Positions 1 to 64,000 of a stretch of DNA of 64,000 bases are shown here, piece by piece (position 1 is the stretch's first letter; every line of letters begins with the position of its first letter). Where the stretch lies: assembly GCF_018977255.1 (NCBI RefSeq), contig NW_024704742.1:88972001-89036000 (forward strand), in the 5' to 3' direction. The notes below the pieces were generated by a model. It ran no database searches, had not been told where the DNA came from, and saw only the letters and a program-made list of their open reading frames with translations. This stretch comes from Callorhinchus milii (lineage: Eukaryota). Made by a program: the position numbers and the translations under genes.

Positions 1-44
1 TGTTGTTGTATCTTCCCTTTTTCCTCCTTTCTTTCCTTCTTTCC

Positions 45-207
45 CCAGCTTCAAATCCCGCCTAAAGACCTTCCTTTTTGATCGTGCTTATGGTCACCTC
101 CCCCCTCCCTTTCCCTCTGATTTGGCGTCAGACTCTGCCACTGTCAAGCACTCTGAGACACTACCCTGCATGAAAGACGCTATATAAATTCAAGTTGTTG
201 TTGTTGT
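45..207 (+). mobile_element. L2 LINE 3' end (ORF2 C-terminal remnant, 3' UTR, (TTG)n tail)
   Basis: FKSRLKTFLF-like coding end, 'ctctgagacactaccctgcatgaaagacgctatataaattcaag' tail and (gtt)n; same tail class as 11428-11760 and 32540-32710. Confidence 0.85.
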
Positions 208-2133
208 TTCTACTTTCCTTCTTTCTTTTGTTCATTTATTCATTCTTTGAACCTATGTAAAGCTTGAATAAGCAGACCACTTGAGTTCTGAGTGTGAAAG
301 GCTAGAATAATTGAAGCACACTTTGAGCTCCTAAATCTTGAACAGACATCCACACCCACACACAAACACACACATATACAGCTTCAAAGTTGACAAACAT
401 TTTGCATTCTGAAGAATTATTAGGCATCCGAAAAAGACCCAAGAATATAAGTCGTCTCCGCACCACTCATAAATTGCAGGAGAGATACCAATAAACCTTT
501 CCCAATCTATCTCAAAGGTTTGATAGTGGCAAAAATACATATTGACCCATGGAATGACTTGTCTCCCATTTTAATTGAGGGGTTAAGAGGTTAGGCTTTG
601 CTATCAGAGTAAGATATGGGTGGGGGAAGCAAGCAATTTTAGTTTTTGTATCCAGTCAGAGCTAGGAGCACAAAAGGAAATGATAATAATTTCAGAAATG
701 TAGAGAGTATTTTTTTCTCTTTTGTTGACACTGTAAATTTTAGTCGCTTTTTGGCTGTGCCTGCTGCACCTTGACCTTCACACTTACCTGAAGAAAGCAC
801 ACATTGGCCCTGCCAGTATATAGATTTGTGCCATTAAAACTCCTGCAACAATAGTGGCAGTAAATAGATGAGCAGCAGATAAGATAACAGGGTCATTTTT
901 TTTCCCTTCGAAGAGTCGTGGCTCTTGTTTGATTTATTCTCTGTGCAGGGATTTTTTTGGTTCATTCAAGGCAAATACTATCTCAATCTTTTTTACAGAA
1001 TATAATCCTTAAAATAAATTTCATGCCTTTTGTATCTGGATTCCGATAATTTGGTGGTCTAAATTCAGCCGGAGATAGAATACATTGCAACTGGTTGCCA
1101 AGTCTTCCTATATCATTTTATTTTAAGGCTCCAAAGCCACTCTGAAACCTTCTGCAATGATACAGGGTTTGAAGGCTGGATGTCCTGCATACTCATCAAG
1201 AATGTTCAATCAATGGACTGAGAGATGTGGTGAAAGCAATAATTTGCAGGCTGATGGGCAAGTCAAATGTATCAATAGACAGTGGTAGTCCTTTCGGTAT
1301 GAGAAAAGTCAAACTTTTCATTCAGAAAGCTTTAGAGTTTGTGTGAAACCACAGATTAGTGCATTAGCACACAGCGCATTCTGTGCAGTTGGGAATGTGA
1401 TCTCATTGTATATTGGGGGAGGGAAATTACAATATTGAGCCTGCAAGTCCCTTAAGTTTGTAAATCTGTTTCAACTGTGGTATAAAAACTGTGCAAATGT
1501 GTGATTGACGGTTAGCTCCTGTTACCAAGGAAGATTCAGAATGTAAGAAAAACAGCGAGAGGAGGGAGAGAAAAGAAAAGAGATTTACTGAGAAATGGTG
1601 AAGCAAATCAAAATCAAGGCAAGGAGATAAGCAGAGATTGAGAGAAATTGCATGGCACAATAAGAAAGTGGCTTTATTACATCTGTAAATCAGTTTAGGG
1701 ATGTGTGCTTTCATTACAGGAAATACACTGTCTTAGAAAAAGGGATCATAAGAGACAAGGGATGAACAGCAAAGACTTAGAAAAACACTGAAGCAGAGAA
1801 ACAAATAATGAAGGAGAGAAAGATACTCAACAAGCAACCGAGGAACTCATTTAATTTTTCAGCTCATCTGCTGTATAATGTTATTCTGTAATTCCGCTAA
1901 GCAATGAGCAGAATGGATGCCCCCCAAAAAACCAAAGTATATTTTTCATGCAAGGTTAAGTTATGCATTATTTCATAAAAAAATCTAACAGTGACTGTTG
2001 TAAATGTAAAACAAAATCAACTCCAGGCTGAGCTTTATCCTCTGTATCAAGACTCTGCTTCCTTACAGATGTTAGCATTTCCAACTCATCTCCTCATGCA
2101 CATAGATCATAATAATAATTAGCTATAATAATT

Positions 2134-2196
2134 ACAACAACAAGATTACATTTGTATAGCGCCTTTCACATCGGGAGGATGTCCCAAGGCGCTGGA
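2134..2196 (-). mobile_element. L2 3' tail fragment
   Basis: caacaacaagattacatttgtatagcgcctttcacatcgggaggatgtcccaaggcgctgga is the reverse complement of the L2 tail seen at about 22540-22610 and 46065-46130. Confidence 0.85.
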
Positions 2197-2203
2197 TATA
2201 ATA

Positions 2204-2381
2204 CAGTATTTTCCTGATAACTCATCACTTCAAGCGAAAAGGGCTCTATAACGAGTTATCCGAAGAGGCGAGTTAGGCATAAGTATAAATGCATAAATAA
2301 ATGCGGCCACGATATTGACAGCATGATGACTTAAGTGGCAGTGATATTTAAACCAGGAGTTATGTTATCAGGAGTTTACTA
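2204..2381. mobile_element. Tc1/mariner-pogo (Tigger-like) MITE, about 178 bp
   Basis: TA|CAGTATTTTCCTGATAAC ... GTTATCAGGAGTTTACTA|TA: imperfect 18-bp TIRs starting CAGTA, TA flanks at 2202-2203 and 2382-2383. Confidence 0.7.
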
Positions 2382-2500
2382 TAATAATAATCCTTGCATT
2401 TGATATAGTGCCTTATGGCATCATCAAGACTTCTCAAAGTGCTTCACAGACATGCTGTAAAGTGCTGTGACTGCATGTATTTTGTAAGTGAATGCTGCAG
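2382..2500 (-). mobile_element. SINE 3' tail (L2-like end, (TTA)n)
   Basis: aataatccttgcatttgatatagtgcc...caaagtgcttcacag matches the 3' end of the full-length SINE at 17683-17989. Confidence 0.8.
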
Positions 2501-3051
2501 ATTGGCCGGTTACTGCTACTAACATGGAGAATCTGATGAGGATGGCCTAGGATTGCTAATCCTTCTTACATGCATAAACACTGATAACCCATCCTATATA
2601 TCCCCTGTTGCTATTGTCTTAATGCTATGCTGAAGCAGCCTACAATGATCTACATTTAGCAGCTGAACATAAACCATTCAACTCTGGGTTTCAACAATGC
2701 AAAAAGCATGAAATTGTTTTCAAGGATTATATTAGGTGAAAAACATAGAGTTGAGATAATAACAGGAGAAAAACGAAATCAGTGACCAGGACTTTTATTC
2801 CAGGAAAGAGCTGTGAATAATTCAAGAGAGGGGAAAATAATGTACAAGAATAATCCATAAAATGTACCGAATTAAAATCATTACTGCCAATAGTAAGTTA
2901 CCTCTGTTACAGTTCCTTCCTGTGCCTGGCCCCGCAGTTTTACACAAAACAAAAAAAGTTAAAGTAATTGAAGAGCTAACAATGTACAAGCAAGGTCTAA
3001 AATGTTATATGTGTAGCAAAGAGAACAGGTAACAGGATGTTCAGAACACCA

Positions 3052-3475
3052 ACATACTGGATGTTCAAGTCCTCCTGTAACCTATCCTGCTCATCTTTGC
3101 ATTCTATCTCCTTCATTAGCTTTGTGTCACTTGAAAATGTAGCCACTGTGCTTATGACTCCTAGCTCCAGGTCATTTATGAAGATGTTAAATAAAAGAGG
3201 TCCCAAAACCGACCCTTGTGGAACTACACTGGTAACATTCTCACAGCCTGATGACATTCCCTGTACCACCATTTTCTAAGTTCTATCGGTCAGCCAATTA
3301 CATATCCATTGCAAGATACTTCCTCCGATTCACGCTTTCTTTATTTTCAGTACTCCTTTCCTTAGGAACTGTATCAAAGGCCTCACTGAAATCCTGATAT
3401 AAAACGTCCACTGCCTTAACCTTATCAAGCTCCTTTGTCACACAGTCAAAGGAAATCAGTAAATTAGTTAGAGAT
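3052..3475 (-). mobile_element. CR1 LINE reverse-transcriptase fragment
   Basis: ORF 2997-3272(-) reads VTSVVPQGSVLGPLLFNIFINDL...FSSDTKL...LQEDL, the CR1-type SGVPQGSVLGP and decayed FADDTKL motifs. Confidence 0.9.
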
Positions 3476-3537
3476 AAGGTGAAAGGCCTGCTGATGGAGA
3501 ATGACTAGAAAAGGACTAGGAGAAAACAGTTACTGAA

Positions 3538-3735
3538 TCACAAGAGGGGTTTGGATGAAGAAGGCCCATTTGGCCCTTTCAAGTCATTCCTCCAAATTCT
3601 AATCTTCACGTTGTAATTTGGAGGAATGACATAAATAGGCTAAAGGCCCTTCTTCAACCATTCTCCAATTGTAGCACCAAACTGCTTGTTAATTCAATCT
3701 AATCTCCTGGCCTGAGTCACCTTATCTGGCAGGAA
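3538..3735 (-). mobile_element. CR1 3' end with internal fold-back
   Basis: ttggatgaagaaggccc...tggccc matches the CR1 tails at about 21085, 24050 and 33780; part of it is duplicated in inverted orientation. Confidence 0.65.
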
Positions 3736-3829
3736 AGGCAGGTTGGACTTCCTGGGCTCTACAGCATAGAGGGGATCAGGAATCTCCAGCCACTATGCCA
3801 GACAAACCTCAGGTTCCCACAGGTTCCCA

Positions 3830-4055
3830 TAGGTTACCCTGCCAGAAACGATGAATAGAATGATCCAGATGAGGAGTCACTGTCTGTATGAAAGCAATAT
3901 ACATGGCCAATCATAGACGAGCCAAGAAATGGTATTGCAAGAGTAGGCAACATTAGACTTAAGCATGCAAATGTGGAAGTTTCAGTTTGGATAGTCATAA
4001 GCATGGTAATGGGTTTTTGGTGTGTGTCAGACATCCAGCTGACCAAAAAACAAAG
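3830..4055 (+). mobile_element. Unclassified oligo(A)-tailed repeat 'family X', old 3' fragment
   Basis: ggtaatgggtttttggtgtgtgtcagacatccagctgaccaaaaaa matches the ends at about 13052-13098 and 62657-62705. Confidence 0.6.
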
Positions 4056-4669
4056 TGTTTTTGTGGTTGTAAATAAAGTATTGTGTTTTGATTTAAAATA
4101 CATCTGTTTTTGGATTATTATTTCCCCAGACCCCAGCGACAATTTTTATCCTCAAGTTATCATTCAGAATAATCCAATCAATTAGTTATGAGAATTCAGC
4201 TTGCTTCTCATCTTAAATTGGCAAAACACTTAGAACAATAGTTTTGTATTTAAGAGGGAATACGTTCACAAGCATCAGAGAAAGGAATCCCAGGTCTGCG
4301 AAAATACTACATGATAGATTCATGGTAACGCAAACATTTGGTCAGGAACAGACAGGATGAAAAGACTTAGAAATAATAGACGAGAATCAGGAAGAAATGG
4401 AGAGTGATATAGTCACTGACACTGATATACTCAGTCTACAGTAGTAGAAAGCAGAGAGAAGTAAAATGAAAATTACTTTCACATTATTATCTCAGCTGAT
4501 TTTACAACACAGAGAACTTTGATTATCAGCCAGGTGGATGAAACCTGAGACCATATATCTTTGGTTATATTAGGTCTGTGCAAGTGAGCTCCAACAAACA
4601 GAATCATTCATTTCCTCCTTTCGTATCTTAAATCTAGTAGTTCTGCTGGCCTGTATAGATTGTCTTATT

Positions 4670-5033
4670 GTTTGTCTTGGAGTTGAACTGGCTCCACGGT
4701 GACATGACTTGGAATGAACTGTCAGAGTCTAGCCACCCCTCCATAGTGGTCTCGGTAGTCCAGTTCCTGAGCCAGGCGGGTCCACAGTATTCCAGGGCAC
4801 TACTGATGACACCACAGCCAGCCTGGCTCATCGGCACAACCTGGAAGGGCAGCCCAGTCACTGGGGCCAGAAAGTCATCCCACTCAAATCCTGTTAACCC
4901 TGCAAGCCAAAGCCCTAATGGGTAGGGTGGTCCTAGCTGGACAAGCAGTGGGAAAGCTTGCAGTTGGACAGCAATATCAATGGCAAGCCATGCGGTTTTA
5001 GCTGGCTAGACTCCAGCAGTAACCCCACGTACG
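4670..5033 (+). mobile_element. Family X repeat, 5'/central part
   Basis: Aligns with 12530-12900 (gtggtctc..agtccagttcctgagcca..acctggaagggcag..ggtcctagctggacaagcagt) and 62090-62230. Confidence 0.75.
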
Positions 5034-5034
5034 G

Positions 5035-5150
5035 GCAGGTGGATGTCTGACATATGCGGAAATCCATCACTATGGTTAAGAGTATTTAAACCAGACTGAG
5101 AGTCCCACACATATGGAAATTTCCCAGTGTCTGGAATGCACACTCTCTGA
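5035..5150 (-). mobile_element. Family X repeat, 3' part in inverted orientation
   Basis: Reverse complement reads agagagtgtgcattccagacac...gtgatggatttccgcatatgtcagacatccacctg, matching 12988-13090. Confidence 0.65.
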
Positions 5151-5432
5151 TCTGGACAGCGAGGGGTGGCAATTGGAATCATCTTCTTATACTATTGATT
5201 CATTTCCAGGATAGTCTGTTTTCTTCACACTTCAGGGCAAACATTTTTTAAATTTACTCACTGATATGTTAAGAAATAGTCTATTTCTAGAAACAAACTT
5301 AACTTCTGGCCCCAGGCATTGAAACTCATGACATGAGAATGTTCTCAAACGCTTCACAGGATTTCCTGTAAATTACAGTGATTGTGTGTTTTTTAGGGGG
5401 ATGGATCAGCCCACCTTTTTATTGCCCTGCTG

Positions 5433-5656
5433 CAGGCACAACATTTCACATCGTCTTCACCTGCAAGACAATAGTTGTATTTAATATTGAGATGGTGCAG
5501 AATTGTGGAAGATTCTTAAGTTCAGCCTGAATTTGGAAGCCAGATATTGCCAGCTCCAAAAAAGCTTAATTTAAGAATTTTCCATGATTTTGCAGCATCT
5601 TAACTTTTACAGTAAAATGGTCTTACAAGTAAAGAATGCAAGAAATGTCAGGCCTG
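5433..5656. mobile_element. Old palindromic MITE-like element
   Basis: Ends caggcacaacatttc / gaaatgtcaggcctg; internal inverted arms at about 5489-5527 and 5564-5601; related copies at 16176-16360 and 24560-24722. Confidence 0.65.
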
Positions 5657-5959
5657 ATGTGTTCATTCTATTCTACAATTGTCCACACACTACCCAACAC
5701 TACATCTCCATGAACTGAAATCTAGAGCAGTTTATGATAATCCCACATGTTCACATCATGGCTTGGCTGTGGCCTTTGTAGGCCATTGATTCACCTCAAG
5801 CAGCCTCTGAGGAGCTCACAAGCTCGGCGGGAAGATGTGTTGAGATCTTGCCCTATGACTTCAGCTTTATGTTTGAGGTAGGTAGAGCCTGTTGCTGTGG
5901 CAACCCCCTGAGGCATTTTCCCTTTTCTTCTGCCTGTGAAAGCAACCATTCTATTTCAG

Positions 5960-6480
5960 GGAAAGAAGACTAGGATCTTCTGTGTGATGGGAAGCCGGTG
6001 GAGTCGGGCGAGGGTGGAGGTGATAGAGTCGCAGAGCCTACCAGGGAAAAAAGAGTCGCGGAGCCTACCAGAGGCTACCAAGGAAAAAAGACCAGGATCT
6101 TGAACTGTATCCTCTGTGTGATGGGAAGCCGGTGGAGTTCAGCGAGGGTGGGGTGTAGAGTCGCAGAGCCTGGTGCGGGAGAGGACACGGGCTGCAGAGT
6201 TCTGGATGATCTGCAGCCTATGGAGGGAGGAGTTGGGGAGGCCGACAGCCAGGGAGTTTGTGTAGTCGAACCTTGATGTTATGAATACGTGAATGAGGGT
6301 CTCGGCAGCCTGTGGTGTGAGACAGTGGCGGAGCCGAGCGATGGTGCGGGGGTGGAGAGAGGCAGAGCGAGTCATGGTACAGATATGGGGTATGAAGGCA
6401 GGTATGAAACCCTGTGAAGCAGCAACAACAAAATTAGATTTGTATAACACCTTTCATGTCAGGAGCACTCCAAGGCGGCT
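5960..6480 (-). mobile_element. L2 ORF2 C-terminal fragment with rearranged junction, plus separate tail stub (6421-6480)
   Basis: ORF 6139-6450(-): AAETLIHVFITSRFDYTNSLAVGLPNSSLHRLQIIQNSAARVL, the L2 'SRLDYCNSLL..LQ.IQN.AAR' region. Confidence 0.9.
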
Positions 6481-6999
6481 TCCGAATTGAAAGATGCGAT
6501 ATTAAATCTAAAGATTATTATTAATATAGTTCCTGTAATATGTCAAACTGCCTCAGAGCGCTTCACAAGTGGTTGCTGCAAGTCTAGTGACTGTGTATTT
6601 GTCAGTATCACTTTCCATAGATTGGTTCCTGTTTTTATGGAACAAATCAATCTTCCTCAGAGGTGGTTATCAGTCGTCACCAATGAAACATTGAGAACAC
6701 TGTGCGCTCTATGATTCTCCTGCACTTCCTCACAAAGAGATGTGTACCAGGCACCCAAGAAGGAGATTCTGAATCAGAAAGCAGGCTGAGTAAGATAGAT
6801 GTGAAAATAGAATCAGCAACCTACTCAAACACATCTACATGCAAACACACTCAAAAAACAAGGTGATATTCTGGATGGATGAGGTAGGATGTGCGAAGGG
6901 CCTTTTTCATCCAGATCTATCTTGGAAAATCTGTGGAATCTCCTAGCTTTACATAACTCACTATTACATAGTGGGGCAATGGCTTTACTTTGGTTCTGG

Positions 7000-7225
7000 T
7001 CCTTCATATGAGACATTAAACCAAGGTGCTGTCTATCTGATTGGGTGGATGTTAAAGATCCCATGGCACTATTTGAAAAGAGAAGGAAGTTTCTTCTGGT
7101 TGGTATCCTGACTAACAATCCCCCAAATAAAATTGGTCACTCGCTTAATGGCTATGCGTGGGACACTGCTGAACGCAAATTGTCTGCCGGTTTCACCTAC
7201 AAAACAGATAGTCACTGCACGTTTC
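7000..7225 (+). mobile_element. Deu-domain SINE, 5'-truncated
   Basis: gtggatgttaaagatcccatggcactattt...gtgggacactgctgaacgcaaattg aligns with 40488-40915 and 60170-60595. Confidence 0.75.
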
Positions 7226-7339
7226 AGTTTATAAATCTGTTTATCTAAATCATTGTTTTTATCAATCCTACTTTCCAGCTCTCTCCCCATCTCCCTTTTA
7301 TGTTTTTACTGCTTTCAGTGGAACTCCTCTTGTTCTACT

Positions 7340-7680
7340 TTCATGATATATCCTAAAGGATTGTTCTAGGTTTACATTTTCAATCCCATTTAAAATGTTG
7401 TAACCTACAGGAGGTCCCCTCTATGTTGTCGTCTCTCAGACTGAAGAGCACTAGCTTGTTTATACTGCTCCAGGTGCTTATTCACTTCCTAATTGAACAG
7501 TTCTATTCATTCAGCCTCAATTGCTACTTGTGGTAATAAATTCCAAGCCCTATCAGCTCTGAGTGAAACAATTCCTTCCAATGTTAGCCTAATTATCCAC
7601 TAACAATGCAGAAACTCTGTCCCCTTGTCACTAGATCCCCAACTAAAGGATGTATTTTTCGTTGCCTACTCTGCCATTCA
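7340..7680 (-). mobile_element. Highly degraded CR1 3' fragments
   Basis: ggtaataaattccaagccctatcagctctgagtgaaacaattcc and tgtccccttgtcactagatccc resemble the minus-strand CR1 at 39040-39200. Confidence 0.55.
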
Positions 7681-8879
7681 ATTTGCCACTTTACAGTGAA
7701 CCCTGTGAAGCACTTAGGGATGTCCTCCCGATGTGAAAGGCTATATCAAATGTAAGCATTTATTTACATTCATTATTATTACTTGTACAAACCAAGCAAT
7801 CAGTGGGGTCATTATCATTTCATTTTAACTACTGTTGTGTACAGTTGTATACAAAAGGAAGTTTAGCGCACCAGGTATTTGAAAAGCATGATGTTAACTA
7901 GATCTAAATTGTAGTCAATTTCTTAAAATGGTTTTGAAGCTCAGACTCTTGAAAGCAAATAGCAGAAATCCTTTTATTCTTTTAAGTTATTTTATCAAAT
8001 ATAATTGATTGTTTATCTGGTTGCTATGGACACAAGTATGATGGCGGAGTGCAACTGTCAGGAAGCTGCTGTCTTGGGTTGAGAAAGGAGGTTTATTGAC
8101 TAGTCTCAGGAGGCATCTGAATGACAGCAATTGGCCTGGGATCATACAGTATATTCAAATGACAAAGTTACGCTGATGGTATCTGTTTGCACTCATTGAT
8201 GCGTAATGGTGTTTTCTTCTCATTAATAGAGAAATACAGCAGAGCTTTTACAAAATGTTTCATTCAAATGTGGGCTCTCTTATAGGAGCGTTGGAGTGTT
8301 GATCTCAACATCTACTGACCGAAAAATTCAAAATGCATGCTGAAAGCTGGCCGGCTTACTTCAATTCGGGACGATTTCCTTCAAATCGGCGACAATGAGA
8401 GAAGGAACGTGACACATTTTGAGGAGTGACAATGAGAGAAGTGTAATGACATTTCTTGATGTGGGACATCAAGATTTGAAGCATGAAATGAGCCCAAGGC
8501 GCAGGCCAGCTTTCTGCCCCTGCGCAGTGATATCATGGTGTCAAATGATCGGTTGCATCACAATGCACAAGTGCTGTCTATCTTTCTAGCCATATTATGA
8601 GATAGGTTGGGAATTTATGTAGCCAACTATCGTCTCATAATGGGCCTCTTCTGTGATATAAAATAGCTGCTGTATTTCATACCCCTACCATGCCAAGACC
8701 ATTGCATGATCAAGTAGCTAAACACATCACTTTTATGGTGTACTTATTCGCTGTTTTCCTCTCCATTCAAAGTGCCGAATGAAAATTATTACATGCATGA
8801 AATTACAATGAAGCCACAAGGTGCATTGCAATAGAAATAGATGCAAATGAGATAAGGAATGATAAGCATTAAAACATAA

Positions 8880-9320
8880 TAATAATACTTGCATTTGATA
8901 CAGCATCTTTCACATTGGGAGCAAATCTCAAGGCACCTTCATAGGATTTATTGTGAAGCATAGTGACTGGGTATTTTGTAGGTAAATAATAATAGTTGTC
9001 CTTGCATTTGGTATAGGGTTTTATTATGTCATTGAGAAATCTCAAAGCGCTTCACAGGATATACTGTAAAATGTTATGGCTGTATGTATTTTGTGCATCA
9101 ACACGGCAACCAATTTGCACACAGCAATGTCCCACAAACAGCCATGGAGTGAAAGACCAATTTTATTTGGGGGATTGTTGGCCAGAACACCAGGAGAAAC
9201 TTCCTTCTCTTTTTGAATAGTGCCACGGGATCTTTAACATCCACTGCACAGGCAGATGGGACCTTGGTTTAACATCTAATCCAAAGGACAGCGCAGTATT
9301 GGAGTGTCAGCTTAGGCAAT
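8880..9320 (-). mobile_element. Two stacked Deu-domain SINE fragments
   Basis: Two cttgcatttg tails (about 8888 and 9001), then acagcaatgtcccacaaacagc and gtgccacgggatctttaacatcca. Confidence 0.8.
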
Positions 9321-9479
9321 ATGGGTTCCATACGTATGAAACCAATACATATAGTGGGTTTGCTATCTTTCTTGGTTATAACTGAGGGAGAACATAAGAA
9401 CATAAGAATTGCAAGATGAAAACCTAAGGTCCATCTAGTTCACCTTCCACCTTTCTGGCGGTCGTATGCACATATGTAG

Positions 9480-10068
9480 TGAACTCCAATCGGGTGTCCG
9501 TGCCTCCCACAGCACCAAAACAGCCCTGGTCAAAGTGACAAATGACATTCTGTATATCTGCAAACAGGCTTCCTCTGCCTTTTTGTTCTCCTTGACCTCT
9601 CTGCTGCCTTTGACACCGTCGACCACTCTATGCTCATCCACCGCCTCTCCTCTCACCTCAACCTTCACGGCTCTATCCTTGACTGGTTCAGATTGTACCT
9701 CTCACACCGCCTCCACTTCATCTCCACAAACGGTTTCTCCTCTACTCCCCGCACTTTCTCATGCAGTGTTCCTCTGTCCTTGGTCCCCTCCTCCTCAATA
9801 TCTATATGTTCCCCTCTTGGTGACATCATCCTCAGACATGGGGTCAACTTCTGAAGCCCAGCTGATTGGCTCCCGTCAGCATCTCCTCACCTCAGGCACT
9901 GACAGCATCACTATCCATAGTTGCACACTCCACCTTACTAAGCCAGTCCAGAACCTTGGTATCTTGTTTGACCCTCAACTATCCTTTTTACCCTACATCT
10001 GTGCCATGACCCGCTCTGCCTTCCCTCACCTCCGCAACATTGCCCGGCTCCGTCACTGTCTCACATTC
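9480..10068 (+). mobile_element. L2 RT fragment, frameshifted, YADD segment deleted
   Basis: ORF 9466-10200: LQSGVRASHSTKTALVKVTND...; junction ggggtcaacttc|tgaagcccagc skips the segment present at about 21645-21783. Confidence 0.9.
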
Positions 10069-10594
10069 CTGAATGTTGCAGGGCTAAGCAGTAATAATAA
10101 AAAAGATAATAGAGCTCACAGACAGAATGGTGAAGCAGCCCACTGGAGGGCAGATAGATACAAAATCTTTGCATATTTAAAACTATGCAATGTGGCATGA
10201 GAGATTTTGATAAATTGGCTGGAAGAGAATTTTACACTCAAGCTCTGGTACAATCTTCCATTATTTGCGTGAACAATAATAATAATCATTCTTGCATTTG
10301 ATATCATGTCATTGAGATGTCCCAAAGTGTCTGCTATTCTTCTTGGTAGGAGCTGAGAAATATGTTATTGCTTATTTCATTTATATATTTTTTCTCGATA
10401 GAACGCTGAGCAGTCAAGGTTTAGACTTTCAATGTTTCTGGACATTAGTTTCTGCACTGCAAGGCCCTACAAAGAGCCATAAAATTAATGATCAATTTAT
10501 TTGGAGGATCAACCCCAGGAGAAATATCCTTCTCTTTCTGAACCGTGTCACGGAATCTTTAACATCCTCCTAAATTGAAGGAACCTCATTTTTA

Positions 10595-11220
10595 TAATAA
10601 TCCTTGCATTTGATATGGCTCGTTACTAAATCATCAAAACATTCAAAATGCTTTGTAGAATTTACTGTAACATGTAGTGATTAATTATTTTGTAGGTGAA
10701 CATAATAAAAATAATAATCCTTGCATTTGATATAACACTTTTCACGTCTGCTGGACGTCTCAAAGTGCTTCACAGAATATACTGTAAAGTGAATTGACTG
10801 TATATTTGTGGGCAAAACCCGGCAGCCAATTGCGCACAGCAGTATCCCACAAACAGTCCTGGATTGAAGTGACCAATTTATTTTATTTTTTTTCTTGAGG
10901 CATTATTATCAGGTGTGTGGAGTAAGGAAACTTGCCCAAGATTTCACCCTGCCGGGAATCGAACCCAGATCTCTCACGTGAAGTGAGCGCTCTAACCACT
11001 GAGCTACAGGACTCCACAATGGCAGCCAATTTGCAGAGAGCAATATCCCACAAACAGCCATGAATGACCACAAGCAGCATTTTTTTCAAACGGCACTTCT
11101 AACAAAGCACTAATACTGCTCTGGAGTAACTGCCAACTCAAAGTTTTGATGTGGGGTTTCAACCCACAACCTTGTGACCCAGCAATGAGAATGCTACCCA
11201 CCGAGCCACGCTGACACCTC
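10595..11220 (-). mobile_element. Older Deu-domain SINE interrupted by a full-length young SINE (about 10707-11017)
   Basis: Host reads gtaggtgaaca|...|atggcagccaatttgc; its head is at 11150-11220; the inserted copy ends ctaaccactgagctacaggactccac. Confidence 0.85.
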
Positions 11221-11427
11221 TGCCTGTCACTTTGCCTCATGGCAGACAGAGATGAGCAGATGCTGCATCATTGATTATCCGTACAATCCTTTCGTACTAT
11301 CACTTCAAAAACACCTGACTGCTCAGAAATAAGAATAATTTCATCCCCTTTAGGACTCCTGCCATAATTCATTTAAGAGATAGCGACTGAAATTATATCA
11401 CAAGAGTTCTTAGAATCCTTATGCTCT

Positions 11428-11760
11428 TACAACAACAACTTGCACTTGTATAGCACCCTCCACGCAGGATAGCGTCTCAGAGCGCTTAACAATGGCAGAG
11501 CCTGACTCCGAGCCGGGGAGAGGGAGGTGGCTACAAGTACAGTTGAAGAGGAAGGTTTTCAAGTGGGACTTGAAAAGGGGGAAAGAGGGGGCAAGGGGAA
11601 GGGATTGAGAGAGAGTATTCCAGAATTTTGTAGTGTAATGGCTGAAAGCGGGACCTCCGTTGATGGGGCAGAGCATGCGAGGGACGAGCAGGAGGCCGGT
11701 GCCAGTTGAACGTAGATGCCCGGTGGTGGATTGGGGAGTGAGGAGGTTGGAGAGGTTAAC
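11428..11760 (-). mobile_element. L2 3' end
   Basis: (caa)n tail; ORF 11419-11676(-) GGPAFSHYTTKFWNTL...FKSHLKTFLF. Confidence 0.9.
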
Positions 11761-12469
11761 CTTAACCTCTGATCTTGGATTGGTTGATTGCCTTAAAATT
11801 TAAGACCTTGCAGATTTTGGAAAAAAATATTATACTGTATTCAAGTCTTGATTTTGGAAGCAGAAAACTGTTTAATTCTAACTGAACGCAGAAGATAAGA
11901 ATTATCTAACATTATGTGTGATTTTCAATTTTAAGACAATGGCTGTAAAGCTTTTTTGATGGAGGAATCTCGTAAATTGTAACTTCTTTCTGTTCCACCT
12001 TGGTAAGTCCTCCTCACTGCTAGTTTCTTGCTGATGTGCAACTCTGCTGCATGACTGATTTGCACAGGATGTGCTTCTGTAAGCAGTTTCATAGTGCTCT
12101 GAGAGGGCTAAGTCCTATTTGGACTGAATACTGGCAATCTTTAACGTTGGAACACATCACTGATAATTGCAACAGAATGTTTTCCCACACCTAAATGAAA
12201 AGCTTAATTGGCTTTTAAGCACTCACTCTGCTGGTGAGGATTGCTACCTGTCATTAGTGAAGAGTGCACAACTCCCAATTGGGAGTAAGTATACATACGT
12301 GATTTTATTCCCTCCAGACCAAAAAAACAAGACAATGTAACCACCATTAAATCGAGCTGAACACTAATGTAATGAGTCCTGGCTTCCTCTGGCCAGCTCT
12401 TTAGCCATTAGTGTTCAGTTTGTCTTTTTATCGTATCAACAATCACCAACTAGTGACTATCCTTCTTGG

Positions 12470-13098
12470 AGGTTAGGTAAGCGGGGTCTTCTTGGGATGA
12501 CATGCTTGGCAACAGAATGTTGAAATAGAGTTAACTCTCTGTGGTGGTCTCTGGGTAGTCTGGTTCCTGAGCCAAGTGGGTCCGCAGTATTCCACGGCAA
12601 TATTGATGACAAACCAGCCAGGATGGCTCATTGATGGAACCTGGAAGGGCAGGCCAGTCACTAGGCAGAGATTCTTTCCACACAGCTTCTGTTCCTCGAT
12701 CCCGAACCCCAGCTCGGGTCCGAAACACTGATTGTTCAGTGTCTTGGGACGTCCTCCCGATGTAATTTTGTTATTGTTGTTTTGCAAGCAAAGCATTAAT
12801 GGATAAAATGGTCCTAGCTGGACAAGCAGTAGGAGGCTTGCCAGATACTGCTTTCATTGGCCATGGTTTTAGCTGTTTAATATCATCAGTAACCCAACAC
12901 ACATTCGGGAGACCCCAAACCTTAGCTCTCACAAACCTGTGCATCATATTCTCCAGAATTAGGTAAGAAGGATATATACCTCCGGAGAGAGAGAGCGCAC
13001 ATTCCATTTCAGACACAGGGTAGGTGACATACTTATGTGAAACTCTCAGATAGGTGATGGGCTTCTGCATGTGCCAGACACGCGTCTGACCTAAAAAA
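12470..13098 (+). mobile_element. Family X repeat (most complete copy), interrupted by an L2 tail at about 12690-12782
   Basis: Colinear with 4670-5033 and 62090-62705; ends ctgacctaaaaaa; insert contains gggacgtcctcccga and (ttg)n. Confidence 0.75.
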
Positions 13099-13149
13099 GT
13101 GATCAGTTGTAGTTCTGCAATTCACTGCAAAATAAATGCATATTATCAT

Positions 13150-13445
13150 AGGATCATAAGAGAAATTTGGATAAAGAGGCCTTCAGGTCCACTTGATCCT
13201 ATGCTTATAGAATATCCACCTTAGAGTGCTCCTGTTACAGAATCAAGCTGTTTTTTTTTAAATAAATCTAGTGTTTTGGCCTCAGTTCCTGGTAACCTGT
13301 TCCAGGTGTCAATTACCCTCTGGATAAATAAATACTTCCTGGTGCCTGTCCTGAAATTGCCCTCTCCAAATCTGAGCCTGTGTCGTCTTGTTCTGCCTCA
13401 TCCTCATTCTTCTGCCCATGTGAAAGTATTGTTCTGGGTTAATGT
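13150..13445 (-). mobile_element. CR1 3' end
   Basis: Minus strand gives GQFQDRHQEVFIYPEG-type remnant of the CR1 C-terminus; cctggtaacctgttccaggtgtcaattaccctctgg matches other CR1 ends. Confidence 0.8.
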
Positions 13446-13553
13446 CAGATGTACTGGCACTGCAAATGATAACCACAGTAGACACAGAGTGAAGGCCACT
13501 CTTGTTGATCATAACATTCCTACAAGCCACCCAGAGGACTGTATGAAAGAGAT

Positions 13554-14040
13554 ACAACAACAGCAACAAAATTACATTTATAGAGCGCCTTTCACATGGG
13601 GAGGATGTCCCAAAGTGCTGAACAGTCAGGTGTCAGGGCCTGAGCATGCGGGAGGGGTGGGATAGGGGTGAGGGAAGGCAGAGAGGTAGGAGGGAGACCA
13701 AAGGCACAGTCGAAGAGAAGGGTCTTCAGACCGGTCTTGAAGGAGGCAAGGGAGGAAGCGAGGAGAAGGAACCGTGGGATGGAGTTCCAGAGTGTGGGGG
13801 CAGAGAGGCTGAAAGCCCGTCCACCGATGGTTGGGCGGGAGACATGGAGCAGGTCGGAGCCTGATGAACAGAGAGCGCGGGGCAGGTTGGTAGGGAGTCA
13901 GCAGGTCAGAGAGGTAGGAGGGAGCAAGGCCATGGATGGCCTTAAAGGTGAGGACGAGGATCTTGAACTCAATCCTCTGGGGGATGGGGAGCCGGTGGAT
14001 TCGGGCGAGGGTGGGAGTGATGGGATCACGGAACCTGGTA
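13554..14040 (-). mobile_element. L2 3' end
   Basis: ORF 13626-14117(-): DPITPTLARIHRLPIPQRIEFKILVLTFKAIHGLAPSYLSDLL; (caa)n tail. Confidence 0.92.
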
Positions 14041-14569
14041 GAAAGACTTAGCTGTGGAAGCCCAAGGAAAAAGATAAAGATGTCCTTGGCAAAAAGCCAA
14101 CATTCATAACTTGGCACTTCATAGGAATCAGATCATGAGGTTCTCAGGTTCTCAGTGTTATGTAGAAAACAAGTTTCAGACAGTTTAGGATATAAGGATG
14201 AGTTTACATTAATCAACGGAAGCAAAACCATCAGAGAATCCTGACATAACCCTTACAATTTGTATAGCTTGATCACCCATTCCTTTTGTAATAAAACCTT
14301 GATCCTAATATTCTACGTTTCGAGTTCATCTGTTATTCAGCAGTGAATCTGTAATCTCTTCGAAGGGAAGGGGACGATGTTGACTGTTTACTTTCTCAAT
14401 CCCAGAGTGTAATCCACAATGGAGAATGCTTTTCATTGCAATGTGCTAACATTCTAATTTTCTTTGACTACATTTACCTAAATAAGAGTGAATACCTATA
14501 TCCACCAAGGTCGATATTAGCAGAATATCAAATAGGCTTGAAAGGAGGGAAGTCTTCCCCATTATATAT

Positions 14570-14770
14570 AATAATAATAATAATAATTCTTGCATTTGAT
14601 ATATGCACCTTATCACATTGTCGAGACGTCGAGAGGTCTCAAATCACAGTGCTTCACAGGATTTTACTGGAAAGTTTTGTGACTGTATATTTTCTAGGCA
14701 AACACAACCATCAATTTGTGCAGAGTAGCAATGTTTCACAAATAGCCATGAAGTGAATGATCAATTTTAT
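14570..14770 (-). mobile_element. SINE 3' half
   Basis: (aat)n, cttgcatttgatat, gtgcttcacagg, caatttgtgcagagtagcaatg. Confidence 0.75.
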
Positions 14771-16175
14771 TGACTTTGACGGATGGATAAGTGAGCGGGA
14801 GAGGTATACAGGGTAGAAAAGCAGACAACTCCAGTCCAAGTCAAGGCAAGCCACATTTTCCAAATTAGTTGAAGTTTACAGAAAGAATTATTATTTTTGC
14901 AGGGTTGGATCTCGGATTGGCAAATTATCAACTACATTTGTTTCCCAACGGTGACAAATTTTATTCTGATGTTAGTTGAAAGCGCGCCCGTCCTATACTG
15001 TTTGCAATCAGGCCAAAGCTGCCAAGTCTTATATTGTTCCTGATGTAGAGAATGAAAATCTATTTCAATATGCAAAACTAGGAGCTGGGGAGTCATAAAC
15101 GGCAAATGTCCCTGCAAAGGTGTGAGCGTGTATTTATAATCTGGAGACAAAGCGGCACTGTGTGGGTAGGAAAACACAGTAAAACCAGACAATAATGAAA
15201 AAGATGTGCGATCTTTTTATCATGACAAGGCTAGCAATACATTACAACTTGAGACTGAACCCTGCAGGCTGGACCAACAATCGAGACAATGCAGTATTGT
15301 CTTTCTCTGCCTTTATTCCCATCATTAAGGCCCCATGTCTTAACTCATCATGCTCTGGAAGACGACTTGAAAATCAGAATGGAAATTCAACAAAAGTCAT
15401 TGGGATAAATACCCACGTGTTATTTTATAGTTTATCCCCAGAATAATGTGAATTAAAAATTTACTCCTTCAGTTTTTTAGGATTCAGCAACAGAATCGTT
15501 TACAGATGATTTATAACCCAAAAGCTTTCACCTTCTGAAAACAGCAAAGGCTACTCATTACTTAAAGAAACTGAATCAATGATTCCATGGGTGGGTGGAA
15601 TATCACTGCTGGATAAGCAGCAGAGCTGCAGGCTGTTTTGGTATAACCTTGTGTCCTGCACAGGTCAAAGGTTGGATTTAAAATCAGAGTGTTTGTTCAA
15701 ATGGTGCTGCATCAGTTTTTCTGTTTAGATAGACAAGATTTGTGCACAGGAAAGTGATGAATGTTAACCCTTTCTTATTTCAAGCACGTATAGCCACAAT
15801 CATTGCCTGGTCAAGCACTACATTGAGAGCACAGAGTACAGCACATTCCACTTTCCACAAGAATATACCTAACCCTAATCTCAAAAGACCACCTTCCCGT
15901 TCTGCACAAAGTATGGAGTTTCTGTCTTTCACATCAGCTACTCCATCGTGTCTCTATACTTTAATTATTGGAGTCCATTAAGTGCTCTACAATGTGGATG
16001 ATATAACACCTACTAGAAACAGCAATGAGACCTCATAAATTTATTTCCTGTTGAGTGCTCCGAGATGCCATCCGGCGTGAAGGGCGCTATATAAATGCAA
16101 TTTGTTGTTGTTGTTGTCAAACTAAAACTATAATACAGAAGACATTTTCACTCCTTATTTATCACAAGATGCATA

Positions 16176-16360
16176 AGGCCTGAAATTCCAACTAACCTTA
16201 GTGTGTAAGACCATTTTTTTGAAGATGGTGCAGAACTGTAATTCTGCAGAGTTTGGAAACTTGTGTATTTCTTGGAAAATAACTAGCATCCCGATTAAGA
16301 CTGAATTTAAGAATTTTCCACAAGCCTTCAATTTTATGACAAAATAGTCTTACAAGCTAA
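16176..16360. mobile_element. Palindromic MITE-like element (family of 5433-5656)
   Basis: aggcctgaaattcc...aagatggtgcagaa...ctgaatttaagaattttccaca...aaaatagtcttaca. Confidence 0.6.
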
Positions 16361-16454
16361 CAATAGGCATAATGTTGCACTTGTAGAATATAAAAGCAAG
16401 CAAGCACCAGTGTGCTTGTACAACTGATATATGGAATGTTGCATAATAATAATA

Positions 16455-17040
16455 TAATAATAATCCTTGCATTTGATATAGCACCTTATCAGATCGTTGA
16501 TCACAACAGCGCCCTGCAAACAGTCATGGAGTGAGTGACCAATTTTATTTGGGGGATTTTTGGCTATGAGATTGGGTTAAACAGCTTTGAGCACCCCACC
16601 TTGGGAAGGATGCACAAGCTTTGCCACAAGTTTAATGACAATTCACCAGAAGGATATCTGGGATGCCAGTAATTAACTCTGTTAATACATAATAATAATA
16701 ATATTTTATATAAGGACGTTCACCTCAGGAGGATGTATCAAAGCGCTTCACTGGATTTACTGTAATGTGTAGTGACTGTGTATTTTGTAGGTGAATGTGG
16801 CAGCCAATTTGCATGTAGCAATGTCCTCCAAGCAGCCATGAAGTGAACGACCAATTTTATTTGCACAAATGTTTGCCAGGACACCAGAAGAACCCCTCTC
16901 TGCTTTTCAAATAGTGCCATATGATCTTTAACATCCACCTGAACAGGCAGACTGGACCTCAATTTAATGTCTTATCCAAAGGACAGCACTTCCAACAATG
17001 CAGTCCATCCCAGGAATTGTTAGTGTTAGCCTAGATTAGG
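16455..17040 (-). mobile_element. Cluster of SINE fragments including a Deu-domain SINE (about 16690-17040)
   Basis: ttgccaggacaccagaag...tagtgccatatgatctttaacatccacctgaacaggcagac. Confidence 0.8.
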
Positions 17041-17682
17041 TGAGTTAGAGGCCAAAGTCTTACAGGCTAAGGTATGGAGCCATGTGAGCAAGACTGAAAC
17101 CTAGATTACAAATTTAGATCAATTTTATATTCAAACAAGTATAATACTGTAGCATTTGGTCCACAAGATCAATTATTACTATGTAGGTTACAGATGGGAT
17201 CTCAAGTCTAAAATAAACTTAGGCTTCATGCATTTTTAATGGGGTCTAAATATGTTATGTACAATAGTTAAACACTACAGCATTCCACTGCTGCCAGTAT
17301 TTATTTATGATATTTAATTGATGGAAGTGTCAGTCAGAATTTGTCATTGAAAATTATTCCACAGAATCATTGCTGATGTGGGAAGACTGAATATTAAAAG
17401 TGCACAACATGCAAGTTAGAAGCCTGTAACAATAGAAAATGAAAAACTGCCTCATATTTTTTATAAAAAATGCCCCCCTCAAATCTTTACTCACCATCTT
17501 GAAAATATAATGTGAAATTTGTTGTCAGAGAAAGGGAACATCAATAAGCTCTTATCACGAGCACAATGTGATATAATGATCGGTTCATCTGAAAATGAGA
17601 ATGATGTGGCTCACTCCAGACAAACTGAATACTGCACTTCAAAAAAATAATAAGTAAAAATCGATTTTGTATTTTAATCCTT

Positions 17683-17989
17683 TAATCCTTGCATTTGATA
17701 TAGCGCTTTTCACGTCGGGAGGACGTCCCAAAGCTCTTCACAGAACACACTGTAAAGTGAATTGACTGTATATGTGTGGGCGAACGCGGCAGCCAATTGC
17801 GCACAGCAATGTCCCACAAACAGTCGTAGATTGAAAATGACCAATTTATTATTGTTTTTTGTTTTGGAGGTATTATTATTAGGCGTGTGGAGTAAGGAAA
17901 CTTGCCCAAGGTTTCGCCCTGTCTGGAATTGAACTCAGGTCTCTCACTTGCAAAGCGAGTGCTCTAACCACTGAGCTACAGGACTCCAC
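17683..17989 (-). mobile_element. Full-length young tRNA-Ala-headed SINE (short variant)
   Basis: Minus strand: gtggagtcctgTAGCTCAGTGGttagagcactcgctTTGCAAgtgagagacctgaGTTCAATTCC (A box, TGC anticodon loop, B box), then tgtgggacattgctgtgcgcaattggctgcc and an L2-like tail. Confidence 0.92.
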
Positions 17990-19129
17990 GTTCACTGCCG
18001 TTCTCCCTTCCTCCTTGGACATAGTGAGAAATGAGCCTGCAGCAAGTGAATATTGAGGAGAGAATCTGCTTTCACAGTATCAACAGCAGAGGCCATTCAG
18101 ATTGGTTGGGGAACAAAAGGTCACACCGTTCGGTACATCATTTTCTCCAGGCGTAACTTAGCTGTAAAATCACTAGCAACAATTCCAGGCGTTACGGTGC
18201 TTGTCAGAAAAATGCTCTGTTCTGCCACAGTATGAGAATTTCAAGGAACTCAAAAGTAGCACGGATTAAACAAACTGATTTCAGCAGAGTGCTGTAGCGA
18301 GTTAGGTGCCGCACTGATGGTCTTGCACGTTTATTTTTGAAGCAGAGTAGCTTTAACAGACTCTGATGTACCTGTCAGCACTTGGGTTTCATTGCACTGA
18401 ATTAACAGATCTTGACAGATGTTGCAAGTGCCAAGCTGCTGCTGGTGTGTATATCATATCCTCCACGAGCACATGTCCTCGCAGTAGACCCTTCTGGGAT
18501 TTTATAGTTATGTAACGTTGTGAAGATGGCTATTTGGAGAATACTAGAATATAAAGTATCATCTATTCAGTTCAGGCAAAGGTTAAACGCTAGACAATGT
18601 AACTTTACTAGATTCTATTCTTACAGAAGGTATACATACTTATATGAAAGGTTAGTGGGTTGGGTTTCCCCACACCTCATCAAACTCTCTCCCTCCACAG
18701 ATGTACAGACTGTCCTGCCAATGGGCTCCATCTCACCATTCTTTCTCTTGAAGGAAAGGACCACACAAGTACATACATAACTCTAAATGTAACCAAGTCC
18801 AGAACACTCAATCATTTCCACCACTCAGTCCTGGACAACACTCTCCGGGCCCAGAGCACAGAAATAATTCCATCTCTACAAGTACAGTATGTTCATTTTA
18901 GAGTGAACCAATCCATATACTGTATCTTTCAATCCTGTTCTTAAGACACCACTCTTCTGTATGGGATAATTGAGAAAGTAATATTGCTTTGTTTAGGAAC
19001 TTGTTCCATATACAGCACTACTCAAAGGGTAAAGGTTTGACTAACCCCTGCTTGAGTTTTTATTTATTTTGAACCTTGTTTTTTCTCTCACGTTATATAA
19101 CCTGGAAACATGCCCCAAAAATATGATCA

Positions 19130-19515
19130 TTCAATCCTTGACTGTTTTGGAAAACTGCTATGCACAAATGGCTGCTGTGATTCGGCCCAAAATACATTTA
19201 CAATATAATCTGTGAAGAGATTTGAGATGTCTCAACAACGTGATAAGGCGCTTTATCATTCAAATAATAATAATAATCCTTGCGTTTGATATAATGCCTT
19301 ATTAAGCCTTCAAGACGGCTTAAAGAACTTCACAGAATACACTGTAAGTGAATTGACTGTATATTTTGTGTACGAAATGCTGCAGCCAATTGCGCACAGT
19401 ACAGTCGTGGATTGAGTAACCAAATTATTATTATTTTTTAAGGGATTGTTAATCCCGGGTTCGACTAGCAATTGGGTTCCTCCTTACTGTTAAGTGAACA
19501 GAGGCGTGTAGAGTA
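19130..19515. mobile_element. Tail-to-tail SINE pair (+ about 19130-19262; - about 19264-19515, long variant)
   Basis: Shared (aat)n junction; gggttcctccttactgttaagtgaacagaggcgtg is the long-variant internal segment. Confidence 0.75.
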
Positions 19516-19519
19516 TTGA

Positions 19520-20900
19520 AATGGAAGGAAGCAACAGCATGATGGAAACTTTAGACCAAATAAATAGGTTGGAGATATTGGTAGATAAATCGGTGAAGCA
19601 GCAGTGGGAGGTATTTAAATATGATTTAAATCTGTAGAGGTTAAATAGTATGAATGAAGGACATGTATCAAAGGTTGTATGGTTAAATAGAGTGATTAGA
19701 GTAAAACTGAAGTTCAAAAAAATAAGATAGAGTCAATAAGGAACTAGTAACATAGAAGTAAATTATCAGTAATTTCAAACTGGAGGGAAGCAAAAAGGAA
19801 GATTGGAAAGATTGTAATTTATAGAATTTCTAGAAATAGATTAGAAAGAGTGTAAATGAAGACTGGAAATCAACATAAAGAGTAATAGAAAAGTCTTTAT
19901 AACCACATAAAAAATAAGAGAGAGAGGGTAGGATGATTTGAGCTGAAGAAGGCAATCTTGTAGTTCAAAATTGAAAAAATGATTGATAAATACTTTTTTC
20001 AAAGGAAGGTGGAAGTGGGATGGAAGGAGTATTGGTAGACAATGTGAAAGATCATCTACTGGAACCAAATACAGTATTATACTTCACGGCTGTTTGTGGA
20101 ACATTGCTGTGCACAAACTGACTGATGCTTTTCCCTACCAATACACCTTCACTGGACTTGACAGCACTTCCCTGTAAAGCACTTTGAAACGTTTCACTTT
20201 CCACAAGAATATACCTACCCCTAATCTCAAAAGAGCTTCCCTGATTATCATCAATTAAAATGTATGGAAAATCACTTAATAGGACCTAAAGTAGAAAAAT
20301 CACCAGGCCTGGATTGTATTCATTGAAGTATATTAAAGTTGGGAGGAAATAATTGATAACCTGCGCGTAATCTTCTGTAAATGCTTGAAAACAGAAATTG
20401 ATCAAAGGGGAAAGGGAAAAAAAGAGGAAAGGTAGGCTAGTTCGCCTTATCTCAATTATGGATAAACTTCCAGACACCATGGAAATTGATGGCATTTGTG
20501 CACTCTTAGGAAGGGATAAATTGATCCAAGAGAGACAACATAGATTTGCAAAGGGCAAGTCATGCTTAATTGAATCCAATTGAATGTTTTAAGAAAATCA
20601 GAGTATATAGATAACGGGAAAGCAGTTGATGTATATGTGGAATTTGATAAAGTGACACAAAAGCAACTGGTTGAGAAATAATGGTTATGATAATAAAGCT
20701 GAAATATATGCAGTGGTGGCTGAAAGAATAGTAAACAGATATTATGAGTAAATGGTTGCTTGCTTGGCTGTAGTTAGTGATGTGCTCCAGCAATCATTGC
20801 TGTTGCCTTTATTATTTCTATCTAAATTGATAATTCAGAAGTAGGTGTGGAGGACGAATTCAGAAAATTACTGGAAGATATTGAGTAGGAAGATTGGTGA
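19520..20900 (+). mobile_element. Old, heavily decayed CR1 ORF2 fragment with SINE tail insertion (about 20085-20195)
   Basis: ORF 20398-20583: LIQERQHRFAKGKSCLIESN (QHGF.KG.SCL.N motif); aaaatcaccaggcctggattgtattcat (KSPGPD.IH). Confidence 0.75.
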
Positions 20901-20919
20901 CAGCAGCAGTTTAATTATA

Positions 20920-21200
20920 AAATCACAAGATTCATAGAAGCATAGAATTATACAGCACAGAAGGAGGCCATTTGACCCATCGTTCTGTGCCAGCTCTTTG
21001 AAAAGAGTTATCCAAATCAATCCCACTCCCCCACTCTCTCTCCATAGCCCTGCAAACTTGTCCTCCCCGAATAATTATCTAGATTAGTTTGGATGAAGAA
21101 GGCCCTTTGGCCCATCCGATCTCATCCTTCCAGAATACCCACCCTACTGCTCCTGATTCACAGCAATAAACTGCTTTTTAAATGAGTCCAGTGTTAAATG
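20920..21200 (-). mobile_element. Stacked CR1 3' ends of two subfamilies
   Basis: catagaagcatagaattatacagcacagaaggaggccatt, then ttggatgaagaaggccctttggcccatccgatctcatcc. Confidence 0.8.
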
Positions 21201-21292
21201 AGTCCAGAGATCTGCATTAAATTAATCTGTTGTGTTAGGTTAAATGAGCCAGATTCTGAGTTAAATGAGCATAGTGTTCTGGGTTAAATCCT
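21176..21292 (+). repeat. Minisatellite of 'ttaaatgagtccagtgttctggg'-like units, resuming at about 22678-22720
   Basis: At least five ttaaatgag/ttaaat units before the L2 and two more after it; the unit equals a CR1 segment (cf. 33884-33906). Confidence 0.7.
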
Positions 21293-21317
21293 TGAGGTGC
21301 AAATCCTAATTGTCCAG

Positions 21318-22620
21318 AAGTCACTAATGACATTCTGAACATCTGTGATCAGGGCTCCCTCTGCCTCCTTGTCCTCCTCGACCTCTCTGCTGCCTTCGAC
21401 ACTGTCGACCACTCCATCTTCATACACCACCTCTCCTCTTTACTTAATCTTCACGGATCTGCCCTTGCCTGCATCGAATCCTATCTCTCTCACTGTCTTC
21501 ATTTTGTTGCCTCTAATGGTTTCTCCTCCAGCCCCCACACTGTCACGTTTGGAGTCCCCCAGGGCTCTGTCCTTGGCGCTCGCCTCCTTAATATCTACAT
21601 GCTCCCCCGTGGTGACATCATCCTCAGACATGGGGTCAACTTCCACATGTATGCAGATGACACCCAACTCTATCTTTCTGCCTCCACCCTCAACTCCAGG
21701 ACCACTGCTGTCCTGACAGACTGCCTGTCAGACATCAAGTCCTGGATGAGGGCAAATTTCCTACAGTTGAATGTGAACAAGACTGAGGCCCTCCTGATTG
21801 GCTCACACCAGCGCCTCTGCACCTCAGGCTATGGCAGTATCAACCTCCATGGTTGCACACTTCAACTCACAAAGCCAGTCAGGAACCTAGGTGTCTTAAC
21901 TGTCCACATCCAAGCCATGACTCGCTCTGCCTTCCCTCACCTCCGTAACATTGACTGACTCCGCCACTGCCTCACCCCTCAGGCCTCTGAAACTCTTGTT
22001 CATGTCTTCATCACCTCCAGGCTCGACTGTGCAAATGCCCTGCTTGTCGGCCTTCCCAACTCCTCCCTCCACAGGCTGCAGATAATCCAGAACTCTGCAG
22101 CCCGTGTCCTCTCCCGCACCAAACTCCGTGACCCCATCTCCCCCATTCTCGTCCGACTCCATTGGCTCCCTATCCTTCAGAGGATCCAGTTCAAGATCCT
22201 GGTCCTCACATACAAAGCCCTCCATGGCCTCGCCCCACCCTACCTCTGTGACCTCCTAAGCCCCTACTAACCCACTCGCTCTCTCCGCTCAGCCGGCTCT
22301 GGCCTGCTCCGCGTCCCCCGACCCACACACCCCACCATTGGCGGGAGAGCCTTCAGCCACTCTGCCCCCAACCTCTGGAATTCCATCCCCCAATCACTCT
22401 GCCTCACCCCCTGCTTAGCCTCCTTCAAGTCCCACCTCAAAACCCTCATCTTTGACCATGCCATCAGTCAGTCACCCCCCTTCCCCTCCCCTCCCTTCTC
22501 CCTCCCTAACCCCAGCTCAGGTCTGAAATGCTGTACACTGTCCAGCGCCTTGCGCTGTTGTCCTGATGTGAAAGGCGCTATACAAATCTAATCCTGTTGT
22601 TGTTGTTGTTGTTCTTGTTG
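21318..22620 (+). mobile_element. L2 LINE, 5'-truncated, about 1.3 kb, with RT YADD motif; extra tail copy at about 22627-22677
   Basis: ORF 21599-21958: GVNFHMYADDTQLYLS...CLSDIKSWMRANFLQLNVNKTEAL; full 3' UTR and (gtt)n tail; stops and frameshifts make it non-functional. Confidence 0.95.
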
Positions 22621-24034
22621 ATGTTGTCTTGGGATGTCGTCCTGACGTGAAAGGTGTTATACAAATGTAATCTGTTGCAAATGAGTCCAGTATCCTGGGT
22701 TAAATGAATCCAGAGTCCTGTTGAGACGTAAGTACATTTTGCAGAAAAGAATGAAAGAAAAAGATAATCTCAATGATTTGTTAATGATGTAAACAGAGAG
22801 TTCTATAGTTGCTGATACATAGGCCATAAATAGGTAAATGGTATTTCATGGGTGTTGAATATAAAAAGCAGGGAAATAATTTTCAAAGTGTACAAGACAT
22901 TGATTAGACCATAGTTAAGAAGATCCATCTCCTTAATTGATCTGATTTTCCTAAATGATATTTATCCAGCTCATAGTAATCACCTGCCCATAAAGCTTGG
23001 TATATGCAGTGAATGTTATAATTTTAGAAGAACAGCGGCCTATCAGTAATTTCTCAACAGTGTAAACACTAGGACTAGGAATTCCACCTAAATTTACTCT
23101 AATTCTGCAGCATTTCAGAACATGCAGAATCTGGCAAATTGTTGTAGTCAGGCTTAACTCGGAAGCTTGAAATCTAGGGGGCAAAAAGCTTCAAAATAAA
23201 TGGTTGTATTTAAGAATTTGACAAAGTAGAGTAAATGTTGACCCAGGTGGATTTTCTACCTCTAAATTAGTTTCTTCCTGAAAAAATTCCAGTCCATCTG
23301 TGAAGCATGAAGTATTGCTTCTAAATCCACGTTGTCTACTCTATGTAAAATCTGTATCCTCTCGATGAGCATCGGAGCACACTATATACTGCTTTCAGGT
23401 TATTTTTCCACTGCAGTTGTCAGGCTGACTGGTCTATAAATTCCAGGTTCATGCCTCATTCATTTTTTCAACAATTGGTTAACATTCCCTGCCCCCCAAT
23501 CCTCAGTCACAGTTTCTGTGCCAAAAAATATTAGCCAGAGCTTCAAAAAACTTCTCTCATATTTACTTGAGATTCCTGTCTGGACCAGAGTGCGTTAAAC
23601 TATTCTGAGCTAACATGACTGGAATCTGGAACTTAGAATTAAATGTATTCAGAACATCTGCTTTCCACGGATCTTCACTGTTGCATGTTAATTTATCTCT
23701 TTAAGGCAATATTTGGCCATTAATATGTCTTCTTGTGTTTACATAATTAAAAAAAAATCTGCTTTTTTGTTTCCCTGTTACTAATATTCTAATATTCTTT
23801 AGTTAATTACATATCTTCCCCTTCCCATTACTTTTAGGTCTATGTCTCACTCAAAATATTTCTGCTTGTTCTTCAATTAGTTTTGTCCGCCTTTGTCTTC
23901 TGTATTAGACTTGTGTCTGTTTTCTCAAAGGAATGACTTTTCTTTCAACTCCCTGAAAGTATATTTTTAAAATATTTCTTTCTGTGTTTTATTTTCTAGT
24001 CATTTCCCATGTAATCCTCTGCAGAGCTCTTGAC

Positions 24035-24310
24035 AAGATCACAAGATTGGTTCAGATGAATAAGGTCCTTTGGCCCATCCGATCTCATCCTTCCAGAATC
24101 ACCAACCCTATCGTATCCCCATCACAACATCAAGCTGCTTTTTTAAATAAGTCCAATAATCTGGCCTCAACCACCCTTCCTGACAACCTGTTCCAGTCAT
24201 TAATCACCCTCTATGTAAAGAAAAACATCCTGGTATCTGTTCTGAAATTGTCCTGTACAATTCTAAATCTGTCCTCTTGTTCTACTATGTTCTAAAGATT
24301 GTTCTGGGTC
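24035..24310 (-). mobile_element. CR1 3' end
   Basis: cacaagattggttcagatgaataaggtcctttggcccatccgatctcatccttccagaat...ctggcctcaaccacccttcc. Confidence 0.8.
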
Positions 24311-24559
24311 TTTTCGGAGTTAAAAAGTTTGCATCTTAAAGTCATGATCTGTTGTCTTATTTTCAGTCTTCGCGTTTGATAAGAGTGTCAAATAACAACA
24401 ATAATAACAACAAATTGCATTTGTATAATGCCTTTCACATTGGTAGGACATCTAATCTAACATTATAACGATGAACTGGAACTCAAGAATAGATTTAATT
24501 CCTCATATTCCATCCACTATTAGTGTGTGAGATTATTTTGTTTAAAAATGTCAGATTTT

Positions 24560-24722
24560 ATGGAATCAGGAAATATCTTTCATTCAGTTTAATTTGAAAG
24601 ACGGTTGACTTTAAGAACTGCTTCCAAATTTATGCTGAATTTTATGAATTTTCCACAATTTTGCACCATCTTAAATATTTAAGACAAAATAGTCTGTCAG
24701 GCTGAGACCGGAATTTCAGACC
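24560..24722. mobile_element. Palindromic MITE-like element, right half
   Basis: gctgaattttatgaattttccacaattttgcaccatctt...ggaatttcagacc. Confidence 0.55.
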
Positions 24723-24822
24723 TTCAGTGTTTGGCTGACCACTGGAATTGATCTGGAACTTGAATGGGCAAACTGTTGAATACCAGTTAGATAATTTAAG
24801 ATAAGATTGCATCTGACCTGCT

Positions 24823-25144
24823 AATAATAACAATAATAATAATCCTTGCATTTGATATAGCACTTTTCAACTCTTCTCGACGTCTCAAAGCACTTCACAG
24901 AATAGACTGTAAAGTGAATTGACTGTATATGTGTGGGCAAAATGCGGCAGCCAATTCCGCACAGCAGTGTCTCACAAACAGTTGTGGATTGAAGTGACCA
25001 ATTTTATTATTGCTTTTTTCTTGAGGGATTATTATCAGGCATGTGGAGTAAGGAAACTTGCCCAAGGTTTCACCCTCCCGGGAGTCGAACCCAGGTCTCT
25101 CGCTTGCAAAGGGGTGCTCTAACCACTGAGCTATAGGACCCCAC
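24823..25144 (-). mobile_element. Full-length tRNA-Ala-headed SINE (short variant)
   Basis: Colinear with 17683-17989 over its whole length. Confidence 0.92.
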
Positions 25145-26049
25145 TGTGCTATTTGGTAAAGGATACTGAGATATCCTACGTGAAAGGTAGCAAGTTGTTA
25201 TTATTATTGTTTATCACCTCTCTTCTATTTCTTGTATATTCAGCCCCTTCCACCACATCTTTCTGCATGTCCCTAATCTGACAACTTTGCTTCTGGGAAA
25301 TTGAAATTCGCCACAATTATCACATTTTGATTTCTTGTAACCTTTCTTTACTTGCCCACACAACGCACTGTTTGTTCAGCCTGAATGGAGATCGATATTC
25401 GTTATTATTGCATTGCCCTTATGATTACTAATTCCTGCCCAGATTGTTTCAGCCATCTCTCCAGCAATGTGATAACACTCTCTCATTTTTTTCTGAGCCA
25501 CTTCTCTGTTGTGTTGTGGTATAGAATTGTTTTCAATTCATTGACCAAATGGATTTCACTGAGGAATCCTAATAGCTATCAGTAAGTGAAGGCTTCCAAT
25601 CTGTCCAGCGTGTATTTGAATTTGGGACGCTGAGGTAAAAGAATATTGTTGAAGTAAATGAGGAATGCTCAATCTCGTTCTTAACCTCTCAAACCTAAGA
25701 GTATCCTAACCATATTTGTTTATTAATAGAAGATGCAATGCAGAGTTTAATTTACGGTATTTCTTAACAGTAATTCCTTCATAAACAAAATATGAGTCGT
25801 GAAAATAGGAGCCTTTCTCCGTACCAGGAAATATATATATCACACTGACCCACAGGAATTCTGCTCCAACAATATCTATTTCTGGAGCGTCAATCCCATG
25901 GGTCTATGGGGAATACTTTTGGATGCAGTGAAATAACAAAGCAAGAGGTCACAGGTTTAGCGTTGTAAAGGGCAACTTGAGGACAGATACCTTGAATTTT
26001 TCTTTATCCAGAAGGGTATTAATGACTGGAACAGGTTATATTCATTTAA

Positions 26050-27033
26050 AAACAACAACATCAATATCGGGAGGACTTCCCAAGGTGCTAGACAGTCAGT
26101 GTTTCAGACCCGACCTGGGAGTCGGGTTTGGGGAGAGTGGAGGGCAGGGGGGGAAGAAGGATGATCGAAAGCACAATCGATGAGGAGGGTCTTGAGATGC
26201 ATCTTGAAGGAGGCAAGGGAGGGGACGAGGCAGAAGGACTGCGGGATGGAGTTCCAGTAGGTGGGGGCAGAGTGGCAGAAGGTCCACCTGCTAATGGTGG
26301 GGCAAGCAAGGTGGGGGAACATGAAGCAGGCCAAGCCTGTTGAGCGGAGGGAGGGGGCAGGGTGGTGAGGGGTTAGGAAGTCACAGAGGTAGTGGGGAGC
26401 AAGGCCAGGGAGAGCTTGGAAGGTGAGGACCAGGATCTTGAACTGTATCCTCTGTGTGATAGGAAGCCAGTGGAGTCGGGAGAGGATGGGGGTGATAGGG
26501 TCACAGAGCCTGGTGCAGGAGAGGACACCGGCTGCAAAGTTCTGGATGATCTGCAGCCTATGGAGGGTGGAGTTGGGGAGGCTGACAAGCAGTGAGTTTG
26601 CATAGTCAAGCTTCGATATTATGAATGCGTGTATGAGGGTCTCGGTGGCCTGTGGTTCGAGACAGCGGCAGTGTTGGGTGATGTTGCAAAGGTGGGGGAA
26701 GGCAGAGCGGGTCATGGCATGGATGTGGGGTAGAAAGGATAGTTTTGGGTCAAACAAGACGCCAAGGTAGGGACTGGATTAGTAAGGTGGAGTGTGCAAC
26801 TATGGATGGTGATGCTGTCAGCGCCTGAGGTGTAGAGGCACTGACGGGAGCCAATCAGCTGGGCTTCGGTCTTGTTGACGTTCAACTGTAAAAAGTTAGC
26901 TCTTATCCAGGCTTGATGTCTGGCAGACATTCAGTCAGCACAGCAGTGGTCCTGGAGCCAAGGGTGGAGGCAGAGAGGTACAGTTGGGTGTCATCCGCAT
27001 ACATGTGGAAGTTGACCCAATGTCTGCGGATGA
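26050..27033 (-). mobile_element. L2 3' part, about 1 kb
   Basis: ORF 26104-26757(-), 217 aa: FDPKLSFLPHI...SKLDYANSLL...LHWLPITQRIQFKIL...FKMHLKT. Confidence 0.95.
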
Positions 27034-27472
27034 TAAATTAGGGCTATATTCTCTAGAGTACAGAAGAATTAGGGGATATCGTATTGAAACATATAAGATT
27101 CTTAAAGGGCTGGATAAAGTAGACACTGAGGGACTGTTTCCCCTGGTAGGAGAATCTATAACCAGGGGTCACAGTCTTAAAATTAAGGGTCAGTCTTTTA
27201 GAATAAAGTTGAGGAAACATTTCTTCACTCAGAGCGTAGTGAATTTATGGAATTCACTACCCCAGAAGGCTGTAGATGCTCAGTCCTTGAACATCTTCAA
27301 GGCTGAGACTGATAGATTTTTAAAAAACAGAGGGATTAGGGGATATGGGGATAGGGCAGGTAATTAGAGTTAGGTCTGAAGATCAGCCATGATCTTATCG
27401 AATGGCGAGGCAGGCTCGAGGGGCCAAATGGCCTACTCCTGCTCCTAATTCTTATGTTCTTATGCTCTTATG
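27034..27472 (+). mobile_element. Young CR1 3' end inserted into the L2
   Basis: Open frame LGLYSLEYRRIRGYRIETYKILKGLD...TRGHSLKI...RKHFFTQSVVNLWNSLP; tail (ttcttatg)n; L2 sequence ggatgat|gtcacc is split around it. Confidence 0.95.
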
Positions 27473-28439
27473 TCACCAAAAAAACAGGGAGGGATTCTCA
27501 GAGGTTATCGGCGAAGACTCCGAAAGCTCTGTGCACCACTACCATTAACCTCCTAGTTAAACTCAGTTTGTGTTTAAAATTGCACCACCTACAAGACAGG
27601 ACAGAAAGATATGAGTTCTGAAAAATGTAACATTATGTTCATATTGGAACATTTTGTACAGCAATTCTTTTCCATTACATGTAGTGCCAACGCTAAACAA
27701 TACTGAATTCTCCAAAAATCTATGTAAATTGTGTCAGCACTGTTGTGTGCTGTGCTACATGAAAACAGATCTCTGCATTGGTGTCATCGAGGTTGGATTT
27801 CATCAGGGCACTGGAGAAAAAATAACCTTATGCCTCACAGTGAAAGTAATGAGATCTTTTTCTACTCCTTGCTGTTGGTGCAATGTAATCTCTTCTAAAG
27901 CAACACTGAAAGGCTGCTGAGAATCAGCATTGTACGCGAGGAAGGAAAATATTTCAAATACATGATGACTTGGTATTGGGTTGCACAATGAATGACAACT
28001 CCAGACTGATGCTCAGGAATGAAAAGGCTGTCAATGTACATTATATCAATACAGGCACTTTACTACCTCAGTCCATGGCTGGTGTCAGCTGAGTATAAAT
28101 CAGGACCTCTGGATTTATTTGTTCCCATTCTCTGTACTTGCATAATTTTTCACCTTCTCTGCCCCCCATTTTATTTTATTTCAAATTCGCTTGAACCATT
28201 CTAACCTTTATTTTTCTCCCAACTTTTTTTTAACCACTTTGAAGCCTTTTACATTACTTTCCTTTTCCTTGCTTCCTACACATTCGCCATCTCTGTTTCT
28301 GGAGGTTGTAGTCCCTTCTTTTCATAAAAAAGGGTTTTATGTTGGCTGAACAAAAAAGGGATTTAAAGGCAGGTTCGTACCAAATGAAGTTTGGAAATTG
28401 ATATGTAACAGGCTTGGTGTCACCAGCTCTATCTCTGGC

Positions 28440-28670
28440 ATTAGAGAAGGGAGTTTCTCTCTCCCGGTGTCCTGGCCAACAATCTCCCAGAAAAAAAATG
28501 GTCATTCAATTGATGGCTGTTTGTGGGACACTGCTGTGCACAAATTGTTCACCTATAAAATACAATCATTACACTTCACAGTAAATCCTTTGCAGCATTT
28601 GAAGCGTTTTGAGACATCCTTCCAACGTGAAAGGTGTTATATCAAATGTAAGGATAATTATTAATAATAA
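28440..28670 (+). mobile_element. Deu-domain SINE 3' half
   Basis: ccggtgtcctggccaacaatc...gctgtttgtgggacactgctgtgcacaaattg...gtgaaaggtgttatatcaaatg. Confidence 0.8.
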
Positions 28671-29809
28671 TTTCACATCCTAATTAAGATGCATAATACC
28701 CTTTGAGGAGAAAACTCATCCAAAAGATTTGAAGGGTTAAATAAACAGTTTTAAAGAGTTTTGCAAATATTGCTTGTTACGCAGTGTGGTCAAAATTGTG
28801 GAATTCATGAACACATTCCGATTTTATTTAAGCAGTATTGTTAAAGTATATTTAAAAAAACTTCCCAAAATACTTTTGAATAATCGTAATTAGAAATACC
28901 TGGGCATAAATATTAGATTCATGCTTTGTGGGATCATTTGCAAGCATTGATTTTATTCAGGTGTTTAGCTTAATCTCAGTGAGGGCAGAATCCCAGGTAA
29001 AAGCTTGGAATGACCATTTCCAAAGACAGCATCGCTTAAATCTTCAAGCCCAATTAAACAGCTGGTGGACATTTGGATGAATCAGAGAAACAGGCCTACA
29101 TGAGATACAAGAGTTGGGGATTTAAAATGTGGATTGAGCTAAACAGCCCGTGGGCTAATCATGTTAAAACGCTTGTAAGTGCCATCAATTATGCAAGGAA
29201 GCACTAATGAACAATATAGCTGGTGATTCAGGAATCCTTTGTATTGGTTTATTAGCTCAGTCTTGATACAGTACTGGAGTCCAGGCTGATGATGAAGTAA
29301 AGATGAATTTACAAGAGAAAATTCTTTCAGAAGACAGAACACCTTTTTGATTTATTTGTTGGAGGTACTTCAAATGGTGATGAACACAAACATTGGACCT
29401 GAGGATTCATTAGAATTTACTAAATATTGTTGGCACTTGCATTTATATAGCTCCTTTCAAGCCAGACGGTGTCTCAGAGCACATCAGAGAAGTCTTTTTA
29501 AACATTGCTATGTTTGTTATAATAATAATAATCCTTACATTTGGTATAATGCCTTTCATGACAGGATGACATCTCAAAGCGCTTCATAGGATATAGTGTA
29601 CAGTGATTGTGTGCTATGTGGTTGAATTATTTTTTTCCAACTGAAACCGATAACCAAATATTTCTATAATTTCTTACATTCAGGAGTTGTTTTAAATGTG
29701 TCGGTAGTGACATTGTTTCCTGCCAATTTGAAGAGCTGTGCTTCCAGTTTCACGGGCAATTAAATATATTTGTGTGGGTTGTGACATCCTGTATTGTCTG
29801 TTGACTTTT

Positions 29810-30270
29810 TCATACAGAGTGGGACAGTTAGAGAGGCAGAGAGAAACACACAGATACCAAGTTAGACAGTTATATACAGATAAAGACACACAAACACAGA
29901 ATCGTGCACAGAGAGAGAGACACACACAACAATAAAATTACATTTGTCTAGTGCCTTTCACGTCGGGAGGACGTGCCAAGGCTCTGGACAGTCAGTGTTT
30001 TGGACTCGAGCTGGGGGTCAGGATTGGATAGGGTGGAGGGCAGAGGTGGAAGGAGGGTCATCGGCAAACACAGAGATTTAGACGATTAGAGAGGTAAAGA
30101 GAAATATGCACAAACAAAAGAGTTAGAGAGACATAAAGAGACATACACACAAACGGAGTGTTAGACAGATACCCAAAGAGTGCCACACACAAACACAGAG
30201 TCAGACAATTGGAGACATTAGGCAGTCTAAAGAGGCAGAGAGAGTGAGAGAAGTACACCCATACATAGAC
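29810..30270 (+). repeat. Degenerate AG/AC-rich minisatellite (acagagttagacagttagagag-like units) with an L2 tail (-) inserted at about 29926-30065
   Basis: Recurrent gttagaca/ttagagag/acacaca motifs on both sides of tttcacgtcgggaggacgt. Confidence 0.7.
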
Positions 30271-30959
30271 ATTTAAATATTTTAATATCCATACTGTTTC
30301 CATATCCATAATGGGGTTGTCCCATTGAGTGTGGATATTGAGCTCTTTAACTGTAGTTAATTATCAAATTCAATAAGTTATCAACTTATATTATCTGTCA
30401 ACGAAAGAGCTGGACTGAAGGTCACCTTGAACTCTTCACAGAGGTCATGCATATCTCCGCAGTTTGCCCAAACAGAGAGAAAATATCAGACACAATACTG
30501 CATATTTTGGGGGGCAGATGTCTATGATGTACCCTCACCTGAATCAGGTTTTTTAAATCCATGAGATTGGACATGTCTTGCGTGTCAATGTTGCGTATGT
30601 CATATAGCAATTACAGAGATTTGACTGGAGCTGGAGGCTCCTGTAATCTCATTTCCTTATAATTACCATTTTGCAGGCCCACACAGCTTGCGAATGTCAT
30701 CTACATCCACAGGGGATACCTACAACCCAACGTTAAATGTGGTATTGAGCAAGAAGTCTGCAATCCAATACATTTCCAGCTAAGCAGATTTAGTGAGCTC
30801 CACAGTATCTCTCAGCAAACTTTTTTTTCAAATGGAATGCAAAAAGCCGCATTCTAAACCCTTGCAAACATTGTAAATTACTGACCTTAAAGGTGCGGCA
30901 TGCTGTCTTTCATCGTTCTAAAACAGATTAACGAAGCTAATAATACTTACTATTTGAAA

Positions 30960-31369
30960 CACTACCATTTCGAGGCCCTCATCCTCACCTATAAATCCCT
31001 TCACAACCTAGCACCTCCCTATTGCTGCAATCGTCTCCTACCCCACACCTCCACTGCTGCATTCACCTATAAAATACACGGTCACTACAATTTACGGTAA
31101 ATCCTATGAAGGGCTTTGAGTGTCTGCCCCATCCTCTGGAACTCCATTACGCAGTCCCTCCACTTCGCTCCATCCCTTGCCTCCTTCAAGACCCGTCTCA
31201 ACACCCGCCTCTTCGACCATGCCTTTGATCACCCTCCTTCCCCTCTTGCCCTCCACGCACCCCCGATCCCGACCCCCAGCTAGGGTCCGAAATACTGATT
31301 ATCTAGCGCCTTGGAAGGCCCTTCCCATGTGACAGGAGCTATACAAATGTAATTTTGTTGTTGTTGTTG
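30960..31369 (+). mobile_element. L2 3' end with a SINE-tail fragment inside (about 31053-31118)
   Basis: LILTYKSLHNLAPPY...; ccttcaagacccgtctcaacacccgcctcttcgacc; (ttg)n tail. Confidence 0.85.
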
Positions 31370-31371
31370 TA

Positions 31372-31726
31372 CGATCAGTAGTTAGAGTGTTCACCTCGCA
31401 AGTGAGAGGACTTGGGTTTGATTCCTGGAAGGCGAAATGTTGGGCAAGTTTCCTTACGCCACACGCCTCTGTTTACCTAGCAGTAAGTAGGAACCCTGGT
31501 TGTTAGTCAATTGGCAGATCGCTTTTCCGGATATAATAATTCCTTAAAAAAAATTGGTCACTCAATCCACGACTGTTTGTGGGACACTGCTGAACACAAT
31601 TGGCTGCCGTGTTTCACCCACAAAATATACAGTCAATTCACTTTACACTATATTCTGTGAAGCGCTTTGAGATGTCTGAAAGACGTGATAAGGCGCTATA
31701 TCAAATGCAAGGATTATTATTATTAT
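31372..31726 (+). mobile_element. tRNA-Ala-headed SINE, long variant
   Basis: Carries about 62 extra bp (31469-31530, ctgtttacctagcagtaagtaggaacc...ttttccgg) relative to 17683-17989. Confidence 0.88.
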
Positions 31727-31819
31727 ATAACAGTAAGGCCCCGTCAGATCATCTCTTTGAGTTAAGCTCCATGACACCATAGAGCTTAACTCAAAGAGAT
31801 CCCTTATCCCTGTTTCGAT

Positions 31820-32165
31820 CGGACCCCGAGACAGGGAGAAGGGAGAAGGGGAAGGAGTAATTGACTATAGGTTTTGAGATAGATTTAAAGGTAGATGTTG
31901 AAGAAAGCAAAATAAAGAGATAATGGGAGGGAGTTCCTGAAGTTTACAACAAAGTGGCTGAAGGATCGACCATCGATGGTGATGGTGGGGGGCGACTGTC
32001 GACAGCTTGCCTGTGTTAGCCAAGTAGAGGGCCTGAAGAGAGGAGTGTGTTTCTCAGTTGTGGAGGCGGATTGGGTAGACAGTATTGACTGAAGCTACAA
32101 TGACTCTGGGAGGGGTGGGGTTGATGAGTCGATGGTGATCTGAAAATGTGTGAAAAGATTTGTTG
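31820..32165 (-). mobile_element. Old L2 3' fragment
   Basis: gggagggagttcc...agtggctgaaggatcgaccatcgatggtg follows the minus-strand L2 pattern seen at 47020-47080. Confidence 0.6.
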
Positions 32166-32277
32166 ATGTGCAGATCTTTGTCTGCACATCAACACACAGA
32201 TAAACCAGTACAAGCTAACTCTTTGAGACTATATCGATGTACTAAGGCAACAACAACAACAGCAACAACACAACAAC

Positions 32278-32710
32278 TTCCAGACAGGGCGAAACCTTGG
32301 GCAAGTTTCCTTACTCCACATGCCTAATAATATTCCCTCCAAAACCCAAAACAATAATAAATTGGTCATTTTCAATCTATGACTGTTTGTGGGACATTGC
32401 TGTGCGAAATTGGCTGCCGCGTTCGCGTTCGTACAAATATACAGTCAATTCACTTTACAGTGTGTTCTGTGAAGCGCTTTGGGACGTCCTCCCGACGTGA
32501 AAAGCGCTATATCAAATGCAGGGATTATTATTATTATTATTATATTTATATAGCGCCCTCCATGCCGGACGGCGTCTCAGAGCGCTTCACAGTAAGGAAT
32601 CCTGGGGCCGAGCCAGGGGGAGGGGGAGGAAGATGCCCAAAGGTGCGGTCAAAAAGAAATGTCTTCATAAGGGACCTGAAAGTAGGGGGCGAGGCGAAGG
32701 GAGGCACCGA
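32278..32710. mobile_element. Young SINE (+, 32278-32545) tail-to-tail with an L2 3' end (-, 32540-32710)
   Basis: cagacagggcgaaaccttgggcaagtttcc...(tta)n, then tatttatatagcgccctccatgccggacggcgtctcagagcg. Confidence 0.9.
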
Positions 32711-32754
32711 ATAAAGTGAAGATATTATTCTAGTACAGTAGCCAAATAACACAT

Positions 32755-33045
32755 CACAAGGTCACAAGATCAGTTTGATTGAAGGAGTCCCTTCGGTCCA
32801 TCCGATCTCATCCCTCCAGAACACCCACCCTAAAGTACCCCCATCACTGATCAAGCTATCTAAATGAGTCATGGCCTTAACCACCTTTCCGGGCAACATG
32901 TTCCAATCATTGATTACCCTCTACGTAAAGAATCTATCTATCTTGAAATTGATCTTTGCAACTCTAAACCTATGTCCTCTTCTTTTGCTGGCTTGCTGCA
33001 TCACAAAGGATTGATCTGGATTTACTTTTTCATGCCCATTGGCCT
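32755..33045 (-). mobile_element. CR1 3' end
   Basis: Minus-strand RRGHRFRVAKINFKIDRFFT; tail cacaaggtcacaagatc. Confidence 0.75.
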
Positions 33046-33769
33046 GCAATGAGGTTGTGATCTCAGAGATGTTGTAAAAATACAACCCTACAAAAACTCT
33101 ATGTTGAATTTTTTCCTGACGGTCAAGTTGCCACATTAGTGAGTACAGAGCTGGAAAATGTCTTAAGTGCAGTAATTTCCTTGCAGTGCCCACAATTTAA
33201 AGTTGCCATTTGTTTTTAACAGTGACCCTTGTTGAAGTGGAGTGCATCGATTCTTTTAAAAGAGAATTAGACAGCAGCTTGACAGAAGACATTATTAATG
33301 TGTGGCTGCAGAAGAAGGCTGGGCCCTGGAAGTCGATCTATAATGGTGATTATGATAATCCATGCATGCGGAATAGCACTTTTCGGGAAGCCGATTTAAA
33401 GCATTTCACAGGATTTACTGCAAAGTAAAATGACTGTGTGTTTTGTAGGTAAAAAATAATAATCATCCTTGCATTTGATAGACTACTTGAAGGACCTACC
33501 AGATTCCCCGAGACCCCTAGCTAAGCTAAATTCCAATGCAGCACCCTCTAGTGAACTGGATAAGCACTGCTCTCCCAATGAAGAGGTTCAATGGCATGCT
33601 CTGTGGAAATGGTATAAAGGCTCGAACAGGCTTGAAGAGTCAAATGGCTAATTTCTGTGCTGTAACGTTTTGTTTCAACACATTTTCATGACTCACGTGT
33701 TTCCACATGCAGAATATATACTTTTGTGCCTTTGTGGAGCAATTATAAGGCATTGCAATTAAATAAGTG

Positions 33770-34140
33770 TCACGAGATTTGTTTGGATGAAGAAGGCCCT
33801 TTCTGTATATTTGATCTCATCCTTCCAGAATCCTTCCCCATCATCCTTCCCCATCATCTTTCCATCACTGTATCAACCTATTTTTTAAATGAGTCCAGTG
33901 TTCTGGCCTCAACCACCCTTCCTAGTAACTTGCTCTAATCATTAATTACCCGCTGGGTAAACAAAACGTTCGGTAACCATCCTGGAATTGCTTTTTGCAA
34001 ACTCTTAACCTGTATCCTCCTGCTTTAAAGTCCTGGTGCATCCGGAAGTATTATTCAGGGTTTAAATTTTTAATCCCATTTAAAATTGTATATATCTTTG
34101 TAAGGTTCTCTCTGAGATTTCTTCTCTCAAGAATGAATAC
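33770..34140 (-). mobile_element. CR1 3' end
   Basis: ttggatgaagaaggccc...ttttaaatgagtccagtgttctggcctcaaccacccttcc. Confidence 0.8.
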
Positions 34141-34636
34141 TTTCACTGGAGTATTGTGTGGTATAATCCCTGGTCTCTACCAAAGGGGATGTGTGTTATT
34201 GTAGAAAGACTGAATATAATTCAGCAGCTGAAAATGCTGAATCAGCAATAAACTTGCTTCTAACTATTTCTTTTAGTGAAGAGTACTGCATGAGTTGCAA
34301 AATATGGGTTCAATTATATATGTTTACAACAGTATTTTATGTACTGGTGCGCTATCCATGCTGTTTTCATGTTTTCACACTTGTGGAACATTGCTGTGCA
34401 TAAGTTGTCTGCCCCAAATCAGGACATCATATTTTGTGTTTTTAGAAGTTGCAGATCTGAAGCAAATTTTAGTTGAAATATAATGTTGACCATTATATTT
34501 CATCTTCCACCCTCCGCCCACCCCACTGCCCATATCACCACTCTTATATTTTGATATTGATGTTACATCTCTCCATTTGCACTAGAAATATTTGTGTTGT
34601 TGGCCAGCGCAGGCCTTCAATAGTTGTTTTTTCGAT

Positions 34637-35208
34637 GACAACAACAAATTACATATACACAGCGTCTTTCACTTCGGGAGGATGTCCCAATGCGCTGGAC
34701 AGTCAAGGATTTGGACCTGAGCAGGGCTTGTGAGCAGGGCTGAGGCAGGGTGGAGGGCCGAAAGAGCAGTTGAAGAGGAGGGTCTGGAGGTGTGCCTTGA
34801 AGGAGGCAAGGGAGAAAGTGAGGTGAAGGGACTGTGGGATGGAGTTCCAAAGGGTGGAGGCAGAGAGGCTGAAGGTCCGATAGCTAATGGTGGGGCGGGC
34901 TGGGCGGGGGATGTGTTGGAGGCTGGAGCTTGCTGAGTAGAGTGTTGATATGGGGTTAGCAGGTCATAGAGATAGGAAGGAGCAAGGCCGTGGAGGGCTT
35001 TTAAGGTGCGGATGAGGATTTTAAACTCTGGGGGATGGGGAGCCAGTGGAACTGGGCAAAGGTGGGGGTTGTAGGGTCACAAAGCTTAGTGCAGGAGAGA
35101 ACACAAGCTACAGCGTTCTGAATGATCTGCAGCTGGTGGAGGGAAGAGTTGGGAAGGCCGACAGCAGAGAGTTGGCATAGTCGAGCCTAGATGTAATGAA
35201 TACATGGA
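34637..35208 (-). mobile_element. L2 3' end
   Basis: Tail acaacaacaaattac...cttcgggaggatgtccca; body matches 26050-26630. Confidence 0.9.
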
Positions 35209-37229
35209 TAGATTCTAGATAACTATCAGATAATAGATTCAGTTTACCTAGAAAATGCACAGTCTACAGTAAATCATATGAAAGCGCTTTGAGATGTTTT
35301 GATAACCTGATCAGGCACTATATAAAATACAAAATTATTACTATTGGTTAACAAAGGAGCACTTTGATAATTTAGCCATGAAGTACAAAACCAGAGCACA
35401 ACAGTAGATTATATATGATTGAACAACACACTTTGGAAAAAAAACTTATAAAAAGTTCGGAAAAAGTTTGGAAGCAAAAAATCATGTGGTTGTGGCAGAC
35501 CTCTGCTCATATACCCAGGAGTGCTACTGTTCTGCCTCCAACAGAGTTCTGTTCACTAACCAGCAGGAGATATGGAATAATCTTAACTAGAAAAAGGACG
35601 TGTTGATGTGCTGGTTGGGTACTCAAGCGCCAGATAACAATCAACATTTAACTTCTCAAGCAGCAAATTCTCAAACTCTCAGATTGAAAAATAACATCAA
35701 TTCCCCAACTTTCCAAAGCACGTTCCAAAGGTGTGACATACTTAGACCCTGGCTTCATAAAGCTCCTTTCACACCTTGTTGGCAGAAAGCAGATTGTCAC
35801 TGTCTTGCACAGCTTGTTAGGAATTGCCCTTGTCTCACATTTTCTTGAGGTCTGGGATTTTAAATGAATTACTTTCCTTCCCATTCACTTTTTAACTTCA
35901 AAATGCAAAAAAAGCACAAGCCGCTGAATTTCAAACTTGTGACAAGACTATAAAAAGGTTAAATCTAAAACAATTTCAAACTACAGGTGAAAAAAAATCA
36001 AGAAGGTCATAAATTATTCCTATATATTGTGTGCTTTTTCCCAATTTAGTGTTACAGTTAACAAAATCAAACATTTCTAACTTTTTTTCATGTGATATAC
36101 AGCAACAATTTACATCGTGCCCTTCACATGGGGTAGCGTCTCAAATGCTGATATATGATAGAATTTATACACCTTGAATTGAAGAGACTATAAAAGGCAG
36201 TGGATAGTTGATATTAACTCCGAGTGGGATAATCAAGGAGTCAAAATTATGTTATGAATGTTTTGAGCTGTGTAAACAGGTCCAGATCTCTCAGAGACAG
36301 CTTAGTGTCTTGAAAGCACACCAAGATATCTCAGGAGAGCCTCATTCCAAGGCAATGTTTGGGATCCGTGCTATAACAAAGTGTGATAGTGGATTTCATT
36401 GCACGTGTGCACAGTGGTCCGACCTGCTCCCTTGCACACCAGCCAGTTGCCATGCTAAAAGAAAACAATGGTTGACTTACTGACCTTGAGGTCAATTTCA
36501 CTTCCTGTTTAGTACACCCCCTAAAAAGGAAGTGATGTTGCCGTTGATCTGATGACCCAGAAGATCAGGCATTTTTTTAATCATGCAAAGCTAAAATGTC
36601 TGAATTCCAGGTCAGTAAAACATCAAAGTCACAATATCACTTTCAAAGTGACGCTGGCATTGATATAATGACAAAGGTTGAGCGGGAAAGCCAGCCGGCA
36701 CACAGGAGACAAAAGGGATGGTGGTGCATGGTGTCCACACTGAAGTATAACTGATTTTGTGTTGTAGTGAACTGCATTATAACAATGTAGCATTGTAGTA
36801 TTTTTTATGATCCAGACCATATCATAGGGGTAAGAGGTTGCTTGACCTTAAATTCAGCAGCTTTCATAGGAAAATCCTATAATAAACCCATCTTGTTAAA
36901 TTCAATCGCCAGTGATGTTTAAGGAGTGTTTCCTGTACAGCTTTTAGGTTCAATATCTCCGTGCTGCAAATGACGGCCAGTGCAATCCTTAACCGCCTCT
37001 GCAGTGACGTTCACACTGAGGGACTAACAAATCACGGCATGATTATCATACGTTTACCCAGAAATAATTTGCATATTATTACCGGAAAAGGACCATTCCA
37101 GAGACTGAATAAGCAATTACATACAATATTATCCTAAAAATCAAAATATTTCCAAAACTCTGCCACCCCCATCCACCCCCTTACCAAACTCTATATGTAC
37201 ATCACCCGAATACTCTACAGTCTCTGGCT

Positions 37230-37605
37230 CCAACAGGGTCCTCACACTCACCTAAAAATCCATCCATTCCCTGGCACTCCATTATCTCTCTGATCTCCTA
37301 TTCTAATCTTTCATGCACATCTTCCACTCAGCTGTCTCAGGCGTACTTTGTGTTCAACGACCTCTCCATGCACCATCAGTGGCTAAGGCTTCAGTTCCTG
37401 CATCCCAAACCTCTGGAACTCCCTCCATCAACCATTACGTTTGTCTGTCTTTAGGTCACCTGTCAAATGTTACCGCTTTGAACATACCTATGGTCATACA
37501 TATAAACATACCTTCTCTCCCTTCTCACTCACTTAGTGTCCAACTCCATCCATGTCAACTTCTTTGAGACATTATCCTACAGGAAGGGTCCTATCTAACT
37601 ATAAA
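37230..37605 (+). mobile_element. Old L2 3' end
   Basis: cctcacactcacctaaaaatccatccat...cccaaacctctggaactccctcc...tttgagacattatcctacaggaaggg. Confidence 0.6.
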
Positions 37606-38585
37606 TCATTATAAAGCTGCAATGTAGAATTTGATAAATAAAGCTAGGTGCTGTTGCACGTTGTCAACTGTAAAATCTATTAAATCCTGCCTCACTGCGC
37701 TGTGCCAGATGGTATTTTTAGTTGATAGATTAATGTGCAGAACATAAACTTTTACTGTGTTATTAACCAGGGGGAAAAACAATCATAAACGTTATGAGTA
37801 TGTTTGAACTGTCTATAGTCTCAAATATTTGTAGAGAATGGAGTTTCTCCTGGTGTTCTGACCAAATAAAATTGGTTGTTCACTTCATGGCTGTTTGTGT
37901 GACACTGCTGTGCCCAAATGTGCTTCTACATTCGTCTACAGTCACTTCACATGAAGCACTGTGAAAGGTTTCTATATGAAATGCAAGGATTATTATTATT
38001 ATTGCAGTTTAGATCACCCCGTAGAAGTAGGTTCTAAGTGGTTTTCAGTGATGGGTCAGCCAGACCATATTACACTTGAATGGATGTTACTTTCCTTGGT
38101 ATATTTGAACTTCCCAAAATACTTGTTTTCTGCAGGAGGTGGACAGTTTGTGCACTGGGTATCTTGTTAAGCCATTTCTGAATTGTCTTATTAACTATCC
38201 TAGTTGCACCAATGATTATAGGAACTATGTCTTGTACTGCCACATACATCCACATTCAATTTGTAGGTCAACAAACTTCCTGATCTTTTCTAGTTCCTTA
38301 TTTTGTACATTATAATCACTTGGAATGGCCATTTCAATGATGCTGCATGTATCATCTAGTTTTTTTTAAAAAGGTATCTGTTTTTATTATAAGATTACTG
38401 TTCTATTTTTATGCGCTAGTGAGTCTCAGATTATTGTGATCTTACCTTCTGTTGTCACTTTTGCTGGCTGAATGTTCATACCAGTTAGTCTTTACATCAA
38501 TATCAAAATGTTTACTGTGATTATATTTAACTACATTGTTATGTTGTACGCTGATGGTTTAGGGCTGGACATGATGATAATATTA

Positions 38586-39745
38586 TAGAATCATAGAATC
38601 AGCTATCCAATTCAATCCCACTCGCCCGCTCACTCCTCATAGCCCTGCAAACTTGTCTTCCCCAAATAATTATAATAATAATATAATAACAATAATCCTT
38701 GCATTTGATATAGCGCTGTTCATGTCTTCTCGATGCCTCAAAGCGCTTCACAGAATATACTGTAAAGTGAATTGACCGTATATTTGTGAGCGAACGCGGC
38801 AGCCAATTGTGCACAGCAATGTCCCACAAACAGTCATGGATTGAAAATGACCAATTTATTATTATTTTTGTTTTGGAGGGATTATTATCAGGCGTGTGGA
38901 GTAAGGAAACTTGCCCAAGGTTTCGCCCTGCCTGGAATTGAACTCAGATGTCTCACTTGCAAGGTGAGTGCTCTAACCACTGAGCTACAGGACTCCATTA
39001 TCTGCTTCTCTCTTAAAAGTTGTTATAGAATTGGCTTCCACCACCCTTTCAGGCAATGCATTCCAGACCCAAACAACTTGCTGTGTGAAAAAAATTCTCC
39101 TCATCTCCCCTCTGTTCCTTTTAAGAACTATTTTAAATCAGTGTCCTTGGGTTACTGACCCACGCGCCAATGGAAATAGTTTCCCCTTGTTCACCCTATC
39201 GAATCCCCTCATAATTTTGAAAACATCTATTAATTCTCCTTTTAACCTCCTCTGCTCCAAGGAGAATAATCCTGGCTTCTCTAGCCTCTCCTGATAACTG
39301 AAGTCCCCCATTCCTGGTACCATCCTGGTAAATCTCCTTTGCATCCTCTCCAATGCCTTGACAACCTTCCTAAAATGTGGTGCCCAGAACTGAACACAGT
39401 CTCTAGCTGAGGCCTAACCAGTGTCTTATAAAGGTTCATCATAACTTTCTGACTTTTGTATTCTATGCCCCTATTTATAAAGCCTAGTATCCCGTATATA
39501 TTTTTTAACAGCTTTATCTACCTGTCCTGCCACCTTCAAAGATTTACTTATATGAACCCCCAGGTCTCTCTGTTCCTTCATCCCCTTTAAGATTCTACCC
39601 TCTATCTTATATTGCCTCTCCTCGTTCTTACTCCAAAATGCATCGCTTCGTATTTCTCCACATTAAACTTCATCTGCCACGTGACTGCCTATTTTACCAG
39701 TCTATGTCCTCTTGCAGTCTGCTACTCACTGTTTACTACTTTTCC
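38586..39745 (-). mobile_element. CR1 3' part (about 0.85 kb) interrupted by a SINE
   Basis: ORF 39138-39353(-): ERMQRRFTRMVPGMGDFSYQERLEKPGLFSLEQRRLKGELIDVFKIM; tail tagaatcatagaat. Confidence 0.92.
38670..38997 (-). mobile_element. Full-length tRNA-Ala-headed SINE (short variant) inserted in CR1
   Basis: Colinear with 17683-17989; splits CR1 aataattat|...|ttatctg (compare the empty site at about 21070-21080). Confidence 0.92.
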
Positions 39746-40487
39746 TAGCTTAGTATCATATGATCTAATTATTATTATTGTTATCATCTATAACATTACT
39801 ACAAATAACAAAGTTGTGCATGTAGAAGCGTCCTGTTCTTGGCAGGGTCTGTTCTGCAGAGTCCTGTTGAACATTACTTCAGTGTAGAAAATCAAGTCTG
39901 ATAATGTCAGACGGTCATCTCCCAGAGGAGGGCATTGACCAACCATTACTGGGCATCTCATTGTAACACTGCTCACATACGTGTTGATCAGGAGTGCTGT
40001 TGTTTTTCTTGCAATAACAAGCATTTCAGAAGTGCTTTGTCCACATCACTGAGTTCTGGCTGTGTTCCTCCCACTGCCCCCAATCCCTGGCCAAATCTCC
40101 AGCTCTTCTCCTCGAGCCACAAACAATTATTTTTTCCTCACCTCTCTGATCTGCCTTCGTTCTCAACTTTTAATTTGTCTGCTTGGTTTTCTGCATCCTC
40201 TTTATCAACATAATTTCTATTCCTCTTTAGTATGCTTTTAATGTGGTTGCTTTCGACTAATTTTTTTTACATTTAATTTGTGTTTGATTTCCAATTTTAT
40301 CAAGTGCAAATATATGATTTTCAGTATTAAACCTTAGTTTGTAACTGCTCCGTATGCCTGGCACGAGCTGACGAACAGAATAATTTAACTCCAGCGATCA
40401 TTCATCGTATCCTCCTCCGTACTCCTACAACCCCACTGATACCTTACACTGAAAGTGAAAGCAAAATAGTTACTAGGTTACAGCTCA

Positions 40488-40915
40488 GGTGTCAGTCTGG
40501 CTCAGTTGGTAGCAAACTCCCTCTGAGTCAGGTTTCTTGGTTCAAGCTTCACTTCAGAACTTCTAACTCACAGTCTTAGACTGAAACTCCTATGCATTGT
40601 CAGAGGTGCTGTCCTTCAGGTGAGATGTTGAACCGTGGTCCTGTTTGCCTGTTCAAGTGGACAGTAAAAACCCCATAGCACTATTCAAAAAGGGAGGAGA
40701 CTTTCTCCCAGTGTCCTGGTAAACAATCCCCAGATACAACTGAACATTCACCTCATGGTTGTTTGTGGAGCAGTACTTTGTTCCAAAATTGGCTGTCATT
40801 CTCCTACAAAGTGCACACAAAGTGACACTACACTTTACAGTAAATCCTGCAAAATGCTTTGAGATGTCCTTCCGAAGTGAAAAATGCTATATTAAAAGCA
40901 AGGATTGTTATTATA
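40488..40915 (+). mobile_element. Full-length Deu-domain tRNA-SINE (older family)
   Basis: TGGCTCAGTTGG A box, GGTTCAAGC B box, gcattgtcagaggtgctgtccttcaggtgagatgttgaaccg central domain, L2-like tail. Confidence 0.82.
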
Positions 40916-41197
40916 GGATTTCAACCTCCAGCTCAAAGCAGTTCCACTTTTGATAAGCCTGAACATACAAAATGTGATAGTGATAAATTAGTTTAAAACA
41001 ACAAAAAGGAAAGGATGTCTTTTAATTGTCAGATTCCCAGTGCACTTACTATATATAGTGTGTTGTTCAATGCACTGTTGTTAATATTGCTTCCTGACAA
41101 TCTCCACTCCCTCTACACCTGACGTTAGTGAAGAATACTAAACTCCCCCTTCCTCTCTCTCTCTCTTCCAATTTCACCTCTCTCTTTCCCTTTCCAT

Positions 41198-41372
41198 TCT
41201 CAATCCACGACTGTTTGTGGGACACTGCTGTGCGCAATTGGCTGCCGTGTTTCGCCCACAAAATATACAGTCAATTCACTTTACAGTACATCCTGTGAAG
41301 CGCTTTGAGGTGTCTCACTAATGTGACAAGGCGCTATATCAAATGCAAGGATTATTATTATTTATTATTATT
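41198..41372 (+). mobile_element. SINE 3' half
   Basis: caatccacgactgtttgtgggacactgctgtgcgcaattggctgcc...(tta)n. Confidence 0.88.
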
Positions 41373-42081
41373 AATAGTTACTTTAATCAAACATTGTCCA
41401 ACTTAGCTCTGTTGAAAACCCTTTCCTGGGAAGCTCAATCTGTTTAACTAGTGCTATGAAACATAAGGTCCCACATGCTTTACCTTAAAAGCCTTTCCCT
41501 GTACAGTTACTTTTACCGTTATAATGATCTGCTGGAGATGAGAACAACTTGCTTCCTTTTCCAAGCTGGTTTAACTTGAGATTAGTAAGGGAGCTGCTTC
41601 TTACAAGACTGAGTAATACTTCCTTAGATGTATGCATCTTGAGATATGAAGTGGGGAAAAAAGCAGAAAGTAATTCTGTGCTAAACAGGTGTACAAGGGT
41701 TATTGTTTCAGACATGAGAAATAGCATTGATTGCTGTTGTTAGCAATTGGGGCATGATAAACTCTGATGCTTCACTCAAAGGAAAGTGCATCCAACATTA
41801 ATGCAATCCCTTTATCACTGCTCTAATAAAGTCTTCTTTTTATTGTTTTCCCATGTCTTCACGCCCCCATCCCCCCTTTCACCCCGCCATTGCCTTCATT
41901 CTGCAATCTTCTGACTCAGAGAGAATCATTCTCAACGGTTCAGTGCAAGGTCTTTTGAACAGCTTTCCTTCCCACTTGTAACATTTCCGGAGGAGATGTA
42001 TTATACTTTCTTCATTCAATAGGGCGGAAAATATAGCGATAACTATCCCATCATCTATTTTTATCCTAATCTGTCAAATTC

Positions 42082-42255
42082 TAATAATAATAATCCTTGC
42101 ATTTGATATAGCATCTTATCACGTTGTTGAGACCCCCAAAGCACTTCACAGAATATACTGTAAAGTGAATTGACTGTATATTTGTGGACAAAATGCTGCA
42201 GCCAATCACGCACAGCAGTGTCCCACAAACAGTCATGGATTGAGTGACCACATTA
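42082..42255 (-). mobile_element. SINE 3' half
   Basis: taataataatccttgcatttgatatagc...cagtgtcccacaaacagtcatggattgagtgacc. Confidence 0.88.
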
Positions 42256-42982
42256 TTATGACTATTTATTTTTTATCATTATTTTATTCTGTATTATGTT
42301 TTGTCTTGCGTCACCAATTATTAGAATTAAATTAGAAGAGAATCCAATACACCTTCCCCAAACTGCTGCTTAAACAATGTTTCCAGCATACTGGAACATG
42401 CTTTCATACACCAACGAGATACTAGACTTGCCCATCGGATGTGCTCTTAAAGTGCTGGTGAGCTTTCTTGCCTTAGTAACTGCATTCCTCAAGGAAATAT
42501 GTACTTTGGGTTAAGGTTTTTATTTGGCTTTGACTTCAGAGAGACTGAAATTAAATTCTCCTGAACCTGAACAGCATCTCCAAGGTCTTAGGGCGGTTTT
42601 TCTCAGCAGTGAAGTGTCCCTCCCACCTGGGACATGTTGGATGTATGTTGAATCCACAAGCTCAGGTAAAATCACTCACCTTTGAACCTTCAGTCTACAA
42701 ACTCCTCAATACCAAAAGAAACTTGAAAGAATACTGTAATTTTAAATGTTGCCAAGTTATTTTTCTTCAATTTTATTTGATATCTCTCCCACTTCACATC
42801 CAACAATATTTTACTTTCACTAGACCACATTTTTCTTTGTGGGCATTCAGTCTATGCCAAAGACTGAACACTAGCCCCTGCAGATGCTTCTCTGTGACCA
42901 GCTTCCATGAGCCAAAGTGGCACATAATCACAATTTAATGAAATTGTGATATACTAAGGATCCCTTAATCCCCCTAAAGGAT

Positions 42983-43122
42983 AGAGGGATTAAGGGATAT
43001 GGGGATTGGGGGGGTAAGTGGAATTAGGTTAGAAGATCAGCATGATCTTATTAAATGGCGGGGCAGGCTTGAGGGGCTAAATGGCCTACTCCTGCTCCTA
43101 CGTTTTATGGTGTTATGATCTT
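42983..43122 (+). mobile_element. CR1 3' UTR stub
   Basis: Matches 27331-27472 (agggattaagggatatgggga...aatggcctactcctgctccta). Confidence 0.88.
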
Positions 43123-43819
43123 AAAAAGAGAGCATCAATGTTGCATTGCCTTCACCACCACAATTGACACACGTTATGCTACAGTGGCTGTTTTAGGGAC
43201 ATTATCCTGTGCAATTTGCCTATAAATACACAGTCACTACACTTTACAGTAGATGCTGTGAAGCGCTTTGAGACATCTCGACAATGTCATAACTCTATAT
43301 TAAATGCAAGGATTGTTATTATTATTGTTATTCATCTGTGCTCTGGAAATCTGTAACCTTTGGTGCATATGGCTTTGTTGCTTCAGGTGATGTCTTTACT
43401 CACTCATCTATCAGGCAATCTTAGAAATTTAATTCTACTCAGAAAATCCTTTCAGTCACCCTAAATTTGCGAATAAGGAAGGAAGGTGGTTAATTACTGG
43501 GGCACTGACAAAATGAGTATGTATTTCTTTAGTCATTGACTTGTTTAGGCAAATGAAGAATAAGTCATTTGTAATTGCAAATTATTATCTGGGATAATAA
43601 TAGAAATAGCTAACTACCAGTTCGCTGTGCCATTGTGTTCGCCATTGTGCAGTGATGTGTTATTACAACTCATCGTGAAAGATATTGAAGGGTGGCTTTC
43701 CTATTTGCATTTCTTCCCGGCAACAAAAGGAGATGGTGATTTTGAAACTGTTCATTTACAACACTTCTACAATATACATCAGTACAGTGATAAGAACGAC
43801 AATGTTATGTGCTGCTTTG

Positions 43820-44110
43820 TCAAGGTGTCGTCCTTCAGATGATACATTAAATTAAAGTCCCATCCGTCTGTTCAGGTGAATATAAAAGATCCTGTGGCAC
43901 TAATCAAAAAGAGAAAGGAGTTTCTCCTAGTATCTTGACCAACAATTTCCCAGATAAAATTGGTCAATTATTTCAGCATATTGCTTTGTGGGCTGCCGCT
44001 TTCGCCTGCAAATACACAGTCACTTCACTTCACAATAAATCTAGATAATCACTTTGGGATGTTCTCCTGACATGAAGGGCACTATACCAGATGCAAGGAT
44101 TATTATTAAA
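43820..44110 (+). mobile_element. Deu-domain SINE, 5'-truncated
   Basis: aggtgtcgtccttcagatga...tgttcaggtgaatataaaagatcctgtggcacta. Confidence 0.75.
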
Positions 44111-44559
44111 GGATTATTATTACCTCAGCTTCCTTGCTGCTGAAATCCTCCTTTATACATCTGTCACCTAGTATAGACCTCATCATTACTCCCCTCATTG
44201 GCCTCCCTAACTCCACCAACTCAAGCTGTGTGAAGCTCTTGCCAACATGAAAGGCACTATATAAATGCAGTGCCTTTAAATGTATTATTATCATTTTTTT
44301 CAGAATGTGCGACCACGGCACTCAGTATGCCATTCCTTTATGAAATTCTGTAATTTTCCCTTTGTAAACATTTATTGTTATTTAAAAAGAAAATGTTAAA
44401 CTTCCATGGAACTTACTGTGGGCTTTGAAAACCCAAATTATAATTTTTGATTTTAAAAAAACTTTTCAAAAAATCTATTTTTTTTAAAGTGCCCATCAAG
44501 GGCATGGATGTCAGTACCAGTAAATGAAACATTACCTGACCTTTCGAGCTTCTGTGTAA

Positions 44560-44775
44560 GATTGCCAATTTAGTGCAAAATTATTGGCAGTTTGTTGTTA
44601 TAAATGGGTGCCCTCAAGGAACTGGGTTGGAACTGTCCACACTCATTTAACGTAGAACCATTACTGCCAACAGAGAGAAGAGGCTTTCATTCATCAACCT
44701 AGGTTGGATTCAGGCCCAAGGTCTCCTAAATGAAAGTACACTGTTCTCAGCTGTTCCATTGAGTGACTTCCCCTA
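44560..44775 (-). mobile_element. Ancient LF-SINE-like fragment
   Basis: Minus strand ctttca...gaatccaacctagg...gaaag...ctacgttaaatgagtgtggacagttccaacccagttcct resembles the LF-SINE 5' half as I recall it; not verified by search. Confidence 0.45.
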
Positions 44776-45314
44776 GTGAAGGCCAACTCGCATTTTTACC
44801 CTGTCCAAAGTTGTCCTGTCCAATACAATGCAGAGCAATTTAACGCTCCTCTCGTCGGACGGATGTCCCAAAGTGCACTCAAAGCAGTAGCTTGGTAATC
44901 AAGTTGGAAATGAGAGCTGAGGTCCCTGTGAAGGAGACAGATGATAGAGACTGCAGTGAAAGAGGTACGTTTCAAAAGATTCCTTGAAAAAGGTGGCTGA
45001 ACACAGTCACTCCACTTCACAATAAATTCTCTGAAGTTTTGAGATGCCTCAATACATGATATCTAGTGCAAGGATTATTACTATTATAACAATAATAATC
45101 ATCCTGGCATATTGCACAAAAATAACATAATTCAAATAAAATCTGCTGCGATTCTCAGCTTTCAGGGTCTACATTAGATAAAACAAATTCATCTTCAAAC
45201 AACTAGGGAAAACGCCTTTTGTTAATTTAGTAGGGGCTGGCTATTCCCATGAGCTATGTTCCATTTTCCCAGTTTCCTTCAGCCTGTCATGATAAGATAT
45301 CAGATACAGTTGAT

Positions 45315-46130
45315 CCTTCTATCCCTCTCTGAACCCCTCCAATCAGGTTTCCGCGCTGCCCACAGCACGAAAACAGCCCGGGTCAAAGTCACCAATGACA
45401 TTCTGAACATCTGTGACCAAGGCTCTCTCTGCTTCTTTGTCCTCTTCGACCTCTCTGCTGCCTTTGACACTGTCATCCTCCGCAACATTGCTCCGCCATT
45501 ATTTCATACCGCAGGCCACAGAGACCGTCATTCACGCATTCATAACATCCAGTCTCGACTACGCAAACTCGCTGCTTGTTGGTCTCCACAACTCCTCCCT
45601 CCATAGGCTGCAGATCATCCAGAACTCTGCAGCTCATGTCCTCTCCCGCACCAGGCTCCAAGCCTTATCACCCCCACCCTCGCTCAACTCCACTGGCTTC
45701 CCATCATGCAGAGGATACAGTTCAAGATCCTGGTCTTCACTTTCAAAGCCCTCCATGGCCTTATTCCCCATACCCATCTCTGTGACTTCCTAACCCCCTA
45801 CCAACTTCCCTGCTCCCTCCGCTCAGTGGCTCCAGCCTCTTTTATGTCCCCCACCTCACCTGCCCCACCTTTGGTGGGCGGGCCTTCAGTCATCACCCTC
45901 TGAAACTCAATGCAACAGTCCCTCCGCCTCGTCCCCTCCCTTGCCTCCTTCAAGACCCATCTCAAGACCCTCTTCTTCGCCTGTACCTTTGGTCGCCCTT
46001 CTTCCACCCTGCTCCCACCCTCCTCGATCCCAACTGCCAACTCGGGTCCGAAACAATGATTGGTCAGCGCCTTGGGACGTCCTCCCGACGTGAAAGGCGC
46101 TATACAAATGTCATTTTGTTTATTTGTTTG
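45315..46130 (+). mobile_element. L2 with internal deletion of most of the RT core
   Basis: ORF 45256-45606: PLQSGFRAAHSTKTA...DLSAAFDTV joined directly to ILRNIA; intact 3' tail gggacgtcctcccgacgtgaaaggcgctat. Confidence 0.92.
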
Positions 46131-46816
46131 ATGCTGCCTAAGTTTCACATACAATAAGCTAAATGTCAGTCCTGCTCTTTACAATGTAATGTTATTATTT
46201 ATCTAATAATTCAACACAAAGAAACTGATTGTACTTTGTGAACATTATTTTAGTGTCTTTATATAATAATAATAAAAAGGATAATGTTTTCTTTTAGTAT
46301 AAACAGATAGTTGGGAGGACATCTCAAGGCACCACACAAGCTTTCACTCAAAGTATAATGATTATATGTTTTGCAGGCAAAAGACTCATAGGTTTGTTAG
46401 AGTTTCAGATTGTAGTAATTGTAAGTAATTGTAAAGAAGGTACTTATTTATGTGGAAAGTGATGTCAACTGTGCCAGCCGTTGAATTAGCATGTGAGAAA
46501 GGAAGGAAAATAGCTAAGATCAGGTACATAGGGATCATAAAATCATAAAAGTTATAGAGCAGATGGAAGCCATTTAGACCTTTAAGGCTGAACTAGTACT
46601 ATTTTCTCTACTGGAGCTATCTACTCTAATCCCAATTCCCAATTATTTTCTTATAGAATCCAACTATTTTAAGACATGAACTCATGTCCCAACCCCAGTG
46701 AACGGACAGCGGCTGCTGCTGCTAATAGATTAGTCACTCCCAAACCATGATAAGCTCTTGTGTCACAAACTCAACATAACCAATGATGTCACAGGACATT
46801 ACCACATTGAAATAGA

Positions 46817-48640
46817 CAACAACAAGGATTACATTTGTATAGCGCCTTTCATGTTGGGAGGACGTCCCAAGGCGCTGGACAGAGTACAGCATTTCAGACC
46901 CGAGCTGGGGTTGGGGGGAGAAGGGAGGGGAGGGGAAGGGGGGTGGCCGATGACATGGTTGAAGAGGAGGATCTTGAGGCAGTACTTGAAGGAGGCTAAG
47001 GAGAGGGTGAGGCGGAGTGACTGGGGGATGGAATTCCAGAGGTTGGGGGCAGAGTGGCTGAAGGGTCTCCCGCCAATAGTGGGCCGGGTGGGTTGGGAGA
47101 CATGGAACAGGCCAGAGCCAGCTAAGCGGTGGGATTGTGCGGGTTGGTAGGGGTTAGGAGGTCGCAGAGGTAGGGTGGGGTGAGGCCATGGAGGGCTTTG
47201 TATGTGAGGAGCAGGATCGTGAACTGGATCCTCTGAAGGATAGGGAGCCAATGGAGTCAGGTGAGAGTAGGGGAGATGGGGTCATGGAGTTTGGTGCGGG
47301 AGAGGACACGGGCTGCAGAGTTCTGGATTATCTGCAGCCTGTGGAGGGAGGAGTTGGGAAGTCCGACAAGCAGGGCATTTGCATAGTCGAGCCTGGAGGT
47401 GATGAAGGCATGAACAAGAGTTTGAGCGGCCTGAGGGGTGAGGTAGTGGCAGAGTCGGTCGACGTTACGGAGGTGAGGGAAGGCAGAGCGGGTCATGGCT
47501 TGAATGTGGGGAGAAAAGACAGTTGAGTGTTGAACAAGACACCGAGGTTACTGACTGGCTTGGTTAGTTGCAGTGTGCAACCATGGAGGTTGATGTTGCC
47601 AGAGCCTGAGGTGCTGAGGCGCTGGCGTGAGCCAATCAGGAGGGCCTCACTCTTGTTCACATTCAACTGTAGGAAATTTGCCTCATCCAGGACTTAATGT
47701 CTGACATGCTGCGTGGAAGCCGGATTGGAGGGCTTCATGAGGGAATGGCAAAAGAGGAACGGAGCTGGGATGATACGACTCTTTCCAGGACCTTGGAGAG
47801 GAATGGAAGATTAGAGATGGGACAGTAGCTGGAGAGGAGGGGTGGGTCCAGGGAAGGTTTTTTCAAGATTGGGGTGATAACGGCTGTTTTTAGGGGAGTG
47901 GGAATTGAACCAGTGGACAGGGAGAGGTTGATGACATTGGAAAGGAGAGGGGCCAGAAGGTGGAGCTGGGAGATGAGGAGAGAGGTTGGGATAGGGATTG
48001 AGGGAGCAGGTGGTGGGTTTGAGTTTGCGGACAGTCGTGGTGAGTGAGGAGGGAGAGATAGGGTCGAAAGACTATAGCGAGGAATGGGTGGGGGTGGGTC
48101 ATGAGGGAGAGATGATTTGGGGGTGGCTGTGGATGGGGCTGAGGTGGCTGAACATATCCCCTTGAGTTTAGATTTGAGGAAGTCCAGCATCTCCTCACAG
48201 TTGGAGTTTAAGGAGAGGATTGGCGAGGTATGGGAAGGTGGATGGAGGAGACGGTTTGTGGTGGAAAAGAGAAGCCTGGGGTTGTTCTTTGCCTCCAAGA
48301 TAGCCTTGGAGTAGAAGGAGGATTTGGCGGAAGCAAAAGCGCAGTGATAGGTCTTGGTGTGGTGAAGCCAAATCTGCCGATGGACCGTTAGTTTGGATTT
48401 GGTCCAGGCGCCTTTGACAGCTCGCACTTGTGCCTTGAGGGAACGGAGATGGCTGGTGTACCAGGGGATTCACGGGAGTATGAGGTATTTGGGAGGTGAG
48501 GAGGGCAAGGGAGTCCAGAATGGAGGAGAGGGAGTGTTGACTGTCATCAAACGTTGGAGAAACAAAAGGCAGAAAGGTGCCTGTTTACAGGATGGAATAA
48601 CAAAGGGGAGGGTGGTGATTGGAGCTGAGTCTGACAGCAA
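46817..48640 (-). mobile_element. Longest L2 copy (about 1.8 kb), RT core deleted at about 47708
   Basis: ORF 47735-48427(-): KTAVITPILKKPSLDP..YCPISNLPFLSKVLERVV; jumps from QSGF to SDIKSW; 3' ORFs 47257-47496 and 46829-47251; (caa)n tail. Confidence 0.95.
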
Positions 48641-48851
48641 TGGTAGTGGAAAGAAACAAGTCTAATGTATGTAATGGATATGAATGGAATGCAATTGAAC
48701 TGGAGGATCTGAAATAGTTCCTCCATCCAGTGATGGTTATGTCCATCACTGGATGGACATAATCAAATTGTGGACTAGTAATACAAGACTATCAGTAGAT
48801 AGTAAAGATCAGACTGATTCCAGTTATTGGATAAGTGTATCGTGGCGTCAG

Positions 48852-49250
48852 GTGGAGTCCTGTAACTTAGTGGTTAGAACACTCACTTCGCAAGCGAGAG
48901 GACCTGGGTTTGATTCCCGGCAGGGCAAAATGTTGGTTAAGTTTCCTCATTCCACACACTTCTGTTTATCTAGCAATAAGTAGGAACCCGATTGTTAGTC
49001 GATTGGCGGAAGTAGGAACCCGGTTGTTAGTTGATTCGCTTTTCCGGGGGTAATAATCCCTTCAAAAATAATAATACTAATTTGGCCACTCAATCCACGA
49101 GTGTTTGTGGGACACTGCTGTGCACAATTGGCTGCCGCATTTCGCCCACAGAATGTACAGCCAATTCACTTTACAGTATGTTTTGTGAAGTGATTTAAGA
49201 CGTCTTGAAGACCTGATAAGGCGCTCTTATCAAATGCAAGGATTATTATT
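48852..49250 (+). mobile_element. Full-length tRNA-Ala-headed SINE, long variant with internal tandem duplication
   Basis: gtggagtcctgtaacttagtggttaga...ttcgcaa (CGC loop)...; duplicated aagtaggaaccc..ttgttagt..gatt at 48978-49004 and 49010-49036. Confidence 0.9.
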
Positions 49251-52200
49251 TTTATCACAATTTGTGACACCATGCTTAGAAGTATCCGAACCACAATACT
49301 GAGGGCTCCACACATGTATAGACATTGCCCGTTAGTCTGGAATGGAAATGCATACTCTCTACCCGGATAGATGTACACTGCTAACCTAATCCAAGAAAGT
49401 ATTAGGCGTATGTGGCAAAAACTGGTGGTAACAAAAATTGTTGTGACCATAGCTAAACTATCTAAGCTACACCAATGACACATAAGGTCACAAGCATATG
49501 TCAAGAGCCATTGTAAGGCCAAGTACAGAGGTTCCAGGACTCCCATTTGTCCCAGTGCTCAACATTTGTCAGTAGTGCATTCATAAGTGGCTGGTACAGT
49601 ACACTTTAGTATTATTCAGAACCTATTTCAAGTTACAATTTTATGTAAATTAAAGTTTTGAACTGTGGCAAACTGTTTCCTAAAAGACCTTATCTAACCT
49701 CATTTATCTACCAGAATATGGACAGCCGCAGTCCAGTCAGCATTATCAGCGGATATTGATAGAATAATTGAGTTACAGGCTAGGCAAAGCACGGGAATGC
49801 ATCAAATTACTCTTAATTTCATTCCACACAGGAATTTTACATCTCAATCTATTTGACTATCACTTTTAGTTAGGCTTTGAGACAAAATTGTATTACAGTA
49901 TGCTGCAGTATAATTCAATAACATGCCCAAAGGGAAATGTCAAAGCTGCAATTGTAAGAGATAAGGCAGCTTTAAAACAGATCAGGGGTCTATCCTGCCT
50001 TACATTTCTAAACAAACCCACCCGTATAAACGTTAACACTTTCAAGACAGTAACCCCTATTGGCTTCAGTGATCGGTGCTGGGGTATTTGTGCTGTTTCT
50101 CTTTCTTAATCTGGTAATATTTCTATAAAGGGCCCACAATGGTTTACCTGCCTAATGACTACAACATTAGGCATGCTGTTGTAGTTTGCTGTAATGACTA
50201 CCTTCTGGAGTTTGAAAGATAAATACATCAGTGGCGCCCCTGTCACACCAAGCATCTTCTCTGGGAATAATACATCCAAATCCCTCTTCGCAAAACATTT
50301 CTCAGCTCAATTTGAGATTGCAGATTTACTATAAAGAGCGCAGTGGTCCAGTGTGGCACCAGGCACTGCTCAAGTCCAGTCACACAGCAATGCCAGGGTT
50401 GATTTTACGGTGTTTCTTATCGGGTGAAATAATAATCCTTGCATTTGATATGAAATGCAAGGATTACTATTATTAACAAATTGATAAAGGAATTAAATGA
50501 CTTACTAATACAATTGTAACTACTGCAACTACTCCGAATTCCTGCCTCCTCAGTGCAGAAATGAATTTGAGTTAGATATGCCTCTGTGTTGAAACAATGT
50601 CAAAATCTGCCATACACACAATATTTCTGAGACTGCAAGAACTATTCTGAATTTTCAACTTAGCAGGCACAGAGAGACTTCTTTCTCCTGAGAAAAGGGG
50701 TTGAACTGCAGTTAAGAGTGGAGTGCAGTCTAGGAGCTAATACAAGAGAGTTGGTTCAATTTTTAGTTGGTACATCTGTCCAGAATACCCATCACACAGG
50801 GAGGACAGCTTGACCATAAACACAAGGGTACATTGAGGCTTGGATGTGAACTAAGCACCTAACAGGAAAGGGAATAGGTGTCTTTATGTTTTGCATTTGA
50901 AAAACCCTTTTCTTTCACTGAGACTTTGATGACCACTCTCTTTTCTTGAATAGTTCCACCCTCGGATTGCCAAGCCAAGGCAGACCTCGCTGTGTGCAAA
51001 ACAACTGCTGCTTTGCCCAGAGGAACAAAAAGCAAAATATCACAAGTCAGTGCCTCCTTGCACCAAGCAAGCCACAACTCTTCAGGAATCTATTCAGTGT
51101 GTGCCTGTCATGTCTGTGTGTTCACATTTACAATTCTATCCCCTTACCCTGATATTCTCCTATTGTCCTTTTTTTTATGTACACATCCACCTTCAGGGAT
51201 GGACTGGCTCCAAAGCAATTCCAAAAGACCTTATGTTCTTGCACAGATGCAAAGGACTGGATGTTGCTGCACACAGAGTGCGGGGGGAAACAATAATCCG
51301 AGTCATAAAGAATGTGCAATAGTTTAACGCTCTGAGTTTTATTGTTGAATGTAATAGCTGGACTGTACTGACGGCATTTTAATGGACGGTTGCTCTAAGA
51401 AAGCATCTCCATTTCTTCCTGAACCATATTTTTTGTGATTCACGCTGCGCATTTTATCTTTTTAATCAATCCCTCGACTGCAACACGATTGACAATAAAA
51501 TAACCGCACGCACATCGCCTGCTTCAGCTGCATACTGTCAAAATGTGAATTTATGTTGCTGGAAACCTACAGTTTTTTTATTGTTAGACAGAAGAAACAT
51601 AAATATCTTGTGCCTGCGCAATTTTAAATAATATTATCTCTGTGTTTGATTCATTCTGAGGAAGAACAATTGGGTTAAGCAACGATTCTCTCAGTTTTAA
51701 AGGGCATGTGTTTTGTGAAGCAGCCTTCAGAGGTCAGCAACATGAAATCTCTCATGCTCTTGGGCTTAAAAGCCTTGTCTAACAGTTTGGATTGTCCAGA
51801 TTTTTGTAAAACAGTATTAAACTTAGTCATTTGATAGCCGAATTTCTGCACTCCTTTTTCAGTACTTCAGACATCAGTTTAACACAGGGCATTTTTTAAG
51901 GAATTGTCACTGGTGGGGACTGAACTCCAAGAAGCACTTTTATCCCACATCCAGAAACATTAATAACCAGTTACTACAGATGAAGCAACGCTTCAGGTAT
52001 TTGATAAGGACTCGCTACAGGTACGATAGTATCACTGCTTAAGCGGTGACCGCTTGGCAAATGCTGACAAAATCGCCAGTACCTTTATTATTATTATGGA
52101 AGGGTAATTTACTGGTGGGGAATTTTGAAATTATTGCTGGGGAATTCCTAGGGGCCGATGGGGATTTTCCCCACTACTATATATGCTATGCCCTGGTTTA

Positions 52201-52619
52201 ACATATCATCTGGAAGGCTGCAACTACAGCTATCCCTCAGTAGGAGTGTACGAGCAGGGCCAGCCTGGAGATCAAGTCCTATTGTCAATCTGGAATCCAT
52301 GACCCCTGATTCAGAAGTGAGAGTGCTAGCAACTGAGTCAAGTTGCGATCTATAGAGACAATACAGAGATCAGGCACTACATTGAGGGCCAGAGCATTGT
52401 CCATGCCACTCTAAGCTAACCCTTAATGCTCCATAATTTTTCCCCACACAAAATACATGTAAGCCTAAAGTTTCACAAAAGTTAATAGTAGCAATTGTGC
52501 AATAGTCCACCCATCTGGATTTCATTTGAAATAGAAATTTGTTTATTTGATTTTTTTTCGAATGCCCATAAAACATGGTCTGTGTTTAATGGTAAGTCAC
52601 AAAGTTTAATGCATTAAAG

Positions 52620-52880
52620 GCCTCAGCTCCCCTGGCCTGTCAGTTGATCAAGTTAGTTAAGAGGTGGAAAATCTCAAGTTCATTCCCAGGACTGTAGATT
52701 ATACAGTATTACAATTGGCCTTAGTGTCACTGGGCTAGGGAGGGGAGAACACCTAGGTGTTCTTGATGTATTAATTATCACTGGTGATAATTGTAACATT
52801 GTTGAGAAATATGGTTGACCAAGTGAGTCTATGGCCCTTTTTAGTATTTATAGTGGCTGAAGCCAGCCCACACCTGCCAT
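52620..52880 (+). mobile_element. Ancient SINE-like repeat (second copy on minus strand at about 58350-58625)
   Basis: tacaattggccttagtgtcactgggctagggaggggagaa and gtggctgaagccagcccacacc loosely align with the reverse complement of 58350-58520. Confidence 0.45.
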
Positions 52881-52979
52881 TGGATTTATAAAAAGTTAAT
52901 TAAGTGACATTCAACACAGAAACAGGCCATTCAGCACAGCTAGTTTGTGTCGGTGTCCTATGTCCCTCTCGCCCCATCT

Positions 52980-53097
52980 TTTTGCCCACAAAATACATAA
53001 TCAATTCACTTTACAGTATATTCTGTGAAGCACTTTGACATGTCTCAACAATGTGATAAGACGCTATATCAAACGCAATGATTATTATTATTATTGT
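52980..53097 (+). mobile_element. SINE 3' tail
   Basis: tcaattcactttacagtatattctgtgaagcactttg...(tta)n. Confidence 0.85.
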
Positions 53098-53374
53098 CGT
53101 TATTATCCCTCCTTCTATTTCCTTTTCCCTCCTGAATACATCTTAAACACGTTGATGAATTTGCCATGCGATGAATACTGGCTTAATTCAGCAAAAATAA
53201 ATCAATGTTAATTTTTGCTGAATATCCCGTTAGCTGTGGGATAGTGTGATGACAGCCATGGACCATCTTTGGGTAAATTTGTTGTGTTAAAGTTGGGAGA
53301 AGTCGCATCCACGAACAATGTCATCAACCAACCTTGTTAACTTCAGTTATCAACAATGTGATAATTAACAATAC

Positions 53375-53765
53375 TATAATACTTACATTTGTTACAGGAC
53401 CTTATGGCGTCATCGTGACATCTCAAAATGTTTCACAGAATTTTATTGCAAAGTGTAGTGACTGCAAACCTTGCAGCCAATTTGCACACAGCAACGTCCC
53501 ACAAACAGCCATGAAGTGAACGTCTAATCTATTTTATCTGGTGCTTCAGTGCAAGTGCTCCCCTAGCACAGCACTGCTATGGAGCATTAGCTTAGATTGT
53601 GAGGGTAGTGACGTGGGGGCTTGAATCAGCAACCTCTGACTCAGAGCCAAGAGTGCTAACAATTGAGCCAGCTGACACCTTCATCATCATCATACAATTG
53701 GCCTTGGTCTGACTCAGAGGCAAGAGTGCTACAAACTGAGCCAGCTGACACCTTCATCATCATCT
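53375..53765 (-). mobile_element. Deu-domain SINE with duplicated tRNA head
   Basis: ctgactcagag(c/g)caagagtgcta..tgagccagctgacaccttcatcatcatc occurs twice (53636-53691, 53709-53764). Confidence 0.8.
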
Positions 53766-55391
53766 GTGATAATTAGCACATCAAAAATCACAATTTTCAC
53801 CCTATGTATCATTTACCGTTTGATTACGTGATTTACGTGATTGTAAAGAAACAACTGTCTGTCTCGTAATCCTAGATATCTCTCCCCTTGCCATGAATTT
53901 TAGTTACTTATATAAAGCTCATCTGGGCAAACAGAAAACGATAAATGGAGCTGCCAATAAAATGCGTAATCTTATTTTGTCACTCGCTATTTCTCTTTAA
54001 GGTGACTGCTGACACTGAGTTACAATTTCAATACTGACTTTCGGTTGCATATAAAAAAGAGGTGAATTCAGCTCAGAGTTATACAATCTCCACGAAAGTT
54101 AAATAAAGTGCAAAAGTTTCACCCTATCAATCCTTCTGCTGACTGACCAAGGTGACATTTCATTAGCACATTTTGTCAATGAATAAATTCTACAGTGAGC
54201 TCAAAAGGGAAGGTGGAAAACATCTAGTCCTTTTTCATTAGCTCCATCCAAACTTGAACCACTGGAGATTACACACAAGAAGCACATGAGCCGGAAGAAG
54301 AGCCAGCCTGTCTATAAACTACATTAATCATTCATTCCCTCAAGAGTGCCTTAAGTCACTGCCACGTCTCTGCTCTGGCCAAAAATGGCTATTCAATTTT
54401 GAGCTGCATGACAGATACATTTCAAGGAAAATCACAGACATAACGACTGCTGCCATGGCTGATAAAGTCCTCATTCATCAATTAAGAAGTTTCCAGTAAG
54501 CTGAGATGGATATGGCAGAATAAGGCCGGCTTCATGTTACCACACAGGCGGTGGGTTTATTTTGCTGGAGGATAGCAGATTGCTCCTAGGTTCACCTTGA
54601 GCAATTGGGAAGCAGAACATGGAAATTGTACAGAGCCTCAGGAAGTTAGACGAGAGAAAGATAAATGTCATTAAGTGAGAATATGAGAAGCTTTTGCAAT
54701 TCCCCGGAGGTGAAGGGAAGACAAAGAGAGAAAAAATGACAAGTGATACTTTACAGCTCGCAATGTGTTGCTCACTTATTCAGGTGAAGAGGTTGAGTGT
54801 CGTAGAGAAGATTTAAAAAAAAGCTTTTATCCAGCCTGTACGAAGGCTGTGTTTGCCCAAGAGCTGATATTAATCTAATCGTATTACAAAGTGCTTAGCA
54901 GTCTTTGATCCATTAAATAATTAGCGTGTATTCCTTATGTGCATGCTTAATTCGCATGGTGTTGTGTACGTTTGTCACTTAACATTAGGCTGTGTAATAA
55001 TGTTGCAACTTTACAATTGATCATTCAAGGGGCAAATAAAGAAAGCATTCTTTCTGTATGACAATGTGGCATGTAGTTATTTTGATTCAGAGAATGTGAA
55101 TGACATTCTCGATGACATGACTTTAGTGGGGATATTTCTCATGTTCCTATGTGGTTATTAGGATCACTTTGAAACATGTTACTCACTACTGACTTCCATC
55201 CACTTTATTTAAATCATTGCTGATATGATAGGAGCGATGTGAGAAAGGTGATTTATATGTCACCAGAATTTTCCAGTTAACAGAGTTCATTATATTTCAC
55301 ACAGGGGTAAAAATTCTGTTCAGCATCACAACGCATCAACTTTGGCGATATCAGCCATTAAGTGGAATTCCCATTATACAGTACAACTTAA

Positions 55392-56070
55392 CAACATCAA
55401 CAGTAACAAAAATTACATTTATAGAGCGCCTTTCACATTGGGAGGACATCCCAAGGCGAAGGACAGTCAGGGGTCAGGACCCGAGCATGGGGAGGGGTGG
55501 GGTAGGGGTGAGGGAAGGCAGAGAGGTGGGAGGGTGACCAAAGGCACAATTGAAGAGAAGGGTCTTGAGACTGGCCTTGAAGGAGGGAAGGGAGGAAGCG
55601 AGGCGAAGGGACTGTGGGATGGAATTGAAGAGTGTGGGGACAGAGAGGCTGAAAGCTCAGCCACCGATGGTAGGGCAGGTCAGGCGGGAGACATGGAGAA
55701 GACCGGAGCCCGCTGAACGGAGGGAGCGGGCAGGTTAGTAGGGAGTCAGCAGTTCAGAGAGGTAGCAGCGGGCAAGGCCATGGATGGCCTTGAAAGTGAG
55801 GATAAGGATCTTGAATTCGATCCTCTGAGGGATGGGGAGCCAGTGGAGTCGGGCGAGGGTGGGAGTGATGGGGCCACTTTTGGATGATCTGCAGCTTGTG
55901 AAGGGAAGAGTTGGGAAGGCCGATGAGGAGGGAATTTCCATAATCTAGCCTGATGTGACGAATGCGTGGGTAAAGGTTTCGGCAGCCTGAGGGGTGAGGC
56001 AATGGCGGAGTCTGGCAATGTTACAGAGGTGCTGGTAGGCAGTGCCTGTCATGGCGAGGATGTGGGGGAG
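55392..56070 (-). mobile_element. L2 3' end
   Basis: ORF 55735-55941(-): PITPTLARLHWLPIPQRIEFKILILTFKAIHGLA; close to 13554-14040. Confidence 0.92.
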
Positions 56071-58008
56071 AATCGATTTACACTAATTTACATAAATTTA
56101 TGCTAATAAAGTGCCTTTCACGAAGGGAGGATATTTCAAATCAGTTGCAGGACCTCTAAGAGCGCTTAAATTATAGTTTGATGTTGTACTTAACAGTGAA
56201 CTTTAACCAGTTATGTTTTCAAACTTTTTAAAAATCATTTCTTGCGCTGGGAATAAATATTTATTGTATTTCACACAGGAGTAAAAGTTCGGTTCAGCAT
56301 CACAACACATCACCTTTGGCACTATCAGCCACTGAATGAAATTCCCATTATACAGTACAATTTAAAGAAATGGGCTGTTGTGTAAGCAAAGGTGCCAGCA
56401 TTCTTCAATTAATAGTGGGCAGCAATGAAAATAGTTCAGCGTGCTAGCTTACATATCAGTTCAAATAGAGGGTTTGTTCTGCTTACAGTAGGTATGAGCA
56501 AGCACCGCTTCAGCATGTTGCAGCAGACAGAACTTTGTTGTAGCCTTAATAATTTGGGGTGACTCACGAATTGTATTGTTAAAAATCAAATGTGATGGAA
56601 CACAGTTTGTGGGGCCCTGAGCAAATTTCAATTCAAATCCTTTTCATTCTGAAAGTATAATGTTAAAGGTCACTGCCAGTGCTTATGAACAAAGATGCTC
56701 ACTCTTTATTTGTGTTGGCCTGCAAGGCAGCCTGTCAATCACAGATGACAACATGCCACAATGATACTTTCCCCGCCTGTGTCTTGCACACACGATGCTG
56801 TCAAGGATGGGAATGATGGAGAAGCAGAGTAAGACTCCGCTAGAAACAGATTTTTGAGGGAGATATGATTATTGTTATTCATTTCTGTGCCATTTATTAA
56901 GTAGGATGTTCAGACACCCATTTCCAAATTCTGTGAAAAGTAACAAATTCTAATAGCGGCAATGTAAAGAATAAAGCTTCCCTGCACTCCTCTGCCCAAT
57001 CTGCCCCCCAAAATATCATTCATAAAATACACAATCTCTCCACTTTACAGTAAATCCTGTGAGGCCCCCCAAGACATCCTCCTGACGTGAAAGATGGTAC
57101 TTGCCATATCAAGTACCAGGATTATTACTATAATTAGAATATGTTACTTCAAGGCTCTTGTCAGAGAGGTAGGGAATTGCCAGGGCATGAATGGATTTGA
57201 AGACGAGTGTGAGGATCTTGAAATCGATCTGTTTGGCGATAAGACTCATTTACTGTGAAAGCATTTAGGATATTTCAACATTGTAGACACCACAAAATTG
57301 CAAGTTTTATTCATTCGTACTACTGTTCTTTGGTGTTATTTGGGCTATACAAAATATATATATATATTAGTGGTTATAAAAAAAGGAAATCAATTGCATG
57401 AAACAGCTCAGAAAGGCAAGAAATGCAACATTTTAAAGGTATTTAAAAATACCGTATCCTGCGAAAAGCAATGAATTCCCAGATAATGTGGTCAATGGCT
57501 TAATTAGAGGTACTGGAAATGGCATTCCACTTATTTCAGTGTCATGAAGTTTATCTGTTGGAAGGCCTGTTTTCTAACTGCTGCCATCCATTTACCACTG
57601 AGAATTGATAGGTCTCCTTCCTTTGATTGTCTGCAAATCATATTCCATGTGAGTCCAAGTGCTGTTTAACTTTATGCTGTCTCTAACCTGGCTTCAAGGA
57701 GATCCGCTCTGTCAGCCATGAGCTCAATATGGGGAGCAATCTGTGCACATGCCCACCTTTACTACTACGTGAATTATTTATACATATTTGAGTTTACTCA
57801 AGAAACAATATCAACCTTGGGAGATGTGATGAACATTTTCAAAATCAAACATAGGAGCATTAGACAATTCTTGTTTTTCCACATTCAACAAAAAGATATA
57901 AGTATCTTTTGATAAAACATTTCCAATGTTCTTTTGTCCTTTTATAGCTTTAACATTTTAATTTGTCCAATTATTTTTCTAATTTTTCTTTGCATTGGTA
58001 TATATAAG

Positions 58009-58250
58009 AACAACAACAAATTATATTTGGATAGCGGCGGTTGAGATCAGGAGGGGTGGAAGGCGGGGAGGGTAGGAGTAGAAGGATGATCGACGACTCG
58101 GTCGAAGAGGAGGGTCTTGAGATGAGTTTCGAAGGAACCAAGGAGTGGGGGGGGGGGGCGAGGCGGAGGGACTGTGGGATGGAGTTCCAGAGGGTGGGGA
58201 CAAAGAGGCTGAAGGCCCTCCTGCCAATGATGGGGTGGACAAGACGGTAG
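58009..58250 (-). mobile_element. L2 3' end, partly deleted tail
   Basis: caacaacaaattatatttggatagcg...gagggactgtgggatggagttccagaggg. Confidence 0.85.
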
Positions 58251-58649
58251 ACTTAAAATCCCTTCATGCTAGGATGCAATCTTAACCACTTCATACTAGG
58301 ATGATACCAGTTCCTCATCCTCAAGTTATTATGTGTTCATATATTTGCAGTGAGTGTTGGCTGGCCACTCGATCATAAAGGGTGTCACAGCCAAGCCTGA
58401 CCTCTCCTGACTTTGACACATTTGCATTACCAGTAGACGGTGCTCTCGAGGAATCCAAAGCAGGAACGTTGCTGTTCTTTTCCATCCCAAACCCTGTGAA
58501 GGCCTGGGTCAATTTAGTCTGCCCATATAACCCCACCGGAGACCAGCAAACTTAGCAGTGGATCTGAACTGGTGAGCTCCTGATCAATAAGTTCTATCTC
58601 TAATTCACTGCACCATCAGGGCTGCCTATTAATATAAGGGATGCTGTAT

Positions 58650-58797
58650 TGCACTGTTTGTGGGATACGTTGTGCGCAATTGGCTGCCACATTTTGCCCA
58701 CAAAACAGACAATTCACTTTACAGTATATTCTGTGAAGCACTTTGATATGTTTTAACAACATGTTGAGGCCCTATATCAAATGCAAGGATTATTATT
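58650..58797 (+). mobile_element. SINE 3' half
   Basis: ctgtttgtggga...gtgcgcaattggctgcc...atcaaatgcaaggattatta. Confidence 0.85.
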
Positions 58798-60169
58798 ACA
58801 ATTATCTTGCTTAATATTACAATATGTTATGAGAGAAGCACAAAGCCCATCGGGAGTATTATGAACATGTTTTTTTCCACCCTATCTTTGATAGGCTGAC
58901 TTGTAGCATGGTATAGAACAGAAGACAGATGGACTGGTTGAGTTGAAGGTGCATAATCTTCAAGCTTGAGGAAACGAAATAATTTATGTCACATAAAAAT
59001 AATATTTTGAAAAAAAACATAGTATCCAGTTGCAGCTTTACGAGATACTATTGTCAAGTTCTGTAATATGATTTGTGGTGGATTTTCCAGTTAGGTTGGA
59101 ATCAATGTGTTATGTTTCTCCTGGCTGACCAATACAGTTGCTGTATTACATTTGTCTCCAACGTTCATAAGATCTGTTGGGTTTTGCTTATCTCTCTGTC
59201 ACTAAACCAGTGAAATTGGGTTACTCTGTACATATGTATTGGCTCCAAAGGGGATGAATTTCCTTCCCATCCACTAGATCCATTATATTTTGTGAATTCC
59301 CAGTATAAGACCATCACATAAATAATAGCAATCCTTATATTTGATACAGTGCCTTTCTCGTTGGGAATGACATTTCTCAGCGCTTGGAAGGATTTTCTGT
59401 AAAGTTTAGAGATTATGTATTTTATAGGTGGATGCCTACAATTTGTTTACATTTTAATCATTGTCCCAGTCAATTAATATCCTTTGGTCTCTTCTTAGAT
59501 AGAATGGTATTCTGGAAGGATGAGATCAAATGGACTGAAGGGCTTTCTGTACTGAAACCAAACTTGTGTTCTTTCTAGAGACTTGTAAGTTTTAGACTAT
59601 TGGCATTCAGCCCTGCTCAGAATTAAGTCATTTGGTTTCTCTTGTTTATGTCTAAATTCTAATCACATTATGCCGAGTTGAGTATTCCTCATTATCCAGT
59701 GTATCTAGTGAGGGCTTTTGTTTATCTCTTCTGTCTAATCTATTGAGTTATGTTTGTTCTTACTATCTAATCTGCTCCATTTACTTTACCTCTGCTTTCC
59801 AATGTGTCCATTGAATTGTGTTTATCAATGCTATCCCAGTCAATTCAATGTGAGATATTTTAAATTGTATTCCCTTTGGATATGCTGGGTTACATTTATT
59901 TTAACTCATTGGCCCTTAAGAGATGCAATAATCCCCACTGTGTGTTGAATTTGCTGATTTCTGTTGATTTCCGCTAACTAATCACATTACTTGTGTTTAA
60001 TTATTCTAATCATCCAATAAGTCAAACCTGTTTCAGTTTTCCGTACAGTTTGTTGAATTGATCTGTTTTGGTTATCCTACCATTCAAACTCTCCATCTGT
60101 TTTTATTTTTTTTGGGTGGGGGCCAGATTTATATAACACAATTCAATCTATTGAGACACCTGTTTGACA

Positions 60170-60595
60170 CAGTGGGTCAAGCTGGCTCAGTTGGTCGCAC
60201 TCCTACCCCTGAGTCAGAAGGTTGTGTATTCAAGCCCCAATTGGGACTTTGAACTCACAGTCTCGGCTGCCACCAGTGCTTTACTGGGATGTGCTGCATT
60301 GTTAGAGGTGCCATCCTTCAGATGAATCATTAAACTAAGATCCCATCTGCCTGCTCAGGTACATGTGAAAGATATCATGACACTCTTTGAAAAAGATAAG
60401 GATTTCTCCCAGTGTCCTGGCCAACAATCCCCCAAATAGAATTTGTGTCACCGCTGTTAGTGGGACATTGCTGTGTGCTAATTGGTAGCTGTGTTTGCCT
60501 ACATTACACTTTATACCAAATCCTGTGAAGTACTTTGAGAAGTTATCCTGACGTGAAAGTCGCTATGTCAAATGGCAGGATTATCATTATTATCA
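60170..60595 (+). mobile_element. Full-length Deu-domain tRNA-SINE (older family)
   Basis: TGGCTCAGTTGG...gagtcagaaggttgtgtattcaagccc; central tgctgcattgttagaggtgccatccttcagatga; colinear with 40488-40915. Confidence 0.85.
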
Positions 60596-61104
60596 TTAAT
60601 TTTGTATTTACAACTCATCCATACCATCCAGCAGAACAAGCAGACTTCTCTTGTCTTCACCTGCTGACCACTTGTTATTTCCACGGTATTTATTCTGGTT
60701 GCTTCTCTATAATATCACTTTGGAATGGAATAATATTCTACTAAGTGGAACTTGTTTATCTCCACTGTCCATATGTTTTTTTTAACAAGGAAAAACTCTA
60801 CTCCGCTACTTTAAAAGAAAAACTCTAGTAATTCCATGAATCTTGTTCAACCTTCTTGTCAATTTGTATCATTGAGTTAGATCTAGCACATTATAAAACT
60901 AATGAGTGTTACTGATTTCTTTTGTCCAAACCTGCTGTCCATTACTCATGAGCTTTTCTTCATGGAGTTTAACGATTTATCTCATTGTTTGTATGTACAC
61001 TTGGGGGGAGTATGGGGAGATCAATGTTGTTAGTGATAGCCAAATGGTCAGGGAGAGGAACATAACAATTTACAGCTGGGCAGTTCAGGGCAAGGAGTGG
61101 TTAA

Positions 61105-61303
61105 ACGATCTTGCCAACCTGTGCCTAATACTCTTTGGAATTAGGCAAGCAGGGTGTATCCCTCCAGGAAGAGATAGCACACTTGCACCCCAAAATAAGA
61201 ATTTCCATGGTATAGTTGGCATACATGGAATTCTCAGTCTGAATTGTATACTCTTTAAGCATGGGTGTCTTTAGGCATCAGACACCTGGTTGACCAAAAA
61301 AAG
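61105..61303 (+). mobile_element. Family X 3' fragment
   Basis: cttgccaacctgtgcctaatactc..gaattagg...tcagacacctggttgaccaaaaaaa. Confidence 0.65.
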
Positions 61304-61369
61304 CATTTAGCCTTTTCTCTACAAATAGGAATTTAATTACATAACTATGGTCATGCTCATCTCGCTTCA

Positions 61370-61968
61370 AAGATAGCCAGGTATTAATGGAGATCAAGCT
61401 TTTGGCAAATAAGACCTGTGTTCTTCTTCATGGATCTGATTTCCTGGGGATACAGCAGAGAGGCTTCCTCACGCCCATTTGCAAAATCTAGGATCAAGGT
61501 GAAGTGGAATTGTGGCAAAAAAGGGAAGCGGCTGCAGAGAGGGAGGGCTCTGGCCTACACTGACCTTTCTCTGAGCACCCTGGAGGCAGAGTCAGCTTCA
61601 CAGCGGGCATGTCTCTTGCCAAGGCTCCTCACTTGAGGAACTGGATTAAGCAGCTGGTGCTGAGTAAGCCTGGTACACAGCATGGGACTTGGACCTTGAG
61701 AACATCAAGTTGGTTGGCACAGCACAAACTGTCTGGTAAAGGTCCTCCCACCATCCTGAAAACAGATGTCCACCAGATAGCTGATGAGGAAACTCTGAGA
61801 CATGGGCCAGCAGTACGAGTTTGTGAACACATTGTATATCCAGTGCTTAGAATCCACCTTGATTGGTTTGCAGAGAGGTAAGCAACTACTCAGTGGAAGG
61901 GATATGTGTCTGAGCTGTGGTAAGAAGACGGTGGCAATGCTCTCACACATTTAATGCTGAGCTGTGTT
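61370..61968 (+). mobile_element. Possible very old L1/Tx1-clade ORF2 C-terminal remnant
   Basis: GC-richer stretch with an EGGL motif at about 61540 and C-L-S-C-G...(one frameshift)...H-L-M-L-S-C at 61907-61965, resembling the CCHC knuckle. Confidence 0.3.
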
Positions 61969-62232
61969 TCCCACCAGGAAGGTCACAAGGAATTCCTAGT
62001 ACTTACCCGTGAGGGTTCAAACCGGTACTTGCTGAATGTCAAATGACCATGGAGTCATTATCCTCCTTGGGTGAGAGAGGGGGTCAGCTCCTGTTAACCC
62101 TGCAAAGCCAAAGTCCTTAGAGGTAGGGTGGACCTAGCTGCACAATCAGCAAACCCTAACCCTAATTTGTAGCTTTCCAGACAACGATATCAATGGCAAG
62201 CTATTTGGTTTTAGTTGATTAGACTTCAGAGG

Positions 62233-62476
62233 ACAAAACACAAAATACTGCAGATGCTGGAATCTGAAACAAAAGCAGAGAGAGCTGGGAAAACTCAGCA
62301 GGTCAGGCAGCATCTATGGAGAAAGGAAAGTGAGTCAACATTTCAGGTCCACGACCCTTCGCCAGTTCTGACGAAAGGTCGTGGACCCGAAACGTTGACT
62401 CACTTTCCTTTCTCCATAGATGCTGCCTGACCTGCTGAGTGTTCCCAGCTCTCTTTGTTTTTGTTTTGGACTCCAG
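62233..62476. mobile_element. Penelope-like element terminal repeat (pLTR) as an inverted pair; 109-bp arms
   Basis: Arms 62257-62365 and 62368-62476 differ at about 10 positions; flanked by GACTTCAGAGG (62222-62232) and GACTCCAGAGG (62469-62479); the hammerhead core is typical of Penelope pLTRs. Confidence 0.75.
62364..62400 (+). ncRNA. Minimal type I hammerhead ribozyme motif (possibly degenerate)
   Basis: AGUU-CUGACGA-A-AGGUC(GUG)GACCC-GAAA-C-GUU-GACU: both core boxes, stem II GGUC/GACC, palindromic ACGU helix III, 4-bp helix I AGUU/GACU. Confidence 0.65.
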
Positions 62477-63409
62477 AGGTATCGCAACCCACACGCTAAG
62501 GTCCCCAAGCCCTGACTCTTGCCAAGCTGTGTCTAATACTCTCCAGAATTAGAAAAGCATTCTCTTTCCAGGGAGAGAATATGCATTTCATTCTAATAAA
62601 TAGCTATAATTTCCATGTATAGGTGGGATGCACTGGAACTCAGTTTGGTTTGATCATGGTGATTGGTTTCTGCATGTGTCAGACACCAAGCTGATGAAAA
62701 AAAAAGTAACATTTAGCTGGCTAAATATAAGTATGATCCATGCTAAAATGGAATTCATTTATTCATGTAACAATCTAAACATGTTTTAAATGATAATATC
62801 TGATATTGTCATTTACTTTACATAGAACTTTCTTAGTTTATGACTTTTTGTATGACTTAAATAATTGGATTCAGTCACTTACGGCAAATCAGAATTCCAC
62901 TGCTGTTATATGACTCACTCACTGCAGGCTGATATTGTGTGGCTCATATTTTCCCTTCTCAGATGTCCACCTCCAGTCAGTGGGATGTGCCCTTTATTCT
63001 GTGATTCATCAAAGGAAATAATTACATTCATTCTCCCTGAATCTTTGCTAAGGAAACCAGTTTAAGCTTCCTTTTCTGGTCATGTCATCATTTCTCACGA
63101 CACATCATTATTTGTCTGGAGCAGTTATATCCTTTGATGTGAAATATGAATTTTAATTCTCTACTTGGCTTTTATTTATTTTTAAAGTTATTTATATAAT
63201 AATAAAACTACAATAATCCTTTATTTTGGTATAGCCCTCAAAGTCAAGATTGTCTCAAAACGCCTCGCAATGTTTCTGTCAAGTGTAGTGACTGTATTTT
63301 GTAAGCTAAAAGAAGTATTTTCTTGATTAGAGAAAGTAATGATGGCAGCATAGCCAGCCTCACTCATTGGCAGGACTTAGAAGGGCAAACTATTAATAGG
63401 ATCAGTGAT

Positions 63410-63650
63410 TCTTCCCACTCAGTTCTCGATTACCCTGCAAACCAAAGCCTTGATGAGCAGAATGGTCATAGGTAGACAATCTGTGGAAACACTTGGCAGA
63501 TAATGCTTTCATTGGCAAGCTATGTGGTTTTGGCTGGTCAGACGCCAGCAATACCCCAATGCACACACTGGAGTTCCCCAAGCCTTGGTTCTTACCAACC
63601 TGCACCTAATACTCCAGAATTAGGTAAACAGGGTGCGTCCTTCCAAGTAT
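63410..63650 (+). mobile_element. Family X central fragment
   Basis: cccactca...taccctgcaaaccaaagcc...tggcaagctatgtggttttggctgg...cctaatactccagaattaggtaa. Confidence 0.7.
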
Positions 63651-64000
63651 TTTGTTCCAAATACAGAGACAGTTCCATATTTTGGTCTACGAGAGCAGGG
63701 ATTTCAGTCCTTCTTGGCAGATCAAGCCTGGTACAGGAAGGTTAAACCAAAAGCAGAATATAATGTAGGGCCTGAAATGCACATATTTAAATGACTTCCC
63801 TCACAGTCACAAAAATTGGCAATGCTAAGACCCTGAGATTAAAAAAAACACTTTTCTGGAAAGGTTTGCCAACTTCTAGGAATTCCTTAAGTTATTCATA
63901 AAGTAACTTGAGGAATGCATTATATTTACCCCTAAGTTTCTACACATATGCATTCAGTAAAGAGGGTCAATTAGCAGAGGGAGAAGTAAACAGAAATACC

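Follow-up and report, generated by a model that had tools for sequence, protein, structure and literature searches.

A head-to-head pair of decayed minimal hammerheads in Callorhinchus milii DNA, read as the inert stub of a Penelope-like element

The palindromic insert that begins at position 62233 of the 64,000-nt stretch of Callorhinchus milii DNA analysed here (the window) is very probably an inert stub of a Penelope-like retroelement (PLE). The fuller reading, that of an old, inert and extremely 5'-truncated insertion of an endonuclease-bearing (EN+) PLE whose palindrome was built during one insertion, is favoured with moderate confidence. If the insert is indeed an inert PLE stub, two-ended priming is the likely origin of its two halves. 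Three features of an EN+ PLE insertion unit are present: a head-to-head inverted 5'-truncated copy, a one-sided tail of 32-35 nt, and a target duplication whose single-copy empty site is preserved in paralogs. The window DNA is repeat-rich, of animal type, and has about 41% GC; repeats of a similar kind are known from cartilaginous fishes. The parts of the locus are as follows.

62089-62232, + strand: left part of the host repeat, here called family X, which is older and of high copy (72% to 4889-5016)
62219-62232 (14-bp reading; 11-bp core 62222-62232), + strand: left copy of the target-site duplication, which agrees with the right copy at 12/14 and 10/11 positions; three window paralogs have the site once
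62233-62267 (end at 62264-62267 depending on duplication length), - strand: one-sided "tail" of 32-35 nt, found on the left arm only; family contigs also start at 62233-62236 in all four runs
62268-62365, - strand: left arm, an element end piece that reads in RNA sense along the - strand; it differs from the right arm at 7 of 98 positions, and its summed depth is very high in each of the four runs
62333-62365, - strand: damaged minimal hammerhead motif (CUGGCGA, G·U at 10.1-11.1, GAAAU, helix I half broken)
62363-62370, no strand: centre, a CAG-TT-CTG micro-palindrome whose TT are native letters of the + (tail-less) arm
62364-62400, + strand: candidate minimal type I hammerhead (helix I of 4 bp, CUGACGA, an extra A, A·C at 10.1-11.1, helix II of 4 bp, GAAAC-GUU), with a predicted cut after 62396 if active
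62368-62465 (end at 62465-62468), + strand: right arm, a tail-less element end piece, delimited by inverted-repeat and base-by-base comparison
62466-62479 (11-bp core 62469-62479), + strand: right copy of the target-site duplication, its first 11 nt resembling the tail start
62480-62647, + strand: right part of the family X host repeat (78% to 63562-63623, 76% to 12913-12962, 72% to 61109-61241)

As first delimited, the inverted arms (62257-62365 and 62368-62476) are 109 nt each, 91% complementary with 10 mismatches, and separated by 2 nt. The segment 62223-62479 folds at -186.3 kcal/mol, whereas shuffled sequences average -71.7 (z -23; none of 200 shuffles did as well), and the first-pass annotation had described the arms and their spacing correctly. 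It had also reported an 11-bp repeat at the edges. This repeat is present at 62222-62232 and 62469-62479 (10/11 identical), and equally good 11-bp matches at similar spacing occur at 3.3e-5 of window positions, but its length is better read differently. Base-by-base comparison showed that at 62467 and 62471 the right copy agrees with the target and not with the mirrored element; the duplication, at least 11 bp (10/11), is for this reason best read, and more simply, as one of 13-14 bp (11/13 and 12/14). The outer 8-11 bp of the 109-nt right arm fall inside the duplication and would be target DNA resembling the continuation of the element. This leaves element-derived arms of 98-101 bp, mismatched at 7 of 98 positions, and an unpaired left piece that measures 32-35 nt and not the 24 bp reported at first. 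The first 11 nt of the right copy match the tail start at 8/11 with either duplication copy and at 9/11 when either copy is counted; the window background for such a likeness is 1.8e-3 (8/11) and 1.6e-4 (9/11) per site. All six reading frames of the arm are interrupted by stops, and no second copy of the arm was found in the window by blastn or a 22-mer scan. Two of the 7 differences in 98 between the arms are at CpG sites, and the duplication copies differ by 1-2; by this count of differences the insertion is old.

The insert splits a family X repeat, as had been claimed. Three window paralogs (at about 4.9-5.0 kb, 12.8-13.0 kb and 63.4-63.6 kb) contain one copy of the site and no insert, passing directly from left-flank-like into right-flank-like sequence. 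The same empty form, likewise of paralogs, was seen in contigs from sequencing runs, of which 171 in run X1 and 54 in run X8 depart at 62229 and then read like the right flank. The letters AGG are common to both duplication copies, and since the three paralogs have CAG or CAA there, both copies are taken to be one duplicated target. Family X itself has at least five window occurrences (4746-5028, 12544-13081, 61109-61241, 62089-62686 and 63337-63645) of 70-79% identity, all on one strand, and each of the four runs shows it at high copy. At the insertion point, family X natively has a sequence similar to the start of the element's tail, so that other family X copies may have been hit at the same place.

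Each arm carries hammerhead boxes. In the + arm these are CUGACGA (62368-62374), GAAAC (62389-62393) and GUU (62394-62396), with a 14-nt spacer between the boxes and GAAAC-GUU without a loop 3, in agreement with a CUGANGA/GAAA pattern of 7-17 nt followed by N-U-H. Helix I (AGUU/GACU) is formed by A-U, G-C, U-A and U·G pairs, and an extra nucleotide, A62375, precedes helix II. The palindromic 15.2-16.2 pair is C-G in this arm and U·G in the - arm; the majority letter supports it in 66-84% of family depth. The + arm boxes are thus as the first-pass annotation gave them, but the motif is not fully intact: the conserved 10.1/11.1 pair is an A·C mismatch. In the - arm it is G·U, and neither arm has G10.1-C11.1. 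The damage claimed for the - arm is also there: the boxes read CUGGCGA and GAAAU, outside the pattern, and two of four helix I pairs are broken. Each canonical 10.1/11.1 letter occurs in one arm and in the family, and the motifs are for this reason filed as decayed copies, not intact ribozymes. The majority letters of the family mend the left-arm core, G making up 66-84% of the depth at 62340 and 70-79% of that at 62345 across the four runs, which restores GAAAC and C11.1, while loose ends behind 62360 read ATCAG, which is CUGAUGA in RNA sense. Taken together the family majority letters give a canonical hammerhead core by consensus, in which the boxes, the additional base ahead of helix II and the palindromic pair at 15.2-16.2 are all retained.

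The Rfam hammerhead models, a search that the first-pass annotation had proposed, gave no match at E up to 10, either in 61500-63200 or in 62355-62420. The box pattern alone has six window matches against 5.4 expected, and being no rarer than chance it becomes significant only with the helices and the family evidence. When the window was scanned with relaxed settings, nine sites had a helix II of at least 4 bp, of which only the one in the + arm has a 4-bp helix I as well. No second hammerhead copy on the same strand was found in the window, and the tandem direct-repeat feature of non-LTR retrozymes is thereby absent. The centre of the palindrome was considered as a ribozyme cut site and rejected, as it lies about 29 nt upstream of 62396.

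Relatives of the arm were sought in contigs of 4 of the 24 listed sequencing runs, aligned to 61788-62387 at 80% likeness: X1 and X8 from organism A, X7 from organism B and X9 from organism C. Summed depth at 62308-62327 reached 0.72, 7.9, 0.24 and 4.5 million in the four runs, against 5.8, 54, 0 and 37 in the first bin, a measure that is not a copy number. Judged from these contigs, this shows the arm to be a very abundant repeat in all three organisms. One X1 contig spans 61934-62257 without a difference; the left junction is therefore present in run X1, from which the window itself may derive. The contigs of organisms B and C yielded no long, clean segment of the flank.

Behind 62365 the loose ends start with AACTG in all four runs, the reverse complement of CAGTT in the + arm. 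Because the family continues in this way, the central TT belongs to the native sequence of the tail-less arm. A shared, purine-rich continuation of 30 letters beyond the centre was recovered in 4 of the 24 loose-end rows listed (of 1631), from runs X7, X8, X9 and partly X1, while other rows listed decay to AT-rich letters with an agreement of 0.40-0.48 past AACTG. On the strength of this shared continuation, the arm is read as the end of a longer element. The continuation has one window match, with two mismatches, within a different repeat at 13879. Read in RNA sense, what natively precedes helix I (62363-62367 plus the loose-end continuation) is a pyrimidine-rich sequence with a CAG end, similar to a splice acceptor. 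Opposite-strand joints that connect 62358-62365 on one side with 62274, 62305, 62322 or 62325 on the other make up 5 of the 15 listed (of 169), and a 30-letter spacer at the centre was seen in one contig among the 12 rows listed (of 43). Depth past the centre was 309, 4748, 844 and 2659 in the four runs, or 0.58, 1.27, 6.05 and 0.91% of the preceding bin, values lowered in part by this stretch's own mutations near the centre, which reduce mapping there. Copies with the same centre do exist, such as X9 record 32, which is gapless across the centre with 21 differences in 127. Up to 26, 42, 3 and 42 contigs overran a stretch end in the four runs.

The published systems nearest to this locus are discussed here as far as the accessible parts of the cited papers describe them. 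PLE units often have an adjacent inverted 5'-truncated copy and a one-sided tail of 30-40 nt (Craig et al. 2021, PMC8557442), and a rotifer PLE copy has an inverted pLTR, a 31-bp tail and a 9-10-bp duplication, its junction palindromes being ascribed to self-priming (Arkhipova et al. 2013, PMC3846280). The insert resembles these EN+ units in its head-to-head copy, its 32-35-nt extension (30-40 in the published units, 31 in Pen2a_Av), its duplication and its junction palindrome. It differs from them in that both copies are only about 100 bp, stop at the same hammerhead point and enclose no ORF; its duplication is 11-14 bp, compared with 8-10 bp in the rotifer examples. Like the minimal hammerheads of metazoan PLE pLTRs (Cervera and De la Peña 2014, PMC4209133), the motif is of type I, lacks loop 3, and has a palindromic 15.2-16.2 pair, a 4-bp helix I and an extra base; unlike them, it has A·C (+ arm) or G·U (- arm) in place of G10.1-C11.1. 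Helix II is 4-5 bp here and 7-8 bp in the Schistosoma families, and opposite-strand pairs, known from the same paper at distances of 100-700 bp, are here only 2 nt apart. In the Poseidon element PAc of Anolis carolinensis (Frangieh et al. 2024, PMC11167929) a hammerhead likewise lies about 90-130 nt upstream of two tail-defining end points, and each target strand is able to prime. Non-LTR retrozymes (Li, Clavereau and Pollet 2026, bioRxiv 10.64898/2026.07.22.740005) are similar in being non-coding, carrying a type I hammerhead and deriving from PLE terminal repeats. They are, however, direct tandem repeats with at least two hammerheads on the same strand, while the insert is an inverted pair without a cis dimer; lacking a second same-strand copy in the window, it was rejected as a retrozyme by the tandem definition.

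Other searches touched on the identity of the arm. None of the 36 window ORFs of at least 110 aa matched the GIY-YIG family, and two RVT_1 matches lie far from the arm. Scans of prokaryotic and viral collections with the arm gave chance matches or none. They included 25 loci (4 genome contigs and 21 metagenome contigs), of which 24 match only an 18-23-nt pattern and one (L016) matches 38 nt at 87%; as short matches these were treated as chance and not as relatives. Three Rfam miRNA precursors, mir-641, MIR1507 and MIR533, scored 54.4 of 100, 40.6 of 73 and 39.9 of 80 bits, below their gathering thresholds, and were set aside as generic hairpin matches. The literature searched held no report of such palindromes in cartilaginous fishes, nor of either of two 21-nt arm motifs, and the supplement of PMC8557442 contains neither shark names nor arm motifs; the family may already be named in Repbase or Dfam. 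The first-pass annotation had proposed a coding-free PLE-type terminal hairpin with minimal hammerheads, and the head-to-head pair with its own target duplication bears this out. Of the two origins that it had offered, the extreme truncation product is favoured, as junctions vary and little of the depth crosses the centre in three of the four runs.

The mechanism that we propose for the head-to-head junction is two-ended priming. Staggered nicks 11-14 bp apart would leave two 3' ends in the target. The top-strand end would prime reverse transcription at the distal start site, giving the left arm with its tail, and the bottom-strand end would anneal to the RNA over the initial 11 nt of the tail and prime at the proximal site, giving the tail-less right arm. 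Both cDNAs would halt just past the hammerhead core, and their 3' ends would be joined via the 3-bp CAG/CTG complementarity at the junction of helix I and the CUGA box. The hammerhead would be a passenger from the terminal repeat of the parent, functionless here. In LINE-1 twin priming both target strands prime, the second via an internal RNA site, and the cDNAs join by microhomology. The proposed scheme is alike in its two primed strands and its microhomology joining; in LINE-1, however, the two cDNAs come from different parts of one RNA, whereas here they would come from the same part, which would need two RNAs or two terminal repeats. Our literature search returned no work that combines Penelope with twin priming. 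With purified Poseidon protein, each target strand is both nicked and extended, and the PLE tail corresponds to the distance between two start sites of reverse transcription (PMC11167929). In the accessible text of that paper, the start site is not homologous to the cut DNA and AT-rich targets are preferred; because a likeness of 8-9/11 is seen here at one junction, this counts against two-ended priming with tail pairing.

The mirror half of the same inert stub might instead have been made by self-priming, which is possible but unlikely. A cDNA or antisense template ending in CAG-AA-CTG would fold back and be copied, and the right-end tail would be lost on joining the target via the 8-9/11 likeness. 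Self-priming is the published reading of PLE junction palindromes (Discussion of PMC3846280, in the part available), the 3-bp stem and 2-nt loop at the centre suit a snap-back, and the joints with one arm reaching 62358-62365 and a shorter partner, among those listed, fit a same-strand fold-back. Two signs speak for two-ended priming instead, and both are weak. The centre letters come from the tail-less arm, which makes a snap-back of the tail-bearing cDNA improbable, since it would leave AA on the top strand; copied from the tail-less arm, the longer arm would have had no template unless the tail was trimmed afterwards. A 2-nt spacer can also flip later by template switching between the arms, and the centre-letter argument is weakened by this. 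The arms further differ at two sites, 62292 and 62357, whose alternative letters are both common in the family (C at 62292 in 49-86% of depth; at 62357 the loose-end consensus has C for X7 but T for X9), which favours two templates; two dimorphic sites can also be due to chance.

Two-ended priming could also act on a much shorter template. Here the RNA would be a non-autonomous PLE stub of 100-135 nt with its 5' end at hammerhead helix I, about 29 nt upstream of the cut site, set by a start site, by a splice acceptor as in D. virilis or by a stop at the ribozyme fold; retrotransposed in huge numbers, it would yield both solo stubs and hairpins. We regard this as a tentative and rather doubtful extension. 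A stop at helix I is hinted at by the 5 of 15 listed joints that end one arm at 62358-62365, by several listed joint rows with only 3-9 letters before the core and by the drop of loose-end agreement to 0.40-0.48 past AACTG, hints that are partly built into the test, as the query was without native upstream sequence and contigs over-count unique junctions. In D. virilis, the Penelope intron ends at the 5' end of helix I (PMC4209133, in the part available).

The second origin offered by the first-pass annotation, a non-autonomous palindromic unit of about 235 bp transcribed and reinserted whole by PLE proteins, is disfavoured and very unlikely. Same-centre copies do recur, with the depth past the centre, the contigs that overrun a stretch end and the gapless X9 contig given above all in its favour. 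However, only 0.6-1.3% of the preceding-bin depth crosses the centre in three runs (0.6, 1.3 and 0.9%) and 6% (6.1%) in the fourth. Variation of palindrome centres between loci had been named in advance as speaking against such a unit, and other partner points, with other junction geometries, are present among the joints listed. The micro-palindrome would be a ready joining point, so that recurrence needs no common parent; a fully paired RNA would hide the start sites of the reverse transcriptase, and the one-sided tail marks insertion from a normal template.

A DNA-transposon MITE, or another fold-back element with an incidental hammerhead-like core, is highly improbable. The near-perfect palindrome, its short length, high copy and own target duplication are those of a MITE, no ORF in the window is tied to the arm, and the Rfam hammerhead models were unmatched. 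The symmetric ends and fixed interior of a MITE are missing, however: the ends are unequal by the 32-35-nt one-sided extension, junctions are variable and a native continuation runs past the centre, the arm occurring with a shared upstream continuation and variable partners. What defines minimal hammerheads, namely the core boxes, an additional base ahead of helix II and palindromic 15.2-16.2 positions, is moreover preserved in the family majority letters.

Folding was computed for the motif and its surroundings. Isolated, the segment 62362-62402 pairs helices I and II with a probability of 0.3-0.45. Adding 33 nt of the left arm upstream lowers that of helix I to about 1e-24, and in the full insert, where it is about 1e-27, forcing helices I and II costs 40.8 kcal/mol. 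Two co-folded copies of 62362-62402 with helices II and a shared helix III, helix I being left out, reach -10.1 kcal/mol, compared with -20.3 for the free dimer. On either strand the complement is transcribed ahead of the ribozyme, and the two cores are on opposite strands; for these reasons there would be neither a kinetic window nor a tandem dimer in cis, and the hammerhead is predicted to be sequestered in the context of the insert. Run X8 may be RNA. A>G differences were found at 14-17 places in each of the four runs, in contigs that carry neither strand nor level and are hence mute on editing. A functional RNA switch, as first suggested, would have a read-through transcript pass back and forth between cleaving itself and serving ADAR or Dicer as dsRNA. 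It is unsupported and the least credible reading: the insert, if transcribed, would fold to about 100 bp of dsRNA and the isolated motif does pair its helices, but the folding cost, the complement always made first, the want of a sense-strand dimer partner in the window and the mutations in both cores all stand against it, as do, in the accessible parts of the two papers, single minimal hammerheads that did not cleave with dimers cleaving little (PMC4209133) and 8 of 9 Xenopus dimers left uncleaved (bioRxiv 10.64898/2026.07.22.740005).

As old debris of a known insertion type inside another repeat, this single locus matters little. The pattern, including opposite-strand pairs of minimal hammerheads, is already published, and the locus is an ordinary example of it, as far as the available text of the three papers shows (PMC8557442, PMC3846280, PMC4209133). 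Its use is as one data point on how PLEs form head-to-head junctions and tails, for which self-priming has been proposed (PMC3846280) and the extension of both strands shown in vitro (PMC11167929). If the stop at helix I were family-wide, counting in a host assembly would make the junction question testable. If the short-template reading were true, thousands of junctions would provide a natural read-out of two-ended priming against self-priming in PLEs. If hairpins are as common as contig depth suggests, they may contribute much potential dsRNA and give rise to many false miRNA or MITE annotations in these genomes.

Several other repeats were found in the window. A decayed reverse transcriptase is present at 21296-21955 on the + strand (Pfam RVT_1, E 6.9e-19), with a weak match at 45253-45603; its motifs resemble those of an L2/CR1-type LINE more than those of Penelope. 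The dispersed repeat that bears RVT_1 has many 5'-truncated copies, with related pieces at 21617-22613, 26066-27034, 45253-47709, 55390-56072 and 13554-14039. An abundant family of about 320 bp, SINE-like in size and of 84-88% identity, occurs at 10702-11017, 17683-17989, 24822-25144, 32278-32550 and 38664-38997 and in about 20 shorter pieces. At 32467-32592, two SINE/LINE-like 3' ends lie tail to tail around an (ATT)n run, forming a 72% inverted repeat. Four further small palindromes (3552-3660, 31751-31800, 50428-50471 and 62787-62815) are 76-91% self-complementary, unrelated to the arm and without hammerhead boxes. Upstream of the insert, 61828-62000 contains two more repeated segments whose summed depths are 7,000-17,000 in three of the runs; they probably belong to the body of an old repeat, be it the same or a different one, and contigs skip 39-49 bases there between 61874-61884 and 61924-61930.
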